Shown here: in pieces, positions 1 to 64,000 of the stretch
How positions within the stretch are numbered: the stretch's first letter is position 1
Layout of the letters: each line of letters starts with the position of its first letter
From: Candidatus Magasanikiibacteriota bacterium
GTDB lineage: Bacteria > Patescibacteriota > Patescibacteriia > Magasanikbacterales > GWA2-37-8
Assembly (NCBI GenBank): GCA_963802255.1
Contig: CAWDHY010000001.1
Location: 299,842 to 363,841 of the forward strand
Reading direction: 5' to 3'
Length of the DNA stretch: 64,000 bases
Made by a program: the position numbers and the translations under genes
The notes under the pieces: generated by a model
What the model was told of the DNA's origin: nothing
Seen by the model: the letters and a program-made list of their open reading frames with translations, nothing else
Database searches by the model: none

Positions 1-117
1 GAGGGCACTATCATCATTCGTGACATGGAATCAGGCATTCAGGAAATTGTAGATCAAAAAAAGGCGGAAAATATTGTAAAAAAGAAGCTTAAAAAATTTG
101 ACGATGGGGATAAATAG
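1..117 (+). CDS. 3' end of an upstream gene (partial CDS, product unknown)
   Basis: Open frame from the window edge, ...EGTIIIRDMESGIQEIVDQKKAENIVKKKLKKFDDGDK, ending at TAG 115-117. The N-terminus lies outside the window. Confidence 0.3.
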   Translation, partial: EGTIIIRDMESGIQEIVDQKKAENIVKKKLKKFDDGDK

Positions 118-164
118 CAGTATAATAATAATGTTTAAATTATTAATAATTCTTAGAAACGGAG

Positions 165-413
165 GTGAATTTTGTGTCAGAAATTAAACGAAAGAAAAAC
201 GAATCGTTTGAGGCCTTTATACGCCGCGTTAAAAAGCGTTGGCAACAGTCAGGTAAAATACTCCAGGTTAAAAAAATCCAATTTCACGAAAGCGAAAAAA
301 GTCGCACAATGCGTCGAAAAAGCGCGTTGCACAAATTGGGAGTAGCCACAAAAATGGAGTATCTGAAAAAGATCGGCCGTCTGCCAGAGGAAAACAAACA
401 TAGACGTCGATAA
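165..413 (+). CDS. rpsU: 30S ribosomal protein S21
   Basis: 82-aa basic protein with the S21-like pattern ESFEAFIRRVKKRWQQSGKILQVKKIQFHESEKSRTMRRKSA. GGAGGTG at 161-167 favours the GTG at 174 as the real start over the GTG at 165. Confidence 0.8.
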   Translation: MNFVSEIKRKKNESFEAFIRRVKKRWQQSGKILQVKKIQFHESEKSRTMRRKSALHKLGVATKMEYLKKIGRLPEENKHRRR

Positions 414-427
414 ATTTTATTTCTTCA

Positions 428-2575
428 TTGCTTCCCATGCTTCAATGGATTAATAAACCTGGTAAAAATTTAAAAAAAGCCGCCACTATAGGAGGACTTA
501 TTTTAGTGGCGGTATTTTGTTTGTATTTTGCTTTTGGAAATATCGGCCAGGCGCAGGCCGGAGCGTTAAGTCAGGCAGATCCGAATGCCGAGTTGTTACA
601 GGGAGTAACCAGCATCGAGGAGCCGCTTGGATTGCCTTCCACAGATATTCGCCAGATTGTAGCCAATATAATCCGGATTGCGTTAGGCCTTGTCGGAATA
701 GTCCTTATTGTCATTATCATGTATGGAGGTTTCTTATGGATGACTGCCGGTGGCAACGAAGAACAAATTGGCAAAGCCAAGAAAATTTTGGTTAACGCGA
801 TAATTGGCTTAATAATTATTTTATCCGCTTACGCTATTGTTTTGTTTGTCATGAGGATGCTGGGTATTGGCGCTGGCGGAGGTGGAGCAGGAATACTTGC
901 CGCACCAAATACACAAAATTTTCGCGGTAGCGGTGCTTTAGGCAGGGTAATAAAAGATCATTATCCAAACCGCAACCAAACAGGAGTGCCGCGCAATACA
1001 AAAATCGTGGTCACGTTTTTCAAACCGATTCAAATCAGTAATCTAGCACAAGATACAAATAATTCCGGCATAATTGGAGATTGTATCACAGCATCGCCAT
1101 TCAATTGGGAAACGAGTTGCGATCAATTGATTTTGAGCAATGATTTAATAAATATTTCGGAAATAATTCCGGCAACTTCAACAACAGGCACGCCGACCTA
1201 CAAACCAATTCGCGGCGCCGCTTTTATGGCCGCTTCATCTACTGACGCGACAACCGGTATTTCCGGTATCTATACTTTCGTGATCAGACCATATGATTAT
1301 CTTGGTTCGGAAACTGAAGACGTCCCGTATATTGTACATTTAGGTAATGGCATCCAAAGGGACGATCCTGATCTGAACGTAAAAGGTATATTTGAAAGTA
1401 ATTCAGGCGTTAAATATTATGAGTGGACTTTTATCTGCGGAACAGAATTGGATTTATCTCCGCCACACGTGACTGATGTTTATCCGACAGGCGAAGAATA
1501 TAAAAATACAGTAATACAAATTAGTTTTAATGAAGCCATGGATCCGATCGGCGTTCAGGGTGATTTTGCGTTGTCCGGAACGGAAGGACAATACTTTTTG
1601 CAGAACGGATTTATTTACATGAAAAATAATAACAGCACTCTGCCGATAGGTTCATTTAATCTGGTAAATAATTACCAGACATTGGAGTTCACACCCAGAA
1701 CACAGTGCGGAGTAAACGCATGCGGTGGTCCGATATATTGCATGCCGGTGTGCGATAAGGCGGGGGCGACATGTGAAACGGATAATTACGAATTATTACT
1801 GCGCGCGGCAGCAACTCTTACCACCAGTACTTTTGAATCTCAACCGTTTACCGGTGTGGCGGATATTTGCGGTAATGCATTAGACGGCAATAATGACGGT
1901 GTAGTAGATACTGCCCCGTTAACCGAACCGGTATTTAATAACCAAAAATTTGCTGACAACTATTGGTGGGGATTTAGTTTGATCGATGAAATGGATCTGA
2001 TCCCGCCGATTATTTCTCAAACTGTTCCCGGTCCGGAAGCTCCGGAAATTGTCGGAGAAGATGAATGGAGTATGTGGTTTAATGAACGAATGCGCATCGA
2101 TCCGATGTACACAATTGATATTGGTGAATCGCCGACTCCGGCTGAGCGTTGCGCTTGTTTCACTCAAAATCCTGATACAGGAGTTTGCATCGCTCTTCCT
2201 TCCAATCAGTGTATTTTAGATTTGCTTTGGAAAGTGCCATTCGTCAGTTTTACAACAAACACACCTATTACTAAAACAAATATGCGCCATGGGCCTTTCT
2301 TAGACGGACGCTTGCAATATTACATGCCATTGATCTCTTCAGCTGTTGAAGACGCACATTTTAATTGCCTGTTTCCCGGTCAGGGTCCTATAGAAGGTGC
2401 TTATATCACCGATAAATTGTCTTCATATTGCGGTACTGGTAGCACGGCATCGTGTTGTATCAAAAATGGCAGCAAAACATTTTGCTGTAATGCCAGCGAC
2501 ATGGTGAATAATGATAATAACAACGAAGTAACGGTTAACGCTTGTAAAAATAGCTTAGAATTTCCAGCAGATTAG
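428..2575 (+). CDS. secreted/surface protein with a VirB2/TrbC-like two-helix N-terminal module (T4SS-pilin-like), Gly-rich linker, Ig-like and Cys-rich C-terminal region
   Basis: N-terminal hydrophobic segment, then LGLPSTDIRQIVANIIRIALGLVGIVLIVIIMYGGFLWMTAGGNEEQIGKAKKILVNAIIGLIIILSAYAIVLFV. This module is about 70% identical to the N-terminus of the next ORF. It is followed by GIGAGGGGAG and a Cys-rich C-terminus. Confidence 0.6.
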   Translation: MLPMLQWINKPGKNLKKAATIGGLILVAVFCLYFAFGNIGQAQAGALSQADPNAELLQGVTSIEEPLGLPSTDIRQIVANIIRIALGLVGIVLIVIIMYGGFLWMTAGGNEEQIGKAKKILVNAIIGLIIILSAYAIVLFVMRMLGIGAGGGGAGILAAPNTQNFRGSGALGRVIKDHYPNRNQTGVPRNTKIVVTFFKPIQISNLAQDTNNSGIIGDCITASPFNWETSCDQLILSNDLINISEIIPATSTTGTPTYKPIRGAAFMAASSTDATTGISGIYTFVIRPYDYLGSETEDVPYIVHLGNGIQRDDPDLNVKGIFESNSGVKYYEWTFICGTELDLSPPHVTDVYPTGEEYKNTVIQISFNEAMDPIGVQGDFALSGTEGQYFLQNGFIYMKNNNSTLPIGSFNLVNNYQTLEFTPRTQCGVNACGGPIYCMPVCDKAGATCETDNYELLLRAAATLTTSTFESQPFTGVADICGNALDGNNDGVVDTAPLTEPVFNNQKFADNYWWGFSLIDEMDLIPPIISQTVPGPEAPEIVGEDEWSMWFNERMRIDPMYTIDIGESPTPAERCACFTQNPDTGVCIALPSNQCILDLLWKVPFVSFTTNTPITKTNMRHGPFLDGRLQYYMPLISSAVEDAHFNCLFPGQGPIEGAYITDKLSSYCGTGSTASCCIKNGSKTFCCNASDMVNNDNNNEVTVNACKNSLEFPAD

Positions 2576-2585
2576 TTAATAAAAC

Positions 2586-5500
2586 ATGATGCAAAAATTG
2601 AACTGGAAAAAATTATTACTGGTCACATTATTTTTAGCCGGTATCGGCGTGTTTTTGCTTGCCGCTGTTTCACTCGCACAGACAAATGTGCCTGATTTGG
2701 GACTGGAGCCTGTTGGTCAAGAATTGGGTTTGCCGGACACTGATATAAGAGTAATTGCCGCCCGCATTATTCGCGTGGCGCTTGGATTTTTGGGTATCAT
2801 AGCGTTAGTTTTGATTTTGTATGCCGGTTTTGTCTGGATGACTGCCGGGGGCAATGAAGAAAATATCCAAAAAGCGAAAAGGATTTTAATGAACGCAGTG
2901 ATTGGTTTGATTATTATTTTGTCCGCTTATGCCATTGTTAGTTTTGTATTGAGTTCTTTGCTTAGTGCGACTACTGGCGGTGATGGCGGCGGCGGAGGCG
3001 GTGGCGGCGGCGGCGGAGGATTTTCTAAAGTTTTTTATATTACCTCCATGCCAGGCAATGACTTCGGTTGTGGCGCGCGTAATTTGCACCCTGTAATCAG
3101 GTTTAATAAACCCGTCGATCTCACCACAATTGAAAACAATTTAGTATTAAGAAAAAAAATTGATGCGTCGCCGGCAAATGGAGAGTGGGTTTTTCAAGTT
3201 GTTAATAGTGTACCGATTACCAGCGCGGTAGTATTTAATCCGGTGGGTGATTGTGGTATTGAAGGTCACAATGATTGTCTTGATGCTAATTCTACGTATC
3301 AAATATTTTTTGCCAATGCAACAAATATCAAGAGCCAGTCTCCGGATATTTTGAACTTAAACTGCAATGTAGGCGATTACAAAAATCAATGCAAAAATGA
3401 TCCGTCAGTCGAGTTTGCCACCGGTGATGGTGTTGATGTGGAAAATCCGACAATCACAATTATTAATCCTTTTGACGGCCAGAGTTTCGGTCAGGGTCAA
3501 AGCGTATCAGTAGAGGTGATTTTTACCGACAACTTTGGATTACAGGATTTGGCATTATTCATTAACAGCAGCAGTGTTCCTGTTGATACAGCGTCAATAA
3601 CAGGATGCCAAAAATCAGGAACTTCAACATTGGTTTGGCCTACTGGGTCGTCTCCGACCGGCACATATGCACTCACTGCTTTAGCAACGGATTTTGCGGC
3701 AAATTACTCAACAGATATCCGTAATATAAGTTTAGTACCACTCCATTGTTTTGATAGTTTATTAAATTTTGGAGAAACAATAGCCGGACCGCCGGCTTGC
3801 GGAGATGGTTGTGGAAATTGTTCAGGAGAACCATGTACACAAAACAGCGATTGCGCCAGCGGCTGGTGTGAAGATGGAATTTGTATTGATAAAATCCGGA
3901 TAAATTTATTTGACCCGCTAGATGGCGCGGCGAGTTCTACCTATGTGACGATATCAGGTCAATTTTTTGGCGATGATGGTGGGCACGTATATTTTACAAA
4001 ACAAGGCGGAGGATGGACTGAAGCGTTTATTGTCAGTTGTGGAGCCGGTATTGATAATTGGACTCCGTATCAATTGGTTGTAAAAGTTCCGCCGAATGCG
4101 GACGATGGGCCGATTAAGGTTGCGCATGCCAGCGCGCCTTCAGACGGTTCTGACGATATCACCAGAAGATATACTGATATCACCGATGACACTTCTTGGG
4201 GTTATTATAAAAATTTCAACGTTAACGATGTAATCAAACCGGGTCTTTGTGCCCTCATCCCAAGTTATGGTCCTCCGTATAGCTCCACAACATTAATTGG
4301 TGAGAATTTTGGCGCCACCAACAATTCGGCGCAAGACAAAGTAATGTTCAGTTCTTCCACGGCGTTGATTCGCGATTGGGCCAGCCGAACTGTCACAGCG
4401 CGAGTGCCGGCGCTTGGCACCGGTCCGGTGGCGGTAAAAATACTTAATGAAGGAGAAGAGAGTAACGCCGTGCGATTTGATGTTAGAGAATCACTTGATA
4501 ATGATACACCGGTGATTGAAAGTATTAATCCTGAAGACGGAGCGAAGGGCGAATATATTACTATTACCGGCAAGAATTTTGGAAATAATGTCGGTAAAGT
4601 ATTGTTTAAATTTGAAGGCGAGGGTGAAGCAAAATATGGAAGTTTTGATTTTCCGGCTGATTGTGAGGGTTCTACATGGTCAAACAATCAAATCATAGTT
4701 AAGTTTCCCGAAGACGAACCTGTGGTCGTTGACCATGATTATTCCGTTCAGATTCAACGTTCCAGCGACGCGAAAATTGGGCCGATTGGCGCGTACTTTC
4801 AACTTCACAGCGGAAATCCTGCTCCGGGTATCTGTAAATTGAGTCCGAGTTCCGGTCCGGTGCCGTTTAACCCGAGCAGCTCAATGAAGATTTACGGTGA
4901 ATATTATCAGCGCGGCGGTTCAACATCAACGCCGTATTTTTGGCAATTGGAAGCATCAACTACAACGATAGAAGATCGCGTTGAAGCCACTGATATTATT
5001 CAGGAATCTGATCAGCAGGCAGAGCTAAGGCCCCCGGAAGATTCTCAAACCGGTCCGGTAGTAATGCACCGCGCTTCTGAAAATAAAACAGGCAACAGTC
5101 TGCCGTTTACCGTCTACAATTGTGTTGAAAATAATAATATATGCTATTCACCCGGCACCCGTTGCTGTACCTCCGGAGCTGATGCGGGTGCATGCAAATT
5201 AGAATTTGATTTATGCGCCGGGCAAACGAGATCTACGGGTTATATGTGGCGGTTTAGTACCGGCCCATTTCCTCCGGTACCGAAAGTGATGGAACGCTGT
5301 GACGCGGGAACAGACGCCGGAGAAAATTTACCATCCCCATCGCCGGATATTCGTTGGACCGGGCTTGGCAATTTTGATCATTTTAATGCCTGCAGGACAT
5401 CGCTCGTAAATATTGAATTTACCATGAAAATGGATCCGGCGACTATCAATGCTACAAATGTGCAAATATTTAAATGCGTCAGCTCCAGCGTTACCACGAC

Positions 5501-8500
5501 TTTTGCTAATGACATTAACACTTGTACGCATGACGGTGCCGCTCTTATTATGGCGGATGGAAGTTATGAATTGGATACGGGTTCCGGAGGAGAATTTGGC
5601 GACACAAGTTTTATGCAGATGATACCATCAGCATTGCGTTGGGCTGACAACACATGGTATCAAGTCGTCTTAAAAAAGGGCGTTAAATCTCTGCCGAGCC
5701 AGTATGAATACAAAGGTGAGATTAAGACATTACCTGCTCAAAATTTAACCACTAATAATCCTTGTGGTACAGATACTGCGTATTGTTTTATTTTCAAGAC
5801 TGATACGCGTGATTGTAAATTAAATAAAGTGGTTGTTACTCCTTACACATACTGGACTTCCATTTTAGAGTCGCCAATTAAGTACAGAACTATAAAAAGT
5901 AATGCCGACGATTTAGGTTCAACATTATATTACAAGGGTAATGGTTTAAGCGACCAGCATTGTATCATGATGGATATGAGGAGTTTTAATTGGAGTTGGG
6001 ATACACAGCGCCCTCCATATTCAATGATTTATGGCACGAGCACTTTACAAAAATCGCAGGCCACGGCATTAGCAAATACTGTAGCGGTTGGGCTTGCAGA
6101 TCCGGAAAACGCAGTGATGATAAGAGCGACTGCAAGTAGGGGAGGTATTGGAAGTAGCGTGGAGCCACCATTGGTTGATCCGACCCTTTTTCCAATGGCA
6201 GGTTGGTGGAATTTTGATGAAGGTGGTACAGAAATAACTGATATTAGTGGAAATGGACATAACGGAGTAATTCAAGGTCCGGCAACATTTGTGCCGGGAA
6301 AAATTGGTTCCGCAATATATTTAAATGGTTCCGGTAATTATGTTCCGTTGGAGAGCCCATTGTCTTTACCGGGCGGGCTATCATCCCGCACAATGTGCGC
6401 TTGGGGAAAACCGGATGATATTTCCGGCGGATGGCGCTGGATGATGGCGTATGGCAGGGGAGCGTCCGGACAAGCAATGTTTATCGGAATGAACGGTACT
6501 AGTCTTGACGGCGGTGCGTATGGCGGCGGATATGACATCATTGTTAATGATTTTTGGTCGGCCGGTGTTTGGCGGCACATATGTTTAACCTATAATGGCA
6601 GTGTTGCAAGATTATACGCTGATGGGTCTGAAATTGGCCACTTAAATGTTGGTTGGAATTTACAATTACAAAAAGCATATATCGGCGCCCAAGTACATTC
6701 GAGTGCCAATGAGTTTTGGAAAGGCGCGATTGATGATTTAAGAATTTTTGACTACGCGTTGTCCCAGGAAGAAATCGTTGCTCTATATGAATATGGAAAT
6801 AGCGGTGGGATTTTGGGCGGAGGGGGCAGTGTCGAATATGAAGAAAAAATGGGACAGAGTCCTCTCACAATTGATTTATCTCGTCCGAAAGTTGTGGATT
6901 ACTGGCCGAAATGTTTAGAGGCTTGCACCAATGCTGAAATTGGAGCCAAATTTAATGTGATAATGGCCAACGCAAATATAGAAAATGCGGTAAAACTTGT
7001 CCGTTGTTTGGATGAAAATTGCGCGTCAACTGTTCCGGTTGGGGAGATAAGCAAAATTATTGATTCTGCCGACCGTCGTTATATTAAATTAAATTTTGGC
7101 ATATTGGGTGGAGAACTGGCGACTGATACTGTTTACGCCGTAACTTTATCAACCACCGGTACAAGTACGGCAATATCAAATTATCAACTTTGGTCGGGAG
7201 CAAGCGCAACGGATGAATACGCTAAGGCAAAACCAATGCAAGAGGAATTTATCTGGCGTTTTAAAACAAAAAAAGAAAAGTGTGTTTTAGACAAGGTCAA
7301 TATTATCCCGGCTCTCTTCCAGGCGGTTTTCATTAACGACAGACATGTATATTCTTCTGAAGCTCGTTCCGCCCCGGACGCATGTGATCCAAAGGGACAG
7401 AAGCTGGATACATGGACAATTGATTGGGACTGGTCTTCTTCTGCTTCGGATGTTGCCACGGTTCAAGAATTTAAAACAAAAGGAAGAAGTCCTGTGTGTA
7501 ATAATAACTGTGTAAGAAAAGGAAGTGATATAACTTCTGACGCTTTGACGTTTGAACCGCTGTGCGGGAATGCAAGCGTGGAGGCAGGTGAAGATTGCGA
7601 CCCGCCATTTATCAGCGTTGTCGGAAGTGTCACTACCACTGCTTGTACATTAAATTGTTTACGACCGGGCAATGAGTTTACGGCGACTTGTGGTAATGGC
7701 ACAGTAGAACCTCTTCTCGGTGAAGAATGTGATCCGGCTGACGATGCTACAAAAGTCGGTTGTTCAAAAAATTGTTTGCATATCGGTTCAGTGGCGGCTA
7801 CCGGGGCTGAAGATGTAACAGCCTCAATTTGCGGTAATGGGAAAATTGGTATGGGTGAAGAGTGTGATTTAGGCATGGCGGTTGATTATACAAAATCAAC
7901 GTCTTCATTATATTGCTCTCCGTATTGCTTGCATCTTGGAACAAGTTTATCTTCCGGATGGTGCGCGAATAATACCAGCACTCTATTTGGCCAGGTTGAA
8001 TATTTATCCGCTTGCGCAAAATCAAAAAGCCAATGCGGAGATGGTATACGCGACCCGTCTGAAGACCCGGGCTGTGATTGCGGAGAGGGAAATGTGCCAA
8101 ATTCAAGCCACATGTGCGTTTGTAACGGTGTAATGATATCGGCTAACGACCTTGACCAATGTCTAAAAGTAAATCCCGCCTGCTCTGCAAAATGTCTCGG
8201 CAATTCTCGTTTGCTGGCTGAATGCAATCCGTTGTCTACTACTACTGTTGGTGGCATTACAGTTGTTCGCGCCACCGAAGGATGTGGTGACAATTCTCAA
8301 TATCAAGGGTCATCTTTAATGTATTCCGTACCATCCCTTTGCGGTGATGGTATTGTCGGAATTGGCGAGGAAAATGATTGTGAGTCAGGATTTTTATTTA
8401 CTCACTCGCTGACTGACCCATGGACACTCGCTACCGGCGTCGGCCTAGGCGCGGTGGTGACTTCGTCAAGCGGTATTCCTTCACAGGTAACCAATATTCA

Positions 8501-11500
8501 AGGAACCGGTTCGTCAACTGTTAACAGTAAAAATTATCAAAAATCCGGAACCGGGAAATTTGAAATTATTTGCGGGTACAGCACGGATATTGAATGCCAA
8601 GATTTACTCGGCGACGAATACGGTTTAGCGAGCAATTCTTGCTGTATGCCGCGGCCGTGGCTTATCAGTACGTATCCGGATAAAAATGATATAAATCCGC
8701 CGTATGATATTTGTCCCAACACATATATTGAAGCTAAATTTAATCATCTTATAGATGAAAACACACTGATAAATCAAATATATGTTGCTCGAGGCTACAC
8801 AACTCCTTCTTGTCCAACCGGCACAGTTGATGTAACACCGTTTGTGTCTGATTATGAAATTTTGGTCATTGATAAAGGGCCTTGGTACAAGCGTTTATGG
8901 CACGGCATTGTTAATTGGTTTGCCAGAATTTTCGGCGACGAAACATCTGCCGCGCCGATTGAAATTACCGCCACAAAATATTGTTCCGAAGGAGTTCTTC
9001 CGCCGGCAAAAGTTGCAGTTGAGGGATCAATGTCCGGCGCTAATACCACTTCCAGCGTAATGATACGCTTAAACACTCCGCTTGCCACTAGCACTGATTA
9101 TGTGGTTATTTTCCGGCCTGGTGTTAAAGACGTGCGAGGGGTAAGTGTTGCCACTTCAACACAATGGAAATTTATTACCGGTCCGAAAATATGTGAGTTA
9201 AATCGGGTGGCAATTAACCCGGACAATTATATGTTTAACCGATCCGGCAGTTCAAGCAGTTTTGTTGCCAGTTCAAGCGCTATAAACGGGCAGTCAATTC
9301 AGCCGGTAGAAGGATACAGATGGGAATATGAATGGAGCCCGATGCAAAGCGATGTGGTATCGTTAACCAACACCACGGACACAATAAATATAGTGACCGC
9401 AAAAAATAGAAACGGTGAGCTGGATCTTCTGGCAACAGCGAAATTTACGGAAAATTGGTTTTTCTTTGATTCGCCGTCGTTATCCGGTAAATCACGTATA
9501 GTTGTATTTCTGTGCGAAAATCCATGGCCGTCTTCTTCAACCATAGATTTTCCGTTTAAAGAAATTGAATACGATTTCACCACATATTATTGTATGGACA
9601 AAGGCAGTCCGGGATTTGCTGATGACATGCCTTACGTAACTTCTTCACGTGTGTGGATACAGGAAACGAATCCTTTTAAAAAGCGATATTTATTTACGAA
9701 TTCCGATAATAAAGATGCCATTGGCATGCAGGTGTTTTATAATCCGGAACATTTGTCTGTTAGCGAGTGGTATACCGCTCAGGGTTTTCGCGGGAATATG
9801 AATTCACTAAAAATAGACGGCTATGACGCGATAAGCGATGGAAATAATTATTATGTTGATGCTTTAAGCTTTTCCAATGCCAATAATATCTATTCAAATA
9901 TTTATCAATTCAGTATTAACAATGACGCCACTAATGATGGTAAGGAGATATTTAAACAGATGATGGAGAACATTAAATTTAACAGCGGATTAATTAATGA
10001 TAAATATTGCGCTGTCGGTTATGGTCCAATGGATACCGTTCGCTATGATATGGCCTGTGAAAGCGATTTGGATTGCCTCGCTAACATGGAAGCGTTTAAA
10101 AAAGTTTATCCAACTTCAACTTTAAGTGCTTATAATTGTTTAAATCAAAAAGATAAGTTGCAAAGAAATTATCAGCGGTTGAAAGATATGAGACAGGCGG
10201 TTTCAATAATAAATTATGGCAGAGGAGCGATTGCTGTTTTGCCGATGGATAGTGTGAATTATGGAAAAACGCCGGATATCACAAAAAAGGGAAATGACCT
10301 GACGATCACCGATTCAAACGGAATATCACTGGTCGGTGGCGCTTTAAAACTATCCGGCTCCGGCCGTTTAGAAACAGAGGCGTCTATAGGATTAATGGTC
10401 GGCTCAAAATCATTTACCGTGACCGGTAAAATAAATACAGTATTGGATGAAGCTACTCGTTTAATGCGAATTACTAATAGTACCGGCGATGGTATGAGTT
10501 TGGAACTATCTAATGAAGGGAAAATGACTGTGTGTAATGGTCCAGAAGTCGGTACTATGTGTATATCGCCGGCTAGCTGTTCAACCATGCCGTCATTAAA
10601 CGATGGATCTTGGCATAATTTTGCATTAGATTTTACTCAGTCATCACCTGATAAAATAAGGGTTTATATTGATGGAGAATTGGCCTGCAGCAGCACCGGA
10701 TCATTCCCCAGCATGCCATCATCAGCTAAATTAGTAATTGGTGGCTATTCTAGTGACAATATATTTGATGGTTCTATTGATGATCTACGAATTTATACAC
10801 GTGATTTGTCCGAAGACGAAATATCCGCCTTATACGCAAATAATTTACCATATAAAGGCAGTTATCCGACAATAAACGAAAATACATATCTTAATGGGCA
10901 GGCAATTAGCGTCTGGGATAATTCTTGGACACAGCTTGGGACGGAAGCGGGTATGTCATTACCGATTGATCCGATAAACAGGCTGGTGCAAAGCGGCACC
11001 TGTTTCCAAAAGACCGGTATTTCTTACAGTGCGTGTTACAAAGATTCAGATTGCGCCGTTATACCGCAACTTAGTAATAGACAAAGTTATTGGTCGGCTG
11101 ATTATGAAACGACCGATGAAGGTGTTTTGAAAAATAATGCTGCCATTGAGGGTTCTGTAGATTATGGCGATGGCAAAGGGCACGGCAAGGCCTTTGAATT
11201 TTCCGGTGATTCAACAGCAAAAGTCATGGCAGCGCATAATAATGCATATAATAGCAGTCAATTCACTGTTTCCGCCTGGATTTATCCGACAAAAAAGAAT
11301 ACGGCCACAATTATTAAACATGGAGGTACGGATGGTAATGGCATTAGCCAGGGTGGTTTTGCTCTTGAATATAGCGGTTTTTGGACCGGTGTCGTCGGCT
11401 CAAGCGTTGTCACCAGATTTAATAATGGAACAGTCAGGTTTGCTTTTTTCACCACATCAACATCAGAGACTAAATATTATTCTTTGGATTCAAACGGCAC

Positions 11501-13778
11501 GCCTTTAACTCTTAATCAGTGGCACCATATTTTGGTAAGATTTGATGGCAATGGCACTGTCTATATGTATATTGATGGCGTCAACCAGAATACGCAAATG
11601 AGATTGCCAAATGGCGCGCTGTTCACGATTGACCCGGGTGATCCGTTTCCACAGATGGCTGCTAATACCGGTAATATTGAAATTGGTCAAAGTTTTAACG
11701 GCAAGATTGATAATGTGGCATTTTATGATTCTTTATTAATAAATTACGATCCAAATAATGAGGTGAACAATTTATACAAAGGGCTATGCATATTACACGA
11801 TCCAACTACTGGCTGGAGTGCTGAAGATCGCCGGTTTAGCTTTGCCTGCAATACCACTTCATACGCATATAGATATCAATACGCGAGTTCAACAGGTGCG
11901 TTTTTGCTGCGGGCTAATATGGAAAAATTCGCGAATATCTGGCCAGGCAATATGAACACGTTTAACAATGACTTCTTCGGCGGTTATGTGGATATATCAA
12001 CCGGAGTTTGTGCCGGAAATAATGAAATTTCTTCGCCGTACAATTTAGTCTGCGGAGACGGTGTGCTTGGCGGAACGGAGACATGCGACCCGCCGGGAAA
12101 AGTTGAAATAAATTCGTCTCTTTGTCCGGTTGGTCAGGCAATTAAGAAAACATGTTCTAGTAACTGTACCTGGGGAGCAACAACGAATATTAATTGTTAT
12201 TTGGCCACTGGTGGTTCTTGTGGAGACGGCAAATTGCAGACAGCAGCAGGTGAGAAATGCGATGATGGAGCGTTGAATGGCCAGAGCGGGCGGTGCGCAA
12301 CTGACTGCCAAGGCACTGTAAATACTTGCGGTAATGGGACTCTTGATGTAAGCGAGTTTTGCGACACTGTAACGGCCACGGGACAGTGCGAATTTATGCC
12401 AGGTGTAGAGCGAGAAATTGATCCGAAAGGCGAACCAATGTTTTATTTTTTGGTGGATTTGACTGGGACGATGGGGAGTGCTTTTCCCGGCGCTCCGTCC
12501 CCGGGGACAAGAGTAGCTATGGTAAAGTATTCACTGCCTCTTATTGCTGAACGTTTTAGTAATCCTGATTCGCGAGCTAAAATAGGAATCGGATCATATA
12601 ATTGCCCCGTTAATTCTTTTCATAATAAAGATTGGCTGCCAGGTACTAAGGGATATTTCACGTCTTCTCAAGTTCAGACAGCTATTTCGACCATGGTTCA
12701 GCAAACTGGACAAAATACCGACAGCGTTTTTGACTGGTTCAGGTATACAATTTTACCGATACTAAAAAGCGGAGTAGACGATGGCAAACCAATTAACCTT
12801 GTTTATATTACCGATGGAGGCAAAGCGGGATCGTGCACGCCTTATGGCGCTTTGTGTCCTACTGATAAAATTGCCGCTTTGTACAATGACTTAGGAGTTG
12901 TTACGCATATTATCGGAGTTGGTAATGTAGTGGAATGTGACCGTGAAATTATGGCAAACGCGGGACATGGACAATATCTTCAAATTACTGAGGGCGCTGA
13001 CTCATTAGCTGAGGCAATGATTGAAATATATAAAAAACCCTGCGAACAATATTCGCAGTATAACGGTTATTCCTGTCGTTGGGACTGTAAAGGACCTGGC
13101 GGATATTGTGGTGATGGAATTTTGCAATTTGAAAGTGGCGAGCAATGTGAAGCTGACCAGTCGTGTACAGTGTCTCCGGGCGGTGAATCTGGAATGCAGA
13201 AATGCGAAAGTTGCCAGTTGGGTGAGTGTGAAGCGATTGTTGAAGTTGAAGTTCCGGGACAGTGCGGGAATGATATTGTAGAGGAAGAAGAGGCCTGTGA
13301 TCGCGGTGATATGAATGGTGAGGCTTGTAATCCTTTATATCCGCAAAAGAAATGCACTTATTGTTCGTATGATTGCCGAAATGTAATTACTGTTGATAAT
13401 CTTTGTGGAAATGGTTTTCTGGACTCAGGAGAAGTGTGCGACCCTGAACATTGGTTAACCAATGGTTATAAACGTCAATATTTTATGGCTGATCATTGCG
13501 TACCGTGTAAAAATGATTGTTCGGGCTGGGATTATTCCATTGCCGAAGATAACACTCCGCAAAGTAATTGTGCGGATATTTGGGGATATTGCGGCAATGG
13601 CATAAAGGAATCGGTTTATTATGGGGAAATTTTGACGCCTTTTGAAAGTTGCGATGGAACCGATGGAGTAAATAATTGTCCTGAATGCTCGGAAACTTCC
13701 CCGGCTACTCCATTTAAGAAATGTAATTTTAATTGTTCATGTGGTTGTTCCGCTTTTATGCCTTTCTTTTCAATGTAA
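2586..13778 (+). CDS. giant (3730 aa) surface adhesin-like protein: T4SS-pilin-like N-module, poly-Gly linker, IPT/TIG repeats, three LamG/concanavalin-like domains, ~12 CGDG/EECD Cys-rich repeats, vWA domain
   Basis: Single uninterrupted ORF of 11.2 kb starting 10 nt after the previous stop. The N-module LGLPDTDIRVIAARIIRVALGFLGIIALVLILYAGFVWMTAGGNEENIQKAKRILMNAVIGLIIILSAYAIV is followed by G14. TIG-like motifs include SGQFFG, IGENFG, ITGKNFG. LamG signatures WNFDEGGTEITDISGNGHNG...DDLRIF, ...DDLRIY and KIDNVAFYD are present. Cys-rich repeats take the form CGNGTVEPLLGEECD. A vWA/MIDAS-like FYFLVDLTGTMGS...ITDGG is present. Confidence 0.7.
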   Translation: MMQKLNWKKLLLVTLFLAGIGVFLLAAVSLAQTNVPDLGLEPVGQELGLPDTDIRVIAARIIRVALGFLGIIALVLILYAGFVWMTAGGNEENIQKAKRILMNAVIGLIIILSAYAIVSFVLSSLLSATTGGDGGGGGGGGGGGGFSKVFYITSMPGNDFGCGARNLHPVIRFNKPVDLTTIENNLVLRKKIDASPANGEWVFQVVNSVPITSAVVFNPVGDCGIEGHNDCLDANSTYQIFFANATNIKSQSPDILNLNCNVGDYKNQCKNDPSVEFATGDGVDVENPTITIINPFDGQSFGQGQSVSVEVIFTDNFGLQDLALFINSSSVPVDTASITGCQKSGTSTLVWPTGSSPTGTYALTALATDFAANYSTDIRNISLVPLHCFDSLLNFGETIAGPPACGDGCGNCSGEPCTQNSDCASGWCEDGICIDKIRINLFDPLDGAASSTYVTISGQFFGDDGGHVYFTKQGGGWTEAFIVSCGAGIDNWTPYQLVVKVPPNADDGPIKVAHASAPSDGSDDITRRYTDITDDTSWGYYKNFNVNDVIKPGLCALIPSYGPPYSSTTLIGENFGATNNSAQDKVMFSSSTALIRDWASRTVTARVPALGTGPVAVKILNEGEESNAVRFDVRESLDNDTPVIESINPEDGAKGEYITITGKNFGNNVGKVLFKFEGEGEAKYGSFDFPADCEGSTWSNNQIIVKFPEDEPVVVDHDYSVQIQRSSDAKIGPIGAYFQLHSGNPAPGICKLSPSSGPVPFNPSSSMKIYGEYYQRGGSTSTPYFWQLEASTTTIEDRVEATDIIQESDQQAELRPPEDSQTGPVVMHRASENKTGNSLPFTVYNCVENNNICYSPGTRCCTSGADAGACKLEFDLCAGQTRSTGYMWRFSTGPFPPVPKVMERCDAGTDAGENLPSPSPDIRWTGLGNFDHFNACRTSLVNIEFTMKMDPATINATNVQIFKCVSSSVTTTFANDINTCTHDGAALIMADGSYELDTGSGGEFGDTSFMQMIPSALRWADNTWYQVVLKKGVKSLPSQYEYKGEIKTLPAQNLTTNNPCGTDTAYCFIFKTDTRDCKLNKVVVTPYTYWTSILESPIKYRTIKSNADDLGSTLYYKGNGLSDQHCIMMDMRSFNWSWDTQRPPYSMIYGTSTLQKSQATALANTVAVGLADPENAVMIRATASRGGIGSSVEPPLVDPTLFPMAGWWNFDEGGTEITDISGNGHNGVIQGPATFVPGKIGSAIYLNGSGNYVPLESPLSLPGGLSSRTMCAWGKPDDISGGWRWMMAYGRGASGQAMFIGMNGTSLDGGAYGGGYDIIVNDFWSAGVWRHICLTYNGSVARLYADGSEIGHLNVGWNLQLQKAYIGAQVHSSANEFWKGAIDDLRIFDYALSQEEIVALYEYGNSGGILGGGGSVEYEEKMGQSPLTIDLSRPKVVDYWPKCLEACTNAEIGAKFNVIMANANIENAVKLVRCLDENCASTVPVGEISKIIDSADRRYIKLNFGILGGELATDTVYAVTLSTTGTSTAISNYQLWSGASATDEYAKAKPMQEEFIWRFKTKKEKCVLDKVNIIPALFQAVFINDRHVYSSEARSAPDACDPKGQKLDTWTIDWDWSSSASDVATVQEFKTKGRSPVCNNNCVRKGSDITSDALTFEPLCGNASVEAGEDCDPPFISVVGSVTTTACTLNCLRPGNEFTATCGNGTVEPLLGEECDPADDATKVGCSKNCLHIGSVAATGAEDVTASICGNGKIGMGEECDLGMAVDYTKSTSSLYCSPYCLHLGTSLSSGWCANNTSTLFGQVEYLSACAKSKSQCGDGIRDPSEDPGCDCGEGNVPNSSHMCVCNGVMISANDLDQCLKVNPACSAKCLGNSRLLAECNPLSTTTVGGITVVRATEGCGDNSQYQGSSLMYSVPSLCGDGIVGIGEENDCESGFLFTHSLTDPWTLATGVGLGAVVTSSSGIPSQVTNIQGTGSSTVNSKNYQKSGTGKFEIICGYSTDIECQDLLGDEYGLASNSCCMPRPWLISTYPDKNDINPPYDICPNTYIEAKFNHLIDENTLINQIYVARGYTTPSCPTGTVDVTPFVSDYEILVIDKGPWYKRLWHGIVNWFARIFGDETSAAPIEITATKYCSEGVLPPAKVAVEGSMSGANTTSSVMIRLNTPLATSTDYVVIFRPGVKDVRGVSVATSTQWKFITGPKICELNRVAINPDNYMFNRSGSSSSFVASSSAINGQSIQPVEGYRWEYEWSPMQSDVVSLTNTTDTINIVTAKNRNGELDLLATAKFTENWFFFDSPSLSGKSRIVVFLCENPWPSSSTIDFPFKEIEYDFTTYYCMDKGSPGFADDMPYVTSSRVWIQETNPFKKRYLFTNSDNKDAIGMQVFYNPEHLSVSEWYTAQGFRGNMNSLKIDGYDAISDGNNYYVDALSFSNANNIYSNIYQFSINNDATNDGKEIFKQMMENIKFNSGLINDKYCAVGYGPMDTVRYDMACESDLDCLANMEAFKKVYPTSTLSAYNCLNQKDKLQRNYQRLKDMRQAVSIINYGRGAIAVLPMDSVNYGKTPDITKKGNDLTITDSNGISLVGGALKLSGSGRLETEASIGLMVGSKSFTVTGKINTVLDEATRLMRITNSTGDGMSLELSNEGKMTVCNGPEVGTMCISPASCSTMPSLNDGSWHNFALDFTQSSPDKIRVYIDGELACSSTGSFPSMPSSAKLVIGGYSSDNIFDGSIDDLRIYTRDLSEDEISALYANNLPYKGSYPTINENTYLNGQAISVWDNSWTQLGTEAGMSLPIDPINRLVQSGTCFQKTGISYSACYKDSDCAVIPQLSNRQSYWSADYETTDEGVLKNNAAIEGSVDYGDGKGHGKAFEFSGDSTAKVMAAHNNAYNSSQFTVSAWIYPTKKNTATIIKHGGTDGNGISQGGFALEYSGFWTGVVGSSVVTRFNNGTVRFAFFTTSTSETKYYSLDSNGTPLTLNQWHHILVRFDGNGTVYMYIDGVNQNTQMRLPNGALFTIDPGDPFPQMAANTGNIEIGQSFNGKIDNVAFYDSLLINYDPNNEVNNLYKGLCILHDPTTGWSAEDRRFSFACNTTSYAYRYQYASSTGAFLLRANMEKFANIWPGNMNTFNNDFFGGYVDISTGVCAGNNEISSPYNLVCGDGVLGGTETCDPPGKVEINSSLCPVGQAIKKTCSSNCTWGATTNINCYLATGGSCGDGKLQTAAGEKCDDGALNGQSGRCATDCQGTVNTCGNGTLDVSEFCDTVTATGQCEFMPGVEREIDPKGEPMFYFLVDLTGTMGSAFPGAPSPGTRVAMVKYSLPLIAERFSNPDSRAKIGIGSYNCPVNSFHNKDWLPGTKGYFTSSQVQTAISTMVQQTGQNTDSVFDWFRYTILPILKSGVDDGKPINLVYITDGGKAGSCTPYGALCPTDKIAALYNDLGVVTHIIGVGNVVECDREIMANAGHGQYLQITEGADSLAEAMIEIYKKPCEQYSQYNGYSCRWDCKGPGGYCGDGILQFESGEQCEADQSCTVSPGGESGMQKCESCQLGECEAIVEVEVPGQCGNDIVEEEEACDRGDMNGEACNPLYPQKKCTYCSYDCRNVITVDNLCGNGFLDSGEVCDPEHWLTNGYKRQYFMADHCVPCKNDCSGWDYSIAEDNTPQSNCADIWGYCGNGIKESVYYGEILTPFESCDGTDGVNNCPECSETSPATPFKKCNFNCSCGCSAFMPFFSM
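2978..3020 (+). repeat. (GGC/GGA/GGT)n simple repeat encoding a 14-residue poly-Gly linker
   Basis: ggcggtgatggcggcggcggaggcggtggcggcggcggcggagga read directly. The protein reads GGDGGGGGGGGGGGGG. Confidence 0.6.
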
Positions 13779-13799
13779 TAATAAATATTAATATTTTTT

Positions 13800-14615
13800 A
13801 TGTTTGACGATATCCCAAACAAAAATTCCAACCCACCGCAAAATTTACCTACTGAACCGGTTGATATGTTTGCTGGCGTGGAAGAAGGCGGAGAACCCAC
13901 GCCCGGAACGCAAGGTCCTTCAGCTCTTGATGCCGGTATACTCAGAAAAAAGCCGGCTGGAATGCAGGTACCCCCCGCAGAAATTGCTCAAGGGGGTGAG
14001 CCTACGGTCTACTCTGTTAAAGAGCCGGTTTTAGGAAAGGTAATTGGTTTCTTTATTTTTTTGATTGTTGCCGCTGGAGTGGGATATGGCGGCTGGCGCT
14101 TATATTCTTACTTAACTCAAAAGAGCGACTCATTACCGGCAGAGACGAATAATTTGACTGAACAGCAAAATCAGACTCCGGTTTCAGAAGAGCCAGTTGA
14201 AGATCTGTTTGGAACGGAACCGGCTACGCTTTTTGATACGAGTACTGAGTCGATGATGACAAGTACCGAAACGGGAAATGAGCCTATAATATTCGGAGAG
14301 GCGATCGATACAGATAAAGATGGTTTAGATGATACACGGGAAGAAGAGGCCGGAACGGATATGTCTAATCCGGATACAGATGAGGATGGTTTGACTGATG
14401 GTGATGAAGTGATTATTTGGAAAACCAATCCTTTAAATCCTGATTCCGATGGTGACAGTTATTTAGATGGTGATGAGGTCAGGCACGGATATAGCCCACT
14501 TGGTCCCGGAAAGTTGTTTAATGATTCAAGTACTGTAACAAGTTCGGTTGTCACTTCAACGGCTACCACTTCTACCGCCGAGGATGACATTATTAATGAG
14601 ACGCCGGAATTATAA
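13800..14615 (+). CDS. single-pass membrane protein with thrombospondin-type-3-like Ca-binding acidic repeats
   Basis: TM segment VIGFFIFLIVAAGVGYGGW. The extracellular part carries repeats DTDKDGLDDT / NPDTDEDGLTDGDE / NPDSDGDSYLDGDE. It starts 21 nt after the giant gene. Confidence 0.5.
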   Translation: MFDDIPNKNSNPPQNLPTEPVDMFAGVEEGGEPTPGTQGPSALDAGILRKKPAGMQVPPAEIAQGGEPTVYSVKEPVLGKVIGFFIFLIVAAGVGYGGWRLYSYLTQKSDSLPAETNNLTEQQNQTPVSEEPVEDLFGTEPATLFDTSTESMMTSTETGNEPIIFGEAIDTDKDGLDDTREEEAGTDMSNPDTDEDGLTDGDEVIIWKTNPLNPDSDGDSYLDGDEVRHGYSPLGPGKLFNDSSTVTSSVVTSTATTSTAEDDIINETPEL

Positions 14616-14618
14616 AAT

Positions 14619-15839
14619 ATGTTTGGAAGTAAGGAGAGTAAAAATTTAGAAATGCCGGAAACGAATATACCGGTGGTTACAATGCCGCGTGATTTTTATG
14701 CAGGCGCGAATCCAACGGTTAAATTCAAAGAAGTTGAACAGACGGTAGATTTGAAAAAATTTACCGGTGTAAAAGAGCATGAAAAAAAGGCCTTTCAATC
14801 GGCAACGGCTGCTCAAGGAGCGGCAAACTTACTTTCTAAACGTTGGATATGGGTTGTGGGGAGTACAGTCTTGTTTTTGTTGTTTGCCGGAGGAGCGGGC
14901 ATTTATTACTGGTGGCAAGGGCGGGCTAAAATTGTTAGTCCGACACCTGTGTTACCGCCTATTACTGCTCCTGCAGTCGTAGAAGAGCCTGTGACGCCTG
15001 TTGTAACCGAACCGGCTACAACAACGCCGGAGCCTGAAATTCCGACAGTAACAGAGCCAGGCCTGGAATTTCCATCAAAATTATTAGCTGAAAGCGTTGA
15101 TTTTGACTCAGATAAAATCAGCGACATGGCGGAAGAGCTTTTTGGGACAGATCCTTCAAATGCTGACTCCGATAATGACTCTTATCAGGATGGTCACGAA
15201 ATATATTATCTTTACAATCCGAATGGAGAAGAGCCAAAAACCTTGATTGACTCCGGTTATGTCAGGAATTATATTAATTCGCGTTTCGGATATGAGTTGT
15301 ATTATCCGGCAAATTGGGCGATTGGCGCGGTTGATGTTGAAGGCAGACAGGTTCTTTTCAGTACACTAACCGGAGAAAATATTGAAGCGAGAGTGTTTGA
15401 TTTGGCTCCCGGCCAGACGTTTGGTGAATGGTTTGCATTCAATGCCTCGCAGGAAAACGCCGGTGATTATTCAGAGATGTCAAGCAGGTTCAATGCGAAC
15501 GCGATAATGCGCAACGACGGTTTGGTATACATTTTTTATGACAATCAGCGTGTTATTACCTTGCTCTATCATACCACCGGTTCAAACACAGTTAATTATA
15601 AAGTTGTATTACAGGTAATGGCGCGTAGTTTAAAAATTGGCGAACCGATTTCGCCTGCCATGAGGCCGGCGGAAGAGCTGGAAATGATGCCTGAAGATAA
15701 ATTTCCGGAAGAAACAGCAACCGAAAATGTTGAAGCTGAGGAGCCGATAGGAGCAGTGGGAGATGAAGAAGAAATGACGGTTCCCGCGGAAAGTGATGTG
15801 ATGACGACCACAGAAGAATCACCGGAGCCGGAATTATGA
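14619..15839 (+). CDS. single-pass membrane protein, Pro/Thr/Glu-rich ectodomain (paralog-like of previous gene)
   Basis: TM segment WIWVVGSTVLFLLFAGGAGIYYWW. It shares the motif NADSDNDSYQDGHE with the previous protein. It begins 3 nt after the previous stop and overlaps ybeY through ATGA. Confidence 0.45.
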   Translation: MFGSKESKNLEMPETNIPVVTMPRDFYAGANPTVKFKEVEQTVDLKKFTGVKEHEKKAFQSATAAQGAANLLSKRWIWVVGSTVLFLLFAGGAGIYYWWQGRAKIVSPTPVLPPITAPAVVEEPVTPVVTEPATTTPEPEIPTVTEPGLEFPSKLLAESVDFDSDKISDMAEELFGTDPSNADSDNDSYQDGHEIYYLYNPNGEEPKTLIDSGYVRNYINSRFGYELYYPANWAIGAVDVEGRQVLFSTLTGENIEARVFDLAPGQTFGEWFAFNASQENAGDYSEMSSRFNANAIMRNDGLVYIFYDNQRVITLLYHTTGSNTVNYKVVLQVMARSLKIGEPISPAMRPAEELEMMPEDKFPEETATENVEAEEPIGAVGDEEEMTVPAESDVMTTTEESPEPEL

Positions 15840-16264
15840 TAAAAATTATTTTTTTTAATGAAAATAAATATACGGTTGCAGAAAGTTTTGTACAAAAAAT
15901 TGCTATGGTGGCGGCAAGCCACGAAAAAAAATTATCCGGGATCATTGAATTAGCACTTGTAGACAATTCAAAAATTCGTAGTCTTAACCGGATTTGGCGC
16001 GGAAAAAATAAAATAACCGACGTACTGTCGTTTGCCTGGACTGAAGAGAAAAAAATTACCGGAGAAATGTTGGGACAAATTTTTATTTCATACCCAAGAA
16101 TATTGAAACAGTCAAAAGAGTATAATGTGCCGGTGAAAGAAGAATTGGCAAGAATGATAACGCACGGGTTATTGCACCTTGCCGGTTATAAGCATGGTCA
16201 AACGAAGAATGCGAAAAAAATGTTTGCTTTACAAGAGGTAATATTAACGAAAGTATTACAATAA
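15836..16264 (+). CDS. ybeY: rRNA maturation endoribonuclease YbeY
   Basis: 142 aa with the metal-binding motif ITHGLLHLAGYKH (H-x3-H-x5-H). Confidence 0.8.
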   Translation: MIKIIFFNENKYTVAESFVQKIAMVAASHEKKLSGIIELALVDNSKIRSLNRIWRGKNKITDVLSFAWTEEKKITGEMLGQIFISYPRILKQSKEYNVPVKEELARMITHGLLHLAGYKHGQTKNAKKMFALQEVILTKVLQ

Positions 16265-16267
16265 TTT

Positions 16268-16633
16268 ATGTCAGTAAAAAGATTTGCTCAAAGTTTTAAG
16301 GATGCCATGAATGGTATTCGTCACGCGTTTGAAAATGAGCAAAATTTTCGTTTTCAAATGATAGCCGGATTGGTCGTTTTATTTTTTGCCGTCTGGCTTC
16401 CCATCCGTGAATCAGAGCGACTATTGATTGTCATCATGGTTTTTATGGTATTGGTGATGGAATTGCTTAATACGGCAATTGAGTTGTTTATTGATCTGCT
16501 TAAACCCCGTCTGCACCATTATGCCAAAGCGGTGAAGGATATTATGGCGGGAGCGGTATTTTTGACGTCATTTGCGGCTTTAATTGTCGGAATAATAATA
16601 TTTGGACCATTTTTATTTTCACTATTTAAGTAA
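16268..16633 (+). CDS. dgkA: diacylglycerol/undecaprenol kinase family protein
   Basis: 121-aa three-TM protein carrying the DAGK signature ELLNTAIE. Confidence 0.8.
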   Translation: MSVKRFAQSFKDAMNGIRHAFENEQNFRFQMIAGLVVLFFAVWLPIRESERLLIVIMVFMVLVMELLNTAIELFIDLLKPRLHHYAKAVKDIMAGAVFLTSFAALIVGIIIFGPFLFSLFK

Positions 16634-16657
16634 AGCGTTCACAACGTCGGATAAAAA

Positions 16658-17947
16658 ATGTATACTGTAGCTATGTCAAGAAGAGATGAAAATATTATCG
16701 CCGGTTTGGACATTGGCTCGTCAAATGTCCGGATGGCTGTTGGTAAAATTACGGACCCCGGTTCGGAAGATGAGGCGCTTCAGATTTTGGGTTTGGTGGA
16801 AGTACCGGCTGAAGGAGTATCGAAAGGTATCGTTACGAGCATAGAGGATGTTGTATCCTCTGTTTCGTCGTGTCTTGAAAATACGGAACGTTCTATTGGA
16901 GTGCCCATTGAAAGTGTTTGGCTGGGCATCTCGGGGACTCAAACAATGATTCAAAATAGCCGTGGCTACGCTGCTGTGGCAAAATCCGACAATGAAATTA
17001 CGCCAGCCGATGTTGAACGGGCATTGGAATCTTCCCGTTCCGTTTCCACGCCATTAAATTATGAGATATTGCATGTTACTCCGCGCAGTTACAATGTTGA
17101 CGGTCAGGGAGGTATTAAAGACCCGGTGGGCATGACTGGTATGCGTCTTGAAGTGGATACAAAGATTATTCTCGGCCAATCATCACAAATAAAAAATTTA
17201 ACCAGGGCTGTATATCGGGCGGGGCTGGAAATTAATGATATTGTGTTATCACCATTGGCCGTTTCAAATTTATTATTAACTTCAAGGCAGAAGGACCTCG
17301 GCGTAGTCATGATTAATATCGGTGGTCAAACGACAAGTATTACTGTCTATGAAGAGAGTGACTTGCTTCATTCCACTTCATTGCCGATTGGCTCTGCCCA
17401 TATTACAAACGATTTAGCTGTCGGTCTGCGCGCCTCAGTTGATGTGGTTGAAAAATTGAAGGTTGAATACGGGGATTGTTCGTCCGATGCATACGGCCGG
17501 GGAGATGAAGTTGATTTGTTTGAACTTGGTGCGACAGAACATGAACTTTTTAAACTTAAAGATGTAAGTTCAATTATTGAAGCAAGGGTGGAAGAAATTT
17601 TTTATTTGGTTGACCAGGAGCTTAAAAAAATTCATCGGGGCGGATTATTGCCTGCCGGCGCAGTACTCACCGGGGGTGGGTCAAAATTACGGGGAGTTGT
17701 CGAAGAGGCAAAGAAAAATTTGCGCTTACCTGCCATAATGGGTTATCCGCTCGGATTGGTTGGATCGGTTGATCAGGCGAATGACCAGGGGTATTCAACC
17801 GCTATTGGGCTTGTTAAATGGGGGAGCGAAATGCTTTTTCAAAATACGCGTTCCCGGTCTGGGAAGGGCGATATATGGGGTTCGTTAAAAAAGTCTTTAG
17901 GTTTTAAGGGCAGATTAAAAAAGACGATAAGTTCGCTTATTCCGTAG
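16658..17947 (+). CDS. ftsA: cell division protein FtsA
   Basis: Actin-fold N-terminus IIAGLDIGSSNVRMAVGKI. The length (429 aa) and the position upstream of ftsZ both fit FtsA. Confidence 0.9.
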   Translation: MYTVAMSRRDENIIAGLDIGSSNVRMAVGKITDPGSEDEALQILGLVEVPAEGVSKGIVTSIEDVVSSVSSCLENTERSIGVPIESVWLGISGTQTMIQNSRGYAAVAKSDNEITPADVERALESSRSVSTPLNYEILHVTPRSYNVDGQGGIKDPVGMTGMRLEVDTKIILGQSSQIKNLTRAVYRAGLEINDIVLSPLAVSNLLLTSRQKDLGVVMINIGGQTTSITVYEESDLLHSTSLPIGSAHITNDLAVGLRASVDVVEKLKVEYGDCSSDAYGRGDEVDLFELGATEHELFKLKDVSSIIEARVEEIFYLVDQELKKIHRGGLLPAGAVLTGGGSKLRGVVEEAKKNLRLPAIMGYPLGLVGSVDQANDQGYSTAIGLVKWGSEMLFQNTRSRSGKGDIWGSLKKSLGFKGRLKKTISSLIP

Positions 17948-18038
17948 TACTGCGATTTTTCAGTGTATTTTTGAAAGAATGATTGTCTAATAAGTTTATA
18001 CCCAGTGTTTACAGGGCGTTTCAACGCATTATTAAGGG

Positions 18039-18097
18039 TTGACACTAAAGCTTAAAAAAATGTACAATACATAGCGAAGTTTATCTTCGCTATTTTT
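18039..18097 (+). promoter_or_regulatory. near-consensus sigma70-like promoter (TTGACA-N18-TACAAT) followed immediately by a hairpin plus T-tract, upstream of ftsZ
   Basis: ttgaca at 18039-18044, tacaat at 18063-18068. Hairpin tagcgaagtttatcttcgcta at 18072-18092, then ttttt. Confidence 0.4.
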
Positions 18098-18143
18098 CAT
18101 TAATACATTGAATACATAAATTGTTCATCCTGTAAAATAATTC

Positions 18144-19442
18144 GTGAACCACGGATTGCCCTTTTGGGTAATAATCAGGATGTTATTAAAAAAATATATG
18201 CCACAAGTAAAACCGGATATTGAAACATTTGCAAAAATTAAAGTTGTCGGTGTCGGCGGTTCCGGCGGTTCAGCCATCAACAGAATGATGGCTGCCAGAA
18301 TCAGAGGAGTTGATTTTGTCGCCATGAATACCGATGTTCAAGATTTGCATCATAATCTTGCTCCACAAAAGCTTCATATTGGAAAATCAGTGACCAGAGG
18401 ACTTGGAGCGGGTATGGATCCTGAACTTGGCCGTCGCGCGGCTGAAGAATCGCAGAATGAGATTAGAGAAATATTAAAAGATGCCGATATGGTTTTTGTG
18501 ACTTGTGGCTTGGGTGGAGGCACCGGATCGGGTGCATCTCCGGTTGTTGCGGAGGTAGCCAGGGAACTCGGGGCTTTAACTGTGGCGGTTGTTACCAAGC
18601 CGTTTGTTTTTGAAGGCCATAAACGAAGTGATATCGCCGATAAGTCATGGGATAATCTGGTTAAACATGTTGACACAATTATCACCATTCCGAATGACCG
18701 GATAAATCAGGTGATTGATAAAAAAACATCAATGTTGGACGCGTTTAGAATTGCGGACGATGTTCTTCGGCAGGGTGTTCAGGGAATTTCAGAGTTGATC
18801 ACCATGCATGGTGTGATCAATGTTGACTTTGCGGACATTAAAACAATTATGAAAGATACCGGGTCTGCCCTTATGGGTATTGGAATCGGTTCCGGAGAGA
18901 ACCGGGCCGTCGAAGCGGCAAAAGCCGCTATTTCCAGTCCGCTCCTGGAACTTTCTATTGACGGGGCAAGGGGAATTCTTTTTACCGTAACCGGCGGTAA
19001 AAATTTGGCAATGAGCGAAGTGGAAGATGCGGCGAAAATTATCACTTCTTCGGCTTCTGAAGACGCAAAAGTAATTTTTGGCGCTATTATAGATGAAACA
19101 ATGACAGATAGTATAAAGATTACTGTAATCGCCACCGGTTTTGATGACCGGCGCCCGGTTTCCGAAGAGGAAAATTTATCAAAATATTCTCCGTTTGGCA
19201 ATGTGTCATTGGCTTCAAAATTTAAGCAAAGAGAAGAAGATACGCAAGACAAGAAGTTTTTTAATGATTTAGTCAGCACGAAAAAGAGTAGTGGTCACAC
19301 ACCGTCTCATTCTGAATCGGTTTCACGTGAACAAAAAAATGATATCCCAACTCAAAATCCTGCCGGTGTCGGCAGTGGCACCAGTGTATCTGATGATGAA
19401 CTTGAAATTCCGGCATTTATTCGCCGAAAAATGGGAGTATAA
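18144..19442 (+). CDS. ftsZ: cell division GTPase FtsZ
   Basis: KIKVVGVGGSGGSAINRM is followed by the tubulin signature GLGGGTGSGASPVVAEVA. The likely true start is the internal ATG at 18198 (MPQVKPD...). Confidence 0.95.
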   Translation: MNHGLPFWVIIRMLLKKYMPQVKPDIETFAKIKVVGVGGSGGSAINRMMAARIRGVDFVAMNTDVQDLHHNLAPQKLHIGKSVTRGLGAGMDPELGRRAAEESQNEIREILKDADMVFVTCGLGGGTGSGASPVVAEVARELGALTVAVVTKPFVFEGHKRSDIADKSWDNLVKHVDTIITIPNDRINQVIDKKTSMLDAFRIADDVLRQGVQGISELITMHGVINVDFADIKTIMKDTGSALMGIGIGSGENRAVEAAKAAISSPLLELSIDGARGILFTVTGGKNLAMSEVEDAAKIITSSASEDAKVIFGAIIDETMTDSIKITVIATGFDDRRPVSEEENLSKYSPFGNVSLASKFKQREEDTQDKKFFNDLVSTKKSSGHTPSHSESVSREQKNDIPTQNPAGVGSGTSVSDDELEIPAFIRRKMGV

Positions 19443-19451
19443 TATATTATT

Positions 19452-19913
19452 ATGCGTTGTCCGGTTTGCAACAACCTGGAAACTAGTGTTGTGGACACAC
19501 GCCCTTCCACTGATGGTCTGACAATTCGCCGAAGGAGGGAATGTGACAAATGCTCATATCGTTTTTCTACTGTTGAGGAAATCGAGCTTTTAGATATTGT
19601 GGTGGTAAAGAGTGACGGACGGCGGGAGAGTTATATGCGCGAAAAAATTGAGCGTGGGATTAAACAATCGCTTTCAAAACGTCCGTTTACCGCCGATAGG
19701 TTTAACCGCCTTCTTCATTCCATTGAGCGCGATATCCAAAAAAGAAAAAAAAGGGAAATATCAAGCAAAGATATCGGAGAAATTGTCATGAAACATCTGC
19801 GCAATTTTGACAAAGTTGCCTATATTCGTTTTGCGAGTGTTTATCGCGATTTTCGTGATGTAAAAACTTTCGAAAAAGAACTCAAAAAAATTGGCAAAGG
19901 CCATAGTGCTTAA
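19452..19913 (+). CDS. nrdR: transcriptional repressor NrdR
   Basis: Zn-ribbon MRCPVCNNLETSVVDTR...CDKCSYRF followed by an ATP-cone region. 153 aa. Confidence 0.9.
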   Translation: MRCPVCNNLETSVVDTRPSTDGLTIRRRRECDKCSYRFSTVEEIELLDIVVVKSDGRRESYMREKIERGIKQSLSKRPFTADRFNRLLHSIERDIQKRKKREISSKDIGEIVMKHLRNFDKVAYIRFASVYRDFRDVKTFEKELKKIGKGHSA

Positions 19914-19930
19914 TTGCTAACCATTATCAT

Positions 19931-20377
19931 ATGACAGAGGAGGTCAAGAACGAGGAATTAAAAAAGGAAGATTTGACGTCTGATCCGACGGAAAATCAAC
20001 CGCCGCAATTTATTGGTTTGGAAAAAACGGAAGATAAGGACACCCCCAAGGAAGAGGAGGTGCCGCTTCGCGACCTTTTGGAAAAAAATCTTAAGTGGTC
20101 GCAGATTATATATGAACAAAACCGCCGTATCAGCAGGCGTCTTCTTTGGTCGCTGGTTCTTTCCTGGATAAAATGGGTCGTAATTATTGTACTGCTTGTT
20201 TTAGGAACTTGGTTTGCGTGGCCAATCACGAAAAATTTATTTAATCAATATGAGGCTATTACCGGTAGTGGAGCGTCTTCCGGCCAAAAATTGGATCAAT
20301 CAACTTTGGATAAAATACTGAAAATGATTCCTTTAAATGATTCGGAAAAGGAGCAAATAAAAGCAATGAATAATTAA
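19931..20377 (+). CDS. hypothetical membrane protein
   Basis: Acidic N-terminus, one TM segment LLWSLVLSWIKWVVIIVLLVLGTWFAW. No motif recognised. Confidence 0.4.
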   Translation: MTEEVKNEELKKEDLTSDPTENQPPQFIGLEKTEDKDTPKEEEVPLRDLLEKNLKWSQIIYEQNRRISRRLLWSLVLSWIKWVVIIVLLVLGTWFAWPITKNLFNQYEAITGSGASSGQKLDQSTLDKILKMIPLNDSEKEQIKAMNN

Positions 20378-20379
20378 TT

Positions 20380-21822
20380 ATGATGCACAAAAGCACAAAA
20401 ATAGTGGCCACAATTGGTCCGGCTTCAGAATCGTATGGAAAAATTAAGGCAATGATAAAAGCGGGCGTGAATGTCGCTCGTCTTAATTTTTCTCATGGCT
20501 CATATGAAAATCACGCCAAGCTGATCAGAAATATCCGCCGGGCTGAAAAAGAGCTAGGCGTGCCGATTGGCATTATGCAGGATATACAGGGGCCGAAAAT
20601 CCGTTTGGGTGATATGCCTGCGGCCGGTGTATTAATTAAAACAAATGATGAGATAGTCATAAATACTTCTTTAATTTCTTTTGACGGTAAAGACCTGCCG
20701 CTATATTTTCCAGGGTTGGAAAAATATGTTAAACCGGGAGACCGTTTGCTTATTGACGACGGGCACGCTGAATTAAAAATAAAAAAAGTTGCCGGGACAA
20801 GAATAATGTGTAAAGTAATTGAAGGTTATCTTTTAAAGAGCCATAAGGGAATAAATTTTCCTGACAGTTTTTTAAAAATTCCGATCATGAGCGACAAAGA
20901 CAGGAGGGATTTGAAGTTCGGTTTAAAAATGAAAGTTGACATTATCGCTTTATCTTTTGTGCATACCGCGAAAGAAATAAAAAATGTCAGGACATTGATA
21001 AAAAAATATCAGCAGGAATTAAAAATGAAATCACAGGCACCTGTTTTTATTGTCGCCAAAATTGAACGCAATGAAGCGGTAAAAAATATTGATGAAATAT
21101 TAAAAGAAGCGGACGGAGTAATGGTGGCGAGGGGGGACCTGGCGATGGAGACAACAATGTCGGAAATGCCTTTATTGCAAAAAATGATTGTGGAAAAAGC
21201 CAATGCGCTTGTAAAGCCGGTGATTGTTGCCACTCAGATGCTTGATTCAATGCAGACAAACCGACGTCCGACCAGAGCTGAAATTACCGATGTAGCAAAC
21301 GCGGTAATTGATCATGCGGACGCATTGATGCTTTCAAATGAAACAGCAACAGGCAAATATCCGGTGGAAGCTGTCAGAACAATGTCAGAAATAATTAAAA
21401 CCACAGAAGAATCGAAATATGATGACATTGACCCGTTCAAGGAAATGCACCCTCACAAGTCAATCAGCAAAGCCATAGCCGGATTGTCAGGCGTGGTAGC
21501 TATGCAAGTGGGAGCCAAGGCTATTTTAGTGGCTTCAGCAACCGGAGCGACCGGTCGTTTGGTCAGTCGTGTAAGGCCGCAATATCCTGTTTATGTCGGT
21601 GTAAAATCAATTGTTGCCGGACGCCAGCTTTGTTTATCTTGGGGTTTGCGCCCATTTTTATTATCCGCCAAACATTCAGTGGAAGATTTAGTATCCGCTT
21701 TTCTTTCTTATGTTAAGAAAACTAAACTGGTGAAAAAAGGGGATAAGATTGTTTTAATTACCGGCGAACCAGTGGGTAAAATGGGAAATACAAACATGCT
21801 TGAGGTTAAAGAAGTTAAATAA
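20380..21822 (+). CDS. pyk: pyruvate kinase
   Basis: KIVATIGPASESYGKIKAMIKAGVNVARLNFSHGSYENH is a typical PK N-terminus. 480 aa. Confidence 0.9.
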   Translation: MMHKSTKIVATIGPASESYGKIKAMIKAGVNVARLNFSHGSYENHAKLIRNIRRAEKELGVPIGIMQDIQGPKIRLGDMPAAGVLIKTNDEIVINTSLISFDGKDLPLYFPGLEKYVKPGDRLLIDDGHAELKIKKVAGTRIMCKVIEGYLLKSHKGINFPDSFLKIPIMSDKDRRDLKFGLKMKVDIIALSFVHTAKEIKNVRTLIKKYQQELKMKSQAPVFIVAKIERNEAVKNIDEILKEADGVMVARGDLAMETTMSEMPLLQKMIVEKANALVKPVIVATQMLDSMQTNRRPTRAEITDVANAVIDHADALMLSNETATGKYPVEAVRTMSEIIKTTEESKYDDIDPFKEMHPHKSISKAIAGLSGVVAMQVGAKAILVASATGATGRLVSRVRPQYPVYVGVKSIVAGRQLCLSWGLRPFLLSAKHSVEDLVSAFLSYVKKTKLVKKGDKIVLITGEPVGKMGNTNMLEVKEVK

Positions 21823-21824
21823 AC

Positions 21825-21860
21825 AAAAAAGCCGTTAGTCAAACGGCTTTTTTGTTTTTT
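21825..21860. terminator. bidirectional intrinsic terminator between pyk (+) and glyA (-)
   Basis: aaaaaagccgttagtcaaacggcttttttgtttttt: hairpin flanked by an A-run and a T-run. Confidence 0.7.
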
Positions 21861-21863
21861 CTC

Positions 21864-23015
21864 TTATTTATATAGAGGAAATTTTTTAACCAGTTCGCCA
21901 ACTTTTAAACGGATAATATTCAGCCTTTCAGTATCTTGAAAATGTGTAATTGTTTCATTAATCCATTCTGCGATTTGGCGCATTTCATTTTCTTTCATTC
22001 CTCTTGTGGTGAGCGCCGGTGTACCGAGCCGGATGCCGGACGGATCCATTGGGGAGCGCGGATCATTTGGCACCATATTTTTATTTACAGTAATACCGGC
22101 TTCATCCAAAGCGATTTGCGCTTCTTTCCCTGAAATATTTTTATTGGTTAAGTCAATCAACAATAAATGGTTGTCAGTCTGCCCGAAACAAATATTGAAA
22201 TCAAGTTTTTTTAATCCTTCTTCCAAAACCTTTGCGTTTTTTATTACTTGTGACGCATATTCTTTAAATTCCGGTTCCAGAGCTTCTTTAAACGCGACCG
22301 CTTTTGCGGCGATATTATTTTCATGCGGTCCGCCCTGAAAACCCGGGAATACGGACTTATCAATCGCTTTGGCGAATTTTTGTTTGCACATTATCATTCC
22401 ACCGCGTGGTCCGCGCAAAGTTTTGTGGGTAGTGGTAGTTACGATATCAAAAATAGGCACGGGGTTTTCCATTACTTCACCGGCAATAAGCCCGGCGATA
22501 TGAGCGATATCTGCCATGGTAACTGCGCCAACCTCGTCAGCAATTTCTTTAATTTTTTTCCAATCAATAATGCGCGAGTAGGCGCTGTATCCGGCCAAAA
22601 TTATTTTTGGCTTGTGTTCAATTGCTGTCGCGCGTAATTCATCATAGTTGATTAAGCCATCCGTATCGGTACCGTAACGGATAAAATTATACAGCTTGGC
22701 CATATAGGTGACCGGATGCCCGTGCGTTAAATGTCCGCCGTGCGCCAGGTCCATGCCAAGAACAGTATCGCCAGGCTGAAGCAGAGCAAAATATACGGCG
22801 ATATTAGCCGGCGCGCCGGATAACGGTTGGACGTTCACGTGTTCGGCGCCGAACAGTTCTTTAGCGCGTTCAATCGCCAGTGTCTCTACCTCGTCGATGT
22901 ATTCACAGCCCCCATAATATCGCTTGCCAGGATAACCTTCGGAATATTTATTGGTCGCGATTGAACCGAGTGCTTCCAAAACCGCCGGTGAAACAAAATT
23001 TTCCGACGGAATCAT
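21864..23015 (-). CDS. glyA: serine hydroxymethyltransferase, main body. The N-terminal 29 codons lie upstream (to 23101) in another frame; apparent frameshift in an A7 tract.
   Basis: [38 protein letters not shown]...[12 protein letters not shown] is a classic SHMT. See the finding on the frameshift at 23037-23043. Confidence 0.9.
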
Positions 23016-23105
23016 CTCCAGTCCGTTTTCCTGGCGTTTTTTTCTTTTTCAATGGCGACATAAACATTCGGGTCAAATTGTTCAAGTTTTTCTTTGTGCA
23101 TATTA

Positions 23106-24686
23106 TTAGATTTTTTTAATCATGTAGGTATTTTGCAATTTGTAACCGAGTTTTCTGTAATAACCCCGTACGCCAACGCCGGAAATCACCGCTATTATAT
23201 CTGCCTTGGCTTTGATGGCCAATTTTTCCGCTCCTTTTATTAATTTTACCCCCATACCCTTGTGTTGTGAAGCAATGGCATTTTTAGTGCCGATTTTTAG
23301 CATCTGGCCGTAGGTATGAAGTTCACGGATAAAGGCCGGGTATAGACCGTTTTTATCAATACGCAAACGGCAAAAAGCATAAACCACCTGTCGTTTGGCA
23401 TCTTCAAAACTTAAAAAATATTCAATTCCGCCCGAGGCATTGTATTTATCAATAAATAATTTCGGACGCGATAATTTAATATTGGCATGTCCGACTTCAC
23501 GGCAACGCAAACAATTGCAGTGTAAACCGCGGCGTAGCATTTCCGCCTGAATCACTTGGCGCAAATTTGTAACTCTGTTTCCGGCAACAATGTGATGCCC
23601 GGGAATGTCGCGGATAAGACGCGAAATTCGAACATAGCGCGGGATGGCCGCTTTGAAGTTTATAAGAATATCAATTAATTTTTTATCGTTGTATGGCTTA
23701 TATTTTCCGGATTTAACCCAGCGGTAAAGCGGAGATTTTTTTACTACCGTGCACGGATAAATTTTTATCATGTCAGGACGGTAATCAGGATTATCAAAAA
23801 TTCCCGCTAACATTTTTGCATCTTTGCCCGGCGTTGATCCGGGAAGCTGTGGCATAAGATGAAAATCAACTTTAAATCCGAATTTTTTTAAAAGTCCGGT
23901 GGCGCGTATAGTTTCCGCTGTATCGTGTCCGCGCTTTACTAATTTTAAAATTTTGTCATCAGTGGTTTGGACGCCAAGTTCAATTCTGGTACAGCCAAGC
24001 TCGCGCATAATCAAAATATTTTTTTCAGTAATATGATCCGGCCGTGTTTCCAAAGTTAGCCCGATAATTCTGTGTTTTGCAGTTTCATTTTTCTTTTGGG
24101 CTGACTGTAAAATTTTTCTAATTTTTTCTACGCCTCCTTTTTTTTCTCCTTTAATGCCATTGGCCGCTTCAAAACATCGCAATACAAACCAATATTGATA
24201 CTCAAGCGGATACGCATTCCATGTCCCGCCTTTTATAATCAGTTCAATTTTATCGGTTGGGTGTCCGTTTTCGGCCAATGTTTTAATACGCTCATGTACT
24301 TGCCGGTAAGGGTCAAATTGTAAAGATGATGCCCGCGCTGCCGCCGGTTCGTCGCTGATATAACTTTTCGGCATTTCTTTTTCATCCGGACAATAAATGC
24401 ACCGGCCCGGGCATTCGTGCGGCTCAGTCAGAACGGTCACGATCGCGACGCCGGAAAGTGTCCGGACCGCGCGTTTGGTTAGTAAAGTTTCCAATAAAAA
24501 AGATTTTTTTATCTTGCCTTTAGCGAGCATGGCGTGATATACTCGGAGCAAGTCAGTTTTGCGGGATAAATCTTCTTTGCTTTTCGCACTGCGCATTTCC
24601 GAACGCAAAACAGACGAAAATTCATCAGATGTTTTCGGGACTTTTTTCAGTAATTTATAAATTATTTTTTCGCTCAGGTCAATCAT
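23106..24686 (-). CDS. elp3: Elp3-family radical-SAM / GNAT tRNA U34 carboxymethyl-modification enzyme homolog
   Basis: Radical-SAM Elp3 core HECPGRCIYCPDEKEMPKSYISDEPAAARA...DPYRQ...IKGGTW. C-terminal GNAT QHKGMGVKLIKGAEKLA...VISGVGVRGYYRKLGYKL. The ORF is open up to a TTG at 24797; the ATG at 24686 or 24596 is more plausible because the extension overlaps the divergent gene. Confidence 0.85.
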   Translation of the reverse strand: MIDLSEKIIYKLLKKVPKTSDEFSSVLRSEMRSAKSKEDLSRKTDLLRVYHAMLAKGKIKKSFLLETLLTKRAVRTLSGVAIVTVLTEPHECPGRCIYCPDEKEMPKSYISDEPAAARASSLQFDPYRQVHERIKTLAENGHPTDKIELIIKGGTWNAYPLEYQYWFVLRCFEAANGIKGEKKGGVEKIRKILQSAQKKNETAKHRIIGLTLETRPDHITEKNILIMRELGCTRIELGVQTTDDKILKLVKRGHDTAETIRATGLLKKFGFKVDFHLMPQLPGSTPGKDAKMLAGIFDNPDYRPDMIKIYPCTVVKKSPLYRWVKSGKYKPYNDKKLIDILINFKAAIPRYVRISRLIRDIPGHHIVAGNRVTNLRQVIQAEMLRRGLHCNCLRCREVGHANIKLSRPKLFIDKYNASGGIEYFLSFEDAKRQVVYAFCRLRIDKNGLYPAFIRELHTYGQMLKIGTKNAIASQHKGMGVKLIKGAEKLAIKAKADIIAVISGVGVRGYYRKLGYKLQNTYMIKKI

Positions 24687-25412
24687 ATGGATAAGCGTAA
24701 AGCACAAGAAATTGTACGTCAAACACGCCAATTTTACAATACCGCCGCCAAGGAGTGGGATATTAGCCGAGGCGCTCCCACTCGCATTAAAAAACAAATT
24801 ATCCGGCCGGTTAAAAAGGGGATGCGAGTCTTAGATTTAGGTTGTGGTAACGGGCTAATGGCTAATACTGTAATGAGTCTCGGCGGTCAGTATGTTGGCG
24901 CGGATATTTCCGGGAAACTTATCGCGCTGTGTAAAAAACGATATGCTTCATATATCAAAACCAAGCAGGCGGAATTTGTAACAGCCGATGCCGCCAAGTT
25001 GCCGTTCAAAAAAAATTCATTTGATTTTGCTGTTTCTTTTGCCGTGATGCACCACATTCCTTCGGCTGAAATGAGAGTGAAATTTTTACGGGAATTGTAT
25101 CGCGTGATGAAACCCGGGGCGACGGCAAAAATTGACAATTGGAATTTGCTTGAGAATTGGAGCTGTAAAAAATATTATATCAATCGCCAGTTGAAAAATT
25201 TTCCACCCTCTCATGATTATGGTGATGTCTATATTCCATGGAAGGCGACCGGCGGAAAAACAATACCGCGCTACATTCATATTTTTTCAGATGCAGAATT
25301 AAAATCGGTTGCCAAATTAGCCGGATTCAAAAAAATAAAAATTGAATATTTCAACCGCGCCGGAATAAAAACAAAAAATGGTGAAGCGCAGATACTTACT
25401 GTAAAGAAATAA
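24687..25412 (+). CDS. class I SAM-dependent methyltransferase, Trm9-like
   Basis: Motif I VLDLGCGNG. Trm9-type post-II motif FDFAVSFAVMHHIPSAEMRVKFLRELYRVMKPGATAKIDNW (compare Trm9 FDFAISIAVVHH...RR...GG...W). Confidence 0.65.
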   Translation: MDKRKAQEIVRQTRQFYNTAAKEWDISRGAPTRIKKQIIRPVKKGMRVLDLGCGNGLMANTVMSLGGQYVGADISGKLIALCKKRYASYIKTKQAEFVTADAAKLPFKKNSFDFAVSFAVMHHIPSAEMRVKFLRELYRVMKPGATAKIDNWNLLENWSCKKYYINRQLKNFPPSHDYGDVYIPWKATGGKTIPRYIHIFSDAELKSVAKLAGFKKIKIEYFNRAGIKTKNGEAQILTVKK

Positions 25413-25415
25413 AAA

Positions 25416-25444
25416 CATCCGCCACTGTTGGCGGATGTTTTTTT
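25416..25444. terminator. bidirectional intrinsic terminator
   Basis: catccgccactgttggcggatg hairpin followed by ttttttt, between convergent genes. Confidence 0.7.
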
Positions 25445-25446
25445 AT

Positions 25447-26601
25447 TTAAGCTATTTGCGGTTCCTCGCAAAGCAACGGAATCTGCGTATGATAAATATC
25501 AATTGTTCGTTTGGCAATATCTTCCCACTGATAATCGCGGGTAACCGTTTCTTTATTTTGAATACCGGCCGCGGTTAAAAGTTCAGGATCGGAAACTAAA
25601 TCGATAATTTTTTTTGCCAGAGTGAATACTGAAGCATTGGCCGACCAAAATCTTCCATCAGTAATTACCTCTTGATGTTCCGGAATATTGGAGACAAGCG
25701 CCGGACGGCCGAATGACATTGCCTGTAAAACAGTAATCGGCAAACCTTCGTTTTCAGAAGGGTGCACAAGCATCAGAGAATTGGCGTACAAAGCATTGAG
25801 CGCTTCGCCGTTTTGCCAATCGGTAAAAATTATGGAATTATCACCCTCAGCCATTTGTTTGAGCCGGCGAACATAATCATCGGTAAACGAACTCCCGCCG
25901 ACAATCGCCAGTTTTAAATCGCGGAGCAATTCAGGTTGTTCGCGCCGGGCTTTTTGCCAGGCTTCAATTAAATAGTGGGCGCCTTTATGGCGGACTAAAC
26001 GGGAAACCATCAGCAAATATTTACCGGGCTGAAGACCCCATCTGCCGAGAGTGTCAGGACCGGGGTTTGATTCAATTGTAACGCCGTTCGGATTATAAAC
26101 AGTTGTCCGGCGGTATTCATTTAAACAATAACTTTGAATTGTTTTGGAAACAGAAATTGTCTGATGCGGAAATAAACAAGCCGCCCGTTCGCCAAGCCAA
26201 AGCATAAAGCGGGCGAATACGCCCCATTTTTGATGATAGCGGTCGATGCAATGAAAGGTTGAAATAATTTTAATTTTTGGCGCGAATACGCGGGGTATCC
26301 AGGAAAGAATAGAAGGACCGACACCGTGATAATGTATAACATCAGGTTTTTGGCGCATGGCATGAAAAGTTGAAGTAAAGGTGTGGACAATGGCATCTAA
26401 ATGCTTGGTCCGGATCGTCGGAGTATGAATAATTTGTATTCCGCAATGTTCGGATACTTTTTTCGGTGTAAACCATTTACGCGCATATAATAAGACCTCG
26501 TGGCCGTTTTTCACGAGTTCTTTGGATAGCTCCTCAACGTGGCGTTCAATACCGCCGTAGAGTGCCGGAGCGCCTTTTTGTCCGATCATTGCAATTTTCA
26601 T
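25447..26601 (-). CDS. glycosyltransferase family 4 (GT-B)
   Basis: MKIAMIGQKGAPALYGGIERHVEELSKEL and the C-terminal EX7E-type motif HPSENEGLPITVLQAMSFGRPAL. Confidence 0.8.
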   Translation of the reverse strand: MKIAMIGQKGAPALYGGIERHVEELSKELVKNGHEVLLYARKWFTPKKVSEHCGIQIIHTPTIRTKHLDAIVHTFTSTFHAMRQKPDVIHYHGVGPSILSWIPRVFAPKIKIISTFHCIDRYHQKWGVFARFMLWLGERAACLFPHQTISVSKTIQSYCLNEYRRTTVYNPNGVTIESNPGPDTLGRWGLQPGKYLLMVSRLVRHKGAHYLIEAWQKARREQPELLRDLKLAIVGGSSFTDDYVRRLKQMAEGDNSIIFTDWQNGEALNALYANSLMLVHPSENEGLPITVLQAMSFGRPALVSNIPEHQEVITDGRFWSANASVFTLAKKIIDLVSDPELLTAAGIQNKETVTRDYQWEDIAKRTIDIYHTQIPLLCEEPQIA

Positions 26602-26723
26602 ATAATTGCCGTTGCATTTTTAGAACTAAGTAATATAGCACATTTTAACGTAATTGTCAAGGGTTAAAAGTAGGCTTTTTTAGCTAAAAAACGGCTAAAA
26701 CAATTTGTCAGAATACTGAGAAT

Positions 26724-27590
26724 ATGATAATATATATGCGTTTTATGATAATTGACGGTAAAAAAATTGCCGAAAAAATAAATCTGGCCACTTTGGAAAT
26801 GGTCAGGAAAATTAAAAAAAACGGCTATAGCCCTAAAATAGTTGTTTTTTTGGTTGGCCATTGTCCGGAATCGGAAATATATGTCCGGCAAAAGGAAAAA
26901 TTGGCTAATAAATTGGGTTTTATTTTTGAATTAAAGCGTTTTCCCAAAAACATCAAGCAGAGCAGTTTGTCGAGGGCGATTCTTCGCGAGCAGGCAAAAC
27001 GGGAAACTTCCGGTATTATCTTGCAACTGCCCCTGCCTAAACAGATAGATACCTACAAGACACTTTCTTGTCTTCTTCCGGAAACAGATATTGATTGTTT
27101 GTCTGATATCAGTTTGGGCAGATTAATTTTAGAAAATAATTTAGTTGTGCCTCCAACGGCCGGAGCTGTAATCGAAATATTAAAGACTTTGCGGATTAAT
27201 CTGAGCGGTAAAAAGATTGTTGTTATCGGTTCAGGGTTATTAGTTGGGAAACCCCTGGTAATGATCCTGATGAACGCAGACGCGACAGTTACGGTTTGTA
27301 ATTCAAAAACAAAAAATTTGGCAAAAATTTGCCGTGAAGCGGATGTTATTGTTTCCGGCGCGGGCAAGAAAAATTTAGTAAATTCAAAAATTGTCAGAAG
27401 GGGAGCGGTAGTGATTGACGCCGGATTCTCTTTTTCCGGCGGAAAAGCTTTTGGCGATGCTGAAATTTCCGGTCTTGATAAAAAAGGAGTGAAAGTCACG
27501 CCAACGCCGGGAGGTGTCGGTCCTGTAACAGTGGCCTGTTTGATGCGCAACGCGGCGATCTGTGCCCGTCATAAATTTCATAATAAATAA
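26724..27590 (+). CDS. folD: bifunctional methylenetetrahydrofolate dehydrogenase/cyclohydrolase
   Basis: IIDGKKIAEKI...LQLPLPKQID...PPTAGAVIEILK...GKKIVVIGSGLLVGKPL...PTPGGVGPVTVACLMRN. The true start is probably the ATG at 26748. Confidence 0.9.
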   Translation: MIIYMRFMIIDGKKIAEKINLATLEMVRKIKKNGYSPKIVVFLVGHCPESEIYVRQKEKLANKLGFIFELKRFPKNIKQSSLSRAILREQAKRETSGIILQLPLPKQIDTYKTLSCLLPETDIDCLSDISLGRLILENNLVVPPTAGAVIEILKTLRINLSGKKIVVIGSGLLVGKPLVMILMNADATVTVCNSKTKNLAKICREADVIVSGAGKKNLVNSKIVRRGAVVIDAGFSFSGGKAFGDAEISGLDKKGVKVTPTPGGVGPVTVACLMRNAAICARHKFHNK

Positions 27591-27595
27591 TTTTT

Positions 27596-28495
27596 ATGTG
27601 GCTTCCGGTTGCACTAATAGGGTATGCGATAAATAGCGCGGTAAACATACTTGATAAGTATGTTTTAGACAAGGCTGTCGGCAAGCCGGTTGTCTTCACG
27701 TTTCTGACTTGCATACCGGCAGCATTGATATTTTTTCTTTTGCCGTGGTCCGGTTTTCTTGCCACTCAAACCGATTATTTGGTAGCTTTAATGGCCGGCG
27801 TTGCCATGGTGCTTGGTCTGTGGGCGTCATATATCGGAATCCAAAAAAGTGAAATCAGTCATATCGGTCCGCTTATCGGAGCGACCGTACCGGTATTTAT
27901 TTTCTTATGGGGCCGGTTATTTCTTGGGGAGACTTACCAGCCCGTGCAAATATTTGCAATAATTTTATTAGTTTGCGGATCGCTGATTATCGCCGGGGAA
28001 AAAAGTTCTTTGCATCGTGGTTTGCATTCTGGTATTGCCTGGGCAATTCTCGGCGGATTTTTATGGTCAATATTTGGCGCTTCATCAAAATATTTGTATT
28101 TACACAACGATTTTTTTAGCGGTTTTGTCTGGAGTCAGGGTGTTGCCGGTCTTGCCGGGCTTTTGCTTATTTTTATTCCCGCAGTCCGTTATGGATTGAA
28201 AAAATCAAAAAATCCATCGGATAGTAGCGTGCGCGGTAAAAAACTGACTATCGTTGTGGTGGACAAAGTGCTCGGTGTTGTCGGTCTGACGCTGGTTCAA
28301 TATGCGGTCGCGCTCGGAAGCGCTACGCTGGTATATGCTTTGGCCGGAGTACAGTATGCTATTCTTGTAATTGCTGTTGCGGTATTAAGCAGATTTCATT
28401 CAAAACTTTATCGTGAAAGTTATGATAAGGGAGAATTACGCCGGGAAATAATTGCCGTATTATTTATAGCCGGCGGTCTTGCTTTATTAGTATAA
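27596..28495 (+). CDS. DMT/EamA-like 10-TM membrane transporter
   Basis: Polytopic hydrophobic profile with two similar halves. No specific substrate motif. Confidence 0.55.
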   Translation: MWLPVALIGYAINSAVNILDKYVLDKAVGKPVVFTFLTCIPAALIFFLLPWSGFLATQTDYLVALMAGVAMVLGLWASYIGIQKSEISHIGPLIGATVPVFIFLWGRLFLGETYQPVQIFAIILLVCGSLIIAGEKSSLHRGLHSGIAWAILGGFLWSIFGASSKYLYLHNDFFSGFVWSQGVAGLAGLLLIFIPAVRYGLKKSKNPSDSSVRGKKLTIVVVDKVLGVVGLTLVQYAVALGSATLVYALAGVQYAILVIAVAVLSRFHSKLYRESYDKGELRREIIAVLFIAGGLALLV

Positions 28496-28499
28496 AATT

Positions 28500-29498
28500 A
28501 TGTTGCGTAAGAAAAAAATAATAATTATCATAGCCATTATTTTAGCAATTACTTTTGTGGTTATTATGTGTCATAATATTTCTAAAAAAAGAAATTTGGA
28601 TCAGATATATGGAGCCAGTTTTAACGCGGAATACGCCACATACCTTGAGCTTGACCCGCTTACCGTTTTTACATCAATGATTGACGACCTTGGTTTCCGA
28701 TATCTGAGAATTTCTGCGCAGTGGGAAGAAATTGAAAAGTCGCCCGGTATTTACGATTTTTCTTTTCTAAATAAACTGATGGATGAAGCGGCGAAGAAAA
28801 ACGTAAAAATTACTTTGGTGGTGGGGCAAAAAATTCCGCGCTGGCCGGAGTGTCATGCGCCAAAATGGACGGAAGGGCTGTCTGATTTGGAATACAGGGC
28901 TGCCATTAAAAGATTGATTAAAACCACTGTTGATCAATATAAAGACCATCCCGCGCTGGAAATTTGGCAGGTGGAGAATGAACCGCTTTTAAAGTTTGGC
29001 GAATGTCGTTTCTTTGGACAGGACATGCTTGCCTCAGAAATTGGCATTGTCAGACAAATTGATCCGAAACATAAAATTATGATAACCGACAGCGGCGAAT
29101 TAAGCAGCTGGAGAAATACGGCTAAAACGGGCGATTTATTCGGTACAACATTGTACCGCGTTGTTTGGAATAAGCGCTGGGGATATTTTTCTTACGATTG
29201 GATTTCTCCGCTTTTTTACCGGTTTAAGCTTTGGCTCACCGGACAAAAAAATGAAAATGCTTTTATTTCTGAATTGCAGGCTGAACCATGGATTCCGGAT
29301 CACGATTTGAATGTTTTGAGTTTGGATGAACAATATAAATCTATGAATTTGGAGCGGTTTGAAAAAAATGTGATATACGCACAGAGAATCGGTTTTCCCC
29401 GCGCGTATTTATGGGGCACAGAATGGTGGTATTGGATGAAAGAATCTAAAGGTATATCTGATTTCTTAGATTATGCCAAGACATTGAAGAAAGAGTGA
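28500..29498 (+). CDS. membrane-anchored putative glycoside hydrolase (TIM-barrel clan GH-A-like)
   Basis: N-terminal TM, then EIWQVENEPL (NEP acid/base motif typical of clan GH-A) and a later SELQAEPW. The call is weak. Confidence 0.4.
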   Translation: MLRKKKIIIIIAIILAITFVVIMCHNISKKRNLDQIYGASFNAEYATYLELDPLTVFTSMIDDLGFRYLRISAQWEEIEKSPGIYDFSFLNKLMDEAAKKNVKITLVVGQKIPRWPECHAPKWTEGLSDLEYRAAIKRLIKTTVDQYKDHPALEIWQVENEPLLKFGECRFFGQDMLASEIGIVRQIDPKHKIMITDSGELSSWRNTAKTGDLFGTTLYRVVWNKRWGYFSYDWISPLFYRFKLWLTGQKNENAFISELQAEPWIPDHDLNVLSLDEQYKSMNLERFEKNVIYAQRIGFPRAYLWGTEWWYWMKESKGISDFLDYAKTLKKE

Positions 29499-29541
29499 TG
29501 CTTGACTGTCAGCCACTTATAATGTAAGATTTTTCGGAATT

Positions 29542-29615
29542 GCACGCCTAGCTCAGCTGGTTAGAGCACCTCGTTTACACCGAGGGGGTCAGGGGTTCGA
29601 ATCCCTTGGCGTGCA
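29542..29615 (+). tRNA. tRNA-Val (anticodon TAC)
   Basis: gcacgcc acceptor arm, agctcagctggttagagc D-arm, anticodon loop tTTACAc, T-arm ggggttcgaatccc, 3' ggcgtgc + a. No encoded CCA. Confidence 0.85.
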
Positions 29616-29746
29616 CTTAATGCGATCCAATTGTTTGGATCGCAAGTGGATTCGAACGCCGGAGCGATGTTTGGCGAGTTAGAGGACGAGCCAAACCGCG
29701 AGGCGGTGGCCAGGCAAAATTTTTGGAAGAAAATTTTAGCCGAGGC

Positions 29747-29765
29747 CGAATCCCTTGGCGTGCAC
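29747..29765 (+). repeat. 19-bp exact direct copy of the tRNA-Val 3' end (cgaatcccttggcgtgcac)
   Basis: Identical to 29598-29616 inside the tRNA. A 130-bp spacer between them contains the 9-bp-stem hairpin gcgatccaattgtttggatcgc (29622-29643). Confidence 0.7.
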
Positions 29766-29767
29766 AT

Positions 29768-30961
29768 ATGACTTCTTGGTTCCAAGACGCGATTATTTAT
29801 CAAATTTTTATTGACCGGTTCTCCAGAGGCAAGCTTGAAGACGAGAAACCGTCAAAATGCAAGGCTCTGTCTTTTTGTGGCGGAAATCTCATCGGTGTTA
29901 TTGAGCGTCTTGATTATTTGAAAGACCTTGGCATTAACACTATTTGGCTTAGTCCGTTCAATGCGACAAGCGAATATCACGGTTATCACATTACCGATTT
30001 TTTTGCTATTGATCACCGTTTTGGCTCTTTATTGATATTAAAAAAATTAATTGATGAGGCGCATAGAAGGAGTATTAAAATTTTAATGGATTTTGTGCCA
30101 AACCACATGTCAAGCTTTCATCCGTATTTTTTGGACGCTCAGAAAAACAAGGATAGTCAATATAGAAATTGGTTTCATTTTACTAAATGGCCGGATCAAT
30201 ACCTGTGTTTTTTAAAAGTTCGTGAATTGCCTAAAATAAATTTGGATTTTGAGCCGGCAAGAGATCACATCGTCAATTCCGCAAAATATTGGTTAAGCCA
30301 AGGAATAGACGGTTTCAGATTGGATCATGTTGTCGGCCCAAAGCATTTGTTTTGGAAATTTTTTAGAAGTGAAATCAAGAAAGAATATCCCGAAGCGGTT
30401 CTGATTGGAGAAGCTTGGATTTCCGGTGTGAAATTTACGGACCTCAAAACAATTCAGATAAAAGGAAAATTTACTAAATGGTTATCCGGGTCAATTTCTG
30501 ATGCTTTGTTAAAGGAATATATTGGTGAGTTGGATGGTGTGCTTGATTTTGAATTTCAGAAATTAATGAAACAGTATATTGCCAAGCCGTCGTTTTTTCG
30601 GCCACGCTGGTTACTCCAATGGAAACTAAAGCGTCATTACAAAAAATATCCAGCTGACTATTTTTTGCCTACATTTTTGGATAATCATGACATGAACAGG
30701 TTTCTTTTTGAAACAGGCCAAGATAAAAATAAACTGAAGGAAGCTACCAAGATACAGTTTGCGCAAAAACAGCCACCCATTATTTATTATGGAACCGAAG
30801 TAGGTCTAACACAACAATTCGACGTATCTTCACTTAAGGAACATGGTGATATCATGGCTCGCGCAATGATGAATTGGAGCGAATATGAACAAGATAATGA
30901 GTTATATTTATTTTATAAAGAACTCATACTACAAAGGCGGTCGCAAAGAATAAAGAACTAG
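29768..30961 (+). CDS. alpha-amylase family (GH13) glycoside hydrolase
   Basis: IYQIFIDRFS, GGNLIGVIERLDYLKDLGINTIWLSPF, DFVPNHMS, GFRLDHV (nucleophile Asp), IGEAW (acid/base). The ORF is open from a TTG at 29723; the ATG at 29768 is preferred. Confidence 0.85.
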   Translation: MTSWFQDAIIYQIFIDRFSRGKLEDEKPSKCKALSFCGGNLIGVIERLDYLKDLGINTIWLSPFNATSEYHGYHITDFFAIDHRFGSLLILKKLIDEAHRRSIKILMDFVPNHMSSFHPYFLDAQKNKDSQYRNWFHFTKWPDQYLCFLKVRELPKINLDFEPARDHIVNSAKYWLSQGIDGFRLDHVVGPKHLFWKFFRSEIKKEYPEAVLIGEAWISGVKFTDLKTIQIKGKFTKWLSGSISDALLKEYIGELDGVLDFEFQKLMKQYIAKPSFFRPRWLLQWKLKRHYKKYPADYFLPTFLDNHDMNRFLFETGQDKNKLKEATKIQFAQKQPPIIYYGTEVGLTQQFDVSSLKEHGDIMARAMMNWSEYEQDNELYLFYKELILQRRSQRIKN

Positions 30962-31086
30962 CCGATAAAAATTAACACTCAATATTCACCTCACGGGCTT
31001 GACAAAGGGCCTTTTTTGTGTTAATCTTGCTAGTTAAAATTTTATTTCTTTAACTGTTCTTTAAAAATCATGAAAAAGGAGGTTGA

Positions 31087-31959
31087 ATGACTGCGTTAAC
31101 AGTTATAACCCGGTCTTTTCAGGCCGGAACAGGTGGACAAGGAAAGAATTTCGATCCGGTTCTGTTTGCCAACAAGGTGGCGCGTCCGCTCAGAAACATC
31201 TTGCGGTTTTCCGAAGTGGTCCGGGCGGTTGTCGTCGTGACTAATGGGGACCCCAAAAGTCCTATGGCTGAGAATGCGGAAGACGGAGTGACGCCGACCA
31301 TAGCGGCACTTAGGGAAACATTCCCCAATGAAATCACTGGCGGTTCTCTCATCCCGCTGACTTGCGAGAATTGGGGTAGAAACCCCGGTAGCGGAAATGC
31401 CCTTAACGACGGCATTCGTATCGCCGAGGAGCGTTATCCCGGCAATTTTGTGATGATGTGGTCGCCGGAAATCGATGTGGATGGATTCTCAATATCTCAG
31501 GCGCTCAATTTCATCGAGCGTAGGAATCTGGCAGTAGCCGGATTTCTCCGTGAACGCTGGTGGGAAAGACCGCAATGGAACGTCGTTCAGAATACCGCCG
31601 CCATTTGGAATTCAGAAGTCCTTCTTGGCGTGGGTGGCTTCGCCCCGGAATGCAATGGCATCGGCAGGACCGTTAGAACCGAGGAATTTGGCGAGGTTCC
31701 GCTGGCCGGTATGGAGGATTTCCACGCCTGCTTAAGAATCATGAAAGCCAATGGCAATTTCCGTTGGGGGATGATTGGCAGGGCTGTTCCTCTGCGCTGG
31801 GATGTTGAATTTGATCCGGGAAGCGAGAGGGAGAGAAACCACATGACCAAGGTTGCGAGACAGTTCCTGGTTATGCGGGAATATGCGCGCAATATTTTTC
31901 CTTTGATGGATTTTAGCGAGGTCATGAACCGTCTGTTTGCCCTGTATCATCAGGAATAG
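31087..31959 (+). CDS. hypothetical protein, compositionally foreign (GC ~55% against ~40% background)
   Basis: Strong RBS aaggagg 7 nt upstream. Codon usage is GC3-rich. The protein is Trp/Arg-rich (ERWWERPQWNVV). No motif recognised. Confidence 0.5.
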   Translation: MTALTVITRSFQAGTGGQGKNFDPVLFANKVARPLRNILRFSEVVRAVVVVTNGDPKSPMAENAEDGVTPTIAALRETFPNEITGGSLIPLTCENWGRNPGSGNALNDGIRIAEERYPGNFVMMWSPEIDVDGFSISQALNFIERRNLAVAGFLRERWWERPQWNVVQNTAAIWNSEVLLGVGGFAPECNGIGRTVRTEEFGEVPLAGMEDFHACLRIMKANGNFRWGMIGRAVPLRWDVEFDPGSERERNHMTKVARQFLVMREYARNIFPLMDFSEVMNRLFALYHQE

Positions 31960-31964
31960 GGCTG

Positions 31965-32032
31965 ACAGATGAAAGCACATTTTATCAGCCCCTTGCGGTA
32001 TAATTACATATCGCCGGGGGCTTTTTTTTTGA
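31965..32032 (+). terminator. hairpin(s) plus T9 tract after the GC-rich gene
   Basis: ggctgacagatgaaagcacattttatcagcc ... gccccttgcgg...ccgggggcttttttttt. Confidence 0.5.
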
Positions 32033-32134
32033 CAATTGCGGTAAATAGTTTTAGCCGCGAGAATAAAAGTATTGCTTGGTCGTACACACAATGATTTATG
32101 CAAATAATATGCTATAATATGTCCATATAAAAAT

Positions 32135-33307
32135 ATGATGAAAATAGATCAGCCGGTTGTTTTGCACAAAGGAGTATTCAAAAAAACCGCCACTACCAGT
32201 GAAGCGGTATTCATGATTACCGGAATGACCATTGGCGCCGGGATTTTGGGTTTGCCATACGTTATTGCCCGTTCAGGGCTTGTTATGGGGCTCATTTTAA
32301 TCGCCCTGTGGGGTTTGGTGATGCTTCTCCTCAATCTTATGCTTGGCGATATTGCAGTGCGTACAAAGCGCAATTTTCAGCTTCCGGGTTTTGCCGGTAA
32401 ATACCTGGGAAATTGGGCGAGACGTCTGCTTGGAGCAATTATCGTTTTCAGCGGTTTTGGTACACTGCTCGCATACATTATCGGCGAAGGGCAGACACTT
32501 GCGGAAATATTCGGCGGAACGCCTTTTTGGTGGAGCGTATTTTTTTGGTCCTTGGGAAGTTTTTTCATCTGGCAAGGTTTGCAGACAATAAAAACCATTG
32601 ACCGTGTTCTGAGTTTAACGGTCATTATTTTAATAATTGCTTTGTCAATGTTTTTATTGCCAAAAATAAATATTGAGTATGTGCAATATTCAAATTTGGC
32701 TAACTTCTTTTTACCTTTCGGTGTGATATTGTTTGCTATGCATGCAACTCCGGCCATTGCCGAAGCTCACGCGCTTTTGCCCGGGTCGGAGAAAAGATTT
32801 AAAAAGGCGATAATAATCGGTACGTTAATTCCGATCGCGGCATATTTTATTTTTGCTTTAGCCGTAGTCGGGTATTTTGGTATTACTACGACCGAGGTAG
32901 CGACGATCGGCCTTGGCCGGGCGTTTGGCCCCGGTTTGGTTATTATGGCCAATGCGTTTGCCGCGCTTGCGATGGGTACTTGTTTTATGGGAATAGGGCT
33001 GGCGTTGAAACAAACTTTTATCTGGGACCATAAAATTAGCCCTCACTTGGCGGAATTCACTGTAATCGTTGTCCCTTTACTTTTGTTTTTGTTTGGTTTC
33101 AGAAGTTTTGTGGAAGTGCTGGATGTTGTTGGCGGATTATTTATCGGATTGGAAGCTCTTTTTATTGTGTTGATTTGTTATATGGCGCGAAAAAAAGGGG
33201 ATCTGGACGGATCGCGCTATGGATTAAAGAATTTTTGGCTAGTAGCCGTTCCGGTTTTAATGTTTTTTTTAGCGGCAACAGTTTATTCGGTGATTAAGAT
33301 GTTTTAG
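32135..33307 (+). CDS. amino acid permease (Trp/Tyr-permease / amino acid transporter-like)
   Basis: About 11 TM segments. The N-terminal TATTSEAVFMITGMTIGAGILGLPYVIARSG is typical of the aromatic amino acid / HAAAP permease family. Confidence 0.6.
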   Translation: MMKIDQPVVLHKGVFKKTATTSEAVFMITGMTIGAGILGLPYVIARSGLVMGLILIALWGLVMLLLNLMLGDIAVRTKRNFQLPGFAGKYLGNWARRLLGAIIVFSGFGTLLAYIIGEGQTLAEIFGGTPFWWSVFFWSLGSFFIWQGLQTIKTIDRVLSLTVIILIIALSMFLLPKINIEYVQYSNLANFFLPFGVILFAMHATPAIAEAHALLPGSEKRFKKAIIIGTLIPIAAYFIFALAVVGYFGITTTEVATIGLGRAFGPGLVIMANAFAALAMGTCFMGIGLALKQTFIWDHKISPHLAEFTVIVVPLLLFLFGFRSFVEVLDVVGGLFIGLEALFIVLICYMARKKGDLDGSRYGLKNFWLVAVPVLMFFLAATVYSVIKMF

Positions 33308-33320
33308 AATATTTTAAAAA

Positions 33321-33347
33321 TCGACCCATTAAGTGGGTCGATTTTTT
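33321..33347. terminator. bidirectional intrinsic terminator
   Basis: atcgacccattaagtgggtcgat followed by tttttt, between convergent genes. Confidence 0.7.
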
Positions 33348-33357
33348 GTATGTTTTT

Positions 33358-35103
33358 TTAACCCTTCACTTCCGGCCTGACGTCAGAGCCACGGTCGTAA
33401 TTGGTCAGTGTGTTATCAACAGCGCCTCGTGATAAATTCAATTCTTTTCCAACAGTATCGTCTTTCGCATTGTATGAAGCACTCTTAATAAGTGTAATTT
33501 TTTTGCCGATTTGCGAAGCACTAGGATTTACCGCAACTTCAAAATATAGCCCGATATCGCCGGATGCAGGCACCAGATTATAGCTCCAGCTTACATTATT
33601 GCCGGTTTGATCATATTTAAGCTCCGGCCCGATAGTAACGCTTTGTTTTCCGGTGAACTCAACGCCGTCGGCAAGTTTCAGGTTAAATGAATTTCCGGCA
33701 ATCGCGTTTGTTCCATTGGATATTTCCACGAATATCCAATATTTTGTAATTTCCCCCACAGTAGGCGGTAATGGACCGCGACCCAATTGGTCTCCGTCGT
33801 TTGTGTAATATACAGGGTGAATATTCCAGCTTATCTGCGTTGCCAACGGTAATCTGACGGTTTCACTGCCCTCAACGATAAATTTTTGGTCAGGCACGTC
33901 GGCGAGTTCGGCTTCTGATTGAATTTTTATTTCCAGCTGTGTCAAGCCGGCGGCTTTAAAAAATGACAAAAGTTTTAAGTTAATCACAAATTCATCGGAA
34001 CTTCCGGATGACCCGTCGGCTAAAGCGGTGCGCGTTTTTTTGTCCGCGATTAAACTGTTGCCTTCCACAGTCAAATTATTTGCGTTTGCCGTTGCTTTTA
34101 AATCAACGATACCCGGCGTCGGGGTGATTCGCAGGCGGATATTTTTGAGTGAATAGGCGCTGGAATTGTTCCAATATACGCGTACCGGTAATGTATCGCC
34201 GCCATCGGCAAATGCTTTTTGTTCTAAAAGATGTACACCGCTTTTTATTTCAGGATAAAAAACTGATAATTTTCTTTCCAATGTGGCTTGTCGTATCGGT
34301 GTGTTATTGACCGTGACCAATATATCAAAACTTTCTGTGTATTCGCCCGAGTTGTCCGGCGCAATTATTACCCCGGCAATGGCTTTTGTTTCACCGGGCG
34401 CGAGATAAATATTTTTTAAAACATTTTCATCGGCAAATTTATTTTCCGCTGGAGGTACGATTGATATGTTTTGTATCGGTTGGGCGCCGTTATTTTTTAA
34501 AATAAGATTAACAGGGAGTTCGCGTCCGGGAAAAGAAGTGCTTGCCATCGTAATCTCAGCGCTGAGAATAGTGCCCGCTGGTCTGAATAAAGCGGCGCCG
34601 ATTTTTTGTTCCTTTGTTTTTGAACCTTCCGGCAAGTAACTGAGATAGGCGGTAATTTTCTCATCCATATTCGGTTCGGCAAAAATCAATCCATATATTT
34701 CCACTTGTCCGGCACCGCCCGCTTCAATTTTATCTAAATTGAATGTTGAGTTAGATGAAAAAATATCTTCCGAGGTTTTTGATCTGTCCACCACAAATCC
34801 CACAGGCAGGTGTACTCCCATGACCGCCTGATTCAAGTTCTTCTTGCTTCTGTTTTTGTAATCAATAGTTAAACGAATTTCGTCTCCGCTTTGCAGACGT
34901 TCAGTACCAAAAGAAAAAGTTAAATCAATTTCACTTGTTATGGTCGGTTTCCAGAAAAAAAAGAAAATACTCGAACAAAGCATTACAAGTGCCAGACCGA
35001 GAAGGGCTAAATCAAAAACAAACAGTTTTTTAGCGTGTTTGTAAATTCCGTGATAACGCTTGTGATAATGCGAATGTAAAAATTTATATATAGTTTTCAT
35101 CAT
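33358..35103 (-). CDS. membrane-anchored large extracytoplasmic protein (hypothetical surface protein)
   Basis: N-terminal TM LFVFDLALLGLALVMLCSSIFFFFW, then a 500-aa beta-rich region. It lies immediately downstream of the HTH gene on the same strand. Confidence 0.45.
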   Translation of the reverse strand: MMKTIYKFLHSHYHKRYHGIYKHAKKLFVFDLALLGLALVMLCSSIFFFFWKPTITSEIDLTFSFGTERLQSGDEIRLTIDYKNRSKKNLNQAVMGVHLPVGFVVDRSKTSEDIFSSNSTFNLDKIEAGGAGQVEIYGLIFAEPNMDEKITAYLSYLPEGSKTKEQKIGAALFRPAGTILSAEITMASTSFPGRELPVNLILKNNGAQPIQNISIVPPAENKFADENVLKNIYLAPGETKAIAGVIIAPDNSGEYTESFDILVTVNNTPIRQATLERKLSVFYPEIKSGVHLLEQKAFADGGDTLPVRVYWNNSSAYSLKNIRLRITPTPGIVDLKATANANNLTVEGNSLIADKKTRTALADGSSGSSDEFVINLKLLSFFKAAGLTQLEIKIQSEAELADVPDQKFIVEGSETVRLPLATQISWNIHPVYYTNDGDQLGRGPLPPTVGEITKYWIFVEISNGTNAIAGNSFNLKLADGVEFTGKQSVTIGPELKYDQTGNNVSWSYNLVPASGDIGLYFEVAVNPSASQIGKKITLIKSASYNAKDDTVGKELNLSRGAVDNTLTNYDRGSDVRPEVKG

Positions 35104-35187
35104 ATATGTATATTATATGCGCGGAAGGCAAAGAGGTCAAACAAAAAATCCGGCAAAATGCCGTTTAGCATCTGCCGGATAATTTCT

Positions 35188-35529
35188 TTATGAAACAGGG
35201 GATTGTTCGTTTATTTCACTTGTGGGAGGGTTTTGTTTAATAGTTTTTGGATTTGGGCTATACAATGGGTTTTTTATCCGCCATCTTTCAACATATTGGC
35301 CGATGCCCCGTTCAGCAAGCTTATTTCGTACAGTCGTATGTCGTTGGGACCATTTTACCAAGCTTTCAAAGTTGATTTTATAGCGCCCGGCAACAACCGC
35401 GTAGGTAATCTCTTGGTTAGCTATCGCACGGCGAACTGTCAGCGAACTAACGCCAAAAAGCTTGGCCGCTTCTGACACGGAAAGCCGGATTAATTCCTTC
35501 TGATTCTTGTTGTCAGTTTGCACAACCAT
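35188..35529 (-). CDS. excisionase-family helix-turn-helix DNA-binding protein
   Basis: LSVSEAAKLFGVSSLTVRRAIANQEITYAVVAGRYKINFESLVKW matches the Xis/MerR-type HTH_17 pattern. The ORF is open to 35571, but the first operator repeat sits there, so the ATG at 35529 is preferred. Confidence 0.65.
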   Translation of the reverse strand: MVVQTDNKNQKELIRLSVSEAAKLFGVSSLTVRRAIANQEITYAVVAGRYKINFESLVKWSQRHTTVRNKLAERGIGQYVERWRIKNPLYSPNPKTIKQNPPTSEINEQSPVS

Positions 35530-35539
35530 AATTTTTGTG

Positions 35540-35753
35540 TACGCTAGTGTATACAAATAATAGCAAATCATATGATTTTGTCAAGTCTGCTTGTCCAAAA
35601 TAGCAAAAATTTACCTAATTTTTTACTAAATTTGACCAATGTGTAGACGTTTTGTGTACGCTAGTGTATACAAACTTTAGCTAGGTGTGCGAATATTAGC
35701 CGTTATTTTCATGTCGCTTTATATTGAGTTTTGATTACGCTAGTGTATACAAA
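35540..35753. promoter_or_regulatory. three copies of a ~24-bp operator-like motif ttttgNNtacgctagtgtatacaaa (core palindrome TGTATACA)
   Basis: Exact 18-mer tacgctagtgtatacaaa at 35540-35557, 35657-35674 and 35736-35753. They lie in the divergent region between the HTH gene and the ECF sigma gene. Confidence 0.6.
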
Positions 35754-36019
35754 ATTTAGTGAATATATTAATTAGTCAGATATTTATTAATATGAGTCTG
35801 ACTTTTTTGTTTATGATAATTTGTAAAATTTTTTGTCTTTTTATCATATATATAGCTGAGTATCTATGCACAATAATTGCATTTGACATATGCTTTTTTG
35901 GTTGTTATTATTAATATCAATCTTATTCATATTCTGGCCGGTGAAACGGTCATTTTTATTAGAATAGGAGAAATGATTCAACCAACTGTAACAATATTTA
36001 ACTTTTTTCGTCTACTAAG

Positions 36020-36577
36020 ATGACAGGTAAATTAAGTGAAAAAATACTGCTTTACCGGTTACAGACGAAACAGGATCCGGAAGCATTTACAGAACTCTAC
36101 GATTTATATGTTAAACGAATATATCGGTTCGTTTTTTTTAAGGTATCCGGACATGAAGAAGCAGAAGACATCACTTCAGAGGTTTTCTTGCGCGTTTGGA
36201 ATCATATCGCAGGAAATAAGGAAGTAAAAAGTTTCAGCGGTCTTTTATATAGGGTTGCCAGAAATTGTATCATTGATCTCTATCGTTCAAGGGCTTCTCA
36301 TTCAAATCCGTTGCTACTTTCAGAATTGTCCGAGGGCATTGAACCAAGTGATATGGGAAAGTCGGCTGAAAAAATTTCTGTTTCATCCGAAGCTGAAGAA
36401 ATAATTAAAGTAATTAAAAAATTGAAACAGGAGTATCAGGAAGTACTTACGCTGAAATATGTAGATGAATTAAATATTGATGAGATCGCGGAAATTACAG
36501 GTAAGGGAAAAATCGCCGTTAGGGTGACTCTGCACCGGGCGATGAAAAAATTAAAAATAATGGTGGAAAAAAATTAA
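36020..36577 (+). CDS. RNA polymerase sigma factor, ECF (sigma-70 family group 4)
   Basis: Region 2 FTELYDLYVKRIYRFVFFKVSGHEEAEDITSEVFLRVW. Region 4 LTLKYVDELNIDEIAEITGKGKIAVRVTLHRAMKKL. Confidence 0.85.
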   Translation: MTGKLSEKILLYRLQTKQDPEAFTELYDLYVKRIYRFVFFKVSGHEEAEDITSEVFLRVWNHIAGNKEVKSFSGLLYRVARNCIIDLYRSRASHSNPLLLSELSEGIEPSDMGKSAEKISVSSEAEEIIKVIKKLKQEYQEVLTLKYVDELNIDEIAEITGKGKIAVRVTLHRAMKKLKIMVEKN

Positions 36578-36579
36578 AT

Positions 36580-37899
36580 ATGTCGCGTGACCTGATCGCA
36601 CAACTTAAGAATCTGAAACACTCTGAAGTCAGTCCAAGACCTGAGTGGCTAAAAGCCAGCCGGGCGAGTTTGCTGTCTCAGGTCAAAAATACTGTTCCCG
36701 CAGAAAAGCAAAATGTGCTGGATAGCGTTTGGCGCGGCATGTCAATATTTTTACCGCAGAAATTTGTATATAATATCGTCCGTCCGGTTGCGGTTCTGTT
36801 TATCGTTGCCATGGTAGGTACCAGCGGCTGGATTGCTACGGTTGACGCTTCATATGAAGCATTGCCAGGCGACTGGCTGTATCCGGCCAAGAGGGCAATG
36901 GAAAAAACGCAGGTGACGGCCGCCTCTATAATGGGTGCGACAAATACGGAAACAAAATTGCATGCCGAGTTTGCCAAACGACGCGCCGCTGAGATTAAGA
37001 AAGTAGTGCAGGGTAATGATCCTGATAAACAGGCGCGGGTATCTGAGACAGTAGGCGATTTAAAAATGGAAATGAAAAGTGTAGATACAAAGCTTGAGGC
37101 GATGAAAGTTAAAAATGAAAACGGGGATACGGAAACAGCTAAAGAAATTCAGAAAAATTCTGAACAAATAAAAACGGTGCTTAAAGAAGTCAAGGATGAT
37201 TTGAGTATCAGCACATCCACTGAAGAAAAAGCGATGGCAAAAGAAATTGGCGAAGCCAAGGATATGGCCAAAGACACCTCTGTAAAAGCAGTTGAGGTTT
37301 TGGTTGCGAACCATCTTTCCGGCGGAGCCACTACAGCAGATGATGTTAAAGAGGCGATTGGAAAAACCATGCAGAGCGTGGTGAATGATATGGCGGAAAC
37401 AAAACAAAATGTTGAAACAATGAAAAATGCCGTTGAAGCAGTGACGGAAGTAAAAAACAGCATCTCTTCAACTACGCCTGAAGCGTCGGCGAAAATAGAT
37501 AATGTAGCCGAGAAAACCGCGGCGGCAGTGGTAAAAACATCCGATGCGGTAGCAACGCTGGATAAAAAAGTCAGTGAAACAAATAGTTTAATGGAAAGTG
37601 GAAATTTGTTTGACGCGGTCAGTAAGATGAAGGAAGCCAGCGAAACCACCAAGGAAGCTGAAAAAGTTCAGGATACTGCCATTATTTCGGCGCAGTCGGT
37701 GTTGCCGACTCCGGTGATTACTTCGGTCAAAGCGCAAGTAATGGAAGCGTCGCAAAATACCAGTTCAACAGTGATAAAAATAATTGCCACTACAACTGCG
37801 CAAGTTATTGAACCCGGTAAATTGCCGGTGACAGTAATTGTCACAACCACAGTAGCGCAACCGGCCACAACCAGTGTCACGACCACTTTAAAGAAGTAA
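36580..37899 (+). CDS. putative anti-sigma factor: single TM, long low-complexity Ala/Lys/Glu/Thr-rich extracytoplasmic region
   Basis: Starts 3 nt after the sigma gene. TM segment VRPVAVLFIVAMVGTSGWIATV. The assignment rests on position only. Confidence 0.45.
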   Translation: MSRDLIAQLKNLKHSEVSPRPEWLKASRASLLSQVKNTVPAEKQNVLDSVWRGMSIFLPQKFVYNIVRPVAVLFIVAMVGTSGWIATVDASYEALPGDWLYPAKRAMEKTQVTAASIMGATNTETKLHAEFAKRRAAEIKKVVQGNDPDKQARVSETVGDLKMEMKSVDTKLEAMKVKNENGDTETAKEIQKNSEQIKTVLKEVKDDLSISTSTEEKAMAKEIGEAKDMAKDTSVKAVEVLVANHLSGGATTADDVKEAIGKTMQSVVNDMAETKQNVETMKNAVEAVTEVKNSISSTTPEASAKIDNVAEKTAAAVVKTSDAVATLDKKVSETNSLMESGNLFDAVSKMKEASETTKEAEKVQDTAIISAQSVLPTPVITSVKAQVMEASQNTSSTVIKIIATTTAQVIEPGKLPVTVIVTTTVAQPATTSVTTTLKK

Positions 37900-38098
37900 G
37901 AAGCGTTTTATCTCTCCGCATAAACGCAATTAGTTGTGTTTATACGGAGAGAGAAAAGTATTTGTTTATTAGATCTTTGCCAAAAGTCGAGGGGCCATAA
38001 GGCCTCGTAAAGATCCTTGTAAGGCAGGAGAAGCTTCGGCCAACCTGCTTAACCCTATTTTCTTTGACGTTCTGTTCCGCCGACTGGCGGAAACCGGG

Positions 38099-41000
38099 AT
38101 GCGCAACAGAGTAGGGTATATATTATTCATTATGTACAACGTTATCAAGAGAGCTTTCACTTTCAGCGTTGTTGCCACGACCATGATGTGGTCGGTCGGC
38201 GTTGCAGCTTTGATCCCGTCTGTGGCTCAGGGCGCGACTTGTCCGACATTGGCATCTGGTGACATGATTAAAGTGGTCGGCAAAGCCGCCATTTATTCTG
38301 TCAACAACGATTTGAAAGTTTTATATTTCCCTTCCGGTGACGAATTCAAGTCATGGAGACCGACCTATGGTGGTTATATTTCCATCGATCAGGCCTGTTT
38401 CGATTCCTTGAGCGTTCCGTCAACCTATCCGGGTGGCGTGAACTATCACCCAGGTTCTTATCTCGTAAAGCGTCCGTCTTCCGACCAGCTTTATGTTGTC
38501 CTTCCAGGCAACAGCTTGTCAAAGATTGACACAACTGTGGCAAACACTCTTTACGGCACATCCGCCTTTACCGACGGTGTTGGCGCAAAAGTGATGACTG
38601 TCGCAGATACTTTCTGGCCGCATTATGTTTATCGCGGTGCAGATATTTCTACCGTTAAAGCGCATCCGGGCATGCTGGTCAAAGTGAGCGGCATTACCTA
38701 TTTGATTGATGCGGATAGCAAATTGCGCGAGGTTACAACCACTGGTTTTACCGCCAATGGTTTCCAGGAGAGATTCGTGCGCACTGTTACAACTGATGCA
38801 ATTTCCGGTTTAGCCACTGGCGACACCATTAATGCAGAAGTTCCGTCTTTGACCGATAAAACTCAAAGCGGCGGTGTGGTTATCCCGAGTTCATCCGGTA
38901 ATGTGACTGTGGCCTTGGCCGCTTCCACTCCGGGCGCAACTGATATCCCGGTAAACGCTTCCGTTGAATTCTTAAAGCTTACTGTTACCAACACAGGCTC
39001 AACTGATGCCAGCATGACTGGTATCAAATTCTCAGCCTATGGTTTGGGTAATGCTTCTGATATCGACGAAGTAAGCGTATACAACAATAATCAACGCTAT
39101 GGCAATGCCAAAGATGTTGATTCCAATAAGCAAGCTCAAATCAACTTCACAACGGCTATGCCGTTGGCAAAAGGTGCTACTGAGACATTGGTTATTAAAG
39201 CCAAAGTTACAGGTACCGGTCATTATGCTTTGGGTGTGGCCGCTGCGGCCGACATCATGGGCGTGACTGCTGCCGGCAGTTATCCGATTGTGGGTAACAC
39301 CATGAGTGGCGTTAATGTTGCAGTTGGTCAGCTTACTATCGATAACAATGGCACTTTGGCTTCTGTTAATCTCGGAGACATGGCTGCCACTGTTGCCAAA
39401 TTCAAAGTCACCAATGATAATGTGGAAGATGTTTCTTTGAAGAGCATCACTTTAAAGCGTGATTCTGCCAGCACTGCTAATGACAGCGCGCTGGAGAACA
39501 TGAAACTTTATGTTGATGGTACCGAAGTTGCTTCCGCCCCTGCCATTGTTGGCAAGTATGTTTCCTTCACTTTGTATTCTCCTTTCACCATCCTTAAAAG
39601 TGGTGTGAAGAGTTTCACTGTGAAAGGTGATGTGGTTGATGGAGCTGGTAAAATAATCAGATTGATTCTTGATGCCAATTCCGATGTTTCAGCCATTGGC
39701 TCACATTATGGTTTTTCATCCATCATAGTCAATAACATGACCGGTGCTAATTTATCTATCAATGCCGGTACTGTGACTGTGGAAAAACTTAATGCTGCCA
39801 ATACAAAATTGGTTATTAATACCAATGATGTAGAAATGGGTACCCTTAAAATCACCGCTAACAGTGGTAAGACTGTTGAGCTCTCAAAGACGAGACTCAC
39901 AATCGACTCTGTGAACGATGACAATATCGGTGCTGATTTAGCATTTGCTGAAATCGAGAACTTGAAACTCTTTGACAAATACAACAACACCACTTATGAC
40001 CTGACTTATGTTGCAGGCTCAGATACTGGTGCCGCTAAGGTGTATCAGAATACTGATAGTATCACCTTGGCAAGCGGTGTCACCCACGAACTCGTGGTAC
40101 GCGCCAATGTCAAAGCCGCTCCAACAGCGAATAACGGTGATTACACTGTAAAAATCGCTGATGCCGCCGGTGGTGACTTGGTCTTAAAAGAGACAGGTGA
40201 CGACACTACTATCACTGACATTACTCCGAATTCTGTGTCGTTAAACAAAGTTTCTATTGAAAGCGCAACTGTGACTTTCTCCAAGAATGCTTTGTCTGCC
40301 GCTTATACCGCTGTTGTTGGTTCAACCAACCACACATTGCTAAGCTTCAACGCAAAAGCCGGTCAAGCCAGTCAAGTTAAGATGACTGAAATTAAATTTA
40401 AGGATCAGGTGGCGGATAATAATCCGACCGTTGGTGGCGTCCAAGTAGTGGACAAAAACATGGTTTCAGAGTTCAAGCTCTATAAGGGCGGGAACCTCAT
40501 CAGAACTGTGTCTGCCAACCAGATGGCCAGCGAAGAAATCGCCTTTACTGATCTCTCTGAATTTATTGACCCGAATGCGACTGCGTCTTATATACTTCAG
40601 ACCACATTGGTTAATGATTCCAACAATGATACCGCTACCATGCAATTCTACATTAGCGGCTATTCTGTTGAGGAGACCAATAAAGGTACTGCGGTTTATG
40701 ACGCTGTTGCTGAAAATGTACTCGCGAACGGTATTATTGCCGCTGGTGAGACTGGTTACACTTCATTGTTATCAGCTCGCGTTGTTACCATAGTTGGTTT
40801 TGGTTCATTAAATGTCTCGGTTGATAATACTGTCAACCTGACAAAATATGATACCTATCAACTTGGTGGTTCTACCGATATTCCGGTCGCTTCCTTCAAG
40901 TTGCGCGCCGCGAATGAAGAGGTGAAGGTTACTTCATTAAAAGTTGGCGTCTCTGTTGCCGATATTTCGAGCAGCATCAGCAAGCTAGCTCTTTATGAAG

Positions 41001-41839
41001 AGGGCATTACTTCTCCGGTTGCCTATGCAACCAATATTGGAGCCACTGAAGTCATCTTGGAACAGGACTTTATTGTCCCGTCAGTTGAAAAGGTCTATAC
41101 CTTGAAGGCTGACTTTACCAAGATTGGTCAGAATGAACCGGGCATTTTGGATGTGGACACAACGTTCCATATTAAAGATGTCGCAGCAGAAGGTGTCAGT
41201 TCCGGCGCCACTTTGGTTGTCGGTGACATTGACGCTGCTGTTGAAGCTGGTGAAATCTGTTATGAAGGTGATAACTCCGCCACAACTAATGTGTCTAAAT
41301 TAACAGGTATCGTCGCTTCAAAGATGAGCCCGGTTAGCTTGGTCACCTCTTACGGCGGTCAATCACTTGCCACCTCAATATCTACCGGTATCTCTGCCAA
41401 CGCGGCAATTATTGCTGTAACCGTTCCGGCTACAAGCAACAATAACGCCGACGGTACAGCTCTTAAACTGTCAATCGGAAGAGTACAGGTGGGAGTTGAG
41501 CACAATCTGACCTCGTTTACCGCAACCATCGAAAGAATTGGCGGTAGCGCTGGTACAGTAAACGGAACCGGTTTAGCAACATATGCCAGATTCAATACAG
41601 CTGGAAATGTCGATTTCGCATTGAACCCAGGCGAGACTGCTTACTACCTGGTCAAGGTTGTCCCGACATTTACCACGGTCGTTGCTGGCGACACCAGTCT
41701 TAGAGTCGGTCTTGATGACCTGAACAATGTGTCACTCCACAACTTCCGCTGGCTTGATCGCGCGGATGACATAACGAACAATTTAGAGGTTCGTATGCCA
41801 GGTATCAGCTCAATCACTGGATCCCAGATTACTAACTAA
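38099..41839 (+). CDS. large (1246 aa) secreted beta-rich repeat protein (S-layer/adhesin-like)
   Basis: Signal-peptide-like FTFSVVATTMMWSVGVAALIPSVAQGA (start possibly the ATG at 38132). Thr/Val/Asn-rich Ig-like repeated segments. It lies downstream of the ECF / anti-sigma pair. Confidence 0.5.
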   Translation: MRNRVGYILFIMYNVIKRAFTFSVVATTMMWSVGVAALIPSVAQGATCPTLASGDMIKVVGKAAIYSVNNDLKVLYFPSGDEFKSWRPTYGGYISIDQACFDSLSVPSTYPGGVNYHPGSYLVKRPSSDQLYVVLPGNSLSKIDTTVANTLYGTSAFTDGVGAKVMTVADTFWPHYVYRGADISTVKAHPGMLVKVSGITYLIDADSKLREVTTTGFTANGFQERFVRTVTTDAISGLATGDTINAEVPSLTDKTQSGGVVIPSSSGNVTVALAASTPGATDIPVNASVEFLKLTVTNTGSTDASMTGIKFSAYGLGNASDIDEVSVYNNNQRYGNAKDVDSNKQAQINFTTAMPLAKGATETLVIKAKVTGTGHYALGVAAAADIMGVTAAGSYPIVGNTMSGVNVAVGQLTIDNNGTLASVNLGDMAATVAKFKVTNDNVEDVSLKSITLKRDSASTANDSALENMKLYVDGTEVASAPAIVGKYVSFTLYSPFTILKSGVKSFTVKGDVVDGAGKIIRLILDANSDVSAIGSHYGFSSIIVNNMTGANLSINAGTVTVEKLNAANTKLVINTNDVEMGTLKITANSGKTVELSKTRLTIDSVNDDNIGADLAFAEIENLKLFDKYNNTTYDLTYVAGSDTGAAKVYQNTDSITLASGVTHELVVRANVKAAPTANNGDYTVKIADAAGGDLVLKETGDDTTITDITPNSVSLNKVSIESATVTFSKNALSAAYTAVVGSTNHTLLSFNAKAGQASQVKMTEIKFKDQVADNNPTVGGVQVVDKNMVSEFKLYKGGNLIRTVSANQMASEEIAFTDLSEFIDPNATASYILQTTLVNDSNNDTATMQFYISGYSVEETNKGTAVYDAVAENVLANGIIAAGETGYTSLLSARVVTIVGFGSLNVSVDNTVNLTKYDTYQLGGSTDIPVASFKLRAANEEVKVTSLKVGVSVADISSSISKLALYEEGITSPVAYATNIGATEVILEQDFIVPSVEKVYTLKADFTKIGQNEPGILDVDTTFHIKDVAAEGVSSGATLVVGDIDAAVEAGEICYEGDNSATTNVSKLTGIVASKMSPVSLVTSYGGQSLATSISTGISANAAIIAVTVPATSNNNADGTALKLSIGRVQVGVEHNLTSFTATIERIGGSAGTVNGTGLATYARFNTAGNVDFALNPGETAYYLVKVVPTFTTVVAGDTSLRVGLDDLNNVSLHNFRWLDRADDITNNLEVRMPGISSITGSQITN

Positions 41840-41885
41840 TCTTGGCCTTTAGTTGATTGAACGCTTTACACTCGTAAAGCAAAAC

Positions 41886-41920
41886 CTGCCCCCGCCGATG
41901 CATCGGCGGGGGTTTGGTTT
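41886..41920 (+). terminator. intrinsic terminator
   Basis: cccccgccgatgcatcggcggggg followed by tttggtttt. Confidence 0.7.
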
Positions 41921-42118
41921 TGTGAAAATTTTTTATCTCTTATCAAGAGGAGGGAGGTGTAACTTCCCCTCTCTTATTCAAGAGAGGGGTTAGGGGAGAG
42001 TCGAGTTATCCACAGATTTTAAAATTATTTAGCGCGCGATGTGATATAATATTTACATTGAAGGAGGAGGGGGAGAAACAATCCTTTACAATAGGATTGT
42101 TTTTTTAAAAAAATATGT

Positions 42119-42568
42119 ATGTCAAAAAAATTATTTTTAACAGCCGTCATAGTTTTGGTAGCAGTAATATTCGGTTTAGCTTCATATCGCTATATATACA
42201 TGCCTTGGCGTGAAGTTAAGCAGAAAAAAATATCGCTCGGCTTGGCCCGGGCTAATTTTCCATATCGTGATTACAGTGAAGAGGATCTTGGGAAAATGTA
42301 TCCACAAGTTCAAAACGCGGATGTAAAGACGCGGGTTACACCGGAAGAAACATACGCCATATTCCGGCAGGGTTTGAAAGATAATGATTTAGCAATGGTT
42401 TTAGGCCAGCTGTACAAAGATTCGTCGCGCTATGAAGGCAATGTGACCAGTATTTCTCAGGCATATGAAGATGGAAGATTTAGTGAGATTTATGAGAAAT
42501 ATCCGGAGGTGATTGAAAATGTTTGGCTTGATGATGCATTATGCTCAATATATGTATGTCTATATTGA
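42119..42568 (+). CDS. hypothetical membrane-anchored protein
   Basis: N-terminal TM LFLTAVIVLVAVIFGLASY. No motif recognised. Confidence 0.35.
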   Translation: MSKKLFLTAVIVLVAVIFGLASYRYIYMPWREVKQKKISLGLARANFPYRDYSEEDLGKMYPQVQNADVKTRVTPEETYAIFRQGLKDNDLAMVLGQLYKDSSRYEGNVTSISQAYEDGRFSEIYEKYPEVIENVWLDDALCSIYVCLY

Positions 42569-42624
42569 AAATGTCAAAGAATTATTCATATATCAATTGA
42601 ATTTATAAAGAATTCTGAAGGTAA

Positions 42625-43194
42625 TTGGCTGTTAGACACACTTTAATCCGTCATTCTCGCGAAAGCGGGAATCCAGTTATTAAATATATGAGGAGGAGGG
42701 GAGAGAAAATAACCATTTTAGCGGTTTTGTTGCTTCTGGTTATTTTTTTATTTCAAAAAGTACTAACATATGACACGAATATTGCGCATCCGTATTTGAC
42801 GGAAAATATCATAGAGTTGTACGAAAGACAATTCGGTGACAAGATTTCAGATGCTGACGAACAACAAATCTTGCTTGGTTCAATGGATGAGGATACGCCG
42901 ATTCGCTGGATGAATCATTTTTATGAACCAAATCAAAACATCGGGCTACTGGGTTTTCAAACAGCCAAAGATTGGGCGCAAGACGGCAGTTCACAATCTG
43001 CGTATGCCAGAGGCGATCAGTCGTGGCAGACAGCGCTAGATGCTTATGCCGGCGGAAATAACCAGAAAGCATTCAAAGCCCTTGGCCATGTTTTGCATCT
43101 GATTGAGGATATGACTGTGCCGGCGCATACGCGGTTGGATATTCATGTTTTTAACGGTGGCGATCCGTATGAATCATGGGCAAAAAGTAATTAG
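42625..43194 (+). CDS. zinc-dependent phospholipase C / S1-P1 nuclease-fold-like protein (short)
   Basis: NHFYEPNQNIG and AFKALGHVLHLIEDMTVPAHTR mirror the PLC motifs SHFYDPDNG and AFFYLGLSLHYLGDVNQPMHAAN. The ORF ends about 100 aa earlier than B. cereus PLC. The first 21 codons translate a palindromic repeat; the likely start is the ATG at 42688. Confidence 0.45.
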   Translation: MAVRHTLIRHSRESGNPVIKYMRRRGEKITILAVLLLLVIFLFQKVLTYDTNIAHPYLTENIIELYERQFGDKISDADEQQILLGSMDEDTPIRWMNHFYEPNQNIGLLGFQTAKDWAQDGSSQSAYARGDQSWQTALDAYAGGNNQKAFKALGHVLHLIEDMTVPAHTRLDIHVFNGGDPYESWAKSN

Positions 43195-43386
43195 CCGAGT
43201 ATTAAGGTAAATAATATTTATTATACAAAATATTTAGATTCATATTTTTTAGGTTTAGCAAATTTTTCTAATCAATAATTTTTTCAGTAAAGATACGAGT
43301 TGAAGAAATTATTTCTCTATATTCAGTATACTAAAGCGTGGCGTTGATGGTAATTTTATCGATTGTTTAGAAGCAGAAGTTGATGA

Positions 43387-45366
43387 ATGATACATATTGT
43401 TTATTACAAAGTAAAAACTGACAATTTTAATCAAATGAAGTATTCCTTCGACGACACTGTTCACTCCGACTACTTCTCCCTCCTCGCTCCAAAGGCAGTT
43501 TCATACGGCGCCGGAGTAATTCAGCTATTTTTTGAACAAGCTGAAAAATTAAAACTGGAAAAAACGAATAGAATAAATAATTTGTTTCAGGAGTTGTTAA
43601 AATATTATCAGAAATATTTTGGTGAAAATTTGGTCAGTTCCGCTTATGCGTATGATTATTCTTCCTATCCGCGCTTACTTATTCAATCTTTTCCATCTGT
43701 TGTGATGGCGTCTTCGCCGCAATCGGCAGAAAAAGCAACTATAACGCCAATCCCGGTGATTATTTCAACAACAAAGTCTTCATCTTCAAGTATCCAAAAA
43801 ATACCTATAAATACTGAAACAGTTATTTTACCGCCCCCGTTTATTCCGGAATCGCCGCTTAATGACGAAGAAAAAAAATTGCTTGCCGTCTTGGGAATTC
43901 CGGTCGGAGCCACCACAAATGGTCCGAAATCGCCGGAAAATGAAATAGCTGAAGAGCCGGAAGATCCAATAGAGGAAGAAATAGAACCGCCGGCATTGCC
44001 ACCTGAGCCGGTTCAATGGGCCACACCAGAATATGATGAATTATTTTTGTCACCAGTATTTACTTCGTCAACTGGGATAAACATTTATGGTAGTTGCGCG
44101 GCAGATACTCAATCAGTTTTTTCGCATTTTGCTTTGGCTGAAGAAGAAATACCGCAGTATGTTATTTCCACAACCACGGTAAGTGGTACAGTGTGGTCGG
44201 TAGAAGTTCCATTATTGCCGGGTGATAATTTTTTCTTTTTTTCTGCTATCGGTCCGGCAACCTCTACAACTTCCACAATGTCATCGTCAACACAAATAAT
44301 TTTTGATAACACTGCCCCGTCTCTCCCGCTAATAACTGCCGGTGCCACCACCACAACCGGCACTTCAACTCTGATACGAATTGATTATTCTTCAGAGGAG
44401 GAATCGTCATTACCAATTTTGTACGACCTCGGTTATGCAACAGGCGGAACGGATTGGCTGGATATTTTTTCATTTTCAACAAGCACCGGCTATGATTTTT
44501 TTACCACCTCTTCGGGTGAATATTTTTTTCGTGCCCGTGCTTCAGATTCTCTCGGAAATTATTCAGATTGGTCGACAACATCGGTTACTGTTGCGGGGGC
44601 ATCAATTGAATATAATTATTTGAGCGGCGCGCAGGAAGAGCCGGAAGTAATTTTAACTAAAGAGGGGAGTCCGTATATTTTACAAATTTATTCTGTGCCG
44701 GCCGGTAAAAGTTTGCGGGTTCAACCGGGTGTTGTGATAAAGGGATTTGATAAAAAATCACGCATTGAGGTTAAAGGGTCCTTGATTGTTGAAGGAACAG
44801 CGGAAGAGCATGTCGTTTTTACATCAGTTCAAGATCGCAATTTTAGCGATGAAAAATTTAATGCGCCATCGCTTGGCAAAGTACAATCTCCCGGTTCATG
44901 GGATTGGGTCGGGGTATGGTTTAATTCCGGAGGCACCGGAATGATTAATTTTGCCGATTTCCGCTACTCGGGTTCTGATCCGTATTTATGCGCTGCCGCG
45001 CTCGCCACTTGCGGATATTTTAGCCGTACAATATATCTTGATACCGCCTCGGCGACAATTAACAATTCAACTTTTGAATATGGTGGTAATGTGGTGATTG
45101 TTTCTGAAGACTCTTCGTTGTCAATTTCAAATTCAATCTTGGATGGTTTATTAAATTACCCCTCTGAATATGCGCAAATATCCGGAATATATATTAAGCG
45201 CGGTGCCTTGAATTTGGATTCCGTATATTTACACAATCTGAACACCGGAATTTTGTCGGATAACCGCTCATATCTTTGGCCTGCCATCACTACTGAAAAT
45301 TTCTCGGCTGATAATTTTATCAATGTCGCCATACCGATAAGCCCGGCGGGATTATTAGCCATATAA
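43387..45366 (+). CDS. hypothetical protein with Pro/Ser/Thr-rich middle and C-terminal parallel beta-helix-like region
   Basis: NNSTFEYGGNVVIVSEDSSLSISNSILDG-type repeats. No signal peptide is evident. Confidence 0.4.
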   Translation: MIHIVYYKVKTDNFNQMKYSFDDTVHSDYFSLLAPKAVSYGAGVIQLFFEQAEKLKLEKTNRINNLFQELLKYYQKYFGENLVSSAYAYDYSSYPRLLIQSFPSVVMASSPQSAEKATITPIPVIISTTKSSSSSIQKIPINTETVILPPPFIPESPLNDEEKKLLAVLGIPVGATTNGPKSPENEIAEEPEDPIEEEIEPPALPPEPVQWATPEYDELFLSPVFTSSTGINIYGSCAADTQSVFSHFALAEEEIPQYVISTTTVSGTVWSVEVPLLPGDNFFFFSAIGPATSTTSTMSSSTQIIFDNTAPSLPLITAGATTTTGTSTLIRIDYSSEEESSLPILYDLGYATGGTDWLDIFSFSTSTGYDFFTTSSGEYFFRARASDSLGNYSDWSTTSVTVAGASIEYNYLSGAQEEPEVILTKEGSPYILQIYSVPAGKSLRVQPGVVIKGFDKKSRIEVKGSLIVEGTAEEHVVFTSVQDRNFSDEKFNAPSLGKVQSPGSWDWVGVWFNSGGTGMINFADFRYSGSDPYLCAAALATCGYFSRTIYLDTASATINNSTFEYGGNVVIVSEDSSLSISNSILDGLLNYPSEYAQISGIYIKRGALNLDSVYLHNLNTGILSDNRSYLWPAITTENFSADNFINVAIPISPAGLLAI

Positions 45367-45565
45367 CATCGCTAAAATTAGCCAAAATTTGACAGTTTAC
45401 ATACATGCTGAAAAAGGGTATAATAAAGATGTTTCTGACAAGCGGCAAAAACTGTTCTACAAAACAACATGTGTCGGTTCGCCAACATTTGCTACGCCTG
45501 TGGGTTTAGCGTGCGGCTTACCACCTATACATTAGGGACATGTTGAGCCCTTCTCAGAAACACTA

Positions 45566-45595
45566 AAAAACCCGGCTGTGAGCGGGGTTTTTTAA
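45566..45595 (-). terminator. intrinsic terminator for the 45619-46164 gene
   Basis: aaaaaacccggctgtgagcggggtttttt: hairpin flanked by A-run and T-run. Confidence 0.6.
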
Positions 45596-45618
45596 TTATG
45601 TTTTTGGTCTTTTTTTGA

Positions 45619-46164
45619 TTATTCAATGCAGCAGTCAAGTGCTTTTTTTACCAGCGCGCCCAGTTTTCCCAGAAATCCTTTTTTTTCGGTATCATGGCGG
45701 TTGATTGCCTGATCATCAATTTTTTTTACATCTTCGGTTTTGATCAACTTCATGTTGATACCCCAAAATAAAGAATAAAGATCAAAAGATTTTTTGAACA
45801 AATCTTCAGCCTCTTCTTTGTTTCCCATTTTGTGTTGTTTAGTGCCGACTTCCATTAGACGCATTGAAGCGGCGAGCAAGTGTTTGGATATACACCAGAC
45901 CTCGCCTTCATATTCTTTAATAATTTTTCGTAAGAGGTCGCCACGCATTTTTCTTACCTCCTGCAGTAAATCATAATATTCGCTCTTGCCGGTTTTATTA
46001 GCAGTGAAAAAGAAATGTTCTTCAATGCTCACCAGATTCATAATGGCGATAGAGAGGTCTTGATCAGAAGACAAATCCATCTTGTCTTGCTTTTTCATTT
46101 GGTCCACTTTTTCCACCAGTTCCTGATAATTTTTTAATTCGTTTTCCATAGTGTTATTTGTCAT
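45619..46164 (-). CDS. hypothetical protein
   Basis: 181-aa hydrophilic protein. Its ATG is embedded in hairpin repeat B1. Confidence 0.4.
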   Translation of the reverse strand: MTNNTMENELKNYQELVEKVDQMKKQDKMDLSSDQDLSIAIMNLVSIEEHFFFTANKTGKSEYYDLLQEVRKMRGDLLRKIIKEYEGEVWCISKHLLAASMRLMEVGTKQHKMGNKEEAEDLFKKSFDLYSLFWGINMKLIKTEDVKKIDDQAINRHDTEKKGFLGKLGALVKKALDCCIE

Positions 46165-46233
46165 CCTGAACTTGTTTCAGGATTTTTAATATTTTTTTAT
46201 TGATTCATTGTCATCCTGAACTTGTTTCAGGAT
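46164..46233. repeat. two tandem copies of the hairpin atcctgaacttgtttcaggat, plus a third variant at 46545-46565
   Basis: Copies at 46164-46183, 46214-46233, and atgctgaaacaagttcagcat at 46545-46565. Each is an 8-bp stem with a 5-nt loop. Confidence 0.7.
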
Positions 46234-46271
46234 CTTTGAAGCAGTCCCAATCAGCGGATAAATCTTTAAAA

Positions 46272-46577
46272 TCAGCATTGTTTGACTTTATAAGACTCAT
46301 TTTCCACTGGCGGTGCCAATTTTTCAGCTGTTTTTCTCTGCTGATCGCGTGCTTTGGTTCTGTAAAAGTTTCGTAGTAAACTAGCTTTTCTTAGATTATA
46401 TCTTTTTGTGAATCCTTCATTTATTCCATTTTTGTGTTCCCAGATTCGTCGTTCCAGATTATTGGTTATTCCGACGTACAGTGTTGTATTGGTGAAATTT
46501 GTAAGTATGTACACGTAGAAAGTATTCCTCCCCATAATTGATAGATGCTGAAACAAGTTCAGCATGACATGGCGCAA
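46272..46577 (-). CDS. GIY-YIG nuclease domain protein (small, UPF0213-like)
   Basis: FYVYILTNFTNTTLYVGITNNLERRIWEHKNG. The likely start is the ATG at 46565, inside hairpin copy B3. Confidence 0.75.
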   Translation of the reverse strand: MRHVMLNLFQHLSIMGRNTFYVYILTNFTNTTLYVGITNNLERRIWEHKNGINEGFTKRYNLRKASLLRNFYRTKARDQQRKTAEKLAPPVENESYKVKQC

Positions 46578-46578
46578 G

Positions 46579-47082
46579 CTATCTTGTAATAAAATAAAAT
46601 ATTGCTGAAAGTAGAGCGAGCACGGCGACAGGCAATACTACTTTTTCATAGGGAAAGTGTGCTTTGCCGTGGTTTTTAATTTTTAGATAATCGTAAAGTT
46701 TTGTGGTGATAGCAAATGCGACACTGCCGATTATTACGCCCAGAACAAATTTATCCACACCCCAGAGTTTATTATATGGGTGGCCGGTTATTCCCATGTA
46801 GTAGAGTGGGATAAAGGTTAGTCCATAATAAAATATTGCCACCAGAATCTTTCGTCCGTAAAATTTGAGATTTTTTTTGTCTAGTAAATTTATTGTCCAA
46901 AAAGTAATGGAAGCAATCAGTGCACCCGACCAAAGCCCTGTGACAGTATCATCTATTCCAAGCCAGCGTGAAAGCCCAAGACCGCCGGCAACTGCAACTG
47001 TGCAGACAGGACAAATAGCTTTAGCCGGAAGTGCAAAAAATAACGGTCCGATAATAGCAAGTATTTTTATTATTTTTTTCAT
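46579..47082 (-). CDS. membrane protein with signal peptide and CPVC motif (possible thiol-disulfide oxidoreductase partner)
   Basis: MKKIIKILAIIGPLFFALPAKAICPVCTV followed by about 4 TM segments. The ORF is open to 47229, but the ATG at 47082 avoids overlap with the next gene. Confidence 0.4.
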   Translation of the reverse strand: MKKIIKILAIIGPLFFALPAKAICPVCTVAVAGGLGLSRWLGIDDTVTGLWSGALIASITFWTINLLDKKNLKFYGRKILVAIFYYGLTFIPLYYMGITGHPYNKLWGVDKFVLGVIIGSVAFAITTKLYDYLKIKNHGKAHFPYEKVVLPVAVLALLSAIFYFITR

Positions 47083-47123
47083 GATATTTCTAGATTGCAA
47101 TGGTAGTATAGCCGGATGGCGAA

Positions 47124-47516
47124 TTATAACCGGCCTTGGAAATAATTTATGATATCTTGATCGCCGACATAGCATGTACCTTTGTCGTAAAGCAGGGGAA
47201 CACCAACCGAAGTCAGGTCTAAATCGCATAGAGCCGCCCGCGTCATCAGTTCATTATTGTTTTTTATATTGTTCAGAACCTCTTTGTGTTCAACTTTTAT
47301 TTTTTCCTCCACCTTATTCTCATACAGATATTGCTCGACAATTTTGCAGTGAGGGCAATCCTCGCGGTAGTAAAGCGACAAAGCGCTTGTCGGGTCGCTA
47401 AAATTATTTTTAGCGTTTGTATTAGTGTCCTTGGTGATAAACCAAACCAAAACCAGGGATACAAGAGCTACGGTGATAATTAATAATACATTTTGAGCAG
47501 TAGTTGGTTTTTTCAT
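47124..47516 (-). CDS. membrane-anchored thioredoxin/glutaredoxin-like protein (CPHC active site)
   Basis: N-terminal TM, then YYREDCPHCKIVEQYL ... VPLLY..GTCYVG. Confidence 0.6.
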   Translation of the reverse strand: MKKPTTAQNVLLIITVALVSLVLVWFITKDTNTNAKNNFSDPTSALSLYYREDCPHCKIVEQYLYENKVEEKIKVEHKEVLNNIKNNNELMTRAALCDLDLTSVGVPLLYDKGTCYVGDQDIINYFQGRL

Positions 47517-47574
47517 ATTTTGAAGCTAAATGTGGTCATATTTTATCAGATTAATCATGCTTTGCATAGAGGAT

Positions 47575-47605
47575 AAAAAATCCGCCCTTGGGGCGGATTT
47601 TGCTT
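47575..47605 (-). terminator. intrinsic terminator downstream of rpmB
   Basis: aaaaaatccgcccttggggcggattttg. On the - strand the hairpin is followed by tttttt. Confidence 0.65.
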
Positions 47606-47639
47606 TAGTAAATTTTCACCCCAATCGGTCAAAATAGAT

Positions 47640-47819
47640 TTAAGCAGCCAATTTTTTGCGTAAAGTCCTGCGACAGGTCGTGCATGCTTTCACTTTGGCT
47701 CCGGACATTTTTACAGTCTGCAAATTCGGTTTTTGGTGTCGCGGTGTCTTGATATTTGAGTGTGATACATGGTTGGCTCTGGCCGCTGATTTACCGCAAA
47801 GATTGCAAGTTCGGCTCAT
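47640..47819 (-). CDS. rpmB: 50S ribosomal protein L28
   Basis: 59-aa ORF absent from the ORF track (below 60 aa): MSRTCNLCGKSAARANHVSHSNIKTPRHQKPNLQTVKMSGAKVKACTTCRRTLRKKLAA. This is the L28 pattern with a C4 zinc motif. Confidence 0.85.
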   Translation of the reverse strand: MSRTCNLCGKSAARANHVSHSNIKTPRHQKPNLQTVKMSGAKVKACTTCRRTLRKKLAA

Positions 47820-47945
47820 ATTGAATTTATAGCTAAAATAAGTTACAATAAACGCATTATATACAGATTAATGTATATTGTCAACCCTGTTAAATCCTCG
47901 CGAAGCGAGGACCGTCTTCGGCGGTATTTAACAGGGTCAATAGTT

Positions 47946-48551
47946 ATGAATTTCCTACAGCTTGTTTTCTATTTTTTCATTATTATCCCTTCAGCCATTA
48001 TTCACGAATATGCCCATGGCTGGATGGCAGACAGATTGGGTGATCCGACCGCGCGTTATGCCGGCCGGCTGACTTTAGATCCAAGAGCCCATATTGATAT
48101 TTGGGGTACTATTTTGATGCCTTTGATGTTATTTGCTTTATCCAATGGCACCTTCTTATTTGCCTATGCCAAGCCGGTACCGTATAACCCGTATAATTTA
48201 AAAAATCATAAATGGGGGCCGGCTTTAGTGGCGCTCGCCGGACCGATGGCGAATCTGCTTTTAGCTGTTGCTTTTGCCGCAGTTATCCGTATTTTTCCAA
48301 CGGTTCCGGCAGTGGATTTTTTCTACATCATCGTTTATGCCAATGTTCTTCTTTTAGTATTTAATTTAGTGCCGATTCCGCCGCTTGACGGTTCAAAAAT
48401 TTTGTACGCAATATTGCCTGACTCGGCACGCGGAGTGCGTGATTTTTTGGAACGTTACAGTTTTATTTTGCTCATGATTTTTATTTTCTTTTTGTTTGAG
48501 TTGATTGTGCCGGTAATACAATGGGTTATGAAATTATTAATTGGAATTTAA
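47946..48551 (+). CDS. peptidase M50 (site-2 protease) family protein
   Basis: IIHEYAHGWMADRLGD (HExxH) and NLVPIPPLDGSKIL (LDG motif). The ORF is open from 47871 only because it translates an upstream hairpin. Confidence 0.75.
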   Translation: MNFLQLVFYFFIIIPSAIIHEYAHGWMADRLGDPTARYAGRLTLDPRAHIDIWGTILMPLMLFALSNGTFLFAYAKPVPYNPYNLKNHKWGPALVALAGPMANLLLAVAFAAVIRIFPTVPAVDFFYIIVYANVLLLVFNLVPIPPLDGSKILYAILPDSARGVRDFLERYSFILLMIFIFFLFELIVPVIQWVMKLLIGI

Positions 48552-48571
48552 TATTTAATTTATTTCATTTT

Positions 48572-48919
48572 ATGAAATTACTTCTACGATGGTTGGTTAG
48601 TGCGGCGGCGTTGATGCTCATCGCCATGTATGTGCCGGGTATTGGCATTGCAAATTTTTATAGCGCGCTTATTGCCGCTTTAATTTTTGGTTTGATCAAC
48701 GCGCTGATAAGGCCCCTTGCCTTGCTTCTTACGTTACCGGTGAATATTTTGACGCTCGGATTGTTTACGTTGGTAATCAACGCGGCGATGTTCTGGCTTG
48801 CTTCAACAATTGTAAAAGGGTTTTATGTATCGGGTTTTTGGCCGGCTTTCTGGGGTGCTCTCATTATGTGGCTGGTGGCCTGGTTCACGAACATGGTGTT
48901 GAAGAATAAAGCGTATTAA
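48572..48919 (+). CDS. small 4-TM membrane protein, phage-holin-4_2 (PF04020)-like
   Basis: MKLLLRWLVSAAALMLIAMYVPGIGIANFYSALIAALIFGLINALIRPLALLLTLPVNILTLGLFTLVINAAMFWLAS. Confidence 0.55.
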   Translation: MKLLLRWLVSAAALMLIAMYVPGIGIANFYSALIAALIFGLINALIRPLALLLTLPVNILTLGLFTLVINAAMFWLASTIVKGFYVSGFWPAFWGALIMWLVAWFTNMVLKNKAY

Positions 48920-49109
48920 TGTTTTTTGTAATCGTCGGGACGGATTAATATTGATGGAATATGAAAAAAGGCGACGTGAAGCTGGTTCAAATGAAATTCA
49001 AGGAAACCATTTCAAAATTGCGAAACGACCAGATTGTTGTCGCGCAGAAATTTTATGATAAGAAAAGCCGGGAGAAAGCCGATATAATACGCAAAAAAAT
49101 TTCTTCTTT

Positions 49110-52100
49110 ATGAGCGATGAGATGGAACAAGAAAAAGGGAGAAGCGCTGAAACAGCGCCAGAAAGCGTTGAGCGCGCCGAAGCGCCTGATTTGAATCCTG
49201 AAGCGACGCCGGAAGAAGTCAGCCGGGTTATCCGAGAGTCAGAAGCTGATGTAACTTCACTAAAAGACTCGGGCGAGCAACTGGCGAGTAAGGCTGAAGG
49301 CGACCCGGAAGCGGCCGCACCTTTGGCCGACATTGCAAAACAAGCTGATGAGGCCCTGGTAGTTTTAGAATCGGCTCTTTTATCGGACCAAGATAAGAAT
49401 ACGGAAAAAAGTGAGGGAGAAGAATTGCTGGCCGGCTATAAAACAGCATTGGAAAAAGTCCGTGTGCTGAGCGAGAAATATCTGACTCAAATTGAAAATG
49501 ATGAACAGATACCACTGGATGACAAAGAACAAGAGGTCGCTGACAACGCGATGGAATTAATTAATAAATACTCCGAGTCCAATCCGGGCGAAGCGCTTAA
49601 AGTTTTGGTCGATGCGAAAATTCCGGCCGAAGTTGAAAAGGAATTTACCGAGCGAATATACAAAGATGTTTGCCGGTCAAATCCGCTTGATGCCACAACG
49701 GCGTTTGAGAGTTTTCTAAAAGAGAATTCTTCCATGTCAGAACAAGAAATTCAGGCCGTTGTTGAGGACCATCGGGGTTACGCGAAATCGGTCAGGTCCG
49801 ATTATTTTCACGGCCAAGTTGAAAAATCGATACAGGACGGAGATATTATATCCGCCATAAACAGTTATTTGGATTATTCCGCGGACAAAAATATAGACCA
49901 ATATTTAAAAAATCAGCTTAATGAAAAAATTGGAAACAAAATTCGGGATGAAGTTAAAAAAGATTTAAACTCAGGAATAGATTTTTATCGCAGTATTCCG
50001 GACACTTATGATATTGAAGGCGCCGGAGGCGACGCTATCTTTGATGGAGCGTCGGCTGAATTTTTTGGGCCCAATGGCTATAACAAGGAAAAAATTAAAG
50101 AGCGAAATCAGTTTTTGATGGAACGGCTGAAGGATGTGCCGGAAGTTCTGGCATCGGCCGCCTTCAGCGAACTACGCTGGGAAAACAGCAGTAATTGGTC
50201 CAAAGAGGAGAGCGAAGAAATTTTAAATGCGATTTTGAAAAATGGCCGCCATCAGGAAATATTGGGAAAAGCGTATCTGGACCGGTTTCCAAAAGAAAGC
50301 CAGGACAAACTGAAACCGGTATTGTTTAACGAGTACGTGAAATATAATCAGTTGGCGATATTAAATCAATTTGAAGAGCTGCATGACTTGTTTGCCGGAT
50401 TGCCGGAGGACCGGCAAAATGAGATGATTATTTCCTGGTTGAAAGATAAACCGCGCGATTTTTTACGGCAGCATGACAAATATCCCGGTCTTTTCAAATT
50501 AAACGAAGAACAGACTTCCGTCCTGGTCAGTCAGATAATTATAGAGCTTCCGCATTTACTTTCTGACGTCGTTTCCAAGTTTGGTGAAAAGGCATTTGTT
50601 GACGCGGTAAATAACGCCCGCGAAGCGCGAAATCACAGTGTTATTGTCAGCTTGACCAGATCGTCAAATTTTGAATTGCTTCAAAAAATACTTTCACCGG
50701 ACGCTTTTGCCGCTTTGCAGAAAAGTACCGCTCGTTTTGTTGAACCGTTTACGGGTTCAAATAAAGATAGGGTCCGTCCGCTGCTGGCAACATTGGCTGA
50801 AGCCAATAAAGATTTTTACGCCACGGATACGGACGTGGAAACTTTTTCATCGTACTTGGATACATTTGGCATACAGCCGACGCCCCGATTGTATGAATAT
50901 TTCTCCAATATTCAAAAAATGCAGAAAGGAGAAATTTCCGGTTTACCTGAGTTACAAGCGCAATCCGGTTTGGACACGGTTGAAAAACTGAAAGACCGCC
51001 TCAAAGAAATGCGTGACAAAATAATTAACGGAGAAATACCGACCTCGGACGAGATGACTGATTTTGATTATGATATTTTGGCAGTAGAAACCGCTTTTCA
51101 CACGAGTGTATTTTCCAGGTCAAACAAGAATATTCGGGAAATGCACCGGCAGTTTGAGCAAAATGTTGAAAACAATAAAATTGCGCCTTTGCCGCCCGAA
51201 TATAGCCCGATGGGGCTCAAGGTTGAAAGAGTCAAAATCAATGAATCCGGACTTGAATCTTGTCAGGAAGAATACAGCCGTTATCGGACAGATATTTTAG
51301 AGGCGGAAAAGTTATTAAAACCGGAAGGTTTGGATGCAATGAAAAAGCAGATTGCGGAAGCTGTCGTCGCCGAGATCGCCGTCCTTGAAAGAAGTGCCGG
51401 CCAGAATTTAAACCCGGAAAGATTAGCGGCGCAAAATAAAAGGAAAGACGGTCTCGTCAGTGGCTCTGAGGGAATTTCGCGGTCCGGATCAGTTGATGAG
51501 TTTATGAAAGCGGTTCTTAGATTGGAAAATAACTTGGGAATAAAAAAGACAGCTTCTTTCTCCACGCCATTTTTGCGCCGGGCTTTATTCGCAAAAACAA
51601 TGTCGGAATTTTCCGGTTTTGAACAGATAAACCAATCAATCGTTGAAAGCGAAACACCCACTTTGGATGGCGTACATTTCATCCGTGATATTATTTCAAA
51701 TGCGCTAAAAGAGCATGTACTCAACGAAACTGAGGCGGAAAAATATTTTAATCCTGACTTCGTATTGTCATCAAAGGAAATTGCCAAATTGAGGAAAATA
51801 TTCCCTTCGGATAAAATTCAACAAACACTTGATAATATTGAAGGCAACTTGGAGGGTAAAAAAGAAACCATTGATATGGTGCCGGACCGCGGATTTGCCG
51901 GAGAATTAGCAGGATATTACAGCGACGCTTGTTATACCAGAATTGATAATATGCTTGAGCAGTGGCCGAATGTTATACCATGTAAATTCGTCAGGTCACG
52001 GGAAGGGGATAATACTAAAGAATTGGTTGGAGCCGTAATTTTAATTGAGAGTATCAGCGCGGAGAAAAAGCCGGTTTTGATAGTTAGAGCGAATAATCCA

Positions 52101-52364
52101 CGCGATAAATATTTGGATACGCTCCAGGCTGAAAGTTTTTGTGATGAAGTTGAGCGCGCCGCGGTTGAATATGCTAAAAAACGCGGCATTGAGCAAGTGC
52201 TTGTAGCATCAGCAGCTGGTACAGTGAGTAACCGCGGTAAGATAAATAATCGTGTTGCCGAAAAAGTTAATGCCGGGGCAACGAAAGTAAAGTTAATGGA
52301 CTCTCTTAAGTTTAATGGTTATGAGATTCAAGACGATTGTATTTTAGCGGCCGAAGTAAAATAA
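49110..52364 (+). CDS. large (1084 aa) acidic hypothetical protein, no TM, no recognisable domain
   Basis: Continuous ORF. Acidic N-terminal 130 aa. No P-loop or metal motif seen. Confidence 0.5.
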   Translation: MSDEMEQEKGRSAETAPESVERAEAPDLNPEATPEEVSRVIRESEADVTSLKDSGEQLASKAEGDPEAAAPLADIAKQADEALVVLESALLSDQDKNTEKSEGEELLAGYKTALEKVRVLSEKYLTQIENDEQIPLDDKEQEVADNAMELINKYSESNPGEALKVLVDAKIPAEVEKEFTERIYKDVCRSNPLDATTAFESFLKENSSMSEQEIQAVVEDHRGYAKSVRSDYFHGQVEKSIQDGDIISAINSYLDYSADKNIDQYLKNQLNEKIGNKIRDEVKKDLNSGIDFYRSIPDTYDIEGAGGDAIFDGASAEFFGPNGYNKEKIKERNQFLMERLKDVPEVLASAAFSELRWENSSNWSKEESEEILNAILKNGRHQEILGKAYLDRFPKESQDKLKPVLFNEYVKYNQLAILNQFEELHDLFAGLPEDRQNEMIISWLKDKPRDFLRQHDKYPGLFKLNEEQTSVLVSQIIIELPHLLSDVVSKFGEKAFVDAVNNAREARNHSVIVSLTRSSNFELLQKILSPDAFAALQKSTARFVEPFTGSNKDRVRPLLATLAEANKDFYATDTDVETFSSYLDTFGIQPTPRLYEYFSNIQKMQKGEISGLPELQAQSGLDTVEKLKDRLKEMRDKIINGEIPTSDEMTDFDYDILAVETAFHTSVFSRSNKNIREMHRQFEQNVENNKIAPLPPEYSPMGLKVERVKINESGLESCQEEYSRYRTDILEAEKLLKPEGLDAMKKQIAEAVVAEIAVLERSAGQNLNPERLAAQNKRKDGLVSGSEGISRSGSVDEFMKAVLRLENNLGIKKTASFSTPFLRRALFAKTMSEFSGFEQINQSIVESETPTLDGVHFIRDIISNALKEHVLNETEAEKYFNPDFVLSSKEIAKLRKIFPSDKIQQTLDNIEGNLEGKKETIDMVPDRGFAGELAGYYSDACYTRIDNMLEQWPNVIPCKFVRSREGDNTKELVGAVILIESISAEKKPVLIVRANNPRDKYLDTLQAESFCDEVERAAVEYAKKRGIEQVLVASAAGTVSNRGKINNRVAEKVNAGATKVKLMDSLKFNGYEIQDDCILAAEVK

Positions 52365-52365
52365 T

Positions 52366-52527
52366 ATGAAAAATTATTCTTCCAACCGCGCACAAAAAGG
52401 AAAGACGGCTTACCGGACGCCGAGTTTGTTTAAGGCAAATAAAAGCATTAACTATGCGGATATAAAAAGCCGGGTCAATAGCGACCGGTGGAATAAGAAA
52501 ATAGATAAAAAAATTATGAAAAAATAA
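52366..52527 (+). CDS. candidate small basic protein (53 aa)
   Basis: MKNYSSNRAQKGKTAYRTPSLFKANKSINYADIKSRVNSDRWNKKIDKKIMKK. It starts 2 nt after the previous stop, is below 60 aa and so is absent from the track. Confidence 0.25.
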   Translation: MKNYSSNRAQKGKTAYRTPSLFKANKSINYADIKSRVNSDRWNKKIDKKIMKK

Positions 52528-52712
52528 TACCAATTGTTTTTCACTTGGCGGGTCGCTCATCATTCCCAAAACCGGATTTGATATTAAGTTTTTGAAGGTT
52601 TTCAAAAAAATGATTGTTGGGATTAATAAAAAAGGGCTGACGATTTATTATTGTTTGTGGCGGGGGAGCGACTTGCCGGCAGTATCAGGCGGCAGCAAAG
52701 TGGGTCGGGAAA

Positions 52713-53207
52713 ATGACGGCGAAAGATTTAGACATGATTGGCATCCAGACAACGCGTTTTAACGCTTTTTTTATTAAAACAATTTTTGGTAAACTGGCGC
52801 ATCCTGAACTGACAAAAAAGCCGGAGCAGAAATATGCGTGGAAAGAAAAAATATTGGTCGGTGCCGGCTGGGAGCCGGGCTGGTCGAGTGATTATGACGC
52901 AGTGGCACTGGCCAAAACATATGGAGCGAAGACTGTAATAAATCTTTCTAACATTGAATATGTATACGATAGCGACCCGCGAAAAAATCCAAAGGCGAAA
53001 AAATTGGTAAATATTTCCTGGAAAGATTTTAGAAAAATTGTCGGCAATAAATGGATACCGGGTGCTAACCTTCCATTTGACCCGATTGCAAGCAAATTAG
53101 CCGATAAAAACAAAATAAAAGTAATTGTGATGAATGGCGCGAATCTAAAGGAAGTAAAAAAGGCGATTGAGGGGAAGGGCTTTATTGGTACAACTATTGG
53201 GGCTTGA
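52713..53207 (+). CDS. pyrH: UMP kinase, archaeal-type (amino-acid kinase fold). Only the region from the Gly-loop onward is in frame; the N-terminus is disrupted.
   Basis: The frame reads IIVCGGG...DMIGIQTTRFNA...VYDSDPRKNPKAKKL...GTTIG. This is collinear with Pyrococcus-type UMPK (VVGGGKLARKY...DFIGIQITRANA...VYTADPKKDPTAKKI...GTTIEP). In-frame TGAs lie at 52611 and 52638. Confidence 0.7.
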   Translation: MTAKDLDMIGIQTTRFNAFFIKTIFGKLAHPELTKKPEQKYAWKEKILVGAGWEPGWSSDYDAVALAKTYGAKTVINLSNIEYVYDSDPRKNPKAKKLVNISWKDFRKIVGNKWIPGANLPFDPIASKLADKNKIKVIVMNGANLKEVKKAIEGKGFIGTTIGA

Positions 53208-53460
53208 CATTTTTTTCACAATTTGTTATCATTTTCTAAGTCCTTGAAGCAATTCGCCTAAGGCGGACGCTACGGGGCAGGCCATAGACAGTAGCGCCCA
53301 ATTGGGTTAATTATGCTACCGAGGCAATCTTACCGGTTTTCTGGATTCCCGCCTGCGCGGGAATGACAAGTGAACCGAACAAGGTCGAAGATTGTTTTTA
53401 GAGTCTGTGGTTTAACACCACAGTTTTATTTTTTATAAACTGCGGTTATAAACCATTATT
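53204..53460 (+). promoter_or_regulatory. rplJ promoter and ~230-nt leader with an attenuator-like hairpin
   Basis: ttgaca-N17-tatcat at 53204-53232. Leader hairpin ctgtggtttaacaccacag followed by ttttatttttt at about 53405-53436. A palindromic repeat copy lies at 53341-53367. Confidence 0.4.
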
Positions 53461-53982
53461 ATGCCAAAATCAAGACAGCAAAAAGAAGCAACACTATCGT
53501 CTTTAGGTGACGGCTTGAAAGCCGCAAAAGCGTCAGTTTTTGCGAATTTTCAGGGTTTAACCGTGGCAGAGGCCGATGAACTACGCAACCTTTGCCGTAA
53601 AGAAGGCGTCAAAGTTTTGGTTGCTAAGAAAACATTGGTTAGAAAAGCCTTTAATGAGCTCGGTTTAGAAGCCGACCCTAAGGTTTACGAAGGCGGTATA
53701 GCGACATTTTTCGGCACGACCGATGAAGTTGCTCCGGCGAGAATTGTTAATGACTTTGCCAAAAAGCATCAAGTTGTAGCGATTTTTGGCGGTACATTAG
53801 ACGGTAAATATATTGATGCCATGTTTGTTAAGAGCCTTGCCGCTTTGCCAAGCAAACAGCAATTGCTGGGCCAGTTGGTCGGCACTCTCAACGCACCGGT
53901 TTCCGGGTTTGTCAATGTATTAGCCGGCAATTTGCGCGGTTTGGTATCAGTACTTAATAATATTAAAGAAGCGAAAGCTTAA
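53461..53982 (+). CDS. rplJ: 50S ribosomal protein L10
   Basis: [60 protein letters not shown]. Confidence 0.9.
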
Positions 53983-53992
53983 ATATAATTTT

Positions 53993-54394
53993 ATGTCAGA
54001 AGAAAAAAAGGAAGTTATTGTCCCCGAGAAATTTAAAAAGCTCGTGGAAGAGGTTGAAAAAATGTCCGTTCTTGACCTTTCCGAATTAGTTAAGGTTTTG
54101 GAAGATAAGTTCGGCGTATCAGCTGCCGCTCCGGCTATGATGATGGCCGCTGCTCCGGCTGCCGCCGCCGCTGCTGAAGAAAAATCCGAGTTCAATGTTG
54201 AACTTGTGAATTGCGGTGAAAATAAGATCAACGTGATCAAGGCGGTAAAAGAAATCACCGGGCTTGGTTTGGCCGAAGCAAAAGCTTTGGTTGACGGCGC
54301 CCCGAAAATGGTAAAAGAAGGTGTGAAGAAAGAAGAAGCCGAGGAAATGAAAAAGAAAATTGAAGATGCCGGCGGAAAGGTGAATTTAAAATAA
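53993..54394 (+). CDS. rplL: 50S ribosomal protein L7/L12
   Basis: N-terminal dimerisation region, Ala/Pro hinge [21 protein letters not shown], and C-terminal domain ...[26 protein letters not shown]. Confidence 0.9.
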
Positions 54395-54483
54395 TTCTTT
54401 CAGAATTATTTTAAATTCATCCTGAACCCCGCAAAGCGGGGTGAAGGATCCCTTCGGCAAGAAATAACAAATTAGAATAAAAA

Positions 54484-54512
54484 ATCCGCTCAATTGAGCG
54501 GATTTTTTATTT
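54484..54512. terminator. bidirectional intrinsic terminator (rplL + / cysS -)
   Basis: aaaaaatccgctcaattgagcggattttttattttttt. Confidence 0.7.
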
Positions 54513-55892
54513 TTTTATATTCGTCTCTTTTGGCGTGTCTCTAACCGTATAACCGAGTTTCGTGAGCTTGTCCCGCAACTCGTCGCTTTTTTGCCAATTT
54601 TTTTCCGCCCGGGCTATATCTCTTTCCCGGATCAATGTCTGAACGGAGACAGGTATAATATCCGGTTCTTTATTTAAATTATCTTTTATTTTTAATCCCA
54701 ATATTTCGTCATACTCAAACAAGGTTTTTTGGCTGATTTTTTTCCCTTTTACCGCCTCCCAGATAATTGCCAGAGCGGCCGGCGTATCCAGATCATTATT
54801 TATTGCTGTTAAAAATTTTTCTTTAATTTTTTCGTTTACCTCAACACTGTGCATTGAGAGCGATGTTTTTCGTTCCAACGCATCCGCCGCTTTATACAAA
54901 TGTTCAAGTCCGTTCTGCGCCGCTTCCAGTGCCTGCCAGCTAAAAATTAATTGTTTTCGGTAATGGGCCTGCAATATAAAATAGCGATAGGCGATAGGAT
55001 TGATATTTTTTTCTTTGAGCGTCTCTAATGTTATAAAATTACCGGCTGATTTTGCCATTTTTTCTTCACCCATGTTTAAAAATTCATTGTGAATCCAGTA
55101 TTTCGCAGGCATGACCCCTTCAGCCGCTTCAGTTTGCGCAATTTCATTAGTGTGATGCACCGGAATGTGATCAATACCGCCGGTGTGAATATCGAATGGG
55201 ATGCCCAAATATTTTGCCGACATTGCCGAGCATTCAATATGCCAGCCGGGAAAACCCACTCCCCAGGGGCTTTTCCACTCCATTTGTCTTTTTGATAATT
55301 TCGGCGAGAATTTCCATAGCGCGAAGTCAGTATTATTTTTTTTACCGCCAAGCGCCACACGGATGCCGGCACGCAAATCTTGTTTGTTCAGTTCGGCCAA
55401 TTTTCCGTAATCAGAGAGTTTTGACGTATCAAAATATACGCCGTCAGCGGTGATATAGGTAAAACCCTTTTTTTCCAATTTTTTAATAAGTTTAATTTGT
55501 TCTTGTATATGTTCGGTGGCCCGGCAGATTATGTCCGGTTTATGAATATTCAAATCAGCCATATCCCGCATAAAAGCCTTGGTGTAAAAATCAGCAATTT
55601 CCCAAGCCGGCTTGTTTTCTCTGGAAGATCCCTTTTCAATTTTATCTTCGCCTTCGTCAGCATCGCTTGTCAGATGTCCCACATCGGTAATATTCATTAC
55701 ATGTTTAACTTTGAATCCATTGAACTCCAGTGCGCGGCGCAGAATATCCCAAATAATATAGGAGCGAAGATTGCCGATATGAGCGTAATCATAAACAGTC
55801 GGTCCGCAAGCGTATATGCCGACTTTTTTGTTTTTTAACGGCTTGAATTCCTCAAGCTGTCTGGTAAGAGTGTTGAATAATTTGAATTGCAT
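54507..55892 (-). CDS. cysS: cysteinyl-tRNA synthetase
   Basis: [21 protein letters not shown] (HIGH), KMAKSAGN (KMSKS), and Zn-binding Cys/His positions. Confidence 0.9.
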
Positions 55893-56051
55893 AGAGATAG
55901 TCGTATTTTATCTTACTTTGCGGCATATTTCAATACAGATATACCCATGCCAGTTAAAATTTGATATAATATGAAAAGAATGAAGATTGAGAATTGAGGA
56001 CTAAAATTCCGTTTTTTTATGCTTTAATTCTTACTCATTATTTTTTTCAAT

Positions 56052-57203
56052 ATGGGATTATTTTCAAAACCGAAAGCGTATCTGGGAGTAGATTTGGGCG
56101 CCGGCGGAATTAAGCTCGTTGAGTTGCGGCAAGAAAAAAACCGGCCGGTTCTTTTCACTTATGGCCTCACTTCAGTGCCACAAGATGTGCATCAGTTGCT
56201 GGCCGAGCAAAGACTGGCGCCTGAACGGATGAAAATAGAGCAAAAAGAGAATATCCGCCTTGAAAAAAAGGACACCCCTTTACTTGATGCTTCGGAAGAG
56301 CGGATTAACCGTTATGCTGAAACATTGAAAGCGGTTTGCAAGGCGGCGAAGACAGTATCACAGACAGCGGTGGTCAGTTTGCCGGTTTCTGCGGTTTTTA
56401 ATTCTATTGTAACAATGCCAAAAGTGGATCAGAAGGAGTTTATGGGTGTCTTAAAAGCCGAGGTCAAAAAGCTTCTGCCGTATTCAATAGATGAAATGGT
56501 GCTGGATTATCAGATTCTTGAAAGTTTTTCCACTGATAAAGTAAAAAAGATATTAATCAGCGCTGTTCCGAAAACAATCGTTGAATTTTATACGCGCGTG
56601 TTTAAGCGGGCGGGGCTGATATTAGAATCATTAGAGCCGGAATCCACCGCGTTGGAGCGTTCGCTGATAGGGCGTGATAAAGCCGTTACCATGCTCATTG
56701 ATATGGGGGCCGAGCGGACCAATTTTTTTATTATTGATCAATCTATTCCCATCACCAACCACACAATTGAATCCGGTGGAAATAAGATTAACCGCCTTCT
56801 TATGAACGCGCTGGGCGCGGAGGAAAGTGAAATTGGCGAGATAAAACATGATTTGTTCAAGCGGTCTCAAAGCGGCTCGGCAAAGCTTGATAAGAAGACC
56901 TTTATTGATTATATAATGCCGGTGGTAGATCCCATTGTGAAACAAATTGAATACAGTTTTGGCTTATACTTAAATCAAACCGGGAATGAGAATAAACGGC
57001 CGGAAAAGATTGTACTGACCGGTGGGGCGGCTATGGTGCCGTTCTTAGCTGAGCATTTATCCGACACTTTCAAGATAAAATGTTATTTGGGCGACCCGTG
57101 GGCAAGAGTGGTTTATCAGGATAGGTTGAAACCGCTTTTAAATGAAATTGGCCCCAGAATGTCAGTGGCGATCGGACTGGCTTTAAAGAATATAACAAAA
57201 TAA
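56052..57203 (+). CDS. pilM: type IV pilus assembly ATPase-fold protein PilM
   Basis: KAYLGVDLGAGGIKLVELRQEKNRPVLFTYG is an actin-like PilM N-terminus. 383 aa. An extended -10 sequence tgatataat lies about 90 nt upstream. Confidence 0.8.
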   Translation: MGLFSKPKAYLGVDLGAGGIKLVELRQEKNRPVLFTYGLTSVPQDVHQLLAEQRLAPERMKIEQKENIRLEKKDTPLLDASEERINRYAETLKAVCKAAKTVSQTAVVSLPVSAVFNSIVTMPKVDQKEFMGVLKAEVKKLLPYSIDEMVLDYQILESFSTDKVKKILISAVPKTIVEFYTRVFKRAGLILESLEPESTALERSLIGRDKAVTMLIDMGAERTNFFIIDQSIPITNHTIESGGNKINRLLMNALGAEESEIGEIKHDLFKRSQSGSAKLDKKTFIDYIMPVVDPIVKQIEYSFGLYLNQTGNENKRPEKIVLTGGAAMVPFLAEHLSDTFKIKCYLGDPWARVVYQDRLKPLLNEIGPRMSVAIGLALKNITK

Positions 57204-57206
57204 TTT

Positions 57207-57617
57207 TTGCTTATGCTTAGGCAAAAAAAGCAAACCGGAGGTCAGCCGCATATACTTTTAGTGGAAAGCGACGCTTTTTTGGCAGACATATATGAAAAAA
57301 ATTTATTAATGGAAGATTTTAAAGTTAGTAAAGCTACTAATGGTGAACGCGCTCTAAAGATATTGGAGGGTAAGGGGGTAGATTTGGTATTACTATCGGT
57401 TCTATTGCCGAAAATGAACGGATTTGAAATGCTTTCCGCTATAAAGAACAATCAAAAAACAGGCGCTATTCCGGTTTTAATGCTTTCTAAGCTCGGAACT
57501 GCTGAAGATGTACGGAAATCAAAAGAATTAGGCGCTGATGGCTATATAATTGAGACACATTTTATGCCATCTGAGATTGTGGATAAGATAAAAAAGATAT
57601 TGTTTCATAAAGGCTAG
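57207..57617 (+). CDS. stand-alone CheY-like receiver domain, degenerate (phospho-acceptor Asp replaced by Ser, conserved Lys replaced by Glu)
   Basis: HILLVESDAF...VDLVLLSVLLPKMNGFEM...IPVLMLSK...GADGYIIETHF. The Ser falls at the D57 position by manual alignment. Confidence 0.65.
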   Translation: MLMLRQKKQTGGQPHILLVESDAFLADIYEKNLLMEDFKVSKATNGERALKILEGKGVDLVLLSVLLPKMNGFEMLSAIKNNQKTGAIPVLMLSKLGTAEDVRKSKELGADGYIIETHFMPSEIVDKIKKILFHKG

Positions 57618-57669
57618 TTGTGTGGTATACTATGCGCAATGAAAAATACAAACGAAAGGGGGTGAATTT

Positions 57670-58119
57670 ATGAATAAAAAAGGTTTTACCTTGATTGAGC
57701 TCTTGGTTGTTATCGCCATCATTGGTTTATTGTCCACTTTGGCGGTCGTCGCGTTGGGTTCTGCTCGTCAGAAAGCTCGCGATTCCAAGCGTTTATCAGA
57801 TATCAAACAGGTCCAGACCGCTTTGGAATTGTATTACACGGATGCCAACAGTTATCCGACAACATCAGTGGCAGTGGCACTTGGTTCCACGGGTTATACA
57901 TGTTTGGATACCAATGGTTGGAGCAGTGCTCCTTGTACTGGTGCTACCATTTATATGGGTTTAGTACCGGCAGAGCCGACACCAGGCGTAGCCAGTTATA
58001 TGTACGCCTCACCGACTGGTACAGCGTATACAATTACAGCGACTCTCGAGGGTACTATAAATGAACTTTCCGGTGATATTATCGCTTCCCAGAATGGCCT
58101 TCAGCAAGTAACTCCGTAA
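57670..58119 (+). CDS. type IV pilin / pseudopilin (prepilin-type N-terminal cleavage/methylation domain)
   Basis: [29 protein letters not shown] is a class III signal with a G|FTLIE cleavage motif. Confidence 0.9.
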
Positions 58120-58152
58120 ACATCGTAATTTTCAATATTGAAAATTGTCAAA

Positions 58153-58185
58153 AAATCCCGGTATTTTACCGGGATTTTTGTTTAT
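58153..58185 (+). terminator. intrinsic terminator after the pilin gene
   Basis: aaaaaatcccggtattttaccgggatttttgttt. Confidence 0.7.
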
Positions 58186-58241
58186 ACACGCCCCTTTTTT
58201 AATCGCTAAATTATGATATACTATATTGGCTTAAATGAATT

Positions 58242-59033
58242 ATGGAGCAAGGATTGGAAGTTATAATTTACCTTCTGCTTTTCGTCACCGGCGCTACTAT
58301 CGGCAGTTTTATTAACTGTCTTATTTGGCGTCAAAATAACAATATGAAAGTGACGAGCGGGCGCAGTCAATGTGTTCATTGCGGAAGGCGATTGAAATGG
58401 TGGGAAAATATCCCAATTTTTAGCTATCTTTTTTTGCGCGGACGGTGCCGCACTTGCAAGAAAAAGATACCGGCCTATTATTTTGTAAATGAGTTTTTTT
58501 GTGGTTTTCTGTTTGTTTTTATTTATTGGACCGTACTGATTCACTTCAATGATTCTTGGTGGCGTTTTGCCCGGGATATCATTTTTTTATCTTTTTTAAT
58601 TATCATTTTTTTCGGCGACATGCTTTATCGTGTTATTTGGCCGGTTATTATTTGGCCGGCCACGATAATCGGTTTTCTTTTCAATTGGATATATTTGGAT
58701 ATTCCAATACCTTCCATGTTGATCGGTCTTGCCGTGGGGGGAGGTTTTTTTCTGGCACAATATGCGGTATCGCGCGGGCGCTGGATCGGTGGAGGTGACA
58801 TTCGAATGGGGGTGATGATGGGGGTCTGGCTCGGTTTTCCTGCAATTGTGGCGGCAATTTTTATGGCATATTTTTTAGGCGGATTCGCAGCTATTTTGCT
58901 TTTGATTTCCAGAAAGAAAAAATGGAGCGCTTCGACGGAGATAGCTTTTGGTCCGTTTTTATCTATCGCCACAATTTGGGCGCTTTATCACGGTGAGAAG
59001 TCAATAAACTGGATTATTTCACTATTCGGATAA
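58242..59033 (+). CDS. pilD: prepilin peptidase (A24 family)
   Basis: N-terminal TM, then CVHCGRRL...CRTCKKKI tetracysteine, and a polytopic C-terminal region with conserved Asp. Confidence 0.85.
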   Translation: MEQGLEVIIYLLLFVTGATIGSFINCLIWRQNNNMKVTSGRSQCVHCGRRLKWWENIPIFSYLFLRGRCRTCKKKIPAYYFVNEFFCGFLFVFIYWTVLIHFNDSWWRFARDIIFLSFLIIIFFGDMLYRVIWPVIIWPATIIGFLFNWIYLDIPIPSMLIGLAVGGGFFLAQYAVSRGRWIGGGDIRMGVMMGVWLGFPAIVAAIFMAYFLGGFAAILLLISRKKKWSASTEIAFGPFLSIATIWALYHGEKSINWIISLFG

Positions 59034-59037
59034 TTTT

Positions 59038-60729
59038 ATGGCTGTTTCAAAAGATGAAATAAATAGAAGAATAGTAAAACTGCGCAAAGAGATTGAAAGA
59101 TATCGTTATGAATATCATGTTTTGGATAAGCTAAATATTTCTGAAGCGGCATTGGATTCTCTAAAAAAGGAACTATATGATTTGGAAGCGATGCACCCTG
59201 ATTTGATAACGCCGGATAGTCCGACTCAGCGGGTGGCCGGACAAGCGCTTGATAAGTTTGAAAAAACCGTGCATCAGGTGGCACAGTGGAGTTTTGATGA
59301 TGCCTTTTCCCGCGAGGATATGGAAAATTGGCAGGATAAAGTGTTTAATTATCTGGAAAAGCAGACAGGCTCCCGTCCAAAATCGGTTGATTATATGTGC
59401 GAGTTGAAAATTGACGGTTTGCATGTGGTTTTAACCTATCAAAATGGGAAACTGGTGCTGGCCGCAACCCGTGGCGACGGAAAAGTTGGCGAAAACGTTA
59501 CACAAAATATTAAAACTATTCAAAGCGTGCCGCTTAAAATAAATGAAGAAGCGGATATTATAGTGGAAGGAGAGGTGTGGCTGGGACGAAAAATGCTTGA
59601 AAAAATCAATAAAGAAAGGGCTAAATCCGGTGAGGCGGTTTTTGCTAATCCGCGCAATGCCGCGGCCGGCACCATACGGCAGCTCGATTCCCGGGTTGTG
59701 GCGGAAAGAAAATTGGACACCTATATATATGATATTTCCGCAGGCGAAATACCAGTTTCGCAGAAGCTCGAACTTGAGAGACTGGAAAAATTGGGTTTTA
59801 AGGTGAATCAGCGCAGGCGTTTATGTAAAAACTTGGATGAGGTGACGGTGTTTTGGGAAGAATGGCAAAAAAAGAAGGATTCACAAGATTATTGGATTGA
59901 TGGCGTGGTGATAAAAGTGAATGAAAGAAAATTGCAGAATATTTTGGGTTATACCGGTAAATCACCGCGTTGGGCGATTGCTTATAAATTTCCGGCAGAG
60001 CAGGGGACCACAGTTGTTGAAGAAGTGTATGTGCAAGTGGGACGCACGGGCGCGCTTACACCGGTCGCCAGAGTCCGCCCGACACATCTTGCCGGCACTA
60101 CAGTTACGCATTCCACTCTGCATAATTTTGACGAGATTGAAAGACTCGGGTTGAAAGTGGGCGACACGGTTATTATGGAAAAAGCCGGTGATGTTATTCC
60201 GAAAATAGTTGAGGTTTTACCGCGGCTTCGTACAGGACATGAAAAAAATGTAATTATACCCAAAAAATGCCCGGTTTGCGGTTCAGAGGTAATGAGAAAA
60301 ATATTAGAAATTGAAAAGGGGAGAAAGAGCGCCGCATTGTATTGCGCCAATAAAAATTGTTTTGCTCAAGAACTGGAAAAAATTAATCATTTTGTATCCA
60401 AACACGCGTTTGATATTGACCATTGCGGAGAAAAAATTGTTGAACAATTGGTGAATGTGGGCTTAATTAAGGACGCGGCTGATTTGTTTATTTTGACTAT
60501 TGGCGATTTGGAGGAATTAGACCGTTTTGGTGAAAAGTCAGCTAAAAATTTAGTTGAATCTATACAGAAAGCTAAGAATGTAACATTCGCGAGATTCATC
60601 AACGCTTTAAGCATCCAGCATGTCGGTGTTGAAACAGCTGAAGATATAGCGGAATATTTTGGTACCTTGGATAAGTTTATGAATGCATCTCCGGAACAGT
60701 TGCTATATGATAAATGGTGTTGGCGATAA
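59038..60729 (+). CDS. ligA: NAD-dependent DNA ligase, N-terminal 563 aa (adenylation, OB, Zn-finger, HhH). Interrupted by a frameshift before the BRCT region.
   Basis: ELKIDGLHVVLTY (KxDG), CPVCGSEV...C (Zn finger). The frame ends ...FMNASPEQLLYDKWCWR*. Confidence 0.85.
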   Translation: MAVSKDEINRRIVKLRKEIERYRYEYHVLDKLNISEAALDSLKKELYDLEAMHPDLITPDSPTQRVAGQALDKFEKTVHQVAQWSFDDAFSREDMENWQDKVFNYLEKQTGSRPKSVDYMCELKIDGLHVVLTYQNGKLVLAATRGDGKVGENVTQNIKTIQSVPLKINEEADIIVEGEVWLGRKMLEKINKERAKSGEAVFANPRNAAAGTIRQLDSRVVAERKLDTYIYDISAGEIPVSQKLELERLEKLGFKVNQRRRLCKNLDEVTVFWEEWQKKKDSQDYWIDGVVIKVNERKLQNILGYTGKSPRWAIAYKFPAEQGTTVVEEVYVQVGRTGALTPVARVRPTHLAGTTVTHSTLHNFDEIERLGLKVGDTVIMEKAGDVIPKIVEVLPRLRTGHEKNVIIPKKCPVCGSEVMRKILEIEKGRKSAALYCANKNCFAQELEKINHFVSKHAFDIDHCGEKIVEQLVNVGLIKDAADLFILTIGDLEELDRFGEKSAKNLVESIQKAKNVTFARFINALSIQHVGVETAEDIAEYFGTLDKFMNASPEQLLYDKWCWR

Positions 60730-61075
60730 AGTGGCAAAATCGATTATTGAATTTTTTAAGGACAAGAAAAATGTTTTATATATCGCCAAATTATTGAAAA
60801 ATGGAGTAGCTATCGGAAGGCAGAAAGTTGAAAAAAGAGAACACGGTAAACTTGCCGGTCAAACTTTTGTCTTGACCGGGACGCTCGATTCAATGAGCAG
60901 AGATGAGGCAAGAGAAAAAATTAAAACTCTCGGCGGAGAGGTGAGCGGGTCGGTCAGTAAAAATACATCAGCGGTTGTCGCCGGTGCAGAGCCGGGAGGT
61001 AAATATATAAATGCGAAAAAGCTCGGCGTGAAAATATTGGCTGAAAAAGAATTTTTAGAAATGATAAAAGAATGA
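60683..61075 (+). CDS. ligA: C-terminal fragment of ligA (HhH tail + BRCT) in the +1 frame
   Basis: ...YMINGVGDKVAKSIIEFF then BRCT GQTFVLTGTLDSMSRDEAREKIKTLGGEVSGSVSKNTSAVVAG. The meaningful part begins at about 60707. Confidence 0.8.
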   Translation: MHLRNSCYMINGVGDKVAKSIIEFFKDKKNVLYIAKLLKNGVAIGRQKVEKREHGKLAGQTFVLTGTLDSMSRDEAREKIKTLGGEVSGSVSKNTSAVVAGAEPGGKYINAKKLGVKILAEKEFLEMIKE

Positions 61076-61090
61076 TATAATTAGGAGGAT

Positions 61091-63586
61091 ATGCAATCAA
61101 AAAAATTCATTCGTTGGTTCAGGGAATTAAAATTAAAAGATATTCCGGTCGTAGGAGGGAAGAACGCTTCATTGGGTGAAATGTATTCAACCCTTTCAAA
61201 AAAAGGTATTATTGTGCCCAATGGTTTTGCTGTTACTGCTGACGCATACCGGCATTTTTTAAGCCATAATTCTTTAGATAAAAAAATTAAGGCGCTTCTT
61301 AAAAATCTGGATTCAAAGAATGTTAAATTATTGAGCAAAGCGGGTTCAAAAGTCAGGAAGCTGATTTTGGGCGGTGAAATGCCTTGGGATATAATGCGCG
61401 AAATCCATAGCGCGTATAGAGAGTTGTCAAAAAAAACAGGTGAAAAAAAATTGGCAGTCGCAGTCCGTTCAAGCGCAACAGCCGAGGATTTGCCTACGGC
61501 CAGTTTCGCGGGACAGCAAGAAACATACCTAAATGTCCGCGGTGAAAAAGAACTGGTTTTAGCCGTAAAAAAATGTATGGCTTCGCTTTTTACCAACCGG
61601 GCCATTTCCTATCGCGAGGATAAAGGCTTCGACCATTTAAGCATTGCGCTCTCGGTGGCGGTTCAACAGATGGTACGTTCGGATATCGGTACCTCAGGAG
61701 TGATGTTCACACTGGATACTGAGTCGGGATTTAAAGGCGTGGTGTTAATAAACGCAACATATGGGCTGGGAGAATATGTGGTAAAGGGGCGTGTTGTTCC
61801 GGATCAGTTTTATATTTTCAAAGCCGGGGTAAAAAACGGTTTTAAATCGATCATCAGCCGTCGTTTGGGCAGCAAGGAAGTTAAACTAGTCTATAATAAT
61901 AATCAAGGAACGAAACAATTACCGGTCAAAGCGGCCGACAGGGAGGTATTTTGTTTATCAGACGAAGACGTTTTAAAATTGGCGCGCTGGGGGACCGTTA
62001 TTGAAGACCATTATGGACGGCCAATGGATATTGAGTGGGCGAAAGACGGAAAAACCGGCAAATTATATATTGTTCAGGCGCGGTCAGAAACGGTCAAATC
62101 GCAAGAGCAAATAAACACAATTGAAACATACCGCTTGAAAAAAAGAGGAGAAATTCTTTTGGAAGGATCCAGCATTGGTCAGAGAATCGGTACCGGAAAA
62201 GTCCGGATTATAGAAACGCCAAAACAAATGAATAACTTTAAAAAAGGAGAGGTACTGGTAACAAGAATTACAGATCCGGACTGGGAGCCGATTATGCGCT
62301 TGGCCGGAGCAATTATTACGGAACAGGGAGGAAAAACTTCTCATGCGGCCATTGTAAGCCGTGAGCTTGGAACACCGTGCGTCGTTGGAGCGTCAGGAGC
62401 AAGAAAAAAATTAAAAAATACACAGCCGGTGACGGTTTCATGCGCGGAAGGAGAGACCGGTTTTGTTTACAAAGGTATATTGCCGTTTTTAATTGAACGC
62501 ACCCACGTAAAAGCGCAAAAAAAGACACGGACAAAAATAATGATGAATGTCGGTGATCCGAACGGCGCTTTTTCTTTGGCCGCTATCCCAAACGACGGGG
62601 TGGGGCTGGCGCGAGAAGAATTTATTTTTACCGATTTCATAAAAATTCACCCGTTGGCATTAGTTGGTTTTGACAAAATAAAAGATAGAGATATTAAAGA
62701 AAAAATAAATAAACTGACCGTCGGATATAAAGATAAAAAACAATACTGCGTAGATAAATTAGCCGAAGGAATTGCTTTTATCGCAACCGCATTTTATCCG
62801 AATGATGTGATTGTCCGTTTGTCTGATTTTAAAACCAACGAATATGCCACGTTAATAGGTGGCGCGGAATTTGAACCGCATGAAGAAAATCCGATGCTTG
62901 GCTGGCGGGGCGCATCCAGATATTATGATCCGAAATATAAGGCCGGGTTTGCTTTAGAGTGCGCCGCTATCAGAAAAACGCGAGAGAAATGGGGTTTGAA
63001 AAATATTATTGTTATGATTCCGTTTTGCCGTACGCCCGAGGAGGGGAAGAAAGTTCTTGCTACCATGAAAGAGTTTGGTTTGGAACGCGGAAAAAACGAA
63101 TTAAAAGTATATGTAATGTGTGAAATTCCTTCAAATGTAATTTTGGCAAAAGAATATTCCCGGATTTTTGACGGATTCAGCATCGGTTCTAATGATTTGA
63201 CGCAGTTGACACTCGGCGTGGACCGTGATTCGTCTTTGGTGGCGCATATTTATGATGAAAATAATTTGGCGGTAAAAAAATTAATCAGCAGCGTGATAAA
63301 AACCGCGCATAAATACAAATGCAAGGTTGGAATCTGCGGACAGGCGCCGAGCGATTATCCGGAATTTGCCGAATTTTTGGTAAAGGAGAAAATTGACAGT
63401 ATCTCATTAAATCCGGATACGGTTTTAAAAACAAGGCAAAATATTTTAAGCATGGAGAACAGAATATTTAAAGGAACTTCCGGAGCAGTGGTAATATCAA
63501 AAGCGTTTGCATTTATTGCGTTCGGGTTGTTGGTTTTTGCCGTGGCCGGATACGCATTTGAAACCGCTCAATCTTTTATAAAATAA
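61091..63586 (+). CDS. ppsA: phosphoenolpyruvate synthase (pyruvate, water dikinase) with an unusual hydrophobic C-terminal extension
   Basis: N-terminal ATP-grasp FRELKLKDIPVVGGKNASLGEM. Phospho-His domain GGKTSHAAIVSRELGTPCVVG. PEP-utilising TIM barrel. Last ~35 aa: GAVVISKAFAFIAFGLLVFAVAGYAFE. Confidence 0.9.
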   Translation: MQSKKFIRWFRELKLKDIPVVGGKNASLGEMYSTLSKKGIIVPNGFAVTADAYRHFLSHNSLDKKIKALLKNLDSKNVKLLSKAGSKVRKLILGGEMPWDIMREIHSAYRELSKKTGEKKLAVAVRSSATAEDLPTASFAGQQETYLNVRGEKELVLAVKKCMASLFTNRAISYREDKGFDHLSIALSVAVQQMVRSDIGTSGVMFTLDTESGFKGVVLINATYGLGEYVVKGRVVPDQFYIFKAGVKNGFKSIISRRLGSKEVKLVYNNNQGTKQLPVKAADREVFCLSDEDVLKLARWGTVIEDHYGRPMDIEWAKDGKTGKLYIVQARSETVKSQEQINTIETYRLKKRGEILLEGSSIGQRIGTGKVRIIETPKQMNNFKKGEVLVTRITDPDWEPIMRLAGAIITEQGGKTSHAAIVSRELGTPCVVGASGARKKLKNTQPVTVSCAEGETGFVYKGILPFLIERTHVKAQKKTRTKIMMNVGDPNGAFSLAAIPNDGVGLAREEFIFTDFIKIHPLALVGFDKIKDRDIKEKINKLTVGYKDKKQYCVDKLAEGIAFIATAFYPNDVIVRLSDFKTNEYATLIGGAEFEPHEENPMLGWRGASRYYDPKYKAGFALECAAIRKTREKWGLKNIIVMIPFCRTPEEGKKVLATMKEFGLERGKNELKVYVMCEIPSNVILAKEYSRIFDGFSIGSNDLTQLTLGVDRDSSLVAHIYDENNLAVKKLISSVIKTAHKYKCKVGICGQAPSDYPEFAEFLVKEKIDSISLNPDTVLKTRQNILSMENRIFKGTSGAVVISKAFAFIAFGLLVFAVAGYAFETAQSFIK

Positions 63587-63596
63587 TGATAAAAAA

Positions 63597-63630
63597 ATAT
63601 CCCGGCATGATTGCCGGGATATTTTTTTTC
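63597..63630. terminator. bidirectional intrinsic terminator
   Basis: aaaaaatatcccggcatgattgccgggatatttttttt. Confidence 0.7.
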
Positions 63631-63702
63631 TTCTGTCCGCGAATTTTTCACGGTCAAAAGAGGGACCGGAACGAGAAGCGTCCCGGTATAAAATCCCCAC
63701 CC

Positions 63703-63990
63703 TTACATCAGAATAATGGTTGCCGTTTTGAAACGGTCAACCTTGGCAATGCGGTCTGCAACTGCGGTGATGTCCGGCTTGTGCTTGTTGAGCAATATCC
63801 CAACTTTTTCTTTCGTCGGTATGCCGAGCATCTTTGCCGCTGTCGTCAACGCTTTTGGAATTTCGTTGATTTCAGCACACATCACCAGATGAATCGCATG
63901 ATTTTTCGCACCGGATTCCCTGCTGCCGAGAGTGACCTGTTCGGACAAAATTATCTGGCCGAGCCTGACCTGTTTTTTGCTCAGGTTCAA
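63703..63990 (-). CDS. 3' portion of a gene running off the window end (product unknown)
   Basis: The ORF is open to the window edge. The C-terminal 95 aa are ...LGIPTKEKVGILLNKHKPDITAVADRIAKVDRFKTATIILM. Confidence 0.3.
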   Translation of the reverse strand: MNLSKKQVRLGQIILSEQVTLGSRESGAKNHAIHLVMCAEINEIPKALTTAAKMLGIPTKEKVGILLNKHKPDITAVADRIAKVDRFKTATIILM

Positions 63991-64000
63991 TTTGAACCTC

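Follow-up and report, generated by a model that had tools for sequence, protein, structure and literature searches.

A conserved divergent Elp3 and Trm9-like methyltransferase gene pair in Patescibacteria and a proposed route to mcm5U34

The gene for Elp3 stands head to head with a gene for a Trm9-like methyltransferase in the 64,000-nucleotide stretch of DNA analyzed here (the window), whose host is a Magasanikbacteria-like member of the Patescibacteria (CPR), and this gene pair is deeply and reciprocally conserved. The new point is this conserved divergent partner of Elp3, not Elp3 itself. Since Elp3 is almost always found head to head with the Trm9-like methyltransferase, production of mcm5U in these bacteria is suggested, and by analogy with characterized enzymes we consider it probable, if far from certain, that the two genes form an archaeal/eukaryotic-type module which first converts U34 of tRNA to cm5U and from this makes mcm5U. 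In the specialist literature, bacterial Elp3 is still treated as a Dehalococcoides oddity, and bacteria are noted as having yielded no demonstrated xcm5U derivative (PMC7663514); in the literature searched, we found nothing linking Elp3 or Trm9 to CPR/Patescibacteria. The pair and the neighboring glyA are arranged as follows.

21864 to 23101, minus strand: glyA (serine hydroxymethyltransferase), frameshifted, 4 nucleotides downstream of Elp3
23106 to 24686, minus strand: Elp3 coding sequence, radical-SAM domain followed by GNAT/KAT domain, 526 amino acids plus stop (TIGR01211, Pfam, and PDB matches)
24684 to 24689: CATATG junction in the sequence, two start codons abutting with zero intergenic DNA
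24687 to 25412, plus strand: Trm9-like class I SAM-dependent methyltransferase, 241 amino acids plus stop, divergent from Elp3

By all sequence tests applied, the window gene is a genuine and intact Elp3. The NCBIfam model TIGR01211 (ELP3) matched it with 548 bits (cut-off, 350; E = 2e-164), residues 34 to 526 aligning with positions 18 to 522 of the 522-position model, and the best PDB matches were 6iad (5e-126), 5l7j (3.5e-114), and 8ptx (2.5e-90). Residues 64 to 525 align with the solved Elp3 structures of Methanocaldococcus infernus, Dehalococcoides mccartyi (from residue 71), yeast, and human/mouse. The sequence-only reading had named the gene an Elp3 homolog on the strength of its motifs and had proposed a profile search as a check; the search bore the identification out over nearly the full model, the M. 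infernus match agreed with it, both matches being much too strong to arise by chance, all of the catalytic residues checked are present, and every motif that had been listed was found in the translation (GRCIYCP at residue 94, SYISDEPAAARA at 108, DPYRQ at 125, IKGGTW at 151, and VISGVGVRGYYRKLGYKL at 500, in the numbering of the 526-residue protein). The outcome named as refuting, a best match to another radical-SAM family lacking the GNAT domain, did not occur, the models for HemN/HemW/HemZ and MnmL/YtqA giving only 15 to 79 bits, well short of their cut-offs.

The same scores bear on the reading of the protein as something other than a tRNA enzyme, either a histone-like protein acetyltransferase or a different radical-SAM enzyme akin to HemN/HemW or MnmL/YtqA, which we regard as hardly credible. 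"Histone acetyltransferase" is the older database name for homologs, also used in PDB titles, and weak matches of the radical-SAM core were obtained in NCBIfam (MnmL/YtqA, 78.6 bits against a cut-off of 180; HemW, 46 against 205; HemZ, 40 against 321). The MnmL/YtqA and HemW matches, however, fall far under their cut-offs and cover only residues ~186 to 380 of the radical-SAM core; moreover, acetyl-CoA hydrolysis by bacterial, archaeal, and eukaryotic Elp3 is triggered only by tRNA and not by histone or tubulin peptides (PMC6367351), and the archaeal enzyme makes cm5U in vitro (PMC13315578).

The start of the gene was revised. In the open reading frame listing, the longest form of the minus-strand frame ending at 23106 begins at TTG 24797 and encodes 563 amino acids, and the gene had first been taken to span this whole frame, which places its start 111 nucleotides too far upstream. 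The start is almost certainly ATG 24686 (MIDLSEK..., 526 amino acids), judging from the deposited NCBI/ENA protein of the 628-kb contig, which is identical to the 526-residue form, and from 16 Elp3 homologs that begin at the same aligned position. The 111-nucleotide TTG extension would run antisense into the divergent methyltransferase gene.

Within the protein, Pfam placed Radical_SAM at residues 92 to 285 (1.3e-16) and Radical_SAM_C at residues 304 to 383. Pfam made no GNAT call on the window protein, although generic GNAT models do fire on some homologs; the TIGR01211 and PDB alignments nevertheless span the whole acetyltransferase domain to the C terminus (to residue 525 in the PDB alignments). 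Three features of the coding sequence map as follows.

23250 to 23267, minus strand: acetyl-CoA-binding motif QHKGMG of the KAT domain (amino acids 474 to 479), pairing with QHMGYG of M. infernus Elp3
24390 to 24413, minus strand: radical-SAM [4Fe-4S] cysteine motif CPGRCIYC (C92, C96, and C99; Cx3Cx2C), its three cysteines invariant in 17 CPR Elp3 sequences
24477 to 24686, minus strand: N-terminal extension (amino acids 1 to 70), net basic with 16 K/R against 9 D/E; 5l7j aligns only from residue 71

Residues Q474, H475, G477, and G479 of the QHxGxG motif, as well as YY509-510, are invariant across the 17 Elp3 homologs, and so are E213, K308, and Y310, which correspond to E207, K302, and Y304 of M. 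infernus Elp3 when counted along the 6iad alignment with 51 added to the chain index; mutation of these M. infernus residues abolishes activity (PMC13315578). The stand-alone archaeal Elp3 of M. infernus (PDB 6IA6/6IA8/6IAD/6IAZ) is the best solved-structure match of the window protein (424 bits over residues 64 to 525), sharing with it the radical-SAM plus KAT architecture, the tunnel residues, QHxGxG, an N-terminal extension before the core, and a C-x-C-x2-C cluster (CNCLRC in the window, CRCIRC in M. infernus). The two proteins differ in the [4Fe-4S] spacing, which is Cx3Cx2C in the window and Cx4Cx2C in M. infernus (the motif pairs with CPHGKCIFC across a one-residue gap), in their N-terminal 60 residues, which cannot be aligned, in variable loop insertions seen in the CPR homologs in the 17-sequence alignment, and in the bacterial host of the window protein. 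The Elp3 of D. mccartyi (PDB 5L7J/5L7L; 385 bits) is likewise bacterial and stand-alone and has the same two-domain core, but it lacks the basic N terminus. In the window protein this N-terminal extension is probably a tRNA-binding region.

Elp3 had been described beforehand as rare in bacteria, and the D. mccartyi protein is presented in the literature as a rare bacterial example (PMC6367351). That description holds for cultured bacteria but not for the present lineage, where Elp3 was found in at least ~75 Patescibacteria genomes among the matches listed in one scan. Because Elp3 is not rare in the lineage, and because close homologs already carry the name Elp3 in the annotations of NCBI and JGI, the window protein belongs to a known family in which it is nothing out of the ordinary.

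In the divergent methyltransferase, Pfam recognized Methyltransf_11 (1.3e-23), and an AF2 model run with 39 database homologs gave a Rossmann-type fold (pLDDT, 93.4). When a profile of the family was searched against 177,635 PDB sequences, Trm9 of Yarrowia (YlTrm9; 5cm2_Z) came first with 6e-31 and 110.6 bits, the runner-up reaching 98.8; a single-sequence PDB search with the window protein returned as best match the uncharacterized Methanosarcina mazei methyltransferase 3sm3, not Trm9. The JGI annotation, arrived at independently, gives some family members the names TRM9 or ALKBH8. Judged from alignment, the family keeps most of the residues that are essential in yeast Trm9, whose roles in activity are taken from mutagenesis (R29, H116, W145, W168, R241, Y243, and N271); in Trm9, Y18, R29, H116, W145, and R241 bind the cm5U carboxylate and U34 (PMC4678810). 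Across 62 family members, the Trm9 positions were retained as follows: Y18 in 61, R29, D72, H116, and W145 in all 62, H115 in 54, W168 as an aromatic residue in all 62, R241 in 55, N271 in 58, and Y243 in only 20. SAM-binding motif I (LDLGCGNG) and the acidic D73, equivalent to D72 of ScTrm9, are likewise invariant (62/62). The window protein has R28, H123, W152, W185, and R195 at the mapped positions and deviates at two of them (Y243 to I197 and N271 to Q235). Compared with the Trm9/ALKBH8 domain, as represented by the Yarrowia Trm9-Trm112 complex (5CM2) and HvoTrm9, the CPR family shares the class I SAM fold, the N-terminal YxxIAxxFSxTR helix, the HH motif, and the equivalents of W145, W168, R241, and N271, and its linkage to Elp3 parallels that of Trm9 in Sulfolobus solfataricus; it differs in its low identity of only ~25 to 29%, the variable Y243, the bacterial host, and the head-to-head arrangement with Elp3 with abutting starts.

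The strongest alternative grants that Elp3 makes cm5U34 but has the methyltransferase act elsewhere, be it on a different position in tRNA or rRNA, on a small molecule, or on a protein, so that the final product is cm5U, ncm5U, or another derivative. Several observations speak for it: (i) the fold is that of a generic class I enzyme, and NCBIfam assigns the window protein to no specific family (best model CpaM; 64 bits, cut-off 180); (ii) the window protein has no equivalents of Y243 and N271; (iii) no Trm112 was found, either as a zinc-ribbon reading frame in a motif scan of the 64-kb window (~10% of the genome) or among the conserved neighbors at 80 Elp3 loci; and (iv) JGI labels many family members "UbiE." Against it stand the first rank of Trm9 among the PDB matches of the family profile, the retention, invariant or nearly so, of Y18, R29, H116, W145, and R241, and a pairing with Elp3 that is reciprocal, at ~82 to 88%, across lineages whose sequences are ~30% identical. 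On balance, we regard action elsewhere as unlikely and keep methylation of cm5U as the preferred reading.

The pairing itself was counted from both sides, the coupling of the two genes being measured as gene linkage only. Starting from Elp3, a homolog of the methyltransferase was found nearby in 63 of 72 informative genome loci, upstream and divergent in 62 of these and directly adjacent in 48, with a median methyltransferase identity of only 32%; six of the nine informative loci with no match are from CPR. Starting from the methyltransferase, an adjacent divergent Elp3 was present at 55 of 67 informative metagenome loci. The pair spans Magasanik-, Buchanan-, Moran-, Falkow-, Gribaldo-, and Beckwithbacteria as well as Paceibacterota. 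A single sampled locus of Chloroflexota had no Trm9-like neighbor of Elp3 within 8 kb. All-versus-all clustering of reading frames from 80 loci showed a NUDIX gene that follows Elp3 downstream at 28 loci and RlmN at 15 but, beyond these, no third conserved partner (Trm112, Kti12, or thiolase); neither the NUDIX gene nor RlmN occurs in the window.

Could the adjacency be inherited synteny in compact genomes, functionally meaningless, so that the Elp3 annotation alone is informative? CPR genomes are indeed compact, close relatives keep some local gene order, and glyA, pyk, and nrdR remain beside Elp3 in Magasanikbacteria-like loci. Nevertheless, the other neighbors decay fast (glyA is retained at 21 of 80 loci, folD at 12, and pyk at 7), whereas the methyltransferase is retained as counted above, and in ~20 loci whose flanking sequences are otherwise unrelated, the start codons of the pair are directly contiguous or no more than 4 nucleotides apart. 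Inherited gene order without functional meaning seems to us highly unlikely as the source of the Elp3/methyltransferase pair.

The claim that glyA lies directly downstream of Elp3 on the same strand across a 4-nucleotide gap was correct as to the gap (TAA-TAAT-ATG, with the glyA ATG at 23101) but had overlooked that glyA is broken by a 1-nucleotide deletion in an A-run near 23035 to 23041, through which relatives read straight. This break, like one near 60700 in ligA, may be a sequencing error or may mark a pseudogene. In only 9 of 70 informative loci is glyA directly downstream of Elp3. A functional link of Elp3 with glyA/folD was rejected as lineage-specific synteny, and glyA is not considered part of the Elp3/methyltransferase module.

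The proposed pathway would run in two steps: (i) stand-alone Elp3 would bind tRNA, probably helped by its basic N terminus, and hydrolyze acetyl-CoA in its GNAT/KAT domain, an internal tunnel would carry the acetate to the radical-SAM site, and the [4Fe-4S] cluster there would give rise to a 5'-deoxyadenosyl radical that activates the methyl group of the acetate, which would then add to C5 of U34 and yield cm5U; and (ii) the Trm9-like methyltransferase would use SAM to O-methylate the cm5U carboxyl group, giving mcm5U34. We infer both the tRNA substrates of the module and, from M. infernus Elp3 and from yeast and Haloferax Trm9, the chemistry of its two steps. Among U34-containing tRNAs, the window encodes tRNA-Val(UAC) at 29542 to 29616, a possible substrate. 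Eukaryotic and archaeal Trm9 need Trm112, and the CPR methyltransferase may be independent of it. There is precedent for the individual parts: Haloferax Trm9-Trm112 makes mcm5U, and the Elp3 and Trm9 genes are clustered in S. solfataricus (PMC6144793, PMC2584109). Speaking against the module, D. mccartyi Elp3, the one tested bacterial Elp3, is only weakly active in vitro (PMC7663514).

MnmE/MnmG, which make cmnm5U34, and CmoM, which makes mcmo5U34, have the same target, C5 of U34, but their families and chemistry are unrelated to the Elp3/Trm9-like pair, although CmoM is also a Methyltransf_11 enzyme and esterifies a wobble-uridine carboxyl group. The CmoM model gave the window methyltransferase 30 bits, the cut-off being 366. 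No MnmE/MnmG was present among the scanned reading frames of the window (~10% of the genome), and nothing relevant on MnmE/MnmG in CPR was found in the literature searched. It is possible, although doubtful, that Patescibacteria as a group decode by means of a wobble modification of the archaeal/eukaryotic kind, making mcm5U34 with a self-sufficient Elp3 and a Trm112-independent Trm9-like enzyme, possibly in place of MnmE/MnmG, from head-to-head genes with abutting or overlapping starts. The conserved pair leads to a testable prediction of mcm5U34 in a large bacterial radiation and offers small, stand-alone enzymes with an archaeal-type N terminus for expression and assay. If the prediction is true, a pathway to mcm5U would be known from bacteria for the first time, and translation in CPR would show one more archaeal-like trait; a methyltransferase working without Trm112 would, in addition, help explain why Trm9 elsewhere needs it.

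The close apposition of the start codons recurs in several forms: the starts are contiguous in 10 other loci, share 2 nucleotides (CATG) in 5, and stand 2 to 4 nucleotides apart in 4. The shared head-to-head start region may serve to co-regulate Elp3 and the methyltransferase. Two candidate regulatory patterns flank or overlap the methyltransferase gene.

24711 to 24739, minus strand: TTGTAA-17-TACAAT within the methyltransferase gene, promoter-like as a pattern match only (9/12 in a consensus scan)
25411 to 25442: hairpin of 14 bp flanked by a T-run on either strand, a terminator-like match on each

The promoter-like site lies ~25 nucleotides upstream of the Elp3 ATG. Leaderless transcription of Elp3 from TTGACG-17-TACGCT-7-ATG, which scores 8/12 and so falls under the scan threshold, is a speculation. 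The hairpin is likely a bidirectional terminator for the methyltransferase gene and a convergent glycosyltransferase gene.

The minus-strand gene that the sequence-only reading had assigned to Elp3, the radical-SAM and acetyltransferase (GNAT/KAT) enzyme of tRNA wobble uridines, is, judged by its sequence, Elp3, and both that observation and its interpretation were correct overall. The protein scored 548 bits against NCBIfam model TIGR01211 (ELP3; curated cut-off, 350), with residues 34-526 covered, and its alignments to solved structures span the acetyltransferase domain, up to residue 525, with E-values of 5e-126 (Methanocaldococcus infernus), 3.5e-114 (D. mccartyi), and ~1e-89 (human, mouse, and yeast). 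The Pfam scan found Radical_SAM and Radical_SAM_C and did not find the generic GNAT model. A better match to another radical-SAM family, for which an HMM check had been proposed, can be rejected: HemN/HemW/HemZ-type and MnmL/YtqA models reached 15-79 bits, far under their cut-offs of at least 180, and covered the radical-SAM core only. The [4Fe-4S] cysteines C92/C96/C99 are present and invariant across 17 Patescibacteria (CPR) homologs, as are QHKGMG (474-479), YY (509-510), the cysteine cluster CNCLRC (390-395), and E213/K308/Y310; the latter, counted along the alignment to PDB 6iad, correspond to E207/K302/Y304 of M. infernus Elp3, mutants of which lose activity (PMC13315578). Two differences from known enzymes were observed: (i) the cluster motif is Cx3Cx2C, whereas archaeal Elp3 has Cx4Cx2C, and (ii) a net basic N-terminal extension of ~70 residues (16 K/R versus 9 D/E) is absent from D. 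mccartyi Elp3; in archaeal and eukaryotic Elp3, such an extension has been reported as important for recognising the substrate (PMC6367351).

The ORF listing of the window shows one long minus-strand frame between 23106 and 24797, as previously described, and its translation holds all the motifs that had been quoted. The start at 24797, a TTG giving the longest version, did not stand. The ATG at 24686, yielding 526 aa, is almost certainly the biological start for several reasons: (i) NCBI/ENA already has an identical 526-aa protein (P0001), encoded on a 628-kb contig; (ii) 16 homologs share that aligned start position; (iii) the 37-codon TTG extension runs antisense into the adjoining gene. 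That gene is divergent from Elp3.

Features at the Elp3 junction
23106-24686, minus strand: Elp3, 526 aa
24687-25412, plus strand: class I SAM-dependent methyltransferase, 241 aa (Pfam Methyltransf_11, 1.3e-23)
25411-25442, no strand assigned: 14-bp perfect hairpin with T-runs on both strands, past the methyltransferase stop

The methyltransferase ATG abuts that of Elp3 on the opposite strand (CATATG, 24684-24689), leaving zero intergenic DNA. The same zero gap occurs in 10 other loci (L002, L003, L006, L007, L008, L011, L029, L046, L056, and L074), a 2-nt overlap (CATG) in 5 (L019, L025, L038, L039, and L050), and gaps of 2-4 nt in 4. Abutting or overlapping start codons were seen in ~20 loci from different CPR lineages, so that the promoter and ribosome-binding region of each gene must lie within the other gene's coding sequence, or the mRNAs must be leaderless. 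The hairpin, located where the methyltransferase gene and a convergent GT4 glycosyltransferase gene meet, is likely a bidirectional intrinsic terminator.

The pairing is widely conserved. Among 80 Elp3 loci listed, 72 were informative, having 600 nt or more of sequence upstream of Elp3. Of these, 63 carried a methyltransferase homolog (median identity, only 32%), which was upstream and divergent in 62; in 48 it lay no more than 400 nt from where Elp3 is inferred to start. The 9 informative loci without a match include 3 outgroups (Leptolinea, Woesearchaeota, and Thermoplasmata). In the reverse test, in which the methyltransferase family profile was run against metagenome contigs, an adjacent divergent Elp3 was found at 55 of 67 informative loci, with Elp3 within 4 kb at a further 4. 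All-versus-all ORF clustering of the 80 loci revealed neither another similarly conserved neighbour nor a Trm112-like ORF. Two genes not found in the window recur near Elp3: RlmN, an RNA radical-SAM enzyme (15 loci), and a NUDIX hydrolase of ~132 aa (Pfam, 5.7e-15; 28 loci, including L070:9836-10234 on the plus strand, L014:9388-9798, L018:9652-10140, and L046:5355-5750). The latter is co-directional and at most ~400 nt downstream of Elp3 in ~20 of the 28 loci, mostly of Moranbacteria type, and may be a third partner of the pair.

No NCBIfam model claims the window methyltransferase, and NCBI names its homologs "class I SAM-dependent methyltransferase"; the JGI pipeline calls several "TRM9" or "alkB family protein 8" and others "UbiE." The consensus of 62 family members reads YxxIAxxFSxTRxxxW ... 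SIAVFHHxPS ... TVWNLW ... PW ... RYxHxF ... NIxxIAxK, and it was compared with the residues needed for yeast Trm9 (ScTrm9) activity mapped by Létoquart et al. (PMC4678810).

Family members (of 62) with the ScTrm9 equivalent
Y18: 61
R29: 62
D72: 62
H115: 54
H116: 62
W145: 62
W168: aromatic in 62
R241: 55
Y243: 20, variable
N271: 58

The window protein itself differs from ScTrm9 in having I197 at Y243 and Q235 at N271. Comparison with solved structures gave mixed support: the family profile, run against 177,635 PDB sequences, ranked Yarrowia Trm9 (5cm2_Z) first at 110.6 bits (runner-up, 98.8), although that chain lacks the N-terminal helix, and the single window sequence placed Trm9 second, after an uncharacterised M. 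mazei methyltransferase without the HH motif. We therefore use "Trm9-like" on the grounds of sequence profile, functional residues, Elp3 linkage, and independent pipeline labels, not of fold.

In the proposed mechanism, Elp3 would work alone, in archaeal fashion: tRNA binding would trigger the KAT domain to hydrolyse acetyl-CoA, an internal tunnel would carry the acetate to the radical-SAM site, and a 5'-deoxyadenosyl radical would activate it for addition to C5 of U34, giving cm5U (PMC13315578, PMC6367351). The Trm9-like enzyme would then esterify the cm5U carboxyl with a methyl group, giving mcm5U, as shown for yeast and Haloferax Trm9-Trm112; in S. solfataricus the Elp3 and Trm9 genes are clustered (PMC6144793, PMC2584109). 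We infer both chemical steps by homology, and we further infer that the two genes are co-regulated from their shared start region and that the methyltransferase works without Trm112. The analysis adds a conserved Trm9-like partner of Elp3 that is largely unannotated, and the pair predicts mcm5U34 in bacteria. The sole tRNA in the window, a U34 tRNA ~5 kb from Elp3, is a possible substrate.

29542-29616, plus strand: tRNA-Val(UAC)

Elp3 had been described as rare in bacteria, a description that does not fit this lineage: here it is common. The protein search reached saturation, with 7,854 of 8,000 scored candidates at E <= 1e-20 and thus at least 7,854 matches; the best 120 share 54-84% identity, and among them Patescibacteria, Magasanikbacteria, and related MAGs already bear the NCBI product name Elp3. 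When GTDB was scanned at one genome per species, at least 80 loci were found, and ~75 of the 80 listed are Patescibacteria by record title or close similarity (Magasanik-, Buchanan-, Falkow-, Moran-, Gribaldo-, Beckwith-, Peri-, and Gracilibacteria and Paceibacterota among them), the others being mostly one Leptolinea and two archaeal loci. The CPR-type pair also occurs under the titles "uncultured Gammaproteobacteria bacterium" (L003, L006, L009, L011, L016, L017, L026, L027, and L077) or "Candidatus Pacearchaeota archaeon" (L032 and L064); because of 45-62% identity and shared synteny, we consider these titles unreliable, probably taxonomic mislabels of deposited MAG records. The window Elp3 is thus an ordinary, previously annotated member of a known family, and the open literature on bacterial Elp3 trails the databases; no tie of Elp3 or Trm9 to CPR/Patescibacteria was found in the published literature searched. 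A 2026 paper speaks of "numerous bacteria."

The reported 4-nt gap between Elp3 and the same-strand glyA was confirmed (ATG at 23101), with glyA itself frameshifted through the loss of 1 nt from an A-run (7 A; 8 would be in frame; 23030-23101, minus strand). A stop closes its N-terminal 29 codons, and the reading frame opens again at MIPSEN (23015), the protein passing from frame 0 (13 residues, not shown) into another frame (14 residues, not shown); relatives have an intact, uninterrupted frame. The break reflects a homopolymer sequencing error or else marks glyA as a pseudogene. A frameshift is also likely near 60700-60730 in ligA, encoding NAD-dependent DNA ligase (59038-61075, plus strand), where the adenylation, OB, and first HhH parts are encoded by ORF 59038-60729, and the remainder of HHH_2 plus BRCT by ORF 60683-61075, which overlaps the first. 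Two broken essential genes in 64 kb favour assembly errors over decay. With glyA in 21 of the 80 Elp3 loci listed, and immediately downstream of Elp3 in 9 of the 70 that were informative, the adjacency is lineage-specific, without apparent functional link.

Five long ORFs (406-1,246 aa) had no Pfam match at E <= 1e-5.

14619-15839, plus strand: ORF
33358-35103, minus strand: ORF
38099-41839, plus strand: ORF
43387-45366, plus strand: ORF
49110-52364, plus strand: ORF

Two further plus-strand genes, at 428-2575 (715 aa) and 2586-13778 (3,730 aa), encode proteins in which a T4SS-pilin-like N-terminal domain precedes Ig-like domains; TIG and laminin-G/concanavalin-like domains are also present in the larger. 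Both resemble the giant surface/adhesin proteins typical of CPR episymbionts.

What the first reader, a model, noticed from the sequence alone, without database searches (positions are those of the whole stretch)
24596..25412. Trm9-like methyltransferase divergently paired with elp3, with abutting or overlapping start codons
The + strand gene has class I MTase motif I (VLDLGCGNG) and the Trm9-specific segment FDFAVSFAVMHHIPSAEMRVKFLRELYRVMKPGATAKIDNW (compare yeast Trm9 FDFAISIAVVHHWSTRERRVEVI...GG...W). Trm9 methylates Elp3-made cm5U to mcm5U. An elp3 / trm9-like divergent pair would be a compact two-gene wobble-uridine modification system. The elp3 ATG (24684-24686, - strand) and the trm9-like ATG (24687-24689) are back to back within catatg. 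Each promoter and RBS must therefore lie inside the other coding region, unless elp3 starts at the next ATG (24596).
Basis: partly seen in the sequence, partly recalled or inferred. Interest (0 to 1): 0.75.

Follow-up and report, generated by a model that had tools for sequence, protein, structure and literature searches.

The report
Bacterial Elp3–Trm9 wobble-uridine gene pair
Two back-to-back genes in an uncultivated (Patescibacteria/CPR) bacterium encode the enzyme Elp3 and a bacterial relative of the eukaryotic methyltransferase Trm9. Together they probably build the tRNA wobble base mcm5U, and the Elp3 promoter is written inside the coding sequence of the partner gene.

Summary
elp3 (23106-24686, minus strand) and a 241-aa class I methyltransferase gene (24687-25412, plus strand) start on adjacent bases within CATATG.

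- The methyltransferase matches a fungal Trm9 profile over its full length (78 bits, against 15-31 bits for generic relatives).
- It keeps eight of the ten residues mapped in the Trm9 active site.
- It belongs to a large, generically annotated Patescibacteria family (546 clusters at 50% identity).
- The pair is conserved. 44 of 51 orthologue loci carry Elp3 nearby, all 7 Elp3-centred look-ups carry the methyltransferase, and the pair is the only linkage shared between Patescibacteria and Chloroflexota neighbourhoods.
- In Patescibacteria the two starts lie -9 to +6 nt apart in 19 of 25 loci.

New here: a sigma-70-type Elp3 promoter (-35 TTGTAA, 17 nt, -10 TACAAT/TATAAT) lies inside methyltransferase codons 9-18 and is held by synonymous-site constraint. 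Tyr17 is TAC in 21 of 22 divergent loci and in 0 of 5 non-divergent ones. Eight further loci show the same signature.

The mcm5U product and the promoter activity are inferred, not measured. I found no paper describing bacterial Trm9; Elp3-Trm9 clustering was known only from Sulfolobus. I file this as a new member of a known kind with an unusual, conserved gene layout.

The parts
23106..24686 (-). elp3: radical-SAM/acetyltransferase tRNA U34 carboxymethyl (cm5U) synthase, 526 aa. Radical-SAM motif CPGRCIYC at 24390-24413, Zn motif CNCLRC at 23502-23519, acetyl-CoA motif QHKGMG at 23250-23267.
   Evidence: TIGR01211 ELP3 scores 548 bits against a cut-off of 350, over the full length. The best solved structures are archaeal MinElp3 6iad (5e-126) and bacterial DmcElp3 5l7j (3.5e-114). 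The start is fixed by orthologue comparison.
24687..25412 (+). Trm9-family SAM-dependent methyltransferase, 241 aa, predicted to convert cm5U34 to mcm5U34. FYNTAAKEWDISR at 24732-24770 (Y17, R28), motif I at 24828-24854, MHHIPS at 25047-25064 (H122, H123), DNWNL at 25134-25148 (W152), IPWK at 25233-25244 (W185), RYIH at 25269-25280 (R195, H198).
   Evidence: Pfam gives only generic methyltransferase domains. The fungal Trm9 HMM scores 78.2 bits over the full length. hhalign against Trm9 gives E = 1.6e-33. Yarrowia Trm9 (5cm2) is the second-best PDB sequence hit and the best characterised one. The AF2 model has pLDDT 92.6.
24684..24689 (.). CATATG junction: the two start codons abut, so the intergenic length is zero.
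   Evidence: The gap is -9 to +6 nt in 19 of 25 Patescibacteria orthologue loci.
24711..24739 (-). Candidate Elp3 promoter embedded in methyltransferase codons 9-18: -35 TTGTAA (24739-24734), 17-nt spacer, -10 TACAAT (24716-24711). The predicted transcription start is near 24704 on the minus strand, giving a leader of about 18 nt antisense to methyltransferase codons 1-6.
   Evidence: The consensus scan matches 9 of 12 positions. Synonymous-site constraint: Ile9 is ATT in 20 of 20 loci, Tyr17 is TAC in 21 of 22 divergent loci and 0 of 5 non-divergent loci, against a 29% TAC background. The same signature appears in 8 of 8 further loci and is absent in L091, which has a 112-nt gap.
24651..24669 (+). 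Possible -10 region of the methyltransferase promoter inside Elp3 codons 6-12 (TAATTTATAAATTATTTT). The reverse complement of the Ile8-Ile9 codons gives an nATnAT hexamer 21-30 nt upstream of the methyltransferase ATG. This assignment is weak.
   Evidence: A -10-like hexamer occurs at about this position in most loci, but its quality varies and there is no synonymous constraint. The scan called no promoter here.
25411..25442 (.). Bidirectional intrinsic-terminator-like hairpin (14 pairs, flanked by A and T runs). It closes the methyltransferase transcription unit and that of the convergent glycosyltransferase gene.

Best explanation
This is a two-gene tRNA wobble-uridine module of a Patescibacteria (CPR, Magasanikbacteria-like) bacterium.

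Proposed chemistry.
- Elp3 uses radical-SAM chemistry and acetyl-CoA to add a carboxymethyl group to C5 of U34, giving cm5U.
- The adjacent 241-aa enzyme is a bacterial member of the Trm9 family. I predict that it uses SAM to methyl-esterify that carboxyl group, giving mcm5U.
- It would position the carboxylate with the same Arg/His pair (R28, H123) and stack the base on the same Trp residues (W152, W185) as yeast Trm9.
- No Trm112-like partner is linked to it. It may work alone.

Proposed expression.
- The two genes are transcribed divergently from start codons that touch.
- The Elp3 promoter (-35 TTGTAA, 17 nt, -10 TACAAT) is written on the opposite strand of methyltransferase codons 9-18.
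- The Elp3 mRNA therefore starts about 18 nt inside the methyltransferase gene.
- The methyltransferase promoter must lie in the first 15 or so codons of elp3.
- Translation needs no Shine-Dalgarno sequence, as for most genes of this genome.

Shown: gene identities by profile, conserved catalytic residues, conserved pairing and geometry, and synonymous-site constraint on the promoter hexamers.

Inferred: the mcm5U product, independence from Trm112, promoter activity and the transcription start site.
For: Elp3 identity: TIGR01211 scores 548 bits against a cut-off of 350. MinElp3 and DmcElp3 are the best solved structures. The motifs are intact.

Trm9 family membership:
- The fungal Trm9 HMM scores the window protein at 78.2 bits over profile positions 19-218. 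It scores the Patescibacteria family at 58-102 bits and generic relatives P0051-P0057 at 15-31 bits.
- This exceeds the best NCBIfam family, CpaM at 64 bits, which is itself far below its cut-off.
- hhalign gives probability 99.9 and E = 1.6e-33.
- Yarrowia Trm9 is the best characterised PDB hit, aligned over residues 27-221.
- Residues shown by mutagenesis to be needed in ScTrm9 (PMC4678810) map as R29/R28, D72/D73, H116/H123, W145/W152, W168/W185 and R241/R195. Y18/Y17 and H115/H122 also map. All are invariant or nearly so in the family.
- The top 150 of 546 family representatives all score 50-127 bits on the Trm9 HMM, and RYYH is the commonest form of the motif.
- JGI names one 78%-identical homologue TRM9.

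Pairing:
- 44 of 51 orthologue loci have Elp3 within the flank held, against 2 of 29 non-orthologue loci. Fisher p = 1e-12.
- All 7 Elp3-centred look-ups have the divergent methyltransferase.
- Three members with canonical Trm9 motifs are also paired with Elp3, in unrelated flanking contexts.
- Elp3 and the methyltransferase are the only gene families shared between the Patescibacteria and Chloroflexota neighbourhoods.

Promoter.

Scarcity of Shine-Dalgarno sequences.
Against: - There is no biochemical or tRNA mass-spectrometry data for any of these organisms.
- ScTrm9 Y243 is replaced by Ile/Leu/Val in this subfamily (I197). The equivalent of N271 is ambiguous because of a 10-residue loop insertion at residues 223-233.
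- The best PDB sequence hit is the uncharacterised 3sm3. That protein lacks the HH and RY.H motifs.
- Eukaryotic and haloarchaeal Trm9 need Trm112, and no Trm112 was found linked here. The rest of the genome was not searched.
- Two orthologue loci with full 4-kb flanks (L016, L032) have no Elp3 nearby.
- The loci are phylogenetically related, so the codon statistics overstate independence.
- The methyltransferase's own promoter is not resolved.
Confidence: 0.7

Rival explanations
1. The methyltransferase works with Elp3 on tRNA U34 but performs a different reaction from Trm9. It might methylate another atom of the cm5U or ncm5U side chain or of the nucleotide, or produce a derivative not yet described in bacteria.
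For: The gene pairing is as strong as under the main explanation. This subfamily departs from canonical Trm9 in three ways: EWDxSR in place of HFSxTR, RYIH in place of RYYH, and a 10-residue insertion before the last strand. Some archaea carry wobble-uridine derivatives other than mcm5U (ncm5U in Thermoplasma, reported in PMC5372719).
Against: The carboxylate-positioning pair (R28, H123) and the base-stacking Trp residues are invariant. Sister Patescibacteria subfamilies with fully canonical Trm9 motifs occupy the same position next to Elp3. This suggests one conserved function.
Confidence: 0.15
2. The methyltransferase is an unrelated small-molecule or protein methyltransferase (UbiE-like, as some pipelines annotate it). 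It merely shares a compact bidirectional promoter with elp3.
Against: UbiE/MenG models score far below their cut-offs: 61 bits against 158. The Trm9 profile scores higher and over the full length. Trm9 active-site residues outside the SAM-binding core are conserved. The linkage to Elp3 survives in two phyla and in unrelated flanking contexts, while every other neighbour changes.
Confidence: 0.07
3. The start codons do not really abut. Elp3 would start at the downstream ATG (24596), leaving a 90-nt intergenic promoter region.
For: An in-frame ATG exists at 24596, which is Met31. The TIGR01211 alignment begins at residue 34.
Against: Residues 1-30 are conserved as protein across orthologues, with EKII(Y)KLLKK five residues after an aligned Met. 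Many orthologues have no ATG near codon 31. L005 and L025 have no alternative start at all within 44 codons. The public gene call for this exact locus is also 526 aa (P0178). The N-terminus of archaeal Elp3 is functionally important for tRNA binding (PMC6367351).
Confidence: 0.05

Closest known systems
Eukaryotic Trm9-Trm112 (S. cerevisiae and Y. lipolytica, PDB 5CM2; ALKBH8 methyltransferase domain in animals)
   Same: Class I SAM methyltransferase of about the same size. Full-length profile match. Same N-terminal Y...R helix, HH motif, W after strand 4, (V/I)PW and RY.H motifs. It acts downstream of Elp3/Elongator.
   Different: Bacterial host. ScTrm9 Y243 is replaced by Ile. There is a loop insertion at residues 223-233. 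No Trm112 gene is linked, and two of the six hydrophobic Trm112-contact positions are polar here (V59 to R47, F78 to Q68, by alignment with PMC4678810). Activity is untested.
Archaeal Elp3-Trm9 gene cluster (Sulfolobus solfataricus) and Haloferax HVO_1032 Trm9-Trm112
   Same: Stand-alone Elp3 without Elp1, 2, 4, 5 or 6, with the Trm9 homologue gene clustered with elp3 (PMC2584109, PMC5372719, PMC6144793).
   Different: Those cases are archaeal and were reported as limited to Sulfolobales and Halobacteriales. Here the pair is bacterial (Patescibacteria and Anaerolineales). In Patescibacteria it is head-to-head with touching start codons and an embedded promoter.
Bacterial and archaeal stand-alone Elp3 (Dehalococcoides mccartyi DmcElp3, Methanocaldococcus infernus MinElp3)
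   Same: Same domain organisation and motifs. E = 3.5e-114 to 5e-126.
   Different: The papers on those enzymes that I read do not report a downstream methyltransferase or the final modification in bacteria.
CmoM (SmtA), the bacterial cmo5U-to-mcmo5U carboxyl methyltransferase
   Same: A bacterial class I methyltransferase that methyl-esterifies a wobble-uridine carboxyl side chain.
   Different: Only 30 bits against a cut-off of 366, so this protein is not a member. CmoM acts in the CmoA/CmoB pathway, not downstream of Elp3.

Membership tests
Trm9 (tRNA carboxymethyluridine(34)-5-O-methyltransferase) | Class I SAM-dependent methyltransferase fold with motif I and the SAM-binding Asp (ScTrm9 D72) | tested here: met
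Trm9 (tRNA carboxymethyluridine(34)-5-O-methyltransferase) | Full-length sequence-profile similarity to characterised Trm9, greater than to other characterised methyltransferase families | tested here: met
   The fungal Trm9 HMM gives 78.2 bits over profile positions 19-218, against 15-31 bits for generic relatives. The best NCBIfam hit is 64 bits. hhalign E = 1.6e-33. No curated Trm9 model with a cut-off was available, so this is a relative test.
Trm9 (tRNA carboxymethyluridine(34)-5-O-methyltransferase) | Residues required for activity in ScTrm9 (R29, H116, W145, W168, R241), plus H115 and Y18 | tested here: met
   They map to R28, H123, W152, W185, R195, H122 and Y17. All are invariant or at least 90% conserved in the family. 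The residue list is from PMC4678810.
Trm9 (tRNA carboxymethyluridine(34)-5-O-methyltransferase) | ScTrm9 Y243 (third residue of the RYYH motif) | tested here: not met
   The window protein has RYIH, and its close subfamily has I/L/V at this position. RYYH is present in sister Patescibacteria subfamilies, in 49 of the top 150 representatives. The Y243A mutant of yeast Trm9 keeps about 10% activity.
Trm9 (tRNA carboxymethyluridine(34)-5-O-methyltransferase) | ScTrm9 N271 (recognises the uracil ring, located just before the last strand) | tested here: inconclusive
   An 11-residue loop, NRAGIKTKNGE (223-233), replaces the KDN turn. Either N223 or N231 could be the equivalent residue. Relative P0050 has KRN, as in Trm9.
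Trm9 (tRNA carboxymethyluridine(34)-5-O-methyltransferase) | Obligate activation by Trm112 | not tested
   No small conserved neighbour is shared among the loci. Only 64 kb of the genome was available. Interface positions are partly conserved (E96, V98, F112, D113) and partly polar (R47, Q68) by alignment.
Trm9 (tRNA carboxymethyluridine(34)-5-O-methyltransferase) | Functional link to Elp3/Elongator (the substrate cm5U is made by Elp3) | tested here: met
   Conserved adjacency: 44 of 51 orthologue loci, 7 of 7 Elp3-centred look-ups and 3 of 3 extra family members. It is the only linkage shared across the two phyla.
Trm9 (tRNA carboxymethyluridine(34)-5-O-methyltransferase) | Catalyses cm5U to mcm5U on tRNA | not testable with these tools
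   This needs enzymology or tRNA mass spectrometry.
Elp3 (TIGR01211) | Radical-SAM domain with a Cys triad, a C-terminal GNAT/KAT domain with an acetyl-CoA motif, and a curated model score above the cut-off | tested here: met
   548 bits against a cut-off of 350. CPGRCIYC, QHKGMG and the bacterial/archaeal Zn motif CNCLRC are present. PDB hits have E of 1e-126 to 1e-89.
UbiE/MenG quinone C-methyltransferase | Score above the curated cut-off of the family models | tested here: not met
   TIGR01934 gives 61 bits against 158. The PRK00216 models give 44-58 bits against 216-378.
CmoM (tRNA cmo5U34 methyltransferase) | Score above the curated cut-off | tested here: not met
   NF008264 gives 30 bits against 366.

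The most novel reading that the evidence does not exclude
Patescibacteria and some Chloroflexota make eukaryote-type mcm5U34 with a minimal pathway: stand-alone Elp3 plus a Trm112-independent Trm9. This pathway may replace the usual bacterial MnmE/MnmG route. The touching, mirror-image gene starts would form a bidirectional promoter that is entirely protein-coding. Its two mRNAs begin inside each other's genes and overlap in antisense by roughly 30-40 nt. That would mechanically couple, or make mutually exclusive, the expression of the two enzymes.
Probability: 0.3. Interest if true: 0.65.

Novelty: new member of a known kind. Interest (0 to 1): 0.55.

Why it matters
Bacterial Elp3 has been solved structurally, but the papers I read do not say which final modification its bacterial hosts make. 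A conserved Trm9 partner predicts mcm5U-type wobble bases in bacteria. I know of no report of mcm5U in bacteria.

The finding gives a two-gene system that could be tested directly in E. coli or in yeast trm9-delta. It also asks whether Trm9 can work without Trm112.

The family is large (546 clusters at 50% identity), and NCBI annotates it only as 'class I SAM-dependent methyltransferase', so the result is immediately useful for annotation.

The embedded promoter is a clean natural example of one DNA stretch under both protein-coding and promoter constraint. The wobble base of the conserved Tyr17 codon supplies the G of the TTG in the -35 element.

Tried and rejected
- The broad alignment A1 was too divergent for the genome scan. 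The narrower A2 worked.
I replaced it with 7 exact-protein look-ups.
- I considered that the cysH-like gene between elp3 and the methyltransferase in Anaerolineales might be a tRNA-thiolation enzyme. It is a bona fide PAPS reductase by its curated model (252 bits against a cut-off of 154), so I did not count it as part of the module.
- I considered that the SpoU-type gene upstream of the methyltransferase in Paceibacteria-like loci might be TrmL, the wobble 2'-O-methylase. TrmL scores only 28 bits, and the best hit (RlmB) is below its cut-off. This remains unresolved.
- I considered leaderless Elp3 mRNA. A -10-like hexamer 5-8 nt inside the methyltransferase gene is present in only some loci, so I rejected this in favour of the conserved hexamer at +25 to +30.
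- I looked for a matching synonymous constraint for the methyltransferase promoter within elp3 codons 8-9. The codons vary, so there is no constraint.
- Literature searches for bacterial Trm9, or for Elp3 in Patescibacteria, found nothing relevant.
Full report
**Observation.** The + strand reads CATATG at 24684-24689. ATG 24687 opens a 241-aa ORF that ends at 25412. On the minus strand, ATG 24686 opens a 526-aa frame that ends at 23106. The alternative ATG at 24596 is Met31 of the same frame.

Other divergent gene pairs in this window are 122-448 nt apart, so a zero-length spacer is exceptional here. The window comes from a Patescibacteria (CPR) genome. Identical proteins lie on a 628-kb contig, and the closest named homologues are Candidatus Magasanikbacteria.

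**Gene identities.** The minus-strand gene is Elp3. TIGR01211 scores 548 bits against a cut-off of 350, over the full length. The best solved structures are archaeal MinElp3 (5e-126) and bacterial DmcElp3 (3.5e-114). The radical-SAM Cys motif, the bacterial/archaeal Zn motif and the acetyl-CoA motif are all intact.

The plus-strand gene hits only generic methyltransferase domains in Pfam, and nothing above a cut-off in NCBIfam. The best hit there is CpaM at 64 bits, UbiE/MenG scores 61 bits against 158, and CmoM scores 30 bits against 366.

Against PDB sequences, the best hit is the uncharacterised M. mazei protein 3sm3. The second hit, and the best characterised one, is Yarrowia Trm9 (5cm2). 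Its alignment runs through the C-terminal VPW and RY.H motifs.

**Is it Trm9-like?** I collected named fungal Trm9 proteins and aligned them (A3).
- Their HMM scores the window protein at 78.2 bits over profile positions 19-218. It scores the whole Patescibacteria family at 58-102 bits. Generic Methyltransf_11 relatives found by the same search score only 15-31 bits, and only over the Rossmann core.
- Profile-profile comparison gives probability 99.9 and E = 1.6e-33 over 190 columns.
- Létoquart et al. (PMC4678810) showed by mutagenesis that ScTrm9 R29, D72, H116, W145, W168, R241, Y243 and N271 are needed, and they place Y18 and H115 in the active site.
- In the alignment these map to R28, D73, H123, W152, W185, R195, Y17 and H122. 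All are invariant or nearly so in the family.
- Y243 is Ile here.
- N271 is ambiguous, because an 11-residue loop (223-233) replaces the KDN turn.
- The top PDB hit, 3sm3, lacks the HH and RY.H motifs. Its higher score therefore reflects general similarity.

An exhaustive profile search finds 546 cluster representatives at E ≤ 1e-30. The top 150 all score 50-127 bits on the Trm9 HMM. Many carry fully canonical motifs (IAxHFSxTRxxxW, HHIPS, VWNL, IPWK, RYYH). Where they have names, they are Patescibacteria 'class I SAM-dependent methyltransferase'.

The window protein is therefore a slightly derived member of a large bacterial Trm9 family.

**Co-occurrence.** A scan of one genome per species returned 80 loci.
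- Of 51 loci with a full-length orthologue, 44 have Elp3 within the flank held. Five of the other seven are cut less than 900 nt upstream of the methyltransferase. Only L016 and L032 lack Elp3 with full 4-kb flanks.
- Of 29 loci holding only generic methyltransferases, 27 lack Elp3. The two exceptions are a truncated orthologue (L048) and a fragmentary case (L059). Fisher p = 1e-12.
- The orthologues fall into Patescibacteria and Chloroflexota (Anaerolineales). Clustering all neighbouring ORFs shows that Elp3 and the methyltransferase are the only families shared by both phyla's neighbourhoods.
- Starting instead from Elp3, 7 of 7 look-ups of other Patescibacteria Elp3 proteins show a divergent Methyltransf_11 gene of 218-242 aa immediately upstream.
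- Three further family members with canonical Trm9 motifs are also paired with Elp3, in unrelated flanking contexts: P0050, P0320 and P0311.
- No small Trm112-like gene is a conserved neighbour.

**Geometry and start codons.** In Patescibacteria the start-to-start distance is -9 to +6 nt in 19 of 25 loci, and CATATG occurs five times. Three loci have 67-104 nt. In four Paceibacteria-like loci elp3 lies downstream, in convergent orientation. In Chloroflexota the pair is divergent, with 16-163 nt between the starts. In other Chloroflexota loci the spacing is 850-1500 nt and a cysH gene is inserted.

The methyltransferase start is fixed: all homologues align from Met1, and there is no other start before motif I. 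The Elp3 start is fixed by three observations.
- A Met aligns five residues before a conserved EKII motif.
- In 10 loci that Met is the first start after an in-frame stop.
- In L005 and L025 no alternative start exists within -8 to +44 codons.

Public gene calls for Elp3 vary from 506 to 638 aa. Some gene callers evidently extend the ORF across the methyltransferase start.

**Expression signals.** Most genes in the window have no Shine-Dalgarno sequence: 26 of 35 have an anti-SD duplex weaker than -4 kcal/mol, with a median of -0.7. An RBS inside the partner gene is therefore not required.

A consensus scan found a minus-strand promoter, TTGTAA-17-TACAAT, at 24739-24711. This lies inside methyltransferase codons 9-18. 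Comparison across loci supports it.
- The -10 hexamer is the reverse complement of codons 9-10. These are ATT-ATA (giving TATAAT) in 16 of 16 Ile-Ile loci and ATT-GTA (giving TACAAT) in the 4 Ile-Val loci. Ile-Ile is encoded ATT-ATA only 11% of the time in these genomes.
- Ile9 is ATT in 20 of 20 loci. The equally conserved Ile of HHIPS uses ATT 10 times, ATA 5 times and ATC 4 times in the same loci.
- The -35 hexamer is the reverse complement of xxT-TAC-AAx. Tyr17 is TAC in 21 of 22 loci where elp3 is divergent, and TAT in all 5 loci where it is not. The background is 29% TAC. Fisher p = 7e-5.
- The C at the Tyr17 wobble position supplies the G of the TTG. The spacer is exactly 17 nt throughout.
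- In further loci not used to find the pattern (L083-L090), 8 of 8 show the same signature, including subfamilies with canonical Trm9 motifs. L091, with a 112-nt spacer, lacks it.

The loci are related, so these p-values overstate independence. Synonymous sites elsewhere in the gene are saturated, however.

The predicted Elp3 transcription start is near 24704 on the minus strand, giving a leader of about 18 nt antisense to methyltransferase codons 1-6.

The reciprocal promoter for the methyltransferase is unresolved. The Ile8-Ile9 codons of elp3 always give an nATnAT hexamer 21-30 nt upstream of the methyltransferase ATG. Its quality varies, there is no codon constraint, and the scan called nothing there. 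A bidirectional terminator hairpin (25411-25442) closes the methyltransferase unit.

**Mechanism proposed.** Elp3 forms cm5U34. That chemistry is established for archaeal Elp3 (PMC6367351, PMC13315578). The Trm9-family enzyme then methyl-esterifies cm5U to mcm5U, using the conserved Arg/His pair and Trp residues. The two genes are co-located so tightly that their promoters are coding sequence.

The product, the independence from Trm112 and the promoter activity are all inferences.

**Comparison with the literature.** Clustering of Elp3 and Trm9 genes was noted in Sulfolobus solfataricus. Archaeal Trm9 was described as restricted to Sulfolobales and Halobacteriales (PMC2584109, PMC5372719, PMC6144793). 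The papers on bacterial Elp3 that I read do not mention a methyltransferase partner. Searches for Elp3 with Patescibacteria/CPR, or for bacterial Trm9, returned nothing relevant. One JGI pipeline label, 'TRM9', exists for a homologue.

**Verdict.** This is a new (bacterial) member of a known kind of system, with an unusual and conserved head-to-head layout and an embedded promoter. Interest is moderate, at 0.55.

Noticed in passing
L035:2103-2846, L037:3194-3952, L043:3212-3955, L046:3219-3962 (all minus strand): In several Anaerolineales loci a bona fide cysH (PAPS reductase; NF002537 at 252 bits against a cut-off of 154) sits between elp3 and the Trm9-like gene, on the elp3 strand. Some loci also carry a small pair of ORFs there that look to me, from their sequences only, like a DUF433/PIN-type toxin-antitoxin pair.
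   Followed up: partly
L009:2034-2510, L015:3357-3824, L019:2893-3375, L027:729-1205: In Paceibacteria-like loci, where elp3 is convergent rather than divergent, a SpoU-family RNA 2'-O-methyltransferase of about 158 aa lies directly upstream of the Trm9-like gene. The best model is the RlmB C-terminal domain, below its cut-off, and TrmL scores only about 28 bits. Its specificity is unknown. This may be a small RNA-modification cluster.
   Followed up: partly
window, start regions of 35 genes (for example 33358-35103 minus strand, 19452, 53993, 61091): 26 of 35 genes lack a Shine-Dalgarno match. TATAAT-like boxes sit only a few nt upstream of several start codons. This suggests that very short-leader or leaderless mRNAs are common in this genome.
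   Followed up: partly
window 23106-24797 and homologues P0178-P0297: Public gene calls for these Elp3 proteins range from 506 to 638 aa. Some callers extend the ORF upstream across the methyltransferase start. In this window an upstream TTG at 24797 would add 37 non-conserved codons.
   Followed up: yes
window 29542-29616 (+): tRNA-Val(UAC) is the only tRNA gene in the window. It has U34. Valine tRNA(UAC) is, from memory, an Elongator substrate in yeast, so it is a candidate substrate here.
   Followed up: no
window 2586-13778 (+): A single 3730-aa ORF with an N-terminal hydrophobic segment. It may be a giant surface protein.
   Followed up: no
window 21864-23015 (-) and L083-L089: Serine hydroxymethyltransferase (glyA) follows elp3 on the same strand in the window and in 11 of the Patescibacteria loci from the genome scan. 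In some of the Elp3-centred loci a NUDIX or UMPH-1 gene lies between them. Pyruvate kinase and GT4 glycosyltransferases flank the pair. This synteny is lineage-specific and is not shared with Chloroflexota.
   Followed up: partly
L059:1838-3305: The Elp3 matches are split over several reading frames next to a partial methyltransferase match. This is either a decaying copy or assembly errors.
   Followed up: no
NCBIfam TIGR01211 description: The curated product name calls Elp3 a '5-carboxymethylaminomethyl modification' enzyme. The Elp3 papers read here describe formation of 5-carboxymethyluridine (cm5U). The propagated NCBI name may mislead.
   Followed up: no

Follow-up and report, generated by a model that had tools for sequence, protein, structure and literature searches.

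A tRNA-Val locus as a possible recombination hotspot in Magasanikbacteria: a gene-less mini-element and an adjoining amylase islet

The DNA downstream of tRNA-Val(TAC) in this group of Magasanikbacteria is best explained as a hotspot of recombination or integration, in which an att-flanked mini-element without an integrase is joined by an accreted cargo islet. We give this reading as a whole a probability of about one half. Site-specific recombination within the T-loop, between GGTT and CGAAT, would have inserted foreign DNA, with the tRNA rebuilt at the left junction and a 19–22-bp copy of its 3' end remaining at the right. The remnant of that insert would be a gene-less, att-flanked, CIME-like mini-element (about 130 bp here, about 150 bp in the relative L175), apparently under sequence constraint, with invariant junction blocks and covarying hairpins. 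The islet, a GH13 amylase and a GT-A glycosyltransferase, would lie directly to the right of the second repeat copy as accretion at an attR-type site would give, and would have been exchanged recently between distantly related Magasanikbacteria. We infer this order of events, and also that the junctions are the work of a site-specific recombinase, one that acted in trans or has since been lost.

Around the tRNA gene, the window (the whole 64-kb stretch of DNA analysed) contains:

29502–29530, + strand: promoter-like site TTGACT-17-TAAGAT, upstream of tRNA-Val
29542–29616, + strand: tRNA-Val(TAC), called by ARAGORN; Rfam tRNA, 67.5 bits
29598–29616, + strand: copy 1 of the repeated 19-mer, spanning the T-loop CGAAT, the 3' strands of T-stem and acceptor stem, and the discriminator A, plus C

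The tRNA has the acceptor stem GCACGCC/GGCGTGC and no encoded CCA; its sequence is identical in L175 and matches at 74/75 positions in L001, which also keeps the promoter elements TTGACT and TAAGATT. The 19-mer CGAATCCCTTGGCGTGCAC recurs exactly as copy 2 at 29747–29765, leaving a gap of exactly 130 nt (29617–29746), and 2 nt lie between the end of copy 2 and the amylase ATG (29768). The coordinates given in a preliminary description of this DNA, which had reported an exact 19-bp duplication of the tRNA-Val 3' end 130 nt apart and before the amylase start, are borne out. The two features that it had placed between the copies are present as well: a hairpin at 29622–29643, whose stem measures 9–10 bp and whose loop is 4 nt long, and, at 29648–29660, the inverted T-arm-like GGATTCGAACGCC. 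The window contains no third match to the 19-mer, even when up to three mismatches are allowed; shuffles gave a chance expectation of 0.01 matches, and two matches occurred in 0/100 of them. No further copy of the 19-mer, of the conserved spacer blocks described below (A–C) or of the L001 spacer was found in 1.24 Mb of compared sequence, and a dispersed repeat or MITE was rejected on that basis.

The repeat starts midway in the T-loop, at the GGTT|CGAAT boundary, and extends through the tRNA 3' end, matching at 19/19 positions in the window, over 22 nt in L175 and at 17/19 in L001. Upstream of copy 2, similarity to the tRNA stops at one and the same nucleotide: CGAAT is preceded by AGCCGAGGC in the window and L175 and by CATCCCGTGA in L001, and the sequences upstream of the breakpoint are unrelated between the two. 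A simple tandem duplication of the tRNA 3' end, one of the origins first offered for the repeat, does not fit this common stop in two unrelated contexts. At even odds, as part of the whole best reading, copy 2 is an att-type junction.

The locus varies among relatives. L161 has the tRNA, a terminator and gene 2 (the glycosyltransferase gene), without spacer, copy 2 or amylase. L173 has the tRNA, hairpin H1, block A, a terminator and the permease, and lacks amylase, gene 2 and the 3' half of the module. L175 and L176 carry the tRNA, a homologous spacer, an exact copy 2, a terminator and the permease, again without amylase or gene 2. Only in the window and L001 do amylase and gene 2 follow copy 2, and in L001 that copy is preceded by a wholly different, also structured, spacer. 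Copy 2 itself occurs in three genomes only. Synteny of L161, L173 and L175 is otherwise intact, so that they represent empty sites. L176, an independent short-read assembly, shows the same order of tRNA, spacer and copy 2 as L175, which shows that the arrangement is not an assembly artefact. The preliminary description had named two outcomes that would speak against it, a 19-mer frequent across the genome and related strains identical in arrangement; what we find is a 19-mer that is not generic (two matches in 64 kb, none elsewhere in the 1.24 Mb) and a locus polymorphic for presence and absence, with no single fixed arrangement.

To the right of copy 2 lies DNA of a different history:

29747–32155 (right end approximate), no strand: transferred block, 87–100% nucleotide identity to L001 per 100 bp
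29768–30961, + strand: GH13 alpha-amylase-family gene, 397 aa, no Shine-Dalgarno sequence
31087–31959, + strand: gene 2, a GT-A-fold glycosyltransferase of an unannotated, mainly Patescibacteria-restricted family
32038–32058, + strand: hairpin of the H1 family, closest to terminator hairpin T2 of L173
32135–33307, + strand: amino-acid permease, a backbone gene whose start lies inside the transferred block

Over about 2.4 kb the block averages about 96% nucleotide identity to L001, a Magasanikbacteria MAG, against 51–76% for the backbone. Identity rises exactly at 29747, the first base of copy 2, and falls at about 32155, some 20 bp inside the permease ORF, whose first seven or so codons belong to the block. 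L001 is nevertheless the most distant backbone relative, with backbone proteins 41–75% identical and synonymous sites saturated; the amylase shows 95% identity to its L001 counterpart and gene 2 shows 98%. Between the window and L001, identity at four-fold sites is 86–95% in the block and 29–41% in backbone genes, and the intergenic region inside the block is identical at 125/125 positions; together these rule out purifying selection as the source of the identity. Judged from these sequence comparisons, the block is a recent horizontal transfer between distantly related Magasanikbacteria, with its left edge at the tRNA-end copy. The early proposal of a mobile element at this site stands in part: the clearest mobile DNA is this 2.4-kb block, which lies to the right of copy 2 and not between the copies.

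The amylase was absent from the syntenic relatives L161, L173 and L175. Among 159 further amylase loci, not one shows a tRNA ahead of the amylase, and the closest other homologues (63–73%) sit in unrelated contexts with ordinary upstream regions and are not tRNA-linked, which rules out a tRNA fragment as a general trait of the family. This lack of tRNA linkage elsewhere marks the amylase as foreign to the tRNA-Val locus. Its start is backed by an in-frame TGA upstream in L001 and by the N-termini of homologues. Exact look-up of the protein as called returned no record, and JGI metagenomes held no close relative (best 60%). Its further relatives are largely archaeal. Gene 2 has a confident predicted structure (pLDDT 94) likened to hyaluronan synthase, RmlT, TarS, TarP and EXTL2; this identifies it as a glycosyltransferase carried as cargo and excludes a cryptic recombinase. 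In L173, hairpin T2 precedes the permease promoter. No terminator separates the tRNA from the amylase, so transcription from the tRNA-Val promoter probably continues into the amylase, whose 5' leader would be the folded module. In the stretch from the GH gene to the amylase, 29502–29530 is the sole promoter-like site found.

No gene that could have made the junctions was found nearby. The ORFs scanned across the 64-kb window contain no recombinase or transposase Pfam domain and no excisionase-integrase pair, confirming the earlier remark that no integrase is visible near the repeat, and no recombinase domain appears among the Pfam annotations listed for called genes in the sequenced flanks of L161, L173 and L175. 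An ORF of the excisionase-family HTH type (35188–35571) was rejected as an element gene, because it belongs to the conserved backbone and recurs in L161 and L175. Searches for an intact parent element of the module found none. No copy of blocks A–C turned up in the 1.24 Mb of compared loci or, by exact-motif scan, in IMG/VR; there, block A gave 0 matches and block B two chance matches in GC-rich coding sequence, and a phage or provirus attP origin was rejected. A third repeat copy bounding the islet on the right (CTTGGTCGTACACA, 32075–32088) was also discarded, since 3–12% of background windows do equally well and it is absent in L001; a repeat on both sides of the islet was not found, only that on the left. 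Of the att-site-like reading in the preliminary description, the part that holds is that the repeat behaves as an att-type junction would; the action of an integrase can only be inferred, none having been found.

Two further features sit less easily with the hotspot reading. H1, directly after the tRNA, is similar to the terminator that natively ends the tRNA unit in L161; were H1 native too, the insert would not border on copy 1 in the manner of a classical attL. Gene 2 occupies the same position in L161, at backbone-level divergence and without repeats, and part of the islet may therefore be ancestral.

The 130-bp spacer contains no ORF, and its parts, with copy 2, are as follows:

29622–29643, + strand: hairpin H1, GCGATCCAA TTGT TTGGATCGC, no T-run behind the stem
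29644–29669, + strand: conserved block A, made up of AAGTGGATTCG, which is the inverted T-arm-like motif and gives closing stem P1 its 5' strand, and of AACGCCGGAGCGATG behind it
29669–29696, + strand: hairpin H2, GTTTGGC ... GCCAAAC, 100% paired
29697–29715, + strand: conserved block B, CGCGAGGCGGTGGCCAGGC, which supplies the 3' strands of P3 and P2 and the 5' strand of P4
29716–29737, + strand: AT-rich hairpin H3, AAAATTTT TGGAAG AAAATTTT, variable
29738–29765, + strand: conserved block C, AGCCGAGGC plus copy 2 (29747–29765)

The preliminary description had seen in this segment a possible decayed element. Mere decay does not agree with what is conserved. Block A (GGATTCGAACGCCGGAGCGATG) is identical at 22/22 positions across the window, L175/L176 and L173, and block C at 28/28 to L175. 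Block B differs from L175 at one of 19 positions (18/19), and this sole change, G-C to G-U in P2, retains pairing. H1 belongs to a family of terminator-type hairpins, GCGAnnnAA-TAGT-TTnnnTCGC, whose six members are paired in 100% of cells and have both sides changed in 4/9 pairs. H2 differs from its L175 counterpart (GTCGTGC/GCACGAC) by three consecutive compensatory pairs, and in H3 TGGAAG alone is common to the two. The spacers of the window and L175 fold independently to one architecture (z = -5.6 and -4.9), and 0/200 shuffles were as stable. Independent minimum-free-energy folds and the consensus fold pair block A with the 5' half of copy 2, the 3' half (GGCGTGCAC) being predicted single-stranded. 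The fold is thus conserved, with compensatory pairs in H1 and H2 and a consensus fold, on the evidence of two to three sequences. Such invariant blocks and covarying stems are unlike neutral att-arm debris and suggest an added function, perhaps as RNA.

In a first alternative, spacer and copy 2 would serve mainly as a functional structured RNA, transcribed together with tRNA-Val as its 3' trailer (external transcribed spacer) and set free when the tRNA 3' end is processed. The anti-T-arm motif would pair with the tRNA-end mimic, copy 2; this would close a multi-branch fold from which GGCGUGCAC extends unpaired as the 3' tail, and the amylase block would merely have landed just past the end of the RNA gene. 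The stable shared fold, the near-identity of blocks A, B and C and the compensatory changes in H2, H1 and P2 all speak for it, as does the fact that backbone intergenic DNA is unalignable at the same divergence. G-U pairs are tolerated on the + (tRNA-sense) strand only. L175 further has a canonical terminator 11 nt after copy 2, with none separating the module from the tRNA. Against these stand the weakness of the covariation statistics, drawn from two full-length examples and one truncated one (L173), with the H2 value reached by 65/500 shuffles; the L001 copy 2, which follows a completely different, also structured, spacer; and the dispensability of the module, absent in L161 and without its 3' half in L173. 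When the window, L175 and L001 were scanned against Rfam by E-value, the tRNA alone was recovered and no family for the spacer. Likeness to tmRNA or SRP RNA, without support from ARAGORN or Rfam, was ruled out, as was a T-box or riboswitch controlling the amylase, the L175 module being without the downstream gene. We regard a trailer RNA as the main explanation as unlikely, though it is compatible with an integrative origin of the module.

A bolder version, for which we see a still smaller chance, would make the module a previously undescribed functional RNA of 130–170 nt derived from the tRNA-Val transcript. It could imitate the tRNA end, or act as a decoy, towards factors that process or bind tRNA; or it could work in the manner of a guide RNA and mark the tRNA-Val T-loop site for a recombinase or nuclease encoded in trans. 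Its three-way core would display the last 19 nt of the tRNA, the first ~10 nt bound in a stem by the anti-T-arm motif and the last 9 nt as a free tail. The guide-like form would explain why foreign DNA joins exactly here without an integrase in cis. In genomes with a tRNA-Val of the GGGTGTT type and an intact module, copy 2 is expected to read CGAATCCCTTAACACCCAC, in agreement with the genome's own tRNA, under the att and the mimic models alike.

About as improbable is an origin of copy 2 from a decayed tandem tRNA-Val, of which it would be the remaining 3' end; the gene would once have been present in two or three copies, and the 19-mer would later have served as a homology anchor for the amylase block. 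Weak collinear tRNA likeness can be traced in the window spacer: GAACGCC at 29653–29659 (6/7 of the acceptor 5' strand), GTTAGAGGAC at 29678–29687 (9/10 of the D-arm) and CCGAGG at 29739–29744 (anticodon-stem 3' strand). In L001, GTTCGCC pairs with GGCGTAC of copy 2 in an acceptor-stem-like manner, and L175 and L172 carry an extra partial 5' copy of tRNA-Val upstream of or at the gene, indicating that tRNA fragments accumulate here. Yet ARAGORN and Rfam detect no second tRNA or pseudo-tRNA, and the collinear motifs are weak and confined to the window, the D-arm likeness being missing in L175. An abrupt stop at one shared T-loop nucleotide, upstream of which the two contexts are unrelated, is not what gradual decay predicts, and an exact 19/19 repeat (28/28 with block C) beside total loss of the rest would demand additional selection or gene conversion.

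The amylase block might also have entered with no site-specific recombinase, by homology-facilitated illegitimate or plain homologous recombination after DNA uptake. Its anchors would be gene 2 or the permease on the right and the 19–23-bp tRNA-end sequence on the left, and the repeat would be the product of an illegitimate join or of a template switch at the palindromic T-arm. On the right, the high-identity tract ends inside the permease ORF, where conserved coding sequence begins; an edge so placed points away from an att site and towards homologous or illegitimate recombination. Gene 2 already resides at the locus in L161, the window holds no detected recombinase, and the direct-inverted-direct arrangement of T-arm sequences is a pattern that template switching can yield. 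Moreover, the tRNA and flank of L001 equal copy 2 and its flank in the window over 23 nt (CGAATCCCTTGGCGTGCACATAT). This fits a donor with the amylase directly after the tRNA and suggests an ancestral state of that kind (GTGCACATATG), without the spacer. Weighing against such entry, backbone divergence (~30% of nucleotides, synonymous sites saturated) is too high for efficient homologous recombination, and 19–23 bp is at or below its usual minimum. Random illegitimate joins would not share a T-loop nucleotide behind two different upstream sequences, and the conserved structured module is left unexplained. We consider this route more doubtful again.

A chance repeat or assembly artefact, conceivable in that the genomes are MAGs and the short-read contigs of the relatives break at the locus, can be set aside given the chance expectation of 0.01 matches, the arrangement in three lineages and an independent assembly (L175 vs L176), and a shared block that at 96%, not 100%, identity is not a chimeric join.

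The genomes of Patescibacteria (CPR) are tiny, and how these bacteria acquire genes is poorly understood. The locus offers a concrete, datable case, in which two genes, for an amylase that degrades starch or glycogen and for a glycosyltransferase, recently passed between lineages otherwise saturated with substitutions, and the transferred block joined the chromosome exactly at the tRNA-end copy with no recombinase in sight. If att-flanked modules without an integrase are general, the hotspot could be used for finding cargo in CPR genomes. Should the module prove to be a functional RNA, it would found a new class of tRNA-linked RNA with a built-in mimic of its neighbour's 3' end.

Several known systems share parts of this arrangement. 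In CRISPR-associated transposons, delocalized homing crRNAs target sites beside tRNA genes (PMC11656645). As there, a short match to the tRNA locus ends a structured, RNA-like scaffold just downstream of the tRNA, and the match starts after GGTT. We take this GGTT to resemble a Cas12k PAM. The likeness stays at resemblance, as the locus has no gene for Cas12k, TnsB/C, TniQ, TnpB or IscB (their Pfam domains were found nowhere in the window), no Tn7-like ends and no CRISPR repeat.

The RNAs cut from the 3' external transcribed spacers of tRNAs, of which E. coli 3'ETS-leuZ is an example, are likewise structured segments directly downstream of a tRNA, in the same predicted transcription unit and before its terminator, as arranged in L175. 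We know of none that carries a copy of its own tRNA's 3' end or an anti-T-arm motif.

Closer in organization are the CIMEs, which have lost their int genes, keep attL and attR, and receive newcomers at attR (Pavlovic 2004; Bellanger 2011; PMC5704250). The 130-bp spacer flanked by copies 1 and 2 and free of integration or transfer genes is of this kind. Known CIMEs, however, are kilobases long and demonstrably derived from ICEs or IMEs, whereas the module here is far smaller, shows RNA-like structural conservation and has no known parent.

The ssrA-specific islands of Dehalococcoides are tandem islands targeted to a tRNA/tmRNA gene (McMurdie et al. 2011, PMC3146451). Both systems have strain-variable cargo downstream, bounded by the gene and repeats, and metabolic cargo that moves between strains, and some of the Dehalococcoides islands also lack an integration module. 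The present locus differs in having no integrase nearby (a DsiB-like serine or a tyrosine recombinase), in a gene-less unit of only 130–150 bp between the repeats, in a cargo islet with a repeat on its left alone and its right edge in a backbone gene, and in its host, a Patescibacteria genome of ~0.6–0.8 Mb. On present evidence, the locus is a variant of a well-known theme rather than a new principle.

The 3' end of tRNA-Val(TAC) recurs as an exact copy exactly 130 nt downstream, separated by only 2 nt from the amylase start codon. The features concerned are as follows (window positions):

29502-29530: promoter-like site of tRNA-Val
29542-29616, + strand: tRNA-Val(TAC), from ARAGORN and Rfam
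29598-29616: copy 1 of the 19-mer CGAATCCCTTGGCGTGCAC, the tRNA-Val 3' end
29622-29643: hairpin H1, 9-10 bp
29648-29660: inverted T-arm-like segment GGATTCGAACGCC
29747-29765: copy 2 of the 19-mer
29768-30961, + strand: amylase, GH13 alpha-amylase family, 397 aa, ATG at 29768
31087-31959: gene 2
35188-35571, - strand: excisionase-family HTH ORF (HTH_17, TIGR01764), beside a sigma-70/DUF5667 pair

Coordinates and a repeat search bore out in full the 19-bp exact duplication, 130 bp apart, reported in the preliminary description, and the hairpin and inverted T-arm-like segment described between the copies were both found. No further match to the 19-mer was present in the 64-kb window with up to three mismatches tolerated (0.01 expected).

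The closest genome in a species-representative collection, the Candidatus Magasanikbacteria MAG CAWJAS010000001.1 (L001), is laid out alike: tRNA-Val and a spacer precede another tRNA-end copy (17/19), and the amylase ATG follows after 2 nt. Its 82-nt spacer could not be aligned with the 130 nt of the window. From 29747, the first base of copy 2, to ~32155, nucleotide identity between the two was 87-100% per 100 bp (mean ~96%), then fell suddenly to 51-76%; genes upstream were ~52-72% identical. Protein identity was 95% for the amylase and 98% for gene 2, and 75% for the flanking GT4, 54% for FolD, 41% for EamA, 66% for the GH, 74% for the permease and ~52% for the 581-aa protein. Four-fold degenerate sites were saturated in the backbone genes (29-41% identical) and 86% and 95% identical in the amylase and gene 2, respectively. 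The 125-bp intergenic region between these two genes was identical at 125/125 positions. This rules out selection as the cause of the high identity and, on the sequence evidence, marks the amylase and gene 2 block as a recent horizontal exchange. Its left edge is exactly copy 2.

Backbone relatives were retrieved via gene 2 and via the GH gene adjoining tRNA-Val. All have the gene order radical-SAM, methyltransferase, GT4, FolD, EamA, GH, tRNA-Val, ..., permease, 580-aa protein, HTH and sigma factor, and the variable part is the tRNA-to-permease interval. At locus L161 (~72% backbone identity) this interval holds the tRNA, a hairpin with a T-run terminator, a promoter and gene 2, without copy 2 or amylase. 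At L173 (~78%) H1 and GGGGATTCGAACGCCGGAGCGATGCCAA follow the tRNA, then come another hairpin plus T-run and the permease promoter; copy 2, amylase and gene 2 are all absent from the interval. The tRNA-Val of L175 (~68%) is identical to that of the window; after it come a 150-nt spacer, homologous to the window's, and copy 2, exact over 22 nt with AAT counted. A terminator with a 13-bp stem begins 11 nt further on and the permease promoter is next, with neither amylase nor gene 2 in the interval. An independent Logan assembly, L176, has the same sequence as L175 across the tRNA-permease region. L001, the most distant backbone (~62%), resembles the window in having both the amylase and gene 2 behind copy 2. 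Comparison with related genomes, suggested as a check in the preliminary description, revealed that syntenic relatives differ in what lies to either side of copy 2.

Terminator-type hairpins of the family GCGAnnnAA TAGT TTnnnTCGC were observed at window 32038-32058, L173 5121-5141 and L161 5882-5902. In several genomes they mark the edges of the variable region, on the tRNA side and on the permease side, and compensatory changes keep every one of them fully paired. In L173 and the window two of them flank the inserted DNA, and these might be the original tRNA terminator duplicated at insertion. tRNA-Val itself occurs as two acceptor-stem alleles, distributed at odds with backbone similarity: GCACGCC in the window, L001, L174 (7th base A) and L175, and GGGTGTT in L161, L172 and L173. 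L172 and L173 are the window's nearest relatives, yet have the other allele; the tRNA-Val gene may itself have been exchanged together with its flanks. A GC-rich hairpin (CCCGCCCG...CGGGCGGGG) interrupts partial 5' copies of tRNA-Val at L175 7023-7180 (GCACGCTTAGCTCAGCTGGTTA) and L172 6621-6655 (GGGTGTTTAGCTCAGTTGGTTA), in both cases behind the GGTTA of the D-loop. Beyond it, L175 has a decayed stretch resembling an anticodon arm, then a promoter-like site and the intact tRNA. The shared position of this interruption in two different alleles suggests that tRNA-Val has another site-specific insertion point on its 5' side. Short-read contigs of L172 (end 6655) and L174 (end 7127) stop inside the tRNA-Val locus, which would fit population heterogeneity at the hotspot, or repeats that interrupt its assembly.

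The window and L175 share three all but invariant segments. Block A, GGATTCGAACGCCGGAGCGATG, matches at 22/22 positions and is found in L173 as well; block B, CGCGAGGYGGTGGCCAGGC, matches at 18/19, and block C, AGCCGAGGC plus the 19-mer, at 28/28. The stem of hairpin H2 is GTTTGGC/GCCAAAC in the window and GTCGTGC/GCACGAC in L175, three consecutive double changes, and the six sequences of the H1 family are 100% paired with both sides changed in 4/9 pairs. Folded separately, the two spacers gave the same architecture: H1; a closing stem between block A's (A)AGKGGAUUC and copy 2's GAAUCCCUU; an H2-bearing branch with the closing helices CGCC/GGYG and GCG/CGC, which has one extra hairpin in L175; a further branch closed by GGCC/GGCC; and an unpaired 3' tail, GGCGUGCAC. 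MFE was -66.7 (window) and -86.0 kcal/mol (L175), with z = -5.6 and -4.9, and the shared helices were kept in the RNAalifold consensus. The L001 spacer, unrelated in sequence, is structured too (z = -4.3), its UGUUCGCC pairing with GGCGUACA of copy 2 in an acceptor-stem-like manner. Scans of the window, L175 and L001 spacers matched no Rfam family, and the module was found neither dispersed in 1.24 Mb of locus sequence nor by exact-motif scans of IMG/VR viral contigs. This conserved RNA-like module deserves a wider survey. That it is, or has become, a functional RNA from the tRNA transcript is doubtful, though the best placed of the alternatives, and is compatible with the att-type origin of copy 2 proposed below.

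No integrase, transposase or Cas/TnpB-type domain was present among the ORFs scanned across the 64-kb window, in agreement with the initial remark that no integrase gene lies nearby. The HTH ORF at 35188-35571 was rejected as a mobile-element part, being a backbone regulator conserved in L161 and L175. Gene 2, with no Pfam, NCBIfam or PHROG match, belongs to a small, unannotated family (63 clusters, mainly Patescibacteria; three members with a weak GT2 match) found in several unrelated genomic contexts (L164, L165). Its AlphaFold model (pLDDT 94, pTM 0.91) matches the GT-A glycosyltransferases hyaluronan synthase, RmlT, TarS, TarP and EXTL2. The predicted GT-A fold rules out a recombinase and identifies gene 2 as glycosyltransferase cargo.

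We read copy 2 as a site-specific, att-type junction at a tRNA-linked hotspot, comprising a mini-element and an accreted islet, with a probability of about one half. This reading is favoured because the repeat spans mid-T-loop to tRNA end, the same breakpoint lies behind two unrelated upstream sequences, content on either side differs among syntenic genomes and the recently transferred block begins at copy 2's first base. The 130-nt module would be a miniature att-flanked element and the older component, shared by L175, in part lost from L173 and missing in L161; the amylase and glycosyltransferase islet would be a later accretion at copy 2, recently moved between lineages. The att-like part of the scar first proposed is reasonable; the spacer, being a conserved structured module, is not decayed debris, and the mobile cargo sits on the right of copy 2 rather than between the copies. 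Confidence is limited because no recombinase was found, no significant right-hand repeat bounds the islet, its right edge falls ~20 bp inside the permease ORF, L161 gene 2 sits in the same place at backbone-level divergence and H1 resembles L161's native terminator hairpin. The latter is closer to L173's second hairpin than to H1, so H1 may be part of the insert. The repeated tRNA end could instead be all that is left of a tandem tRNA-Val that decayed, which we consider unlikely; joins of illegitimate or homologous rather than site-specific type appear slightly less probable again. Chance and artefact can in practice be discounted.

A tRNA was upstream in 0/159 other amylase loci. Outside the two Magasanikbacteria, the nearest homologues are few (63-73% identity, on unplaced bacterial contigs); their contexts are unrelated and their upstream regions ordinary. 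Past this set come mainly archaeal (Woesearchaeota, Thermoplasmata) and deltaproteobacterial proteins, at 50-60% or lower, which suggests that the gene crossed between domains further back in its history. In the more distant homologues a TAAAAT-like -10 box precedes the ATG by only 6-10 nt (L168 ~695-712, L169 ~4975-5000, L170 ~715-736), a leaderless-looking arrangement. The window amylase has the tRNA-end copy in its place, with neither -10 box nor Shine-Dalgarno sequence. As H1 has no T-run, no terminator lies between the tRNA-Val promoter-like site and the amylase. Transcription from the tRNA promoter therefore probably continues into the amylase; the module would then form the leader, its single-stranded tail ending 2 nt before the ATG.

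Elsewhere in the window, an NAD-dependent DNA ligase body and BRCT domain are split over overlapping ORFs (59038-60729 and 60683-61075), which could reflect a frameshift, sequencing error or a genuine split of ligA. A 3730-aa ORF (2586-13778), a 1246-aa ORF with no Pfam match (38099-41839), a small GIY-YIG nuclease-domain ORF (46272-46577, - strand) and a holin-family (Phage_holin_4_2) ORF (48521-48919) were also observed, none adjoining the tRNA locus.

Integration hotspots linked to tRNAs are already known; here the proposed tandem units are integrase-less and in Patescibacteria. Likeness of the module to CAST homing guides is a lead only, all testable defining features having failed (PMC11656645). 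The Dehalococcoides ssrA-specific island array (PMC3146451) is a documented parallel to the tRNA-Val hotspot. Cis-mobilizable elements (CIMEs) are att-flanked elements that have lost their integrase and at whose attR further elements accrete (PMC5704250), and this concept fits the tRNA-Val module with its islet at copy 2.
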